This document shows positions 1 to 64,000 of a DNA stretch of 64,000 nt, piece after piece; within the stretch, counting starts at the first letter, position 1; each line of letters begins with the position of its first letter. A model generated the notes under the pieces. The model worked only from the letters and a program-made list of their open reading frames with translations. It ran no database searches and was not told the DNA's origin. Source of the DNA: Chara braunii (lineage: Eukaryota; Plantae; Charophyceae); the NCBI GenBank assembly GCA_003427395.1, contig BFEA01000011.1:1135912-1199911 (forward strand), written 5' to 3'. The position numbers were made by a program, and so were the translations under genes.

Positions 1-283
1 CCTGAGAACAAAGGTTTGTTTGACTCGCTCCACTCTTGATGATCTTGGTGAATCAACTCCAGATTTAATTCATAGTCACTCTCGCTGAACACTGTGAAAA
101 GAGTCTTGTTTTGGTTCGCGGGGCCTGCGCCCCACAGCATCCCTGAGAGGACGTGTGATAGAATGCTCAAACCTAGACACCCTCCCGGTCGCTGAGGACC
201 TCGGAAGCAGGCGCAGCGGGTGACAGACGTTGTAGCCCTTGGCTTCAGCGAACGGTAGGAGCTCCTCCCCGGGTTTCCTCACA
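1..283 (+). mobile_element. 3' end of a 5' LTR, Ty3/gypsy family 'C'
   Basis: Reverse complement of 27492-27771 with scattered substitutions; ends ...CCTCACA and is followed after 4 nt by a PBS. Confidence 0.85.
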
Positions 284-287
284 ACGT

Positions 288-302
288 TGGCGCCGTTGCC
301 AG
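288..302 (+). promoter_or_regulatory. Primer-binding site (tRNA-Asp type), interrupted by a MITE
   Basis: TGGCGCCGTTGCCAG; removing the MITE at 303-633 and one TSD copy gives TGGCGCCGTTGCCAGGGA, one mismatch from the Athila-type PBS TGGCGCCGTTGCCGGGGA also seen at 55191. Confidence 0.85.
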
Positions 303-633
303 CTGTGTAGACCCCCGTACGAATACAGGCCGTACGTACGACCGTACGTACGGGCTCATGTAGTCGTACGGGCCGTACGTACGAAAAAAAATCAAAAAAA
401 CAAAAATCAAAAAAATCTGGAAAAAAAAAATGTTATGCAGAAAAATAAACTGAAACACTTTTGCCTCAGGGTCATATTCAAGTTCGTTACCAAATTTGAC
501 ATAAAAAAAAAAAAACATTTTTTTTTTTTTTTTTTTTCGTACGGGGCTGTACGTACATCCGTACGGCCGTTCATACGGCCGTACGTACGACCGTACGATA
601 AACCCCCCGTACGTTGTACGGAGTGTTACACAG
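303..633. mobile_element. MITE / foldback element, hAT-like
   Basis: Termini CTGTGT...ACACAG; 8-bp TSD GTTGCCAG (295-302) / GTTGTCAG (634-641); subterminal CGTACG arrays; A-tract/T-tract arms. Confidence 0.85.
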
Positions 634-2393
634 GTTGTCAGGGAGGGGATTGCACCCCCAAGGCTGCGGCCTTGCCCAATCAACGGGGGTGCACGAGTTG
701 ATTAGTTCAAGCATTAATTAGCTCGTTTCTTTTATTAGTTTTATTTTTGATATTTTTTGTACTTCGTTTTTTTTTTAAATATCTTCTTAAACGCGCTTTT
801 TTTCGCGAACCGCACCGGGTCCAAAGTTTGTTTAGTCAAAGAGACGAACATTTTGAGACCTTTTTCGGGAAATTCCAACGGCTAAATTCTTCAGAAATTA
901 AATTTCTTTAATTTTTAATTATTAATTTAAAATTTTCCGTTTTCTTATTTTTATTAATTACGAAAAATAGAAGCGAAATCCGGTAGAAACACCCTGGAGC
1001 AAAGTTGTCCAGAAGATTTTTCCCGACATTTTGAGATTATAGTCGGAAAAAACGGACGCCGTTTGAAGAAACGACGGGGACCAACAGATACGAGAAAGAA
1101 AATAAAATAAAAGGGGAAATTTATTATTTTTTGTAATTTAATTATAATTAAGAGAGAAAGAAAGAAAGAAAAGGTGGTCCGATAGGATTTATCTATAAGC
1201 CTTGTGGAATCCAACAAAAAATTTCCTTACGATAATCGGGGGTTTGCGGTGAGCGTGCGAGCGCGCGCAAGATCCTAAAACCCTAATTAGAGTACCCTAA
1301 TTAGGGGAACCCTAATTACGGTTTTAGGGGGCAAATGCAACTTCTAATATTATAGGGAAACTGATTTTAGAAGGTGCTCACAAAAAGCTTTAAATCTTGT
1401 ACTTTTCCATAATTTTAAATATTTTATTGAAAAAAAATAGGAAAAATTAATTAAAATAGTTTTTTCCATTTTTAATTGTTTAAAATTGTTCTACCAACTC
1501 TTTCTGGCAATGGATTAAGGGACGATTGTGCCAAACCATATCCCCACGGGGGGAGGGGAACTGCTGTCAAAAAAATTTGGATTTTCTATTTTTATCTGAA
1601 TTTTGGCAAATTAATTGATAAAAATTATGAAAAAACCAGCAAAAATTGGGTAACCATTTTTTCATTATTTCTTATATATTTTTCCGACCAGTAGCGTTTG
1701 TTGTGGGCTTCGCCCGAACCCCATCCCAACGGGGGGAGGCGAAATGCTGCCGGAATTTTGAAAACTTGCCAAAATTATTTAGATCACAGATAAATTAAGG
1801 AACTCGGCATACTAGAGTGGAAACCTACCCCTAGTAAGGGTAAAGAAGAAACAAGAATTATTTCAATTTTTTTTCTGATTTTTTCTAATTAAATTTGGAT
1901 AAATTGTAGAAAATTCTAAAAAAGATGGAGATAAAAGGGAAAGACCAACCACGGATTTCAGGGAGTAACTAAATCGAGTTTTCTAAAGGTTGGAAAAGAA
2001 AAGGGAATTTTTTAAAATTTCTATTATATTTTGTGGAATTAATTAAAGAGAAATTAATTAAAATTCTTAAGAGGAGGGTAGTAAACGAGGGAGGCTTGAT
2101 TCTAACCCCCTCATATATTCTCCATTCGAATCCCTAATACTGAGTCGGAGATATCCTAATTTTGGGGTTATCTTTGAATTTTTCTTGAATTTAAGTTCGT
2201 AAAATCCTTAAAAATTAATGAACCACTTCAGGTAAAGAGTGTAAACCTGATATTTCGTAGTTGCTTTAGTCAACTGTAGCCCTTGTGAGACGCTGGCACG
2301 CATGGGAGCGCACTAGGAACAATCCCTTGAATACTACGCGCGCCTTCTATTCGAGGAAAGTTGAATAGAAGGCTCATTAGCTCAATTCGAGCC

Positions 2394-3084
2394 ATGAATT
2401 TTGCGCTGTAGTTATCTGGGCATATATAGGACATACGTAGGCAACGTTTGTTCAGGGATCGCCTCTCGAACCCCATCCCTACGGGAGGAGGTAAAGCGCT
2501 GCCGAATTTTCCCCAGGATTATAGATATTACTTACCCCCACACTCCCTTTCTAGATACTATAGGATTGCTCATAAGTACGGCAGCTAGTCTGATGTTGCG
2601 ATCCGAGGCTATAGAGGTGTACGACGTCGACCTTGCATGGGAGATAGAGCCCCAGAGCTCATAGAGGGAGGCCTGGTGGAGTTCACACTCCCGTCCCGAC
2701 CGACTGCATGGGACGACGGACAGATTAGTTGGAGATCCATCATCGTGTCCCCATGTGCTTGGTTGTGGCTGCATAGGGAGATCCAGAGCAGCCGCGGGAG
2801 AGGCTTAGTGAGAGGTTATCTGTATCTTGATTTAGAGACGGCCAAAGGGGTAGTCCTGAGTCTCGCTATCTCAGGACAGAGCGACATTCTCCGCACGGTG
2901 GAACGACTTTTGCAGGCGGAGGTCGACGCTTTTCCCACAAACGACGGACGGGACCCGCTGACCTTGTTTCACGAACGACCACCTTTTCATATTAGCGGAG
3001 ATCTAGTGATAACGCGAGACGGGTTCTTTCCGCACGCAGGGACCTAGCTGAGGCAGTTGTCCCAGCATTCGTGGAGGATTCCGT
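2394..3084 (+). pseudogene. Accessory ORF P1 of gypsy element C, N-terminal half, unknown function
   Basis: ATG at 2394 is in frame with ORF 2637-3047 through premature stops. RAPELIEGGLVEFTLPSRPTA..ISWRSIIVSP aligns with RPPETVVPDVLKFDLPARSVA..SVWRSIRLGP of ORF 44023-43799. After a frameshift it reads VPAFVED (cf. LPAFVVEE) and is cut by the LTR at 3085. Confidence 0.7.
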
Positions 3085-3661
3085 TGTCGCGCGCGGCGGT
3101 CCCACACCCAGACGCAAAGTAGTTTTTCCTTGTGTCGGACCTCACGGTCGTGTCACGCAGGAGTCTCTTCGTCACTTTTACGAAATACCAACTCCGACAG
3201 TGCGCGTGTGCTATACCTCTCGCGACTCCTTACGACAGGTTAGGGATCCCTCGCAGTACAACATTACCTCCACCTGCGGGAGTTGTCACCATCTCTTAGG
3301 TGGGCGTATCCCTGCTGAGCTACTGACCCACATACGAAGGTTTTTACATGCAATCGCAGAGGTAGGTCAACCAATGACATATTCTCGATCGCCGTAGCAT
3401 AGGCATACGTGTGGTAGAACGCCTTAAGACTGACCCATATGTCGAGCCCCGAGGTGTTAACTCTCCGGACCGACTATCTAATCAGGTCAACTTTTCGGAC
3501 AGTCTTTCACGCTTAGCTAACTATGACAATGACCCTATGTCCCCTTTGTTGACCTTATGAGAATGCCAGAGTCAAACCCTTAGTAATCTCTCATTCTTCT
3601 TAAAAGAAGTCCCAGACAAATGACTTCCCAGGTACCAACTGGCCTACGATCCCATCCACAA

Positions 3662-3715
<54 letters not shown>

Positions 3716-6700
3716 TTGTAAATCAGGGGAGCTGACTGGGCGGTGGACCTCACTTTCACGATTGTCGTGTCCATTTGCCCGAATATCTCAGACGATCCCA
3801 AATTCAGAAGACAGCACAGATGTCCAACACCTGTGCAGATGCAAGAAACAACACATACACGCATACAGATGCAGACACAGAATGCGCTACAAGCGTCAAG
3901 CTTTAATCCATTCATAACATGCCACTCACGTCCCAAACCCTTGAAAACAACATTCCTTCCTAACCCTGACTCCTTTTACCCCAGCTCCACATATTTTTGA
4001 AGACTCCTGAGTGTGATTTGGACAATTTAGGCATAGATACAGGTGGAAGATTTATTTGTTGCCTTCTTAGGTCTTGTCTTAGGTGTGGGTGTCAAGCCAT
4101 GGTGGAAGTTGAGTCGGAGTTCTACTGACCTGTTATCCAGAGATAACAGAATTGTTGTTCTTACAGATTCCCCCGTAAGTTCTCCGAAGTGTCGAGACTT
4201 GTAGACACAACACAGTCCAAGAGAAACTTAACATCTCTCTTCCTAACTGAGATCTACAAAGTTTCCTTCTAGACTCTGTGTTTTCTTGTCGAACTCCTAT
4301 TCTTAACTAATCGTTTGGGCTGTTGCCCTTCCGCTTCAGGTAGTGAATAATAGTTCACCTCATTTTTTACTGTCAAAGTAATTCTCCATATTCCTTTCAC
4401 TATCTCATTTCTATCCTTTTCTGGATTATCCTGTCTAAGTTCCCTTCCTTCTCCCAACACACATGAACACATCATCAATCCAACCTGTGGAAAAGAATCT
4501 CAAGGTAAGAAATCAGACAAATGAATAGCCTCTCTCTGAGGCAAGATCTCACTTATCCCCTCTCAGCAGAATCAGAGATAGTTAGTTAGGACTGAACAAT
4601 GCAGATTGTGGAAAACGTTAGCTGTAGTATGGCAGACCATTCACGATATATCAACTTGTTACTGAAACTTGTTTGACAAAGGCAAATCTTGTGGGTTTTG
4701 GCCCTTGTGAGCAAAAACACACTTAGCGGTAGGCTTATCTTATGGCTAGTCACTGATAGGCAGGTATCCATGAAACCTCACTACTCTTATATTAGACTAG
4801 TCACTGATAAGGCAGGATTTTCCTGTTACTCTTATCACTGGCTAGCCCTCAATAAGGCGGGTGTCCAAGGATCCTTGTTATTNTTATCACTGACTAAGCG
4901 CTAGGATGTTTATTGATAAGGCAGGTGTCCTTGAAACCTCGCTACTCTTATATCAGACTAGTCACTGATAAGACAAGATTCCCCTGCTACTCTTATCACT
5001 GGCTAGCCCTCAATAAGACGGGTGTCCAAGGATCCTTACTNATCTTACCACTGAATGAATGTTAGGTTTGATTAATGATAAGGCAGGTGTCCTTGAAACC
5101 TCACAACTCTTATATCAGACTAGTCGCTGATAAGAAAGGATTCCCCTGCTACTCTTACTAGTGGCTAGCCCTCAATAAGGCGGGTGTCCAAGGATCCTTA
5201 CTACTCTTACCACTGAATGAATGTTAGGTTGATCAATGATAAGGCAAGTGTCATTGAAACCTCACAACTCTTACATCAGACTANNNNNNNNNNNNNNNNN
5301 NNNNNNNNNNNNNNNNNNNNNNNNNNNNNNNNNNNNNNNNNNNNNNNNNNNNNNNNNNNNNNNNNNNNNNNNNNNNNNNNNNNNNNNNNNNNNCATAATT
5401 CCCCTGCTAGTCTTATCACTGGCTAGTCCTCAATAAGACGGGTGTTCAAGGATCCTTACTACTCTTACCACTGAATGAATGTTAGGTTTGATCAATGATA
5501 AGACAAGACCTGTCCTTGAAACCTCACAACTCTTATATTAGACTAGTCGCTGATAAGACAGGATTCCCCTGCTACTCTTATCAGTGGCTAGCCCTCAATA
5601 AGGCAGGTGTCCAAGGATCCTGTTCTTACCACTGACCAAACGTAAAGCTCACCGGAGTTAAGGCAGGCTGTCCCTGCTATTCTTATCTCCACACAAGCCT
5701 TATTGATAGATCAAGTTATCGCTTTCGATGACACTTGTGCCCTGAATCGTTGCTAGTTTGAGAAATTATGTTGGATCATATGCATGGCAAGAAATAACTG
5801 ACACTAATCATCACTGTTGCATTCAATCACAACAAGCTGAGCCAATAAATACCCATCATCGTTAGGTGACGTATAGAGAGAAGAATATGAGTAATCGATC
5901 CCCTTTGCAGCCACATCCCTAAAGAACACCCACACAACAAGATCGTTGTACCGTGTTACTAACATAGTCATAGGTAGCAGCCTAAGGTTACAGATTTAGG
6001 GTTTTAGGGCGTAGGGTTTATGTTGAAGTACACATACCTCGCTGTTCCCTGCCTCAAGAGTTTCGCCTGAACTCCGGCAGAGCTCCCGCAATCGCCCTGT
6101 CATTGGTCATATACAACTCATGCAATCGATTGTTGGGCTCTTAGGGTTAGCTGAGGTAAGGGTTAACTCAACGAGGATCAAACCCTAATCAAAAAGTCGA
6201 GGGGCATGTATCTGAAAGGTCCGCACAAAGACAAGTATGGAGGAGGATGGAGGAGATGGGCACCATCACAAGTGATAGCGTCTCCCTCCTCTCCAATGTC
6301 CTTTAGTCCCCTTTTCTGGCCCTGTATGATGCTTAATGTTAACAATCAGAATAAAGACAGAATAATAATAATGATAATAATAATGATAATAATAATAATA
6401 ATAATGATAAAAATAATAATAATAAAATAACAGTAATAACGATAATAATAAATAATAATAGCAATAATAACCATTATAATAATCATTGCGAGGCATACGA
6501 GCGTGACGATATACAAGAAACCAAGTTGCGAAATCACACAGATGTCCGAATAGAGATGTAAAGGCAGGGCGCAATAGCCGCCATAATTCGTCAAAAAGGG
6601 CACCATAAAGAAGTAATGATCTAATACTCGTGCCCATGGGCCACATTAACACATCATTCTAGGTAAATCCTTTCTGTCGGGCGCCCAGTGCCCCATTGTA

Positions 6701-8542
6701 TCTGTGTAGGTATGTCATTGTGTATGTACGATCGTCACAATGTCTGTATAAGTGTCACGGGGTCGGCCTATATCACCGTATCTGTGTACGTCGTTGATGT
6801 CATGCTACTGTGACTTTGTATCCGTATGTCCGTGCACGTGTAGTTGTGTATTTGTATCATTGTGTACCTGAGTGTCACCGTGTACGTTTCACTGCGTTTG
6901 TGCGTCCATCACAGTGTGACGGTGGAAGGTAAAGTCATAGCCGCTGCAGTACCAAAAGCCGGATCCACAGACTTCTGGGAGGTCCAAAGTAGCCTCTTCG
7001 AACATTGCGCACAGTAGACCAGAGGTAAGTGAGCATGGGGTGAGTCTACCCTTTCCAAGTCCGTCGTACCCAGTCCCAGTTCCTCTTAGCTCAGTCAACA
7101 AGTGCCATGTGGGACTGTGTGCACAAGGGCCTAGTGAAAAAGGGCAGACCAACAACGAATCAAAAGTATAAATCAAGGGAGCAGCATCCGGCCATTCATT
7201 GATTTTGCCACGCGAGCCATCTGGAAGCCTTGCTGTACAAGGTGGTCTGCAGATTCTCGTGGTTGAAGTGGGCTGAAGGAGAGAGCTTAGCCATAGTTGT
7301 AGTAGGCGGCAACGACCGTAGCTGGTAGAGTGTAGTGTGTATGTGCCACAGCATTAGTGTGTCACTTAGTACCTGTGCGTGTGACTGTGTGATCGCCACG
7401 GTACTCCGTCTATGTCACGCGGTATCTGTGTATGCGCACGTGCCACAGTGTGACTGCGTCTGTGTCACAGTGTATCACAGTCTACGTGTGGCTGCGTAAA
7501 GCCTGTGCACCGTGACAGTGCACTGTGTCACAGTTTCTGTGTGACTGTATTTCGCTGGGTCCTTGTGATTGTCACTGTCTGCGAGTTTGTCACAAGGTAT
7601 GTGTGCGTCCCACCTTGCAGAGTCAGCAGTCCCAAACCAGTTAGTCTGGTTCAGTCAAGCAAGTACCGTTTGGTACTGTGTACATCGTGGGCCACGGAAA
7701 CAGAGCAGACCAACGGGTCACAGAAATATAAATCAAGAGGCCGAGCACAACCACTCATTCCTTTCCTGCGGAAACCATGCGGAAGCGCCGTTTCAGCGTC
7801 TTGTGCGAGGAAGTCTGCAGCAGGCCCGAAGTCGAAGTGGCGTGTGACCGCGCTCGTGTCCCATTGTGACTGCATCTACGTTACAGCGTGCGTGACCGTA
7901 TCATTGTGTACACCTATATCGCCCCGTGCAGCTACGTTACTGCATACAGCCGTGTCACCGGGGATCTGGGCGACGGTGGACCTCCATGTATAACTATGCA
8001 CACTGTATGTGACGCTGCATCTGTAGGTCATGGCGCAACCGTGCTCGTCACAACGTGTATCACTGTGTCACAGTGTATGTGTTGTATGTCTCTCTTTGTG
8101 TGTGCGTTACCGTGTCTGTGTGTCACGGTGCATGCTCGTGTGTGTCACAGTTTGTATCTGTCCCACTGTGACTGTGTATGTCACAGTGTCTGGGTCTGTT
8201 CCACTTGTGGGTTGCTGTGTACCACTGTTTGTCTGTGTATTCCCCGTATATGACTGTGCACACCGTGTGTGAATGTGCACAAACGTGTGAGATTGAGCCC
8301 ACTGTATGTGACTGCGCACTGTGTGTACCATAGTCTCATCATGACTGCGCGTACGTCTCACCGCGTGCGTGAGGGGTATCCAAGGTTATCCTGCGTGTGT
8401 AAACAGTCAGCTGCTGAGTCGCCATAGCTAGTGGAAGTGAACTCTTATCCGGAAGCCATATCTCTGCGCATTTGAGTGGGCGCATGTCGCCGGTTTGCTG
8501 TGCTGCTGTTTACATGCATGAAAAGTGTAAATGAAACGAGTC

Positions 8543-8579
<37 letters not shown>

Positions 8580-9012
8580 AATACTAATAATAATAATAAT
8601 AATAAATAAATGCAAGGAACATGAATGTGGATGAAGCACTGAAATCCAAGTTGCAAAATCACACTGAAGTCCAAGTAGTCAAAGCAAGAGCAGATAGCAC
8701 AATGGAACCGAGTAACCATCCATTTAAGAATGATACAGATGAATCGTGAGTCAATGTCCAAGCTCAATAGGGCAATACCAACAGCATAACCCAATGTAGC
8801 TCTCTTTCTTCTGAATGGCGTCAGGCGCCCTATCTAATCTACAGCCTATCACTACAACTGCAGTATAATAGCAACCAGACAACTTGACTATCAGCGAGTG
8901 ATGATGTCAACACCAATGTCAGCCTCCCCTCCACCAGGTACGTCTTTCTCCTCACTCACAACCTCGTTCCACTATTCACAGATGTCACGCAGGCCCGAGA
9001 ACTACCTTGCAT

Positions 9013-9056
<44 letters not shown>

Positions 9057-10690
9057 AATAGTGATAATAATAATAATAATAATAACAATAATAATACCGG
9101 AAAAAATAGCAACAGCGAGATGACACTTCCAGGTTACACCAACATATTCAAAGCAAGATAGTTACACCGTGTCCAGAGAGCAGCCTTGCACTAATAACAC
9201 ACTAGTGGAGGTTCGTAGCACTGAAAACCATTGTCCATGGAGAGCATGTTCTCTCCTCTCATCATAAGAGTTTAGTTCATTTATACTCACACTTGGCGCT
9301 CAGCGCCCAGCCTACTCCTACATAGTTACTACAGGCTACAAAAAGACAATGCAACTGTCGACATCAGCGGCAAATGCAGACCATTACCAATACAAGGTGA
9401 GTGCCCTCACATTATCATCATCATCATCATCATCACACTGTCGATATCCCCCTGGCTTGTCATCCGACTTACAGGTTGAAGGTCCTATTCTAACCTATTA
9501 CTAAACTGCCGAGATGATGACAGTCAGCGCACGAAAGACGATCAATAGCGAAATCCAGACAGACCCACGCTACAGGTGGCTGCAATAATAATGACAATCA
9601 ATAATAATTCAGATATCAAACAACATCCTACACGTGCGACCAGAGAGTCGTGACCTCAAACCAACAGCAGAATTGCTTCACGAGTTTAACTAAATAAGAG
9701 CACGTCAAAAGCTCATAATCGGCAATGTTGAAATAGCCTCATCATTATCATCGACAAAGAACCATTGTTGATATCCTATCCGGAGCTCAATGCCCAAACT
9801 ACAGATGATAGGTCCTATCTAGCCTATCCTACAATGTCACTGATGACGCCAGCCGCTTTCCCGAGGTTCAAGGAGATATCGGCTGGTGCCGTTCGCCTTG
9901 AGCACCAGATACGTTTCTTGTATCACTGTCAAACTCGATTCCCCACTCACACTTAGTAGGAACATAGAAAGACTCAGTATTGAAAATGCTTGGATAGTCT
10001 CATCACCATTATCAAAGAACCAATGTCGACGTCCTACCTGGCGCTTGGTGCCTAGACCACAGGTGGCAGATCCTATCTAGTCTTACACTACGACACCATA
10101 GGTGATGACAACTGCTCTCCCGTAGTATGGCATACAGCGATTGATGTCGTTCTTCTTGAACATCAGGTATGTCTATTGTATCGTTCACAGCCTTGCCCTT
10201 AACACACAGCCGCCACGTGTACCCCATCTCTCTCTCTCTTTCTCTCCCACACACACACACTCACATGCACGAGCGCGCTCGCAAATGCCAAATGCGAGCC
10301 AATCTCCACCAGCAACATGATCCGCCGGCCCCATAGCAAAACGAAACTGACAGGGTAGGAGCACGAAATCAACGACACAACACACAAAGGAACGAACAGT
10401 CCTTCATGACTTGGGACGATCCAGAGAAGAAGATTTGGCCACTGTGCAATGACCACCTGCCGAAATTGAGAATCGGGTCACGGCTAGCCTTTTTGCCTCG
10501 CACAATATCGATGAGCTTTCTAATCTCTCCCTACCCCTACCCCCTTGCACACGGAAACGGCCACAGCTGGGCTTCTTGTCTCGTACGATGCACGTATGAC
10601 CTCTCTCTCTTTTAGTCCATAAAAGCAGAGAGGTCAGGTAGCGAGAGGGTGAGGGAGAGATGATGGACTTAGAGGAGGAAGAAGAAGAAA

Positions 10691-10746
<56 letters not shown>

Positions 10747-11851
10747 TTTGATATTGTAAAGGTGCACACCAGAACAAGATCCGACCTCTCATACCCAGTA
10801 TAAGATAGCGCAGCGGGAGACTTAGATACCAAAGATTCGAACAATCAATATTGCAGTGCAGCCCCCAACATGCATCATCATCGTCCTATGGTGTGAAGGG
10901 CCAGGCACTTACACAGGAAGAACGCGCCTGTCTTGCCATACACATACGAAAAGGAAGGGAATCAGATGAAGATGAGGGGATCACACGAAGAAGAGGGGAT
11001 CAGACGAAGAAAGGGGATAGATGAAGAAGAGGGGATAAATGGGAATGTCGTCAACACCAAGTCTTCGATACAAGTCCAAATAATCCCTCGTCCGATGTCT
11101 CAATCCAAATGTCGAGTCTGAGTCCAAATGTCGTCAAGTCCCAAAGTCACGAATCTCTCCCTGTCTCGTAGTCTGCAGGTACTGAGAAATTAGGTAGCGA
11201 GAGGGTGACGAAGAGATGGTGGAGTTAGAAGAGGGAGAAGAAGAACTCTCTCTCTCCCTTTCTCTCTCTCCCCGATTTCCTTCTCTTTCTCTCTCCGATC
11301 TCCCTCTTCCTCCCTTTCTTTCCCTCTCCGATCTCACTCCTCCTCGTTCTTTTTCCCTCTCCGATCCCTCTCCTCCTCGTTCTCTTTCCCTCTTCGATCT
11401 CTCTCCTCCTCCTTCTCTTTTTTCTTGTCCTTCTTATTCTTCTACCTCTACTTCTCCTACGTTACTCTCCTCTCCTCGCGGCTGTCTCCTAGTCCGCGGT
11501 CACCTCCCTCTTGTTGGCACAATCATCCTTCTTCTCTGTGTGTTTGTCACTTCTTCCTCTGCGCATCAACCGCGCATACTCTTCTTAGCATCGCGCGTTC
11601 CTCCTTCCTCTCGCTGCACTAGTCATCCCACTCGCCCACTCTCTTCTCCTACTCTCTCTCTCCTCGTGCGCACACTCTCCCTCGTCTGCGCACGTCACCA
11701 TCTTCCTCCCGCTGTTTTTCCTGTTTACCCCCATGCGCTATCTCTTATGTCTCCCGCTCTCCATCTTCCTACTTGCGTCCGCTACCATTCTCATTTTTTG
11801 GCACTCCATACCAACGCCCGTAGCTAATGTCAAGTCGCTATAATAATAATA

Positions 11852-11900
<49 letters not shown>

Positions 11901-13358
11901 TAATAATAATAGTAATAATAATAGATAATGAACGTATATTCGCCATTTTCTGGTCCAATACAGTCGACAAAGGGGGGGGTGCATTGTGTTCGGGCTGATC
12001 GCCCGGCCGCTGCGATTGCGACCAGCGGTGAACAGGTAAGGGCCTCTCAATCCCTCTCCCTCTTTCATAAACACACACACACGCACACACACACACATAT
12101 TGGTCCGTGTAGTAGTGTATATTTCCATGTTCTAGCGGTAGATTCACTAATTTTCGTGCATCCTATCGGTGAAAGTATCGTGAGGTCTGTCGCGGGGTGG
12201 AACACTCATACACCCACTTCACACACACATATACATACACATACACTCACGCATACGCATGCACGCACCCACGTATATGCACGCACGTACGTAGTGATGT
12301 ACGTTTCCGTGTTCTATCGGTAGATTCATCCCCTTTGGTTTTAGGAAGTAAATCGCGTGGTAGGAGACCTACCTGTTCTCTCTCTATTGCTCCGTCGTCG
12401 TCGTCGTCCGCCCGTCGTCGCCGTCAGCCTGTCTTCGTCGTCAGTCCGTCGTCGACGTCGTCCGTCGCCAGGTAAGCATCCCCTCGCTTTCTCCTTCCTC
12501 TTTACCTTCTTCGTGATAAGGTTTCACGAACTTTTCAAAGCACCCCCGACGGCAACCGCCGGGATCACCGCAATCCAGACACTTCACTGGACCATTCAAT
12601 CGGTAGGAGCGACGTAGGTATGTACAAAGGGCAGGGGCGTAATCAGCACGAGCTGATTTGTCTCGCGCTTACTAGGCAATCCTCATTCAAGATCGAAAAT
12701 TACAACGATCTTTCCCGTCGCGTTGAATCCCCTTCCCTTCTCCCTCTTCTTCTTCTTCTTCTTCCCTCCTTCTCCTTCTACTTCCTTTTTCTCCTTCTCC
12801 CTTCTTCTTTTTCTTCTTCTTCTTCTTCTTCTCTCCTCGCGCTCTCTCTCTTTCACTCACGAGACCGACCACATTCGCCTTGCGCCTCCCTTCTGCCCGC
12901 GATCGCTTATGCACACTTTTTGTCGATCTATGTTACCCCCCTCTCGCTCGACCTCTGCGTGTGCACTCCCGCGCGCTGCCCTTCTCGCGAGTTTCTTTGC
13001 CTGTGCGCTGCAACACACGAGTGCTCCGCCTGAGTACGCGGATCGGACATTCGGATGCCGTTTTCGAAGTACAACAAAATTTGTGAGAGTGAATCTGTCC
13101 GTTTATCTAGTGCAGATTCACTAAGGTGAGTATGTGGGGTCTTGCTACGGGATCGGAAAACTAAACGAATAATAATAATAATAATAATAATGAAATAATA
13201 GAAATCTAATAAAAAGAAATTAAATCTAACTAATAAATAAACAGATAAAAGAAAATTTTAACTGCTAACTACCCCGTCGTGCCAACTGTCACAACGGGGT
13301 CTAACCTCGGCTAACCTCATTCTCGAGGTCACGGGTGAAAGTCCTGGCTGACTGAGCC
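3085..13358 (-). mobile_element. Distal 10.3 kb of the giant LTR (family 'B', presumed 3' LTR)
   Basis: Colinear inverted copy of 44955-55188 over its whole length, microsatellites included; ends ...GCGCGACA at 3085 and is followed by unrelated flank rather than a PBS. Confidence 0.8.
4750..5690 (-). repeat. ~161-bp tandem repeat made of three hairpin-forming subunits (inside LTR B)
   Basis: Marker CAATAAGRCGGGTGTCCAAGGATCC at ~4850, 5011, 5173, 5431, 5596 (an N gap lies inside the array). Confidence 0.9.
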
Positions 13359-13500
13359 GAATTCAGAACGAATAAGGTGAGGGGCCTAATCTCTAAAAAT
13401 GGTGGGCTATTAGCTCAGCAGGTAGAGCGCGCCCCTGATAATTGCGTCGTTGTGATTAGACTGTAGAGGCCTTCAGATTTTTAATTTCTAAAAATTCATA
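13359..13500 (+). pseudogene. trnI-GAU: Plastid-derived fragment (NUPT): spacer, trnI(GAU) 5' exon (13404-13441) and start of its group II intron
   Basis: GGGCTATTAGCTCAGCAGGTAGAGCGCGCCCCTGATAA|TTGCGTCGTTGTG matches the streptophyte plastid trnI-GAU exon 1/intron junction; no exon 2; right boundary approximate. Confidence 0.9.
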
Positions 13501-13751
13501 TTGCATATTTGTTCTTGTTAGTTAGATTCCTATCTATTATATATATCATTATGTATATATCATAATTATGTGTATGTATGATATNATATTCATTATTNTT
13601 GTGAAATATACGATTTTCTAGTTTTCTATAAGATTAAATAATGTCACACAAATTCAGATTAACATATTTGAAAAATAGTAGAACAACAATAAAAAAGAAG
13701 TGAGTTAAAATAAATTATTTGAGTTATGTATATATATATATATATATATAT

Positions 13752-14464
13752 GGTTACCTGACCGAACGTTCGGGGTCCCGTTCGGGGGCCGAACACCTCC
13801 AAGTTCGACCCCCGCCAAAAAATGTTTCGGGGCTTACAAATAAGTTTTTTTTTGTGAATTGTTTTTTGTGAGTTCTCTATGATGTAACCTACACGCCTAT
13901 AAATTTTGAAGCCAGTATGCTCAGCCAAAAAAAAAAAAAAAATCGTCAAAGATGGGGGTGTCAAAACGTGCTCGCCCACTCACTATTTTGTTTTTTTTTC
14001 ACTTTTAACTTTTTGTTTTCGCTTTATTTCAGGGCCTAAAAACTTTTATTAATTTTTGAACAATTTTGAATGAGTTATTGATTATGTAAACTACATATCT
14101 GTAAATTTTCAGGGCATTTGTAAATGCCAAAAAATAATTAAAAATCGGCAAAGATGGCGGTGTCGAAAAGGTACTTCCACACTCACTCATTTTAATTCTC
14201 TTTTTATTTTTTCTTATTTTTNNNNNNNNNNNNNNNNNNNNNNNNNNNNNNNNNNNNNNNNNNNNNNNNNNNNNNNNNNNNNNNNNNNNNNNNNNNNNNN
14301 NNNNNNNNNNNNNNNNNNNNNNNNNNNNNNNNNNNNNNNNNNNNNNNNNNNNNNNNNNNNNNNNNNNCTGCGTTCGGCCCGAACGATCGAACGCCTTCCG
14401 AAGGGGTCCCGTACGTTCGGGTGTTCGAGTTCGGGCGTTCGGCCCATCCCGAACGTCGGCAACC
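13752..14464. mobile_element. MITE-like element inserted in (TA)n
   Basis: Termini GGTTACC...GGCAACC; CCGAAC/GTTCGG subterminal motifs; internal sequence shared with 60521-61050 and 61618-62117; spans an N gap. Confidence 0.7.
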
Positions 14465-14557
14465 GTGTATATATATATATATTTGTTTGATGATACATAT
14501 GTATATATACTTCTCCCTCTTTGCCTATGGTTTACCGGATAGCTCTATTTGACTCTA

Positions 14558-14657
<100 letters not shown>

Positions 14658-15312
14658 TCGTCGAACAGAGCTGATTGGTATACCGTAGGCAAAGAGGGAG
14701 AAAAGGACAACAAACGATGGTCACACCGATGGGAGCAGACGTTTGGGGGTAGCCCACTGCTCGTCCACAACCATGTTCTTCCACAACCATGGTAGCCTGT
14801 ACGCTGCGTTGCACGCCGCCGTTTCCCCACTCAACTCCCTTCAAGGGCTAATGAAAATGAAGTCTCTGCGAAAAGACTTTAATACTCTTGGACGCTCTCG
14901 TGAGAATAATGCACTCGCCCGCGTGAACGCCACAAAGCCCCTCCGTCGAATTCCACACCACCCACTAAACACACTTGCACGCGAAGAGTTATACAATGCA
15001 GAACAATTATGCGTGTTCGTCTAGTCGGACTCATCAGACGCCAGGTACTTCCAAAAATAAGAGACATGGTCGTACCGATGACAGTGGGCGTCCGGGGGTA
15101 ACCCAATGTGCTTTCACGACCCTGGTAGCCTGTACGGTACGCACACGCTGCCTCTTCCCCACACAACTCCCTACAAGGGCTAATGAAGATGTAATCTCCG
15201 CAAAAAGACTTTAATACTCTATGAGACTTTGATGCTCTTGCAAGAATGACGCACTTCCTCGCGCCAACGCCCCAAAGCCACTACGTCAAATTCCATAGTC
15301 TTGAACAATTAT

Positions 15313-15353
15313 GTGTGTTTCATCCCGTCGAACTCATCAGTGGCGAGATACGC
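15313..15353 (-). ncRNA. Hammerhead ribozyme type III (catalytic boxes intact, stems drifted)
   Basis: Minus strand GCGTAT-C-TCGCCA-CTGATGA-GTTC GACG GGAT-GAA-ACACAC. Confidence 0.7.
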
Positions 15354-16277
15354 CCAAAATTAAGAGACACGGTCCGCACCGATGGCAGTAGACGCCTGGG
15401 GGTAACCCAATGCTCTTCAGAGACCATGGTAGCCTGTAAGCTGCGCCACACGCTGGGGTAATGAATATGTAGTCTCCACAAAAAGACTTTAATACTCTAG
15501 GAGTCTCTCGCGAGAATAACGCATTCCCTCTCGTGAACGCCACAAAGCTGCTCCTTCGAATTCCACACCACCCACTAAACACACTTGCACACGAAGAGCT
15601 CTGCAATGTCGAACAATTATGCGTATTTCGTGTCGTCGGACTCATTTGTGGCCAGACACGCCCAAAAAGAAGCGAACGGTGGCACTGATGGCAGTAAGCG
15701 GTTGGGGTAACCCAATGCTCTTCCACGACCATTGTAACCTGTACGCTTCACCAAACGCTGCCACGTCCTCGCTCAACTCCCTACAAGGGCTAATGGAGAT
15801 GTAGTCTCTACAAAAATACTTTAATACTCGACAACTCTCTCGCGAGAATAACGTACTTCTTCATGCGAAAGCCAAAAAGCCTCTCGGTCGAATCACACAC
15901 CACCCACTAAACACAGTTGCACGAGAAGAGTTATGCAGTGCCAAACAACTATGAGTGTTTTGCGCCGTCGGAGTCATGAGTGGCCAAACACGCCCAAAAA
16001 TAAGAGATACGGTCGCATCCGTGGCAGTCGGTGGTTGGGGGTAACCCAATGCTCTTCCACGACCATCGTAGTCTGTACGCTGCGCCACACGCCGCCTCGA
16101 CCCTGCTCAACTCCCTATAAGGGCTAATGAAGATGTAGTCTCCGCAAAAATACTTTACTACTCTACGACTCTCTCGAGAGAAGGACGCACTCCCTCGCAC
16201 CAACACCGCAAAGCTGCTTCCTCACCACCAACTAAACACCCTTGCACATGAAGAGTTGTGTAGTGTCGAACAATTAT

Positions 16278-16318
16278 GAGTGTTTCGTCCCGTCAGACTC
16301 ATCAGTGGATAGACTCAC
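16278..16318 (-). ncRNA. Hammerhead ribozyme type III (intact core and helix II)
   Basis: Minus strand GTGAGT-C-TATCCA-CTGATGA-GTCT GACG GGAC-GAA-ACACTC; GUC cleavage triplet. Confidence 0.8.
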
Positions 16319-16907
16319 CCAAAAATAAGAGACACGGTGGCACCGATGACAGTAGACGCCTGGGGGTAACCGAATGCTCTTCCACGACCATGGTAGCCTG
16401 TACGATGTGCCACACGCCGCCTCGTCGCTGCTCAACTCCCTACAAGGGCTAATGAAGATGTAGTCTCCGCAAAACAACTTAAATACTCTACGACGCGCTT
16501 GCGAGAATGACGCACTCCCTCGTGCCAATGCCGCAAAGCCAGTCCGTCGAATTCCACAATGCCGAACAATTATGCGTGTTTTGTCTCGCCGAACGCATCA
16601 ATGGCCAAACACGCCCAAAAATAAGAGACACGGTGGTACCAATGACAGTAGGCGCCTATGGGTAACTCAATGCTCTTCCACAACTATCATAGCCTGTACG
16701 TTGCGCCACACGTCGCCGCGTCCCTGCTCAACTCCCTACAAGGGCTAATGAAGATGTAGTTTGCACAAAAAAACTTCAACAGTGTACGATGGTCGTGCGA
16801 GAATGACGCACTCCCTCTCGCGAACGCCGCAAAGCTGGTCCGTCGAATTCCATACCACCCACCTAACACACTTGCACACAAAGAGTTGTGCAGTGTTGAA
16901 CAATTAT

Positions 16908-16948
16908 GCGTGTTTTGTCCCGTCAAACTCATCAGTGGCCAGACATGC
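16908..16948 (-). ncRNA. Hammerhead ribozyme type III (G12>A, probably inactive)
   Basis: Minus strand GCATGT-C-TGGCCA-CTGATGA-GTTT GACG GGAC-AAA-ACACGC; retains the palindromic TGGCCA helix I. Confidence 0.7.
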
Positions 16949-17066
16949 CCACAATAAGAGACATGGTCGCACTGATGGCAGCAAATGCTTGGGGGTAACC
17001 CAATGCTCTTCCACAAGTATGGTAGCTTGCATGTTGCGCCTGTAAGCTCCGCCAGATTGGCAATGT

Positions 17067-20000
17067 GTGGCCAGAAGATATTTGAACATCCGAGTTGGTC
17101 TTGGTGAATTTTCTGCCCTTGCTGATGACGGGGCAATAGATAAAGATGCGATTGAGGCTGGTGTGCAGATCAATCGTAATGATTACGGGTTTCTGGTTGG
17201 AGCAAGCGGTTCGACTCTATTCTGTGGCATAGCCAATGGCGTGGTGGTCACAGTTGAAATAGCCAAAGCTCGAGTTGATTTTTATATTTATCCAAAGATG
17301 GATCACGAGGTGCTTCTGGGGCGATCGTTTTTGTGTGGGACAGAGAGCCTTGTGATCAACAAACACGATGGCACTTTGTTCATGGCTTTATGCGATCCGG
17401 TCTGTGGATATTACCAAGTGGTGAGATGTACAAACATAGGCCGGAGAATTTGCGTCATCGGTTGAGTCCCGGATCATATAACTTTCTGGAATCGGAAAGA
17501 TTGAGGACAGAAAATGAGTCATTTGAGGAGTATGATCCTCAAGATTTTTTTTTGACATTGTCTGATATATCACAGACAATTAATTTTGTATCAACATACC
17601 CTGCGATTGATCCTAGCTTGGTGCAAACTTTCATAGAGGTCGTGACTGAGGAAGGAGGTGCAGGGACTATGCACCTCGTGTATCGGTCGAATGACTCTCG
17701 TGGAGAGGAGTCACAACCTTCGGCTAGGCAAGGGTCTTTTTTAGAGGGCGGAAACTCGATGTAGGGTCAAAGAGGAAACATAAGAAAGTAGCTGAGAACT
17801 CTCTAGAGGGCGAAGACTCGGTGTTTGGTCAAAGCGAAAACATAAGAAAATAACTGAGAATGCTCAGCCTATGCTCGTCTTAGTCACTCGGGATAGGGAA
17901 GTATATTACAAGGAAAAACGTGACTGAATGAAGACGATGAAAAAGATGGGGGAAAAAGGACCGTATCGATTGACAAACGAAAGGATCAAGGAGATGATCA
18001 TTGGAGAAGAAGGGTTTCTCACTAAGGAGGAAGTTAATTTTATTGTCGGCATTATGAAGAAGACTCATTTAGCTTCTGTTTTCGATGATGACGAGCGTGA
18101 AAGGTTAGATGTCGACATGATCCCAATGATTCGGATTTACACAATACCTCATCAACTGTGGAATATAAGGGGTTCACGTTATCTGAATCCCGAGGATCAC
18201 CACAAGGTTGTTGATTACCTTGACAAAAAGATTCAGACCAAAGTGTCTGATTATTCATATGGACCGTATGGATCTTTTTGGTTATGTTTCATTAAACCAA
18301 ACAGTATTTTGCGTTGGGTTCAGGACCTGTAGAAGTTGAACTCTGTGACGGTTCGTGATGCGGGCGGGATTCTAAATGCTAATCAACTATTAGAGTCTTG
18401 CTAGTGTGCAAGATGACCCATCATCACCCTTTCTGATTTGTATTTTAAATATGATTTGTTCCCTTTGTATAAAGCAGATCGGCCTATAAACGCTATGCAT
18501 ACGCCTAGGGGACTGATTCATATATGTGTGGCGCCTCAGTGATAAATGAATATTGCAGATATTGTTCATAGGCATATGATGAAACTCATGCAAATGCTTT
18601 GTCCGCACGTGACTTCACCATATATCGATGATCGGGTCATCCCAAAACCTCGTATTAAAGATGAGACAAAAGGGTTGTATGACGTTCGAAGGTTCGTTTG
18701 AGAACACATCTGTAATGTATAGAGATCCTGAAGAAATTGAAGGAGTTAATCTAAAGGCTAGTGGGGTTAAATCAAGACATTGAATGAGGGAAACAATTAT
18801 TCTGGGTTTCTTTTGTAATGAGAAGGTCCCGAACTAATAAAATATTGGAGTGGCCAACCCCTTTCATGTCCATTACTGATGTTCGAAGCTTCCTTGGAAC
18901 TTGTAGGTTCTGACGTATAATTTGTATCCGCAAGTTCGCGGCGAGAGTGAAACACTTGCGAAAGTAAGTATGCAAAAATCGGATATGGGAATTGGGAGTG
19001 AAGTAGCAGACGACCATTGAGGATATCAAGGCTGGATTTCAGGAAGGTGGTTTGATCCTAGCAGTTCCTTACTTTGATGATGACACATGACGTCCTTTCA
19101 TCATTGAAACAGATGCGGGTCCCACGACTTTGGCTGGGGTCCTTATTCAAAAGGATGAGGAAGGACGAGAGTGACCCTTGAGATTCGAAAGCAAAACTCT
19201 AAATATTGTTGAGCGAAACTATTCCCTGTTAAAAAAAAAACTCTTGCGGTGCTTCATTGTCTGTGTGTTTTCGGGAATTATGTATTTGGCAGCGTTTCAT
19301 TTTACGAGTTGATCCCAACACTTTGGTTCAATCACTCAAAAATTATTCTCCTTCCGATCCAACCATTGCTCGGTGGCTGACCTATATTTGAATGTTCATT
19401 CTTGAAATTGAGTGCATCTCAGGTACTCAAAATCGTGCAGATGGTTTGAGTTGTGTTAATTGGGACTCATCGACAAATTAGGCTGAGAATTCAATCATTT
19501 TCGATGGGTTCCTGGAAGCAGAAGAGTTACAGTTGAGTATCAACTCATATAATTATTTGACGGATGCAATGACTCGACATGAGAAAACCATTTGGAATGC
19601 TTCTGGTTTCCATCATGTGTGGTCAGAACTAGTGGTGGGGGAGCCATTCATTGAGGAGGACCCATGGGGAGAGAGGACCTTAGAGCAAATAATGAGTTTG
19701 ACTCTATCTGATGCCATTGAGCTTATAAAAGCGTCATTAACGATTGAGCATGGACACAAGCAAGTTGACGAATTTTGTAGGGTCTCTTGGAAGATGTCAT
19801 TCCTTATTAACTCTTTGGTTCATGAGGACTGTTTGAAGATGATGAACAACGAAGAAGAAAGAAGTGAGATCAGGGAATCTTTTCGAGAAGGAGAATATGA
19901 TGGGGAATATAAGTTGGTGCGAATGTGGTCGAATGAAGAATTGAAGGTAGATGAAGTGGATCCAGTTGTTCGCTAGAAAAGTAATGACTTCGTCATTCGA

Positions 20001-21072
20001 TATGGTCATCTTTTTGAAAAGTCCAACGATAACATTCCAAAGAGATTAGTATGAGGGGTTACACAACATCTTTATGTGATTGCAGTCTTGCATGACGGTG
20101 TGGCAGGCGGACATAGATTTGCGCGAGTCACATTGAAAAAGATTGAGCATCTTTATTTTTGGGAAGGGATGAGCAAAATGGGAAATGATTTTTATAAATC
20201 TTATCTTCCTTGCCGAAGACGATCTAATGTGTTTTTGTTGAGTCTCTTAATCCACGTTATGTAGCCGAGCCAGGAGTTGTGGTCCACCTTGATTTATTGC
20301 TCATACCGCATGGGTTAATGGGTACAGATATATCTTTGATGCAAGGGATAATCTAACTAGGTTCGTTGATCGCTGTGCCATTCACGAACGTACTGGACAG
20401 GTTTTAGAATGCATCAAAGAATTTTATCTCCGGTAACCGTTTGTCCGAAAATTTGTTATGGATCAAGGTGGTGAATTCCGGGTTGGGGAAGTACAGGTAC
20501 TCGGAGTAAGCTTTAACTATACTACAAGGGCACATCCCGAAGCGAATACGCTGGTTGAACGCGGACATGCCACTCTAACAAATTTGTTGGAAAAATGGAG
20601 TGTGGATAAACTGTCCAGATGACCAATATATTTGAGAACGTCGTTTTTTGTTAAAAATATCACTATTAAGCGAACAACTAGGTATGTTTCAATCACATTA
20701 CGTTTTGGACAGTATGCAACTTTTTCGATCAAAAGTTTTTCGACTAATTGGTGGAAACAAGATGTGGAGACCGAAGAAAGGGTTGAGAAGACCCTTGCGT
20801 CTACTGCTGATAGTAGATGAGCGGATAAGGAACAATGGAACAAACAACCTCGTATTCGTAAAAAATCGTTGGAAGTTAGAGATATTGTTCTCCTTTATGA
20901 CACGTCGTTGGAAAAACAGTGGTATCGAAAATTGGATAGTCGATGGTTGGGACCTTACCGTATTGTTAAAAGATCTGAGCATGGGGCCTATAAGATTGAA
21001 GAGATGTATAAGAATCGAGAGCGAAACTATGTATTAGCATCGCATTTGCGAAAATTCATTTCAAGGGTGTGA
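17067..21072 (+). pseudogene. pol: Degenerate Ty3/gypsy pol (protease-RT-RNase H-integrase)
   Basis: Protease-like ALADDG...VLLGRSFL; RT GPYGSFWLCFIKPNSILRWVQDL and SPYIDD (~18615-18632); RNase H IIETDAG; integrase HDGVAGGH...YFWEGM..., HPEANTLVERGH; GPY/F RWLGPYRI; many stops and frameshifts. Confidence 0.92.
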
Positions 21073-21158
21073 TAAAGGTTGTCAGAAAACATAAAATTTT
21101 GCTGAGAAAAAGGTGGATTATGTTTGGGACAATTAATTACTAACTATTATCTAAGGTC

Positions 21159-21180
21159 GGACAAAGGGGGATGTCACTTT
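21159..21180 (+). promoter_or_regulatory. Polypurine tract and start (TG at 21172) of the 3' LTR of the plus-strand gypsy remnant
   Basis: GGACAAAGGGGGA|TGTCAC about 100 bp after the integrase stop; the other end of this LTR was not identified. Confidence 0.7.
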
Positions 21181-21252
21181 GGACTTTTTTGATTAAGATT
21201 TGGATTAATTTGGAGAGTGTGGTTCCATCTTTTGTAAATAATTAATAATAAC

Positions 21253-21575
21253 CTGTGTAGTATGGCGAACATGTTCGCACCCCTTCACATTCGTGCAAAC
21301 AGCTCGCGAACATGTTCGGACGAACATTTTGTTTTCGTAAAAAAAAATAAAAATAAAAATTATTTTTCAGTTTTTAATTTTTGACTCATGATTGACTACG
21401 AATTTGAACATGACTCCAATGCAAAAGTTACTTGTATTGCTATTTTACATAACATATAGTTTTTTCATATTTTTTTATGATTTTTTTGTTTTTTTAATAT
21501 TTTTTGGGTTCGCGTTCGGAAGGTTTTCGACGCTTGTTCGCGTTCGCCTCCGAACGCAAACACAGTGCTACGTAG
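21253..21575. mobile_element. MITE, hAT-like
   Basis: Termini CTGTGTAGTA...TGCTACGTAG (imperfect); 8-bp TSD ATAATAAC / ATAATATC; GCGAAC/GTTCGC subterminal motifs. Confidence 0.7.
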
Positions 21576-21929
21576 ATAATATCTAGGACTTTTGTTTTGT
21601 ATAATTTTTTTGTTAAACTTCATGGATGGATTCATAATAGTTATTTTACTCTTAATTTTGTATGAATTTATTTATCATTTTTTCGATGAAATGAAATGCA
21701 AATTTATGAATATTTTTGGACTGGAACGTTATCGAACTCTCGGTGAAAAATGTATGTTGTTATTTGATGTACATTTTTTATGTAAAAGTTTTTAGGACGA
21801 TGTTATATAACTTGCATTATATGCTTGCAAAATAACACTGTGTATTATTCGCAGAGGCATGTATTGCAACTATTTATCATAACCTAAAATTTTCATAATG
21901 TGTTGGTATCATAAAGTGATGAGTCCTGA

Positions 21930-22310
21930 TGCAGTGAGCTTCGTAAATGGTAGTGAGGCCCACGCCAGAACTGTGAGTGGGATGTTGTCACTTTTGGTTT
22001 ATAAGGAAAGTGGTTACACTATCATTTAAAGGGAGGGAGACGTCATTGTGGTTGTTGAAATCTTGCTTGTGAGGGTGACGATTGTCGCTCGCCATGGGGA
22101 AAGGAGTGGTTACCTTTGCCTTGTGTCGAGTGAGGTCGCCTTGTCCTTATGGCCGGGTCTAACCAGCCTATGTCATAGAGAAGGGGTAATTCAACCTTAC
22201 GAGTAGAGGGCTAGCAGAAACATGACACTTTAATCTGAGGGAATATGGTGAGACTTGAGTCTAAATCGGGGCTCGACATCGAAATGTTATCCCTTATGTG
22301 CATTACACGG
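21930..22310 (+). repeat. Dispersed repeat homologous to ~56200-56605
   Basis: Shared blocks such as GTGAGRCCCACGCC...GAGTGGGRTGTTGTCAC and CGGGGCTCGA...ATGTTATCCCTTA...ATTACAC. Confidence 0.65.
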
Positions 22311-23009
22311 CTTCTCGACGCATATCACAAGGCATGCAGGAAAAACATCTTGCGTAATGGCTTAAAGTTGGAGTGGGATGCAAAACCTAGACAACGACTT
22401 AGATTAATGTTTTCTTTCATGAATGGTTGGTTCAAATTTTGTCAAGATCACCGAAGAGGTTGATTATTTTGAAAGACCCGTTAGGGGGTTAATTCTAACG
22501 TTTTTTATTTTTATTTTTTATGAATGGATGTATCAGCCAAATGAGTTTTCGTTCTGAGACTACCCGGATGGCTTCCAGTACCATTATGAGAGATTATATA
22601 TTTTTCCAGTGACCGCTCGTGGGATGATGCTAGAGCCATTCAGACAAAGATCTTCGAATATTTTAGTAATTTCGAAATATGATCCGGTATATAATTTCAA
22701 ATTTGAGTTAAAGGCTTGCTAAAGGCTATACCTCGTACCATTCCAATAAAAAGTATTTTATTTTGAAATGCGGAGAAAAAAACTCGGATTTTTTCGATAT
22801 AATCTTCGACTTAATTTCGATTGAGAAATTTTGTTGTAATTTTTACAGAGATGTTCCATAAGCATCCAGAAAGTCCTATATTGCTCGGTCATGTAGGAAA
22901 AAAAAAATGGGTGAATAACGGGGACGTCGTTCAATGGAGCCCGGGAATGGTGTCGAGGCAAAAACCCTAATAAGGGGATCTGCTCGGAAACTTTCTACGT
23001 CGGGCGGGC

Positions 23010-23340
23010 ATTGCGACTTGTACGCACCCTCGTACGAGTACGGTTCGTACTCCTGTACTCGTACGCTAGAGGCCCCGTATCATTTTTTTTTTTTAATCTG
23101 ATATTGTTTTATTTTTTTTCCTCAAATTCTAATAAGACTCTGCAGATGATGCTCAACCAAATGTTGCTTGTTTTCTGTTGCTGCATCACATATCATTTTT
23201 TCGGATTGTGTTGACTTTTTTTTTTCGTACGGGGCCGTAAAAAGTGTACGGGTCCCCGTACAGATCCCCTACAAATATTACCTGTATATTTCGTACGGAA
23301 AGGCCCCGTACGTGTACATTATGCAACGTAGTGTCGAGCA
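23010..23340. mobile_element. MITE-like foldback element (copy at 62118-62440)
   Basis: ACTTGTACGCACCCTCGTACGA...GATGATGCTCA.CCAAATGTTG...TTCGTACGGGG shared with 62118-62440; exact termini and TSD unresolved. Confidence 0.65.
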
Positions 23341-24591
23341 CTATCTGATGAACGTTAGAATTTCGACTTAGAAGAATAGGTTAATTCTTAGAAGGTTGTC
23401 TTATCTTTGCGCTTTGAATTTAATTTCTGACGTTCAAAATAAGGAGTGGACTTATGGTCAGACACTCTCGCAATTGGTGGCGTGCGGAAGAGTGAGTTTC
23501 AATTTTTTTAGAATGTGCGGTCAGGTCGCCACACGATTTAGATCTTTTTGACGGTGAGAAAAGGTCGGCCGTGAAGTTTTCACGCTCTAGTCCATATGTT
23601 TATGTTTTTTTAGGAACAAACCATCCGGGGCCCAAATCCGGACTTGCGGCTAAAGGGGTGGCTTATCGGGCCCACCTGACTAAGCCCCAACTTATTCGAT
23701 GGCGGGGCAACAACCATTCGACTAGGTGAGGCAGTTTGGGGCTGCCTAGTCCTGAGGCTGGGTGACCTACTGGGCAACAAGTCTTCAAATAGAAGACTTG
23801 CGAGTCTAGTTTTCGTGAAAAGGAGCTAGCCCAATAGGTTATAACATCAAGTTTTCACCCAATAGGTGCGGGGATTGAACCCGACAACACCCTACTGGGA
23901 TGACTCCTTTTAGAGCGGCCGTAGGGAAAAAAGGTCCGACGTGGCCGATTTCGGTCGCACGATTTGTAAGATCGCACAACCTGAAACAACCGCGCGGACA
24001 TAAGATTGTCCGTGCGCAAGTATGACATGCAAAAATCGAGAAAGGTCCAAAATATTTTTTTCGATCCCCAACTTAGCGCAGAGGTGTCATAATGTGATCG
24101 TTAGCTGAGGCCAACGAAAAAAATAAAGAAAAAAATTGACGAGACAAAAATCGCAGCGCCAGATGACGAGACAAAAATTGACTGGGGCATTTACTCCCGA
24201 GTGCAGTTGTCGGTGCTTATTTTAAATAGGAGGCCGTTCTCTCTTTCAAGGTAATATTTCTTTTTTTCTTTCTTGTTTTTTTCTATAGATCTTTAATTTT
24301 TTTTTATTTTTTTTTTTCATATTTCTTCTTTTAGATTTATCTTAGATTCTTTGTTTTTTTGAAAGTTTTTTTTTCCCCCTCTCTTTTGGAGTGTGCAATC
24401 TGGGTGCAAAACGAACGGGTTTAGTTTTCCATCGGCAGGATGAGCAACGCGCCAACCAACAGGTAAGTTTCCAACTCCGTGGCTGGCTTCACGCTACTTC
24501 TATCAATGGGATGGCCGAAATCGAATGAATCTACACGCTAGAACATGAAAATATACATTGCTACACTTGTGTGTGTGTGTGTGCATGTGTA

Positions 24592-24657
<66 letters not shown>

Positions 24658-25053
24658 AGAAGAGAAAGAGAGAAAGAGAGAGAGGGAGAAAGAGAGATAG
24701 AGAGAGGGAGAGAGGGAGAACAGATAAGTCTCCTACCTGGCGGCTGACCTCACGCTACTTCTATCGACATGATGAGCAAAATCGAAATGAATCTTCATGC
24801 AGAGCATGAAAATATACACGGCCACATTCTTGGATCCCCCCTTCCGTGCGTGCCAAGGGAGTGCGCTCATTCATTTTTAAAAACGGGCAGCACTCTTGGG
24901 CCGCGCGCCTGAATCCGGCACCCATCTTGTGCCAGATACAGGCGTGGGGCAGGGGAAAGAAAACCCTGACTCGGATGAGCCTGACTTTAGTTCGGCTCCA
25001 TGAAATAATGGGGCGCTTGTTCGTTTTCAAACGACGAGCGGCCCCTCACAACA

Positions 25054-25091
<38 letters not shown>

Positions 25092-26870
25092 GTAATAATA
25101 ATAATAATAATAATATTAATAATAATATTAATAATAATAAAATATATACATATATGTAAGGAAAATAAAAGCAAGGGAAAGGGCAACAGTCGTGTATGCG
25201 GCCGCAATAGTGCCCTGAGTGCAGTCTGAATAGGCCTCAGTGTGACCACTCAGGCCAAAAGATGGAAGACTGAACAACCATTTTTGAGAATGACTAAGTT
25301 CAGTCTAAACGTGACGTACCTGCACCTAAAAATAATGTTAGGTACGTCATAGCTCTTCAAAGAATAATCAGAAGAAAAAAAAGAGAACGGGTTTTGGAAA
25401 TGGCAGGACGTTAGCTATCTCGTGAAAATCCGAGATAGCTGAGTCTAGGAAAGGGAAAAAGAAAATAGAGGCAGTTAAAAGTAACTGCCTCTCTAAGTGC
25501 GTGACCCTGATTGGGTCACATTGAGCCATTGATTTGACTCAAAATTCAGGGCCAAGATTGAGCCAGTGATTTCACTTGGGGTGAAGAAGTGATGGCCAGC
25601 TCCCTTCAACAACTATAAAACCCACCACTCCACCCAACAGCCTCACAAATATGGCAGTGTTGTCGAGGCTTTCACTCATTAAGTGCTTATGCTGGTGGAA
25701 GGGCGGTGTTGATGAAGGAGGAAGTGGAGGTCTGCAAGAAGTAGAAGAGTGGGGAACGGAAGCCATAGCCAAAGGTTGGGTGCTCATTGCCATACCCCTG
25801 CGATAGTGCTGCGACCGGTAGGCTGCGTCAGCATCCGATCGTGCAGAAAGTGGTGACGTGAGGGGAGGTGTTGTCCACAGTGTGACACTCTTTTTGGTGT
25901 GAGGAAGTGTTGTCTGTGGTACCAGGGAAGTGCCGTTTGTTTGCTGATACGGTGGACGTGCTGCAATTTTTTTTCTTAGTGTGTCGTCAACCTTTGAGGG
26001 GAGGTGCCGCTAAACTTGGGTGGCCATATTGATTTTGTTGTCAAGCATCGATGCTACCGAAATTGCACGGCGAAGTGGGTTTCTCGCAATGCTTTTGGAC
26101 AGCGGAAGTAGCGTTTGCCGGTGCAGCATTGGTGGTGTGGTCGTTGGAGTGCTGGCCAGGGTTGTCACGTGGGGATCCTCGGGCCCCAAGTCGGGATAGA
26201 TATTTCATCCCGGACCCCCGCCGCGGGGCTACTTCACCCCTAACCCCGCCAAAACACCCCCGNNNNNNNNNNNNNNNNNNNNNNNNNNNNNNNNNNNNNN
26301 NNNNNNNNNNNNNNNNNNNNNNNNNNNNNNNNNNNNNNNNNNNNNNNNNNNNNNNNNNNNNNNNNNNNNNNNNNNNNNNNNNNNNNNNNNNNNNNNNNNN
26401 NNNNNNNNNNNNNNNNNNNNNNNNNNNNNNNNNNNNNNNNNNNNNNNNNNNNNNNNNNNNNNNNNNNNNNNNNNNNNNNNNNNNNNNNNNNNNNNNNNNN
26501 NNNNNNNNNNNNNNNNNNNNNNNNNNNNNNNNNNNNNNNNNNNNNNNNNNNNNNNNNNNNNNNNNNNNNNNNNNNNNNNNNNNNNNNNNNNNNNNNNNNN
26601 NNNNNNNNNNNNNNNNNNNNNNNNNNNNNNNNNNNNNNNNNNNNNNNNNNNNNNNNNNNNNNNNNNNNNNNNNNNNNNNNNNNNNNNNNNNNNNNNNNNN
26701 NNNNNNNNNNNNNNNNNNNNNNNNNNNNNNNNNNNNNNNNNNNNNNNNNNNNNNNNNNNNNNNNNNNNNNNNNNNNNNNNNNNNNNNNNNNNNNNNNNNN
26801 NNNNNNNNNNNNNNNNNNNNNNNNNNNNNNNNNNNNNNNNNNNNNNNNNNNNNNNNNNNNNNNNNNNNNN

Positions 26871-27090
26871 GCCCCGCACCCGCAGCTACCCCGGTCCCAC
26901 TAGTGATGGGTGTGGCCCCGGGGGGGGTCCGGGTGGGGCAGAAAACCCCATTTTTTGGGTTTAGCCCATGGGTTGAGCCCCCGGGCCCGCACCCGCAGCT
27001 ACCCCAGTCCCACTAGTGGTGGGTGTGGCCCCGGTGGGGGTCCGGGGTGGGGCACAAAACCCAATTTTTTGGGTTTAGCCCACGGGGTGA
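26871..27090 (+). repeat. Two GC-rich ~113-bp tandem units beside a gap
   Basis: CCCGCACCCGCAGCTACCCC.GTCCCACTAGTG.TGGGTGTGGCCCCGG...TTTTTTGGGTTTAGCCCA occurs twice. Confidence 0.75.
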
Positions 27091-27491
27091 GTGCTCTCGC
27101 TGCGAACGCCCCACTATTTTATTTATTTATTTATAATTTTTTCTTTTTTTGAGGGGGGGGTCTGGAGCCGGGGTGGGAGTGCCCACCCCCGGACCCCTGC
27201 ACCCCCACCGGGGCCCTGGGGCCGGGGCCCGACAACCCTGGTGCTGGTACTTGCGGCATTTGGTGCCGGAGGCCCGCTGTTAATTTTTTGAGACCCACAG
27301 GGCGAGCTTTTATTTGTTCATGGACCATTCGGTGGAGTGGCTGCGACGTGGGATCGTCTAGGGCTGATTTTGGGACTAGGTGGAACTGATTTTTTATCGA
27401 GACGAGCATGTTTACGTGAGTGGACATGGTGATCGGACGAGGGTTGGACTTGCGGTTAAATTGGGACTGTCCTTGGGAGAAGTGGTACCGT

Positions 27492-30400
27492 TGTGAGGAA
27501 ACCCGGGGAGGGGCTCCTACCGTTCGCTGAAGCCAAGGGCTACAGCGTCTGTCACCCACTGCGCCCGCTTCCGAGGTCCTCAGCGACTGGCAGGGTGTCT
27601 AGGTTTGTCCAGTCTGTCACGCGTCCTCTCAGGGATGTTGCGGGGCGCAGGCCCCGCGAACCAAAACAAGACTTTTCACAGTGTTCAGCGAGAGTGACCA
27701 TGAATTAAATCTAGAGCCGATTCACCAAGATCACAAGAGTGGAGCGAGTCAAACAAACCTTTGTTCTCAGGGAGCAGCATGAGCAACGCCAAGCCAAACA
27801 TAGCCTAATTAGCTGTGAGCAGCAAGACTAACCGAGAGTCAATTCCAGGTCTGATTCATCGGGGACCTCAAAAGTACGACATGAGTAGCAACCAGTCAAA
27901 CAAGGCTCTGTTCACAGTAACTGTTGTGGATATTTACACTAAAACATAAGTTGATTTCCTGTGTACTCTCTCTGGCCCTTTCTTTGTCTCGGTTCGTTTT
28001 CCCAGTACTCGATGACTGATGAGTTTGACCACCGTATGAGCACACTCGGCTCTCCCACTCAATGTTCAGAAATGCAAGGACACTCCGTGTGCGCAATTTT
28101 CGAGGATCGTCGATTCTGATCAGCAACTTTCAGACGAAGAGCAGCACCTTCAACTCGGCGAGGAGAAGATAAGGAATAGTAGAAAACGAAAAAAAAAAGT
28201 TTTCAAAGAAAAATTTTTAATTCACGATTGTTCTTTCCCATCCAGTGGTAGAACAGGACAACATGAATCCAGAAGCTATGGTAAATCCCGAAATTAGGCA
28301 CTTGATTACCTCTGGAATAACTCCAACAAGGAGCCCTGACATCACTTTCCCGCCGAATCACAGCGAGGCCACATTTGAATGGGCTTCGCGCGTCATTAAC
28401 AAACGTTTGGACACCCATTCACCTGATCATCGCTGGACTAAGAAGTCTCGCCTGGGAAAGAACTCCTGGTTCGCGTTATTATCCCCTCATCAGGGGCAAT
28501 ATGGTCATTGTTTCCACTCACCGAATAACAAATCTCGTCAACAATCGAATGTAGCTATCGCTTTCACTCACGTGTCTGTTGATTCCACTAAGAGTATGGC
28601 AGATCCGTTCAACTGTGTCTTCTCTTCACCGAAGATGGCTCCTCCCATTACCAGGGATCAGGATTTTGTTCAGCATTGGCGGAAGGCTTTTCCCCTCACT
28701 AGCGGTTGCGGCTTGTTCACCTTCCAGTAGCAACGACGAATCCCGTTTCAGGGAGCAATGGCTGGTCCCTCTGCCGACAATTCCTGATAATAATGATCTT
28801 CGTTTCTCTCCATAATGACCATTCTCGATGTCATCGACAACAACTCTCAATCAGCCACCGCAATAATGTTCTCTGCTTAGTGCAGTAATGATTGTCCTTG
28901 CCACCTGCGGGAATAACTCGCTATCAGTCGTGGTAATGGCAAACCCTGTTCTATGCGGTAATGACTGGTCTCTCAGCCTCCGTTTGCAAAAGACAGAGGC
29001 CCTCTAGCGGCTGTGATAGTGACGACCTCGGTTTCATGTGAGGATGGCTGGATTTGTCAGCAGCGAGCACGAATGCATCTTCCCCCTACATGCCACCGAC
29101 ATGGGCTTGCCCCCACCTCGACTCTCTCCTGCTCATCTCCATTCAGTTCCCTCTGTCTCTGCTAACACCCATGCCAGCGCTGCGCACGTCTGACTCTTGT
29201 ACTGTTCTCCCTCTTCTCTCTCTTTTGTCACCCGCTCTCCCATTCGGGCTTAAGCTTGTACCCGCGGAATCCGTGCACGTTGTCTCTCCCTTGAGTTCTC
29301 TGTCTCTCCGCCAGTCCCAGCTTCTCTGATCTCCTGCGTCCCCCTGACTTCCCTTCACGAACGCCAACTGTGCATGCCAGTTTCCAGTCCTGCCCTCAGC
29401 TCGTTCACCTAGCGTGTTCCGAACCCAGTATGGGCGGTGTACACCTGGCCCACCTCGAGAGCTCTCCCCTCATCCGAATGAATCCATTCCCTTTTCTCCT
29501 GCTGCTGTCCGCGCGCGTTCACTTGTACCCGTTCACGCGTACCCAGCTTGTTGACCCTGCCTTCATCGAATCGGGATGTGGGCTGGGTACGCCTTGCATA
29601 CCGTCCCCGCCTCCTCTTGCTGTTCAGGCTATATCCCCTCTGCCTCAGGAGACTGTCACCCTAGTACCTTCCGAAAAGAGCCTAAGGCTCAAACAGGCCT
29701 ATCAGTCCTATAGGCCCCTAGAGGACCAGGGTACGAGAATAACACCTTCGTCGTGCAGCGCGGCCCCCAAAGAGCGTCGAAGCCCAGGAACAGTCCAAGT
29801 ACCGAGCCATAAATTTCAGAGTTTCCATAAACCATCCCAGTTCCCATAATTCCTGAATTTTAAATTTTTAGCACAGTGTGACCACTGTTTCCGGTCTCTG
29901 ATCAGGTGCCGCACTAGGCTGTACCGGATACCGCATTCGAATAATAGGATTAGTCCACCGTATGCCGCCTTTATTGCTATAGTTATACCGAACCAGTAAA
30001 CATAAAAAGGCAGTACTCAGCAGAACCAGTCACCATATGACAGCCATCTCGACGGCCGCCTCAATTATCTCAACTTCGAATTACCATAGCCTGCGTCAAA
30101 GATGTTCCGGGGGTCATACCGTACCAGTGCGGAATACCACCTTGCCGAATATCATACAAGGCGATCAGGCCGGAATGTTGCCGAACCTGAAGTACCTATT
30201 CGGGGCCGTAGCAGTTTATGTTGTACCAATACCACACCTGAAATAAGCCTTCGGAGTTGCTGTAGCTCATATCGATTCCGCTCCTATCCAATGCCAAATA
30301 CCGCACAATGCAGCAATGTCGTAACAGTACCCAACCCGTCCCGAACCAAAGTGTCGTGTCGAACCAGAAGTAGCCACTTGAAACAAACATTCTGAGTCGC

Positions 30401-31442
30401 CAATACCGAACCTGAAAGTGATGAAGTGATGCGTACCATACCGATGCCAGATACAGTACAAAGCAGAATCACCATGGTAGAACTGAACCTGTTTTGAACC
30501 AGCGTACCGTGCCCGATCCGAACCTGAAAATGATGCAGCGGCGCATTCCACAACGATGCCGAACCAATATCGAACCTGGAATATGTCAAGTGTCTAGCCG
30601 ATACCGAGCCTTAAATAAGCCATAGTCATAGAATGTCGCAATCTCGTAATAGTACCGAACGAATGTAAACACCTTACCGCACCTGTTCCAAACCTGAGAA
30701 CTAGAGCTAGGCTGCTTTACCATGTCAACGCCGAACCGTGCAGCCATGTCGTGACAGTTCCGAGCCTGTTCCGAACCAGCGACCGCACTAAGAATAATAA
30801 AGTCATACGGCTCATCTCAAAATATCACCAGCTCGCAAGACCGCGCCGACCATCCATCCCGCACTCACTCGTAGCACACAGGACGCGGCGAGGCTTAGCA
30901 ATCAGGTGAGTCAAGTAAGTCAAGCAGGTAATCTCAATTATCGAGAAATAGAGAAAATTGTCAGAATCAGGGTACATAAACAATCCGGGACTAAAACCCA
31001 TCGCAAATAAATCAAGTAAAATTTAATTAAATATTAGGCAATCGTTCGTTTTCTTCCCTTTTATTCTTTTTAATCATTTTTCTTATTTTTTAATCCTATT
31101 ATCAAAAATAATAAAAAATAAAAAGAATTTCATCAAAATGAATCCCGACAGAACTCAATCAAATATCAATTTTTTTCAGTTTTTTTTTTCTTTTATTGTT
31201 TTTGATTCTTTTCCTTATTTTTAATTCTATTGCCGGGAAATTCAAATTATGAGGACGGTCCCATTAAAATTAAATGCCGAAGAAATAAAGTAATTAAAGA
31301 ATATCTCATTTTCTCTTCTTTTTTTTTGTTTTTAATTCCTTTTTCCATTTTTAATTTTGATATTAAAATTAATGATATCTGAGGCCCCATTCCCACGCCA
31401 GTTGTGGGACGTAAAAAAACCATTCCAAGGCCTACTCTCACA
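27492..31442 (-). mobile_element. 3' LTR (~3.95 kb) of gypsy element C
   Basis: On the minus strand it starts TGTGAG at 31442 right after a purine-rich tract and ends CTCACA at 27492 (6-bp terminal inverted repeat); its last 280 bp match 1-283. Confidence 0.8.
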
Positions 31443-31458
31443 TTGTCGTCCCCCGACC
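31443..31458 (-). promoter_or_regulatory. Polypurine tract of element C
   Basis: Minus strand GGTCGGGGGACGACAA immediately before TGTGAG. Confidence 0.6.
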
Positions 31459-31759
31459 AACCATTCCGGAGATAGGCTTGGAACGGCAGAAAAAAAAGTG
31501 GATGTCGGTGGGGTAGAAGAGAGTCCCTTTCGTCAAATTTGAGGGTTAGTCTCAGCAGTCGTCACATCCAATTTTAGGGGTGGCCTGAGTACCCCTAATT
31601 TTCCCCAACCAGTCGGACAAAAGTTTCGGCCAATTCTTTCTCATACAACTTTTCTAAGGGTTAATCTCCTAGCATTAGGGTGATCGACTGACCTTCGGTC
31701 GCCCGACAAACAAGCCCGGACCTCCTCTCGACGCCCTCGTCGAGCCCGTGTTGTTTCGG

Positions 31760-34700
31760 TCAGACGAATCGTACCAGATCTAAGTGGACTACGTGCGCAC
31801 GACGCGTATGTTTCCACTTCTTTGTCTGGCGCTTGGGTTTCTCAGGAATTCTGGGACTTAGAGGGTGTTTTTTCCCTTTCTTATGTCGCAGCCGTTTGGG
31901 CTTTGATACAGGAGTATCCCTTCTCTTCTTCCTTCGTTGGAGTGGTCGTGCACCAATTGTGTCACCTCTTCTAATGCGGACTCTGCGCTTAGGTCTTTGT
32001 AGAACAAAGACCCATTTCCTTTTCCTACCTAGCGTTAAGCCCTTCACTTTTCTTGTCCCTAGTCTCTTTCTCTTCCTCGAACTCTCACCTACCTCGAACC
32101 GTCTCGACGGTCCTTCGTCTGCCGCCTTAGCTTTTCCTTTTCCTCTAGCGTCTGATAGCGTTGGCGCAAGAGTAGGAGTCTCTTTTGGCCTAAACAGCTT
32201 CAGTCTAGCCCCAACCACGTGATCTTTCCACCTACTTCCGTCTTACTCCGCGATCATATAAGCTCCCCAGCTCAGCGCGCCGACAACGCGGTAAGGTCCC
32301 ATCCATCTGTTAGCCAGTTTTCCTGTCCATGTCCTCTCTAGTGCCGCGTCGTAGAGGAGCACCATATCACCGACTTTAATCTTTTCTTTTCTGATTCTGA
32401 CATCTTGATCCCATCTCACTTTGCCTTTCTCTCTTTCCACCGCCAGTCGATTAGCCGCAGTCATGAGATTATCCTCTAGTTCGTAAGCTATCTGTCTAGT
32501 CCTAGCTACCAGTAACTCTTCTTGTGTCATATTATCTGCCTAGTCAATTGTAGTCCAACTACCAACGTGAAACTCTATGGGTAGAGGACAGTGCCTTCCA
32601 AACCATAGAGTGTATGGTGGGTACCCTGTGCTGGCTCGAACTGTGACATTGTCCGCCCAAATCACATACCGAAAATATTTCGGTCAGTCACTATCCCTTC
32701 CTCGACACCACTTGGACAGAGATGCTATCAATCACTGGTGGCCTCGCTCTACGGGCGCATTGGACTGAGGGTGATAGGCAGTAGCTATTGATACTCTAGC
32801 TCCCGCTTTCTTGAATACGCTCTGGACCTCATATGCTAAGAACTCCGCTCCTCTTCCCATCACAATCTTACTGAGACACCCATATCTAGACAGATATTCC
32901 AGGACGAAGTTCTTGACTTCTTTTGTGGCCTTTGTTCTGATAGGCTTTCCGTCGACAAACCCCGTAAAGTCATCTCTGATGTTCACTACATAATTCATGT
33001 TCCCCACACCCTTCGGCATTTTCACCAGATCAATATGTACTTTCTCTCCAGGTCCAGTGGGATATGAAGGATGAAGTGGCTCCTTATATCTGATAAGGGA
33101 TCTCTTCTGACAATCCTCACAAGTCTCGCAGTACTTTTCGACAACCTTGTACTTTCCTTCCCACCAGTATAGTCTGCGAACCTTCTCATGCGTCCTTTTT
33201 ACTCCTCTGTGTCCCCCAACTACACCGTCATGTACCTTTGCTACTATGGACTGCTTCTCCTCCGGTTCACAGATCACCCGAAGAGGCATCCCCGCTCCCA
33301 CAGGTCGGTGGAACAGATGCCCAACTCTAAGGCAATACTGCGCTGCCTGTCTTCTAATCTTCGAATCGGAGCTCTCCTCTCTTGACAAATGCAGTCCTAT
33401 ACTGCGGTACTTACCTCCATAGAGATTGACTAGGAAGCGATCCGCTCGTCTAGGCTCAGTCATAGTGAGTGCAACAACTGCTATCGGTCGCTCCGCCTCA
33501 ATCGGAATTCATGAAAGTCCGCCGGCTACAGCGTTCTTTGTTCCTGAGATCCTTTCCACAGTATAATTGTAAAGTCGGATCCTGATCAGCCAACGCGCAA
33601 TCGTAGGATCCGTTAGACTGAAGTCCTTCTGTAAGACTGACGCTAGAGCTGTTGGGTCTAACCGAAGAACGAATCGTCTTCCGTATATGTAATGCCTAAA
33701 GGTGTCTAAACACCGTAGGACAGCTAAAACCTCCTTCTTAAACTGATTTTAGTTGCGTTCAACAGTGTTGAGCGTCCGAATTTCGAATCTCAGCGGTCTC
33801 TCCTTACCTTCGGCGTCCTTCTTAGAAAGTAATCCTCCAACCCGAACACGACCCAACATCCGTGGATACTATGAATGGCCTATTAGTCTCGTCCTCGAAA
33901 AATGGTACGCTTGGGATTCTTCCTCCCTCTTTAAATTCTTCCTTAAGGGTTTGTACCTCAAGCTCCTGTGGAGAATCCCAACAAAATCTTTTCGTCTTCC
34001 TGAGCAGATAGCACTATGAAGACGAAAAGATTGCACTATGAATGGCCTATTGCATGAGTGTTAGATGCCTATCTCTCGGATCTTGCGGTATCTCATCATA
34101 CCCAGAAAATAAATCGCAGACAGAATAAATAGATTTGCCTGTTGCTCCTTCTGCTAAGAGATCAACGTGCGGTATGGAGCGTACATCTCGAATAGTCACA
34201 ACATTGACCTTCTTGAGGTCTTGAATCCACCGAATCTTCCCATTAGGCTTCCTTTAGAAGAACCATCTATTCGCTTATGCGCTATCAGATGGCTCTGCTA
34301 CATGTGACGTAATCTTCTCCTTGAGAAAGGAGATCACTTCTTCCTTCTCTTTCTGAGCAAACTTTCACCCTGCGTCATTCCATGAAGTATGCGGAATCGT
34401 GTAGATTCTAGCAGGCTTAGCATACCTAGGATCAATCCTTCCCCTTTCCGCATCACTAAAAGCTACAGCCTTGTCGCAGGTCTTAAGAACTTCCAGCACG
34501 CGTGCCTTCTCTTGCTCGGTCAAATTCCCATTTCCTATGTCCATCTCCGCTATCCTCTTTTCTGTCAGCTGTTGTGGCTCCTTTTTCTTCTTCTCTTTAA
34601 TCTCCCTAGTGATCTCTTCATCATACACACTATCTAATTCGGATCGCTCTCGAGCTACTGCCGCCGGCTTAACTTTCTGAGCTACTGTCTTGTGTCTTTT

Positions 34701-35935
34701 TGGTCGTCCCCCGTAGGGTGCTATGCCCTTAAAAAAAACACAGAGATCATTCCTCCGAATTCCTCATCTTCGGCCTTAGGAAAGGAGTTTCCTACCACAC
34801 GGACTCGATCGCCTAAGTCTTCAATCTCTACTATGCGCCCTTTTTCTTCCGTAAGTAACGGTCCATACTTCTTTTCGCGAAAGTTCAAGGAGCGACTCGC
34901 AAGGGTGACCGGCTTGCGGTTCCCTGCTGCGAGAACCACCCTGTTCCTCGGATCACGAGGCTCTACCGTCTCCATCATAATCCGCCCACCATCTGGACGT
35001 TTGATGGAAAGCATCAGGCTTCCATCCGGTCGCTCTATAGTAACTGCATGAACATGGCTTAACCATGTCCGCCCCAATAGTAACTCCGAGCTGCAATCTC
35101 GGACTGCGAACACAGGCATCAACACTCTCAATCCTTCGACCTCGATCGCCGCCTTGTGACAGCCCCCGGAGACTTTCTGCTTTCTTCCATCAGTTGTTTC
35201 TATCTTGAACTGGTATGACCTGTGGAGGTCCAGTCCCAATCGCACAACAAGCTCCTCATCTATGATGACAGCCTCGCTGCCATTATCAATTACAACATGA
35301 AGGACTACATCGACATTGAGTGTAGTCTGTACTGTCCCACTGCCTAGAATATAAAACTTGTCAGGAGGCACACCCTCCATTCCATCTAAGAACACTGTCG
35401 CTGCACGTTCCGCCTTAGCTACCACACCCGATACCGCTACAGAGGATAGTGCCTCATGTTTGGAAGGCATATGGACTTCATCGCTTAGAGGAATGCGCGT
35501 CTTTCATGTGATCATCTGCAACTCATCTCGCGCAGGTCTCGAGGCTGTCAAATACTCAAGTATCGTGCATTGCATTGGATGCCTAAGTGCGCGCCTGAGA
35601 GGCTCGACCGTGTCTATATCATCCAGAGTACTCTTCATTGTGAACTTTCTGGCTCCGCGCTTGCGCGGTGAGAGTATAACTTTCTCTCCTTCTATCCTCT
35701 GCTCATCCTTCTCTGTCATCACATAATCAGTGTCAGCCTTCTTAGAGGAGGACGCCCTTGCGGACGTAGTCGCCGCCACTCGTATAGGTGTCATCGAAGC
35801 CTCCTCATCAGAAGGAAGGCCCAACCTCATACTCTGGCTCCTTGCGACTCCCTTACCCTTACTTGGTTGTACCCGTCTGACTTCAACGTTCTCCTCCATC
35901 GAAGGGAACATCGATACATCGCCAAGGTTATCCAC
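31760..35935 (-). pseudogene. pol: Ty3/gypsy pol of element C: protease, RT (C-terminal half deleted), RNase H, integrase, basic tail
   Basis: VVIDNGSEAVII...LLLGRTWL; KPNGKIRWIQDLKKVN...CDLFSGYDEIP; RPLRFE...KEVLAVL; HDGVVGGH...CEDCQ, HIDL...RDDFT...YHPQSNAPVERGH; RWMGPYRV. No YxDD remains. Confidence 0.95.
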
Positions 35936-37825
35936 ACACTTGACGTACTTCCGATCATCAAGTACGACAAGTCCTTCATCTATTGCTCGCCAGAGGTCAG
36001 GGCAGTCCCTCTTTATGTGATCGTCAACCCTGCAATAGATACAAAAGTTTCTAAGAGTAGGGGGTCGCTCCTCCGCACTCCTAATAGCAGGCCGTCTAGC
36101 GTCCTGGTTAGAAGGTCCAGGAGATTTTGGATAGTTTGGGGACTTCGGGTAACTAGGCGACGCATGATATCCCCCTCGTTCGTACTCTCCGCGTGGTTGT
36201 TCCCTGCGACTTCCACCTCTTTCTGTCCGCTCATAACCACCGTAATATCCGTCACGGCGGTCCCTATCTGATTCCCATCGGTCGTGGGGGTCCTCTCTAT
36301 CCCTCGAATTGAAATTGCCCGGGCTCCGGTACCCTTCGGTGTTCCCTCCGTACTTGGGGCTGCGTGGGTACTGCTCAAATCTGCCCCCGCGACTAAAGGA
36401 GTCTCCTCCTCAATACCCGTCGCGTCGGCGATCTCTGTCTATGTCATCATCCCTTCGCCACCAGGTATCATCATCTCTCTCCCTCGCACGGTAATCCGCC
36501 TGTGTGCGAGGATTCCGATCCTCGACGCTCCTCCATGGGTCGGTGTTCCTATGGTCCCACGACAAAGAGTAGGGATACCCGGGCTTGTCCCGGTATGTAG
36601 TCGCCCCAGCCTTTGTCTCGAAATTAGCCATTTGCCTGGTCATTCCCTTCACCATCTCTCTTATCTCTCTCACCTCATCCATCATTGTTTCGCTGTCCCT
36701 CGACCGTTGTGGCCCGTCCCTGTCCATCAAATATCGCCGCTCTGCCCACCGCTGATCGTTAAAGTCTGGACACCTATCTGTCCCGTACTCCCGATAAAGG
36801 GAAAAGTCCCGACGCTGCATTCCCCTCCAGAGTAGATCCTTGTAATCATTAGCCTCAACCTTCATGGCCAATTTGAGCAAAGCGGTGAACTCTAACTTAT
36901 CGTGAGGTGTCTCTCTAAATACTGCCTTCTGTTTCCCTCTGGGTAGTCGTCCGAGAAAAATCGTGCACCTTTCGATTTCTGATTGCTTACCTCTCGCCAT
37001 AAGGGCATCAGAGACCTTCTAGAATCTCCTCCCAAATGCTTGGACACTCTCGTCCTCTCCCTGAGTCATCGCTTCTAAGTCTTGGATAAAATACTTGACG
37101 TCTTCCAGCTTAAAAAGTTCATAAAGGATGGCTTTGTATGTAGCCCATCTCCTATCCTTCGGTCGAGCTTCCTTTATAACTTGACTCAAACTCGGGTCTG
37201 TGTTGAACAAGAAATTGTCTATAATCTCGTCCTCCGACCACTGACTTCGGTAGGTATGCAACTCCCACTTTTCAAGGTATTCGGTAATACCGCATCCCTT
37301 GAAAACGGGAGGTCTGGTATCCAATTCTGAAGGCGGATGCGAGATGATGAACCTGTCTCTCGTCTCGTATGGCATGGAGTGCGATTCCCCCGTCTGAGGG
37401 TCAAAAATCTGTCTGGTCATCGCAACTCTCTCCCTATCTCTCCAAAGTTGCTCCCTAATGAACAGGTCCCTCCAGTGTTCTCTCCCTCGATCCTCTCGAT
37501 CGTCTCTTCGCTCATACGTGGGCGAGCGTCGAGTAATCGACTCTCTCCAAAAACTCGGCGGTTCGGTCTGACTCTCCACCCGTCCTACCGTAGCGGCTCT
37601 GTTTGGCTCCGGGACAACTGGATACTCCATTACCTCAGGCTCTTCGTCGTCCGGTTGTTCCATGCACCTCAAAGGGGCGTTTTGTCGGAGGCGCTCCTTG
37701 AGATCTTGCAGAGCACAGTCTGGTGATGCTCGGTACACAGCGGTCTGTTGTTCCTCGTCTAGACGCATTCCCATAGTATCAGATTCCATGTACTCAATCT
37801 CTTCCTCGACTGAATTTGTGGGCAT
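35936..37825 (-). pseudogene. gag: gag of element C with CCHC zinc knuckle
   Basis: ORFs 37825-37019 and 37000-36410 are in one frame across a premature TAG; PPVFKGCGITEYL and MTQGEDESVQAF capsid-type motifs; CIYCRVDDHIKRDC at 36043-36002. Confidence 0.9.
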
Positions 37826-37826
37826 C

Positions 37827-37901
37827 CCGGACCTGATGTCGAGACCGGCAGTCCGGACCTAATGTCAGAACCGCCAGCCCGGACCTAATGTCAGAATCAG
37901 C
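37827..37901 (-). repeat. Three 26-bp direct repeats directly upstream of the gag ATG
   Basis: CCGGACCT(G/A)ATGTC on the plus strand at 37827, 37853 and 37879. Confidence 0.85.
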
Positions 37902-37925
37902 TCTCGATCATCAAAGTACCTAACT

Positions 37926-38252
37926 CTAGTTCTCAACCGCTCCCAGTATCACTATCAATCTCCCACTCTCGTCTCGTATCTCGTGATTCCCCTCGACTCC
38001 CAGTATCCCAGTATCAAGGAAAAGTCGTCCTTCCTGTCTCTCTATACAGGCAATACCTCTCCTGACCTCCAACACTCCCGTCTCAGGACACCTGAATTCC
38101 CTACAAATCGCGCTCCGTATAGCGCGTAACTCCACACGACTACAAGCTCGCAACCACTCTCGCAGGTCAACAGATGTCCTCCTCTCCAGATCGCTCAACC
38201 CTTGCCGTACGACACCTGCCCCTGCTAACGGATACTCACCGCCTCTGGCCAT
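37926..38252 (-). CDS. Accessory ORF (108 aa from ATG, MARGGEYP...), unknown function
   Basis: Open frame, same sense as gag, ends 100 bp before the gag start. Confidence 0.5.
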   Translation of the reverse strand: MARGGEYPLAGAGVVRQGLSDLERRTSVDLREWLRACSRVELRAIRSAICREFRCPETGVLEVRRGIACIERQEGRLFLDTGILGVEGNHEIRDESGRLIVILGAVEN

Positions 38253-38366
38253 CAACCGCTTGACGCCGCAAGGCGCGTTCAATCACGGCGCCAAAGTTTA
38301 CTCTCTGCCCGATCCGATAAGGAATTGGAGATTTAAGATGGTCGAATCTCCGCTCATTCCATCATT

Positions 38367-38864
38367 TTATTCGTCCTTAGTTATCTTCTTGATCTTACCT
38401 TCAGTCCTAACTGTTCGAGCAAAATCGACTACCGCCTCCCATCCATTTTGCTCAAGTCCTCTATACGGAACAGGCGGTCTAGGCAGGCCGTCAAAAATCA
38501 TGATGTCGTTCCAGACCTCGACAATCTTCCCCAATCCTTCTAACCTCTTCTCCTCTTCTCTTAATGCTCACACTACCCTTCTCCAAGTTCTACCGTATAT
38601 GCAGAACTCCTCCCTCTCTCAGGGAAGATATATACCAACGTGGTATACTCCTAGATCACGAAACCGTATGGTCATAATATAGTATTGATTACGTTCAATC
38701 CCACTGTTCTGTACTCGATACTTAATCACTTCGTATGGGAAGACTTCACGCCTGCCAATCGCGCTTAACTCCCTAAGTACTCTCTCGTGCTCAGGCTCAT
38801 AAGGGTCACTCCAAACCCCAAATCTCCGTCTCCTCCTTGCTAGTTCCGCCTCCGGTAGTGACAT
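38367..38864 (-). pseudogene. Accessory ORF (~165 codons, two premature TGA)
   Basis: MSLPEAELARR...YLP*EREEFCIYGRTWRRVV*ALREEEKRLEGLG...KITKDE*; both internal stops fit CGA>TGA decay. Confidence 0.55.
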
Positions 38865-38879
38865 TTCTCATTCGCTCCC

Positions 38880-39377
38880 CTAACATTCCGCTACGATTAG
38901 TGCTAAAACCATCAAGACTCTGTCTGTGGATTCCTCCAAGAGCTCGTAGAACGTCTCGAAGTCGTTTATATCTCCAGAGTCTTCAATATCTGCTAAGGTC
39001 TTAAGATACCCACTCCAGTACTGGTTGTGTGCTTTAAAGATTCTAAGAACAGAACTTTCTACTATGATCTTTGCAAAATCTCCTGACACCTCCGTGTGAC
39101 TCCTTACGAGTTTCTCGGCCCTCCTAGGAGTCTCGCGCCACGCTCTACTCAAGGGCAGCCCATCGTAGGGGGACAGGCTCAATGAATAGTTGATCAAACG
39201 CGCGCTTTCCTCTCCTACCCAGAGACCGGTCACTCGCGCTTTCTGGACTGTGTCTCTAGTACACTCCACCTCTTCGTTCACGCTGAGTCTCTCTAGATGC
39301 ACCAATTGTATCACAAAACAAACGATTGGTCCTTTCGACCTCCCTACGACGTGCATAAAATATTTCTCAAGGCTCAT
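38880..39377 (-). CDS. Accessory ORF (165 aa), unknown function
   Basis: Intact ATG-to-TAG frame; start overlaps the upstream stop as ATGA at 39377-39374. Confidence 0.6.
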   Translation of the reverse strand: MSLEKYFMHVVGRSKGPIVCFVIQLVHLERLSVNEEVECTRDTVQKARVTGLWVGEESARLINYSLSLSPYDGLPLSRAWRETPRRAEKLVRSHTEVSGDFAKIIVESSVLRIFKAHNQYWSGYLKTLADIEDSGDINDFETFYELLEESTDRVLMVLALIVAEC

Positions 39378-39766
39378 TCTTTCTTTTCATTCTCCGTCGT
39401 CCCTTCAACATCCGTCCTTCTTCCCGACCTTGCAGTCTCTATCAACTCCTCTTTCCTTCCCGTTGACTCGAGCGATCCCTCATTACTATGATATCTCCTC
39501 TTGACGCTCTCTAAAAATTCTAGCCGCCATCTCCTGAAGAATCCTCTATCCTTTCTGAAAAACCTTTCCAACGTCTTCGACGCGCCTTCTATTCTACGCA
39601 ACTCACCCTTGCCCTTGTTGGGCCCGCTGTCTTGAATCTTGATACCAAGTTCCTTAATTCGTTCCGCCACTGGTTTTATGATTCGATCATCGACTCTCTT
39701 TTCCCTCTCTTCCAGATCTTTCATCACATGCGATCCATCTCCCTCTAAGCTTTGAGCGACTATCAC
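39374..39766 (-). CDS. Accessory ORF (~130 aa, highly charged, helical-looking)
   Basis: Open frame between two neighbouring accessory ORFs; start codon uncertain. Confidence 0.5.
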   Translation of the reverse strand: MIVAQSLEGDGSHVMKDLEEREKRVDDRIIKPVAERIKELGIKIQDSGPNKGKGELRRIEGASKTLERFFRKDRGFFRRWRLEFLESVKRRYHSNEGSLESTGRKEELIETARSGRRTDVEGTTENEKKE

Positions 39767-39798
39767 ATATTACTCTGAGCTTTTGTGGGCGTATCGTC

Positions 39799-40194
39799 TC
39801 AAATTATTTCTAAGCACACTTTTCCTTTAACGCACACGATCACCTCATATACCACCCAACTCTGCATTGTCAATTCCCTCAGCGCTCCTAGTCTCTGCTC
39901 CCGTAGGACATCCTCAACAAGTTCTTTGAACTCGCTGTCCGACAGTTCTTCTTCGACGCTCACCCTCAAGAGAATCTGTAGAGTTTCGTTGTCACACACT
40001 AACTGCCTTGAGACAACTCGAGCATATGGAAGTCGTCCCAGAGAAGAGAGGCGACTCGTCTCTCCTCCTCGAGTAGCCACTCGGGGATTCCTGTCGCTCT
40101 CACTCCTCCAGGAGTCGGATCCCCGGCGATCCCACCGGAGCGAATACGAAGCTCGGGGCCTATATCGATATAATTGTTGCTCGTGTTCTGTCAT
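39799..40194 (-). CDS. Accessory ORF (131 aa), unknown function
   Basis: Intact ATG-to-TGA frame starting 16 nt after the previous stop. Confidence 0.55.
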   Translation of the reverse strand: MTEHEQQLYRYRPRASYSLRWDRRGSDSWRSESDRNPRVATRGGETSRLSSLGRLPYARVVSRQLVCDNETLQILLRVSVEEELSDSEFKELVEDVLREQRLGALRELTMQSWVVYEVIVCVKGKVCLEII

Positions 40195-40210
40195 GGCAAG
40201 GCGGATCGAC

Positions 40211-40492
40211 TCATACCCTACTCCTAGCTTCCGCTACCGTCTCATCAAAAAACAACTCTGCGCGTAAAGACCCGACGGACCATACCATCACCTCATACGT
40301 TATCTTAGTTTGGAAGGTTACGCATTCGAGAACTTCTGGTCTGTACTCTCGAATAAATTCTCGGGCTTGTAGAAAGTTCCCCTACTCTGTCAGGTTGTCG
40401 TCTATGTGCGCTCTGAGTAGGACAGTAATCGTGAAACCTTCGTTCACTAATTGCCTGCTTACATTAATCCCCGTAGTCGTCCGACCTGGCAT
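40211..40492 (-). pseudogene. Accessory ORF (~93 codons, one premature TAG)
   Basis: MPGRTTTGINVSRQLVNEGFTITVLLRAHIDDNLTE*GNFLQAREF...EARSRV*; ATG 8 nt after the P3 stop. Confidence 0.5.
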
Positions 40493-40500
40493 CCGTTCTG

Positions 40501-41157
40501 CTAACTATGCACAAACAAGTATCTCAGTTCCTCCAGCCCGACGTACTTGTCCTCTACGGGCCTACGACAATAGTAAATCAGATCCGCAGGTCTCAAACAA
40601 TCTACCCAACAGGTAGCGTCGATCAAGTCTCTCCGCGTCTCCTCATCCGGGGGTCCCCACCCTACGCAGACCGCGTAGTATGCCTCTCAGAATCGAGGCG
40701 CTAGTCCCAACTAGAGCGCGTGCAGAGTATGGTTGACTGCTTTCGTCAAGCAGTCTACACTCCCGTAAGTTTGTTCTATGACAAACGTGGGTAAGACCAT
40801 CCGCCAGCTCTCTACTGGATGGTAAATCAAGTGAGGAGGGCCGATCACAACTCGGGCGGTGAAAGGTCTGTCTCTCGCAATGCACGCCAGTCGTCGTCTC
40901 ACTATCGCCTCTGGTAAGGCCTCATATCTCCACCAGGCTCTGCTAACACCTGCAAGTGTCAGCTCTATCTCTATATCCCGTGTCTCATCAAACACAAGAT
41001 GTCCTATTCCCTCCAATCGTCGGGGAAATTCGAACCCTCTATCCTCTGTAATCACTGTCCACAAGAAAACCCCTGCCGCCAGCCAAGTGCCGTAATGTTG
41101 AATCGGCACACAAGCTACTTCCTCTAAGCGTATCGGGAGTGGCACATCGTATCCCAC
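40501..41157 (-). pseudogene. Accessory ORF P3 (paralog of P1/P2)
   Basis: ORF 41157-40711 reads through two stops to 40501; GIGHLVFD..., VLPTFVIEQ and YYAVCVGWGPPDEETRRDLID align with AIGHIYYS..., RLPAFVVEE and EYAQFIGGPLTGERGLQLIE of P2. Confidence 0.65.
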
Positions 41158-41399
41158 TGCCGTCTCTAAGTCCTACCAGTTTTCTCGCCCTATAAGATTC
41201 CGATCCACGTGTCAATACATATGCCAACCATACATCCACATCACTCCTCATCACACCATTCACCTCTTTCTCTCTCCTTCCAGCTCACTCATACTCATCA
41301 AACTGCGCTAGTCCCTCACGGCGTCTGCCATATCCACATCTCCATCCTCATCTACCCCCTGTCTCCAAGGGATAGCCTCCTGTCCCTCGGCTTGAGGAA

Positions 41400-42964
41400 C
41401 TGTGTATCTTTTGAACGCCGAATGGGCGGAATTCAACGCCCGTTCATCTGTTCAACGGGCCCCTGGACCTCCGTTGAATCGCGTTTAATGTGAAAACGGG
41501 GGCGTCGCGTCGAATTCCGAAAAGCGGAATTCGACCGTTGGGCCTCGGACAAGTAGATCTATGGGCCAGAACACTAAAAACAGTAAAAAAAATAAAAAAA
41601 AGTTGACCCCTATCAACAGTGTGGGGTCGCCAAACTTGCCCATCCCTTTCGAAAATCGAACTCCAAACGAACCCATTCAGTCTTTTTTTTTTTTTTTTTT
41701 TTTTTTTTAGAGTTGCCCCCCCCGACGATCGGCAGCTCATGCCCTGTCTCTTATACACATCTAGATGTGTATAAGAGANNNNNNNNNNNNNNNNNNNNNN
41801 NNNNNNNNNNNNNNNNNNNNNNNNNNNNNNNNNNNNNNNNNNNNNNNNNNNNNNNNNNNNNNNNNNNNNNNNNNNNNNNNNNNNNNNNNNNNNNNNNNNN
41901 NNNNNNNNNNNNNNNNNNNNNNNNNNNNNNNNNNNNNNNNNNNNNNNNNNNNNNNNNNNNNNNNNNNNNNNNNNNNNNNNNNNNNNNNNNNNNNNNNNNN
42001 NNNNNNNNNNNNNNNNNNNNNNNNNNNNNNNNNNNNNNNNNNNNNNNNNNNNNNNNNNNNNNNNNNNNNNNNNNNNNNNNNNNNNNNNNNNNNNNNNNNN
42101 NNNNNNNNNNNNNNNNNNNNNNNNNNNNNNNNNNNNNNNNNNNNNNNNNNNNNNNNNNNNNNNNNNNNNNNNNNNNNNNNNNNNNNNNNNNNNNNNNNNN
42201 NNNNNNNNNNNNNNNNNNNNNNNNNNNNNNNNNNNNNNNNNNNNNNNNNNNNNNNNNNNNNNNNNNNNNNNNNNNNNNNNNNNNNNNNNNNNNNNNNNNN
42301 NNNNNNNNNNNNNNNNNNNNNNNNNNNNNNNNNNNNNNNNNNNNNNNNNNNNNNNNNNNNNNNNNNNNNNNNNNNNNNNNNNNNNNNNNNNNNNNNNNNN
42401 NNNNNNNNNNNNNNNNNNNNNNNNNNNNNNNNNNNNNNNNNNNNNNNNNNNNNNNNNNNNNNNNNNNNNNNNNNNNNNNNNNNNNNNNNNNNNNNNNNNN
42501 NNNNNNNNNNNNNNNNNNNNNNNNNNNNNNNNNNNNNNNNNNNNNNNNNNNNNNNNNNNNNNNNNNNNNNNNNNNNNNNNNNNNNNNNNNNNNNNNNNNN
42601 NNNNNNNNNNNNNNNNNNNNNNNNNNNNNNNNNNNNNNNNNNNNNNNNNNNNNNNNNNNNNNNNNNNNNNNNNNNNNNNNNNNNNNNNNNNNNNNNNNNN
42701 NNNNNNNGCGCGGGTTTTTTATTTTTTGTTTTAACAAAAAAAAAAAAAAAAAAAAGGAATCCATGGGGTGGTACCCAACAACACGCACTACCACCCCACA
42801 CCTTTGGAAAACCCCTACCCCCCGCCCCAAACACGCAGAACTTGGGTTCGCGGACCCCGTTTATTCGCGTCCAACGCGCGTTTTAACGGGGATTGAACGT
42901 GAATTCAACGCGCGTTCAGTTTTTCAACGCGGAACCCGCGTTGAATCCAGTTTCGGACACACAG
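41400..42964. mobile_element. MITE, hAT-like (contains an assembly gap)
   Basis: Termini CTGTGT...ACACAG; 8-bp TSD TTGAGGAA / CTGAGGAA; TTCAACGC/GTTGAA subterminal motifs. Confidence 0.8.
41744..41778. other. Nextera mate-pair junction adapter (assembly artifact)
   Basis: CTGTCTCTTATACACATCT+AGATGTGTATAAGAGA (Tn5 mosaic ends back to back) at a contig end. Confidence 0.98.
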
Positions 42965-44127
42965 CTGAGGAAGATGTCCTCAGCCGTCCTCCAGCTGCGC
43001 CTCTCTATCGGCCAACTCTAAATCTCCCCAGCCCTGGTCCCGGTCGCCCCAAGGCTTTACCTCATCTAAGTCCTCTCACTCTCTATCCTCGGCGCACCAC
43101 CCAAGGTCGTCGGTGTCCGGGTACAGTCGTTGATAATGCTCCTCAACCTCCCAACTTGGAATGAGCTGGCTCGGTCTCCCCTCGCGAGCCTCAGCGAATA
43201 GCTCCCCCACTCCAGCTAGATAAACTGCAGGTCTCTACGCCTCTCTCTCTAGCGCGGTCCAGAAGTCTAGGGGCTGGTATGGATAAAAGGACTCCTGGTC
43301 TCCTGAGGGTGCTAGAGCCCGTATAAACTCTATAAGCTGGAGTCCTCTCTCCCCCGTAAGGGGTCCTCCGATAAACTGTGCGTACTCAATCCAATCACTG
43401 TCCTCTAAACCCTCTCCTCAATCCGTCCAACTCAGACTAGCAAAATACGTCTGAGTGATGTGGGTCAGAGCCCAGAGCTCCTCCACTACAAATGCAGGAA
43501 GCCTCACTCGCAGTCGCACAGAGGGGAACGGGAAGGCTCCTCCGATCCGGAGGGTCGTCCTCGTCGCCCTAACTGAACCATGCAATCCCTCAGTATCAGC
43601 ACGGACGCTATCTACCTGACCGGATAAAATCGCCCTAGCCTCCTGCTCACAGCGCCAAAACCTATGCGCCAATCCCTCAAAATATATCGTGGCCCTCACC
43701 GAGTACGAGTAATAAATATGTCCTATAGCCTCGATACTCGTCGTCCCCGACGCTTGCCAGTGTTGACTGTCCAGCTCGTAGGTCTCAACCACGTACGCCT
43801 ACAGGTGTACGTCTGGCCCCAATCGTATCGATCTCCAAACGCTATAAAGCCTAGGCTCAGCTACGCTCCTGGCCGGTAGATCGAACTTTAGCACGTCGGG
43901 CACCACGGTCTCAGGGGGCCTAGGCCATCTAGCACTACCGATCGGGAGCTCCACTCTTTCGACCTGATCTATCATCGGATCGCGCTTTGCTGCCAGCCGA
44001 CACCAATGGCTAAGCCCACTCAATCACTATTCCTAGCACGTCTCCTCTGCGCACCGTCTCCTAAGTCCGGACGGTAACCCCTATCCTGGGAAAGTGGGCG
44101 TCGGTAACGTCAATCTCCTCCTCCGAC

Positions 44128-44480
44128 TCAGTGCTCTCGCTCTCGGAGCCGATCAGGCTCCAAGGCCTCCTCGTCAGTGTCCCTGTCCCACCCCTCGTCG
44201 TCGAACTTGTCCTCTACGAGGTATGGTGGAAGACCTATGGCCAGATAATAATCCGTCAACTGATACTCAGGTATCAGTGTCCTAATCTCGTCACTCCACC
44301 TGCTCCACCAATTGTCCAAAAAGAGGAGGCATATACACTTAATGTACTCGGGCCCTGCTCGGAGCTCTCGGTCCAACAAGTCCCAAGCGTACGAGGGAGT
44401 CCCCCACTGGAAATCAGCCCCGTGTGGTGCTATCGAACGCATCAACTCCACGAGCTGCACCCTCTCGTCTCGCCTACCTA
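44128..44480 (-). pseudogene. Accessory ORF P1, C-terminal half
   Basis: ERVQLVELMRSIAPHG...YAWDLLDREL...EYIKCICLLF aligns with ERGLQLIEFIRALAPSG...DFWTALEREA...VYLAGVGELF of P2; lacks the N-terminal half found at 2394-3084. Confidence 0.65.
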
Positions 44481-44482
44481 AC

Positions 44483-46419
44483 GTACTGGGTCTTTGGGAA
44501 TGCCAACTTTGTCTTCTTCTACTCGGCCTCGAGTATCAGGCACGTCCACCTCCACTTGGTATGACACAGGCCTAACTGCTACCTGAGTGTTTTCCTGCTG
44601 CAGCCCTCCAAGCCGTGGCCATAGGTAAACACCGTCGTGTCGGGCCGCTCAAACAATCAGGTGTCCCTACGGGACACACGCACAGACTCGCGGGTCACAC
44701 ACACGCCCAAGCCGACACGCATGCAGACCGGCATGCGTACACACACATAGACTTGGAAACAGACTCGGGCCACTAAGTGGGCTGAGCCCCCCCCCCGATC
44801 CTTTATATGTACTTGAGCTGCTCCCTTCCTAACCAGAATAGGAGCTAACTCAGTTGGTTTAGGTGCAGTTTGTTAGCGAAGGGTGCAGGGAACAAGTCCA
44901 CCCGACCCCTGAGTTATCTCATTTTGCAAGGAGCTCCTCAACGTTTTTCACCCGGGCTCAGTCAGCCAGGACTTGAACCCATGACCTCGAGAATGGGGTT
45001 AGCCGAGGTTAGACCCCGTTGTGATAGTTGGCACGACGGGGTAGTTAGCAGTTAAAATTTTCTTTTGTCTGTTTATTTATTAGTTAGATTTGATTTTTTT
45101 TTATTAGATTTCTATTATTTCATTATTATTATTATTATTATTATTATTCGTTTAGTTTTCCGATCCCGTAGCAAGACCCCACATACTCACCTTAGTGAAT
45201 CTGCACTAGATAAACGGGCAGATTCACTCTCACAAAATTTTGTTGTACTTCGAAAACGGCGTCCGAATGTCCGATCCGCGTACTCAGGCGGAGCACTCGT
45301 GTGTAGCAGCGCACGGGCAAAGAAACTCGCGAGGAGGGCAGCGCGCGGGAGTGCGCGCAGAGGTCGAGCGAGCGCGGGGGTAACATAGGTCGGCAAAAAG
45401 TGTGCATAAGCGAGCGCAGACAGAAGGGAGGGGCAAGGCGAATGCGGTCTCTAGAGTGAAAGAGAGAGAGCGTGAGGAGAGAAGAAGAAGAAAAGAAGAA
45501 GAAGAAGAAGAAGAAGAAGAAGAAGGGAGAAGGAGAAAAAGGAAGTAGAAGGAGGAGGGAAGAAGAAGAAGAAGAAGAGGGAGAAGGGAAGGGGATCCGA
45601 CGCGACGGGAAAGATCGTTGTAATTTTCGATCTTGAATGAGGATTGCCTAGTAAGCGCGAGACAAATCAGCTCGCGCTGATTACGCCCCTGCCCTTTGTA
45701 CATACCTACGTCGCTCCTACCGATTGAATGCTCCAGTGAAGTGTCTGGATTGCGGTGATCCCGGCGGTTGCCGCCGGGGGTGCATTGAAAAGTTCGTGAA
45801 ACCTTATCACGAAGAAGATGAAGAGGAAGGAGAAAGCGAGGGGATGCTTACTTGGCGACAGACGACGAAGACGACGGACTGACGACGAAGACAGGCTGAC
45901 GGCGACGACGGGTGGACGACGACAACAACGAAGCAATAGAGAGAGAACAGGTAGGCCTCCTACCACGAGATTTACTTTCTTAAACCAAAGGGAATAAATC
46001 TACCGATAGAACACGGAAACGTACATCACTACGTACGTGCGTGCATATACGTGGGTGCGTGCATGCGTATGCGTGAGTGTATGTGTATGTATATGTGTGT
46101 GTGAAGTAGGTGTGTAAGTGTTCCACCCCACGACGGACCTCACGATACTTTCACCGATAGGATGCACGAAAATTAGTGAATCTACCGCTAGAACATGGAA
46201 ATATACACTACTACACGTACAAATATGTGTGTGTGTGTGTGTGTGTGCGTGTGTGTGTGTGTATGAAAGAGGGAGAGGGATTGAGAGACCCTTACATGTT
46301 CGTCACTGGTCTCAATCGCAGCGGTCGGGCGATCAGCCCGAACACAATGCACCCCCCCCTTTGTCGACTGTATCGGACCAGAAAATGGCGAATATACGTT
46401 CATTATCTATTATTATTAC

Positions 46420-46455
<36 letters not shown>

Positions 46456-48720
46456 TATTATTATTATAGCGACTTGACATTAGCTACGGGCGTTGGTATG
46501 GTGTGCCAGAAAATGAGAATGGTAGCGGACGCAAGTAGGAAGATGGAGAGCGGGAGACATACGAGATAGCGCATGGGGGTAAACAGGAAAGACAGCGGGA
46601 GGAAGATGGTGACGTGCGCAGACGAGGGAGAGTGTGCGCACGAGGAGAGAAAGAGTAGGAGAAGAGAGTGGGCGAGCGGAATGACTAGCGCAGCGAGAGG
46701 AAGGAGGAATGCGCGATGCTAAGAAGAGTATGCGCGGTTGATGCGCAGAGGAAGAAGTGACAAACGCGCAGAGAAGAAGGATGATTGTGCCAACAAGAGG
46801 GAGGTGACCTCGGTCTAGGAGACAGCCACGAGGAGAGGAGAATAACATAGGAGAAGTAGAGGTAGAAGAAGAAGAAGGAGAAGAAGAAATAGAAGGAGGA
46901 GGAGAGAGATCGGAGAGGGAAAGAGAACAAGGAGGAGAGAGATCGGAGAGGGAAAGAAAGGGAGGAAGAGGGAGATCAGAGAGAGAGAAAGAGAGGGAGA
47001 TCAGAGAGAGAGAGAGGGAGAGAGAGAGAGTTCTTCTTATCCCTCTTCCAACTCCACCATCTCTTCCTCACCCTCTCGCTACCTAATTTCTCAGTACCTG
47101 CAGACTACGAGACAGGGAGAGATTCGTGACTTTGGGACTTGACGACATTTGGACTCAGACTCGACATTTGGATTGAGACATCGGACAAGGGATTATTTGG
47201 ACCTGTATCGAAGACTTGGTGTTGACGACATTCCCATCTATCCCCTCTTCTTCATCTATCCCCTCTTCTTCATCTATCCCCTCTTCTTCGTCTGATCCCC
47301 TCTTCTTCGTCTGATCCCCTCATCTTCGTCTGATTCCCTTCCTCTTCGTCTGTGTATGGCAAGACACGCGCATTCTTCCTGTGTAAGTGCCTGGCCCTTC
47401 ACACCATAGGACGATGATGATGCATGTTGGGGGCTGCACTGCAATATTGATTGTTCGAATCTTTGGTATCTAAGTCTCCCGCTGCGCTATCTTGTAGTGT
47501 GTATGAGAGGTCGGATCTTGTTCTGGTGTGCACCTTTACAATATCAAACATTGTGTGTGTGTGTGTGTGTGTGTGTCAGAGAGAGAGAGAGAGAGATTTC
47601 TTCTTCTTCCTCCTCTAAGTCCATCCTCTCTCCCTCACCCTCTCGCTGCCTGACCTCTCTGCTTCTATGGACTAAAAGAGAGAGAGAGGTCATACGAGCA
47701 TTGTACGAGACAAGAAGCCCAGGTGTGGCTGTTTCGTGTGCAAGGGTGCCGGGGTAGGGAGAGATTAGAAAGCTCATCGATATTGTGCGAGGCAAGAAGA
47801 CTAGCTGTGACCCCATTCTCAATTTCGGTAGGTGGTCGTTGCACAGTGGCCAAATCTTCTTCTCTGGATCGTCCCAAGTCATGAAGGACTGTTTGTTCCT
47901 TTGTGTGTTGTGTCGTTGATTTCGTGTTCCTACCCTGTCAGTTTCGTTTTGCTATGGGGCCGGCGGATCATGTTGCTGGTGGAGATTGGCTCGCATTTGG
48001 CATTTGCGAGCGCGCTCGTGCATGTGAGTGTGTGTGTGTGGGAGANAAAGAGAGAGAGAGATGGGGTACACGTGGCGGCTGTGTGTTAAGGGCAAGGCTG
48101 TGAACGATACAATAGACATACCTGATGTTCAAGAAGAACGACATCGATCGCTGTATGCCATACTACGGGAGAGCAGTTGTCATCACCTATGGTGTCGTAG
48201 TGTAAGACTAGATAGGATCTGCCACCTGTGGTCTAGGCACCAAGCGCCAGGTAGGACGTCGACATTGGTTCTTTGATAATGGTGATGAGACTATCCCAGC
48301 GTTGTCAATACTGAGTTTTACTGTGTTCCTACTAAGTGTGAGTGAGGGATCGAGTTTGAAAGTGATACAAGAAACGTATCTGGTGCTCAAGGCGAACGAC
48401 ACCAGCCGATATCTCCTTGAACCCCGGGAAAGCGGCTGGCGTCATCAGTGACATTGTAGGATGGCTAAATAGGACCTATCATCTGTAGTTCGGGCATTGA
48501 GCTCCGGATAGGATATCAACAGTGGTTATTTGTCGATAATAATGATGAGGCTATTTCAACATTGTTGATTATGAGTTTTTGGCGTGCTCTTATTTAGTGA
48601 AACTCGTGAAGCAATTATGCTGTTGGTTTGAGGTCACGGCTATCTGGTCGCACGTGTAGGATGTTGTTTGATATCTGAAGTTCGCTATCACTCATCTTCT
48701 TTACAATATTTTATTACTAT

Positions 48721-48806
<86 letters not shown>

Positions 48807-49321
48807 GATTGTCATTATTATTGCAGCCACCTGTAGCGTGGGTCTGTCTGGATTTCGCTATTGATCGTCTTTCGTGCGCTGACTGTCATCATCTCGGCAG
48901 TTTAGTAGTAGGCTAGAATAGGACCTTCAACCTGTAAGTCGGATGACAAGCCAGGGGGGATATCGACATTGTGATGATGATGATGATGATGATGATAATG
49001 TGAGGGCACTCACCTTGTATTGGTAATGGTCTGCATTTGTCGCTGATGTCGACAGTTGCATTGTCTTTTTGTAGCCTGTAGTAACTGTGTAGGAGTAGGA
49101 TAAGCGCTGAGCGCCAAGTGTGAGTATGAATGAACTAAACTCTTATGATGAGAGGAGAGAGCATGCTCTCCATGGACAATGGTTTTCAGTGCTACGAACC
49201 TCCAGTAGTGTATTATTAGTGCAAGGCTGCTCTCTGGACATGGTGTAACTATCTGGCTTTGAATATGTTGGTGTAATCTGGAAGTGTCATCTCGCTGTTG
49301 CTATTTTTCCCGGTATTATTA

Positions 49322-49383
<62 letters not shown>

Positions 49384-52004
49384 GTTAAATGCAAGGTAGT
49401 TCTCGGGCTAGCGTGGCATTTGTGAATAGGGGAACGAGGTTGTGAGTGAGGAGAAAAACGTACCTGGTGGAGAGGAGGCCGACATTGGTGTTGACATCAT
49501 CACTCGCTGATAGTCAAGTTGTCTGGTTGCTGTCATACTGCAGTTGTAGTGATAGGCTGTAGAGTAGATAGGGCGCCTGACGCCATTCAGAAGAGAGAGA
49601 GCTACATTAGGTTATGCTGTTGGTATTGCCCTGTTGAGCTTGGAAATTGACTCACGATTCTTCTGTATCATTCTCAAATGGATGGTTACTCGGTTCCATT
49701 GTGCTATCTGCTCTTGCTTTGACTACTCAGACTTCAGTGTGATTTTGCAACTTGGATTTTTGTGCTTCATCCACATTCATGTTCCTTGCATTTTTTTTAT
49801 TTTTTTTTTTAATTATTATTATTATTATTATTAGACTCATTTCATTTACACTTTTCATGTATGTAAACAGCAGCACAGCAAACCGGCGACATGCGCTCAC
49901 TCATATGCGCAGAGATATGGCTTCCGGATAAGAGTTCACTTCCACTAGCTATGGCGACTCACCAACTCACTGTTTACACACGCAGGATCACCTTGGATAC
50001 CCCGCACGCACGCAGTGAGACGTACGCGCGGTCATGATGAGATATGGTACCCATACAGTGCGCAGTCACATACAGTGGGCTCAATCTCACACGTTTGTGC
50101 ACATTCACACACGGTGTGCATAGTCATACACGGGAAATACACAAACAAACAGTGGTACACAACAAGCTACAAGTGGAACAAACCCAGACACTGTGACATA
50201 CACAGTCACAGTGGGACAGACACAAACTGTGACACACACGAGCATGCACCGTGACACAAAGACAGGGTAACGCACACACAAAGAGAGACATACAACACAT
50301 ACACTATGACACAGTGATACACGTTGTGACGCGCACGGTTGCGCCATGACCTACAGATGCATAGTGACGCTGTCACATACACCGCGTCACATACAGTGTG
50401 CACAGTTATACACGGAGGTACACGGTCGCCCATATACCCGGTGACACGACTGTATGCAGTAACGCAACTGCACAGGGCGATATGGGCGTACACAATGATA
50501 CGGTCACGCACGCTGTAACGCAGATGCAGTCACACTGGGACACGAGCATGGTCACACGCCACTTCGACTTCGGGCCTGCTACACACTTCCTCGCACAAGA
50601 TGCTGAAACGGCGCTTCCGCATGGTTTCTGCAGGAAAGGAATGAGTGGTTGTGCTCGGCCTCTTGATTTATATTTCTGTGACCCGTTGGTATGCTCTGTT
50701 TCCGTGGCCCACGGTGTACACAGTCCCAGACGCTACTTGCTTGACTCGACCGGACTGACAGGACTGGTACAACTGACTCTGCAAGGTGGGACGCACATAT
50801 ACCTTGTGACAAACTCGCAGACAGTGACAATCACAAGGACCCAGCGAAATACAGTCACACAGAAACTGTGACACAGTGCACTGTCACGGTGCACAGGCTT
50901 TACGCAGCCACACGTAGACTGTGATACGCTGCCGACACAGACGCAATCACTCTGTGACACGTGCGCATACACAGATACCGTGTGACATATACGAAGTACC
51001 GTGGCGATCACACAGTCACACGCACAGGTACTCAGTGACACACTAACGCTGTGGGACATACACACTACACTCTACCAGCTACGGTCGTTGCCGCCTACTA
51101 CAGCTATGGCTAAGCTCTATCCTTCAGCCCACTTCAACCACGGGAATCTGCAGACCACCTTGTACAGCAACGCTTCCGCATGGCTCGCGTGGCAAAATCA
51201 ATGAATGGTCGGACGCTGCTCCCTTGATTTATACTTTTGATTCGTTGTTGGCCTGCCCTTTTTCACTAGGCCCTTGTGCACACAGTCCCACATGGCACTT
51301 GTTGACTGAGCTAAGAGGAACTGGGACTGGGTACGGCGGACTTGGCAAGGGTAGACTCACCCCATGCTCACTTACCTCTGGTCTACTGTGCGCAACGTTC
51401 AAAGAGACTACTTTGGACCTCCCGGAAGTCTGTGGATCCGGCTTTTGGAACTGCAGCGGTTACGACTTTACCTTCCACCGTCACACTGTGATGGACGCAC
51501 AAACGCAGTGAAAAATATACGGTGACACTCAGGTACACAATGATACAAACACACAACTACACGTGCACGGACATATGGATACACAGTCACGGTAGCATGA
51601 CATCAACGACGTACACAGATACGGTGATATAGGCCAACCCCGTGACACTTACACAAACATTGTGACGATCGTACATACACAATGACATACCTACACAGAT
51701 ACACTAGGGCACTGGGCGCCCAACAGAAAGGAGCAACCTAGAATGATGTGTTAATGTGGCCCATGGGCACGAGTATTAGATCATTACTTCTTTATGGTGC
51801 CCTTTTTGACGAATTCTGGCGGCTACTGCGCCCTGCCTTTACATCTCTATTCGGACATCTGTGTGATTTCGCAACTTGGTTTTTTGTATATCGCCACGCT
51901 CGTATGCCTCGCAATTATTATTATTATGGTTATTATTGCTATTATTATTTATTATTATCGTTATTATTGTTATTTTATTATTATTAATTTTATCATTATT
52001 ATTA

Positions 52005-52040
<36 letters not shown>

Positions 52041-64000: not shown

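Follow-up and report, generated by a model that had tools for sequence, protein, structure and literature searches.

The window analyzed here, a 64,000-nt stretch of a Chara braunii contig, carries a decayed copy from a multi-copy Gypsy family of LTR retrotransposons with relatives in C. braunii. Read along the minus strand, the element comprises an LTR (44940-44510), nine same-sense ORFs and then gag-PR-RT-RH-IN. The 5' LTR (44510..44940, minus strand; 431 nt) has TG...CA ends, a TATA-like box at 44807 and four short leader AUGs, all in weak context; a PBS-like TGG tract (44490..44505, minus strand) follows 4 nt past its end. A second LTR copy at 59878-59445 diverges from the 5' LTR by 5.3%. 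Neither a 3' LTR nor a target-site duplication was found within the window, and the copy looks 3'-truncated.

Immediately before gag, a 26-nt tandem repeat common to many sister contigs (37821..37896, minus strand; 2.9 copies) abuts the ATG and contains branch-point/AG-like motifs. Predicted RNA folding is ordinary in the leader (z +0.65) and repeat-driven in the spacer between the last ORF, O9, and gag (z -2.0). The gag gene (35504..37825, minus strand) is decayed and has a zinc knuckle, with a capsid/gag Pfam match in the homolog P0011, while pol (31760..35503, minus strand) encodes, according to Pfam, protease, a partly deleted RT, RNase H, integrase and a basic C-terminal extension. Both this domain order after gag and the TG...CA-ended LTR followed by a PBS-like TGG are those of Ty3/Gypsy elements, and the integrase matches Ty3 and foamy virus integrases.

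A tiled block of nine ORFs upstream of gag

All nine minus-strand ORFs listed in the initial annotation are present, at or near the coordinates given there, and cover 89% of 5.1 kb (4569 of 5122 nt). P1 (44128..44442) encodes 104 aa. P2, which in the family is a protein of about 367 aa, is split here into a main part (42967..43975) and an acidic C-terminal tail with its stop (41308..41399; homolog-profile match, E ~1e-7) by a TIR-type insertion (41400..42966) whose ends are TIR-like and whose 8-bp duplication carries one mismatch; inside it lie a 929-N assembly gap and a library-adapter junction. For this insertion, removed earlier as a "MITE", sister contigs possess the empty site, and P2 homologs run across it. 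P3 (40501..41298; about 260 codons) is frame-broken at its 5' end and is followed by O4 (40211..40492; 93 codons), O5 (39799..40194; 131 aa), O6 (39374..39766), O7 (38880..39377; 165 aa), O8 (38367..38864; 165 codons) and O9 (37926..38252; 108 aa), the last lacking any internal AUG; O7, O8 and O9 share one frame. A further segment at 2394-3084 had also been counted into the block. It lies on the plus strand and is only weakly P2-like (hhalign probability 28%, E 6e-4), and is therefore assigned to a different element.

Five of the nine ORFs (P1, O5, O6, O7 and O9) are stop-free, and ten premature stops are distributed over P2 (five), P3 (two), O4 (one) and O8 (two). With these stops, the frame breaks in P3 and the TIR-type insertion, the examined copy is dead. 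The tiling nevertheless departs from that of shuffled DNA: the lowest-cost three-frame path through the two blocks tested cost 8.5 vs 15.5±1.9 and 21.5 vs 44.1±3.6 in dinucleotide shuffles (z -3.6 and -6.3; 0 of 100 shuffles as low for each block), and the same test was not significant on the antisense strands or the LTR. A codon-usage score gave a weak signal, preferring the ORF frame in six of the nine and an antisense frame in O5, O6 and O7.

The spacing of the ORFs is uneven. P1 and P2 are separated by 152 nt, P2 and P3 by 9 nt (the P3 start being uncertain), O8 and O9 by 114 nt and O9 and gag by 100 nt. Gaps of only 8, 16, 32 and 15 nt had been claimed, and those of 8 nt (P3-O4), 16 nt (O4-O5) and 15 nt (O7-O8) stand; the 32 nt between O5 and O6 end at a GTG (39766), and the first ATG of O6 (39724) lies 74 nt away. 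Accordingly, four of the nine junctions are firmly tight, or five if the P3 start is accepted (P = 0.004-0.013 for at least four of nine), and four are wide, at 74-152 nt. At O6/O7, the reported ATGA overlap of stop and start (a gap of -4 nt) is seen in the examined copy; O7 homologs start about five residues earlier, and the exact overlap may thus be limited to one subfamily. No consistent TURBS-like motif was observed upstream of the tight junctions.

Conservation, linkage and origin of the ORFs

Homolog searches covered P2, O7, O8 and O9. For P2, seven stop-free homologs with 53-56% identity were found in C. braunii, GBG65634.1 being one example, all terminating at P2's own end point, and all five P2 stops face residues in every homolog that covers them. 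Mismatches between P2 and the seven homologs have BLOSUM scores of -0.12 to -0.30, vs -0.69±0.13 under simulated neutral drift, in which 0.2% of lineages remain stop-free. O7 has four near-full homologs at 41-42% and one partial, O8 a homolog of 161 aa at 45% identity with four internal Met, and O9 a homolog of 109 aa at 44% that starts and ends as O9 does; these alignments, at 41-45%, contain at most one gap. Most sister contigs have sense codons in place of both O8 stops, and the homolog has residues opposite them. The O7-O9 homologs were missed by a word-index search (30-266 aa, 2493 candidates) and recovered by an index-free one, and homologous gene models are themselves selected for openness.

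The link to the rest of the element is seen at other loci. All five O7 homologs lie inside gene models joined to the gag/pol of the examined family, and five of the eight O7-O9 matches come from C. braunii gene models, located on different scaffolds, in which the O7 homolog is N-terminal to gag/pol. Taken at face value, such models imply a single extended Gag polyprotein to which the ORFs contribute exons or recoded segments, and the common frame of O7, O8 and O9 would suit this. We regard it as improbable: the models join O7 to gag at five different points (37735, 37291, 36394, 36229 and 36079), a pattern that intron prediction across decayed copies would be expected to give, the O8 and O9 homologs each stand alone as proteins of matching length, the P2 homologs end where P2 ends, and the listed sister difference in the O8 terminal codon keeps the stop.

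Sister DNA extends this picture across the block. In one DNA run, 2801 contigs fell on the region, 2173 of them less than 95% alike, and covered 27 of 30 bins, the three empty bins lying within the N gap. Contigs 8-15% diverged span O6/O7 (without gaps), O7/O8, O8/O9, O9 to the repeat and the repeat to gag; no contig spans the whole block, so that the joint presence of the nine ORFs in other copies is a pieced-together result. Could an unrelated LTR and gag-pol instead flank a block of independent origin, be it a distinct element, a nested one or a single captured sequence? Nested repeats make up the window, the missing 3' LTR and target-site duplication would fit, and contig depth over P1 and the LTR end is far above that over O4-O9. 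Such an origin is very improbable given that O7 is linked with the same gag family at five other loci, that diverged contigs, overlapping one another, connect O6 to gag, and that O5 carries a segment related to its own family's Gag. Judged from these relatives, the block is a family trait, at least three of whose ORFs recur in diverged copies. The proposal of a Gypsy lineage with conserved, uncharacterized accessory genes 5' of gag is hence upheld by the P2 and O7-O9 homologs, the sister contigs and the gag/pol linkage. Two outcomes named beforehand as contrary to it, unconserved or neutral ORFs and a one-off captured block, were tested and not seen: conservation holds at the protein level, and the block occurs in sister copies.

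Part of the block can be traced to duplication. O4 and O5 are paralogs (32% identity, E 2e-8, z 15), P1 is a weak paralog of the C-terminal half of P2, and P3 one of the P2 N-terminal domain. Within paralog pairs, identity is 32-77% at codon positions 1-2 and near random, at 23-40%, at position 3. The first 40 aa of O5 resemble an internal segment of the family's own Gag, and the remainder is the O4-like domain. From these comparisons, the block is taken to have arisen partly by duplication (O4 from or with O5, P1 with the P2 C-terminal half). For P1, P3, O4 and O5, support comes from tiling, sister contigs and paralogy; for O6, it comes from the first two.

Chance open frames in purine-rich non-coding DNA are a barely credible source of this pattern. 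The synonymous bias of sister differences is weak and not significant (19 of 50 vs 14.2 expected, P=0.08, among the best 40 of 641 and 40 of 124 rows), and the accessory ORFs match no family or fold, but tiling, the codon-position pattern, conservative substitutions and nearly gap-free homologs at 41-56% largely refute chance for P2, O4, O5, O7, O8 and O9. The accessory ORFs had no match in Pfam, PHROGs, NCBIfam or Rfam; among PDB sequences, a search limited to the P2 family and O7-O9 gave none. AlphaFold2 reached a pLDDT of 33.8 for a P2 homolog and 59 for the O5 domain, for whose model Foldseek returned nothing at E<=0.001 and the best VIA Z was 4.4, a value in the range of common arrangements; Atlas offered no usable match for P2. 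Viral and metagenome scans with O7, P2 and the integrase returned nothing beyond one match to P2, L001, which was dropped as a prokaryotic-looking ORF picked by the search motif and which we take to be an HD-type ORF.

Translation signals and relation to known systems

AUG is depleted in the block. In frame, it accounts for 8 of 1472 codons vs 44 of 1886 in gag-pol (p=1.5e-5); out of frame, 31 occur vs 51 expected, the lowest of 64 trinucleotides, whereas gag-pol is not depleted (69 vs 68 expected). Under a synonymous shuffle the depletion is weaker (z -2.5, rank 6 of 64). Within the first 1.83 kb, none of ten AUGs has a purine at -3, all having a pyrimidine, which is the most extreme value among 60 trinucleotides; in gag-pol, 63 of 117 have a purine there. 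These tests were devised post hoc on one decayed copy. AUG-depleted ORFs with weak starts, as in RTBV, are found in the leader, P1, P2, P3b and O9, and not in O4, O6 or the P2/P3 junction. The zone from O4 to O8 is not AUG-poor throughout, with six out-of-frame AUGs in O4 vs 1.9 expected and six in O6 vs 3.9, and 30 of its 56 AUGs have a purine at -3.

The pyrimidine at -3 in the early AUGs resembles the leaky-scanning signature of tungro and badnaviruses, for which RTBV provides a precedent in the account available (PMC5902531). The earlier suggestion of non-canonical translation thus draws sequence support from AUG depletion and weak contexts, and its caulimovirus analogy needs recasting, as the 5' part fits tungro/badnavirus leaky scanning better than CaMV TAV reinitiation. 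Overall, the locus is best explained as a dead Gypsy-family copy whose nine pre-gag ORFs are probably real accessory genes translated from one full-length RNA. Shown directly are the anatomy, the family spread, AUG depletion, protein conservation of P2, O7, O8 and O9, and duplication inside the block. In a first zone (the leader, P1, P2 and up to P3), scanning ribosomes would leak past the few weak AUGs and be distributed over P1-P3; in a second (O4-O8), ribosomes ending one short ORF would begin again at the following start, over a distance of -4 to 16 nt. With 66 AUGs ahead of it, Gag-Pol probably depends on some additional route, and here we would suggest most tentatively a shorter RNA that exploits the 26-nt repeat preceding its ATG.

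Alternatively, the genes may be real and expressed mostly from subgenomic RNAs, by splicing from a donor just past the PBS or from internal promoters as in complex retroviruses, with tight spacing reflecting genome economy. A donor-like site at 44477, branch-point/AG motifs that the repeat places 7-33 nt ahead of the gag ATG (two of the four such acceptors in the block), the many AUGs ahead of gag and a second zone that is not AUG-clean speak for this. It is nonetheless rather unlikely, since the strand is purine-rich with just two pyrimidine-tract acceptors in the block, the donor-like GT has no aligned counterpart in the second LTR copy, and the AUG depletion and weak contexts of the first zone would be unneeded. 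Raw reads on the region (68 in one run and 408 in another, for the most part partial and on both strands, one of the 476 at least 99% alike and none with joints) and on a smaller stretch in a third run (0 reads) were uninformative on expression or splicing.

Extra ORFs in plant LTR retrotransposons usually number one or two. The main survey, in the parts available, set a minimum of 250 codons for the ORFs it counted (PMC6317226), a cut-off at which seven of the nine Chara ORFs would be missed. As described in the excerpts at hand, Ogre/Tat elements resemble the Chara element in being Gypsy elements of the plant lineage that carry additional ORFs of unassigned role, some 5' of gag, and are non-chromovirus, as the Chara element may also be, but Ogre has one or two such ORFs, LTRs of 1.9-6.5 kb and an aRH, vs nine ORFs and an LTR that, at 431 nt, is not very long (PMC6431247, PMC6317226, PMC4408406). 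Between RH and IN, the Chara element has no room for an aRH (about 80 aa from the RH to the integrase zinc-binding match, without RNase H match), none was seen downstream of IN either, and no ORF has a Pfam match to PMD, Transposase_28 or Athila ORF1. Nor was a chromodomain matched by Pfam in 32242-31763, a basic region that may be decayed. Unlike Athila-type env genes, the extra ORFs lie 5' of gag and lack clear transmembrane segments; with the 3' end truncated, a 3' ORF could have been lost.

MDG1/412 Gypsy elements of Drosophila are described, in the text available, as producing an unspliced LTR-to-LTR RNA with two translated pre-gag sORFs of 70-110 aa (PMC11952523). Conserved short same-sense ORFs upstream of gag are common to both Gypsy elements, translation being demonstrated in MDG1/412, but the Chara element has nine ORFs of 93-367 aa, and while sORF2 is transmembrane and FAST-like, a hydropathy scan revealed no clear transmembrane segment among the Chara ORFs (highest 19-residue value 1.58, at the O5 C-terminus) (PMC11952523). 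RTBV and badnaviruses, in the partial account consulted, likewise place accessory ORFs with few internal AUGs and weak starts before the core polyprotein, as in the Chara leader-P1-P2 zone, but are pararetroviruses with a movement protein, no integrase and two upstream ORFs over ~0.9 kb (PMC5902531). The Chara element, by contrast, is an integrase-bearing LTR element without a Pfam movement-protein match, has nine ORFs over 5 kb and includes an AUG-containing 3' zone. Stops and starts that overlap as AUGA, or lie only a few nt apart in successive ORFs, also recall at the sequence level CaMV TAV and calicivirus reinitiation as outlined there (PMC5902531); the Chara block has neither a TAV Pfam match nor a consistent TURBS-like motif. 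Of the proposed virus-like character, the leaky-scanning resemblance is retained and infectivity is not, there being no envelope-like, movement-protein or clear transmembrane ORF. The accessory proteins seem to be soluble, and their most likely role is in host interaction or regulation, not as an envelope; the acidic WG/GW tail of P2 (enrichment P 0.03-0.13 over eight related sequences) is a weak lead for Argonaute binding.

A fuller reading, which we hold tentatively, is that of a charophyte lineage of complex LTR elements, its nine-gene cassette enlarged in part through tandem duplication and the capture of a Gag fragment and expressed by leaky scanning then serial reinitiation from a single RNA, with P2 as a counter-silencing protein. 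No prior description of a nine-ORF element was found in the literature searched. If this reading is true, the block would amount to an operon-like array in a eukaryote, for which no precedent was found among described LTR retrotransposons. Several C. braunii "hypothetical proteins" are fusions of pre-gag ORFs with gag. For tests of how eukaryotic ribosomes reinitiate serially, the block offers natural sequences, and it adds as many as seven unrelated orphan families of proteins acting where transposon and host meet. Were the nine-ORF cassette indeed under selection, retrotransposons in an algal relative of land plants would match complex retroviruses or pararetroviruses in gene complexity.

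Element anatomy and ORF tiling

The window is eukaryotic, rich in repeats and interrupted by several N gaps; the element sits on its minus strand and is a Gypsy retrotransposon by domain order and LTR. From 5′ to 3′, it carries a 431-nt 5′ LTR (44940-44510), a PBS-like TGG 4 nt after the LTR, nine same-sense accessory ORFs, a 26-nt tandem repeat (37821-37896), and gag, protease, RT, RNase H and integrase (31760-37825), with the gag-pol domains in Gypsy order and RT partly deleted. No 3′ LTR of the element was found in the window; a second copy of its LTR (59878-59445) is 5.3% divergent and, across 59409-59878, still has the PBS-like tract, with a further 35 nt or so before it diverges. The LTR end and PBS-like tract (44499-44552) recur in many other families, and most RNA reads map there; the bases that follow TGGCAT differ from one family to the next, unexpected if the tract were a strict tRNA primer site. 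Contig depth over the 26-nt repeat is very high and its copy number varies, which suggests a cis-element common to different families. A long, very basic C-terminal extension without a Pfam match follows integrase in frame (31760-32242, minus strand).

The initial annotation described the block before gag as tiled by same-sense ORFs, and this was borne out: P1 (44442-44128), P2 (43975-41308, split), P3 (41298-40501), O4 (40492-40211), O5 (40194-39799), O6 (39766-39374), O7 (39377-38880), O8 (38864-38367) and O9 (38252-37926) cover 89% of 5122 nt once the insertion at 42966-41400 is taken out. A three-frame lowest-cost path through the sense strand was far cheaper than through dinucleotide shuffles (z −3.6 and −6.3; 0/100 shuffles each); neither the antisense strand nor the LTR showed such a difference. 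The reported ATGA stop/start overlap is correct, as are the gap lengths of 8, 16 and 15 nt; the claimed 32-nt gap ends at a GTG, the first ATG being 74 nt away, and three other gaps measure 100-152 nt. This copy is dead: four ORFs carry 10 premature stops between them, the reading frame is broken at the 5′ end of P3, and gag-pol is likewise decayed.

The insertion splitting P2 is a TIR-type element containing a 929-N assembly gap. The palindromic junction at the edge of that gap (41745-41778), which we take to be a transposase library (mate-pair) adapter, is an assembly artefact. Elsewhere, a 10-kb microsatellite-rich unit occurs as two inverted copies (3085-13358 and 44955-55188; about 93% identity), one end lying 14 nt from the LTR. 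Another Gypsy pol, decayed further than this one (17046-21030, plus strand), runs from protease to integrase and is 30-43% identical to the element's integrase. Tandem arrays occupy 14773-17040, 4750-5680 and 52786-53557, their repeat units measuring about 300-334 nt and 161-162 nt.

Recurrence and selection of the accessory block

A one-off capture of the block was weighed against sister contigs from four DNA runs of one sample, counted as one genome and possibly the window's own source. In run X1, 2801 contigs aligned to the region (179 at least 99% alike, 2173 below 95%), and aligned contigs reached every bin except the N gap. Joints 41399-42995 and 41391-42965 represent copies without the insertion. 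Diverged contigs bridge O6/O7 (53 differences over 347 nt, ungapped), O7 into O8 (103 differences and 7 gap letters over 676 nt), O8/O9 (24 differences over 317 nt, ungapped), and the O9-to-repeat and repeat-to-gag stretches; none of the pieces listed spans the entire block. Among the differences listed, both O8 premature stops and one P2 stop are sense codons in most covering contigs.

Protein homologs extend this picture. Of 2858 candidates, seven proved to be stop-free P2 homologs. All are annotated as hypothetical proteins of C. braunii and come from separate scaffolds; they share 53-56% identity with the window copy and 81-88% with each other, and they cross the insertion site uninterrupted. 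O7-O8-O9 had eight matches in an index-free search against 1.84 billion representatives: five C. braunii gene models that place an O7 homolog ahead of the family's gag/pol (the latter sharing 48-79% identity with gag-pol of the window), one C. braunii model carrying an O8 fragment, and two stand-alone proteins from short ENA contigs, resembling O8 (161 aa, 45%) and O9 (109 aa, 44%; start and end coincide with O9). The O7, O8 and O9 homologs give alignments 109-159 aa long with 0-1 gap. Judging by the named homologs, the host is probably C. braunii or a near relative of it. The block recurs in sister contigs, and O7 homologs are joined to gag/pol in gene models; by sequence comparison it is a family trait rather than a one-off.

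P2 mismatches with its homologs are conservative (mean BLOSUM −0.12 to −0.30), against −0.69±0.13 in 500 neutral simulations, which gained 5.4 stops per lineage and stayed open in 0.2% of cases. Since openness is itself a criterion by which gene models are chosen, the substitution pattern carries more weight here than the lack of stops. O4 and O5 are duplicates (32%, z 15), and the N-terminus of O5 resembles a stretch from inside Gag (58% across 31 aa, z 11); P1 with the P2 C-half and P3 with the P2 N-domain are weaker likenesses (z 4.3-4.8, hhalign probability 13-22%). Third codon positions of duplicated pairs are near random (23-40%) versus 32-77% at positions 1-2, a comparison somewhat biased by protein-guided alignment. 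Counting against selection, 50 listed ORF differences between sister contigs include 19 synonymous versus 14.2 expected (P=0.08). The support for O6 comes down to tiling and gap-free sister contigs. Overall, we hold the anatomy of the block and selection on it to be very probable.

A separate, diverged element has left two ORF pieces in succession at 2589-3400 (plus strand), repeated from 3085 onward at 55188-54590 (minus strand). The first piece bears a weak resemblance to the N-terminal domain of P2 (z 4.5-5.1; hhalign probability 28%) and may represent a second family with a P2-like gene.

AUG pattern and a proposed two-zone translation model

The accessory ORFs are poor in AUG. In-frame AUGs make up 8/1472 codons versus 44/1886 in gag-pol (p=1.5e-5; p=0.005 versus pol alone), and P2 homologs have 1-6 internal Met per about 367 aa. 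Out-of-frame AUGs number 31, whereas codon shuffling predicts 51, and AUG ranks lowest among the 64 trinucleotides (synonymous shuffling: z −2.5, rank 6); gag-pol has no such depletion. Between a TATA-like box and the end of the P2 main part (1.83 kb), none of 10 AUGs has a purine at −3 (background 0.56), AUG being the most extreme of 60 trinucleotides there; the purine is present at 30/56 AUGs in the 3′ block and 63/117 in gag-pol. The weak-AUG pattern ends where AUGs cluster, at the P2/P3 junction. These tests were picked after the sequence had been seen.

The 5′ zone matches the AUG-poor, weak-context pattern known from RTBV and badnavirus leaky scanning (PMC5902531), and ribosomes would similarly leak past its few weak AUGs. 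Tight junctions are in excess (P=0.004-0.013) and would suit termination-reinitiation at the downstream ORFs; neither a consistent TURBS-like motif at these junctions nor a TAV match among the ORFs was found. The 66 AUGs preceding gag point to an extra expression route for Gag. A spliced gag-pol RNA would be possible via a donor-like site at 44477, whose conservation is not clear, and branch-point/AG motifs 7-33 nt ahead of the gag ATG. Beyond the raw counts we infer this expression from sequence, and the two-zone model has a marginally better than even chance of being right.

Possible functions and relationship to known elements

The accessory ORFs had no match in protein-family databases, nor was there one in PDB for the P2 family and O7-O9 or in a fold search with the O5 domain; the structure models, of a P2 homolog and the O5 domain, were poor. 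Clear transmembrane segments are absent from all nine ORFs, evidence against an envelope or FAST-like fusogen; with low confidence, the proteins may be soluble host-interaction or regulatory factors. The acidic tail of P2 contains 2-4 Trp adjoining Gly (marginal enrichment, P 0.03-0.13), a feature reported for Argonaute-binding silencing suppressors (PMC2904775); that P2 could be such a suppressor seems unlikely.

The element does not fit the Tat/Ogre, Athila-env, MDG1-type sORF2 or Caulimoviridae groups. Pre-gag extras stay within 1-2 ORFs in the portions of the literature covering Ogre (PMC6431247), Tat (PMC4408406) and MDG1 (PMC11952523), compared with nine here. As far as the relevant excerpts go, a review of plant additional ORFs treats chiefly 3′ ORFs (PMC7264820), and the main survey of extra ORFs set a floor of 250 codons (PMC6317226). 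A full-text literature search, its scope excluding the C. braunii genome paper, supplements and Repbase, returned no description of this family or a comparable ORF train. The element represents a conserved, real LTR-retrotransposon variant with an unusually large accessory gene set, apparently undescribed.
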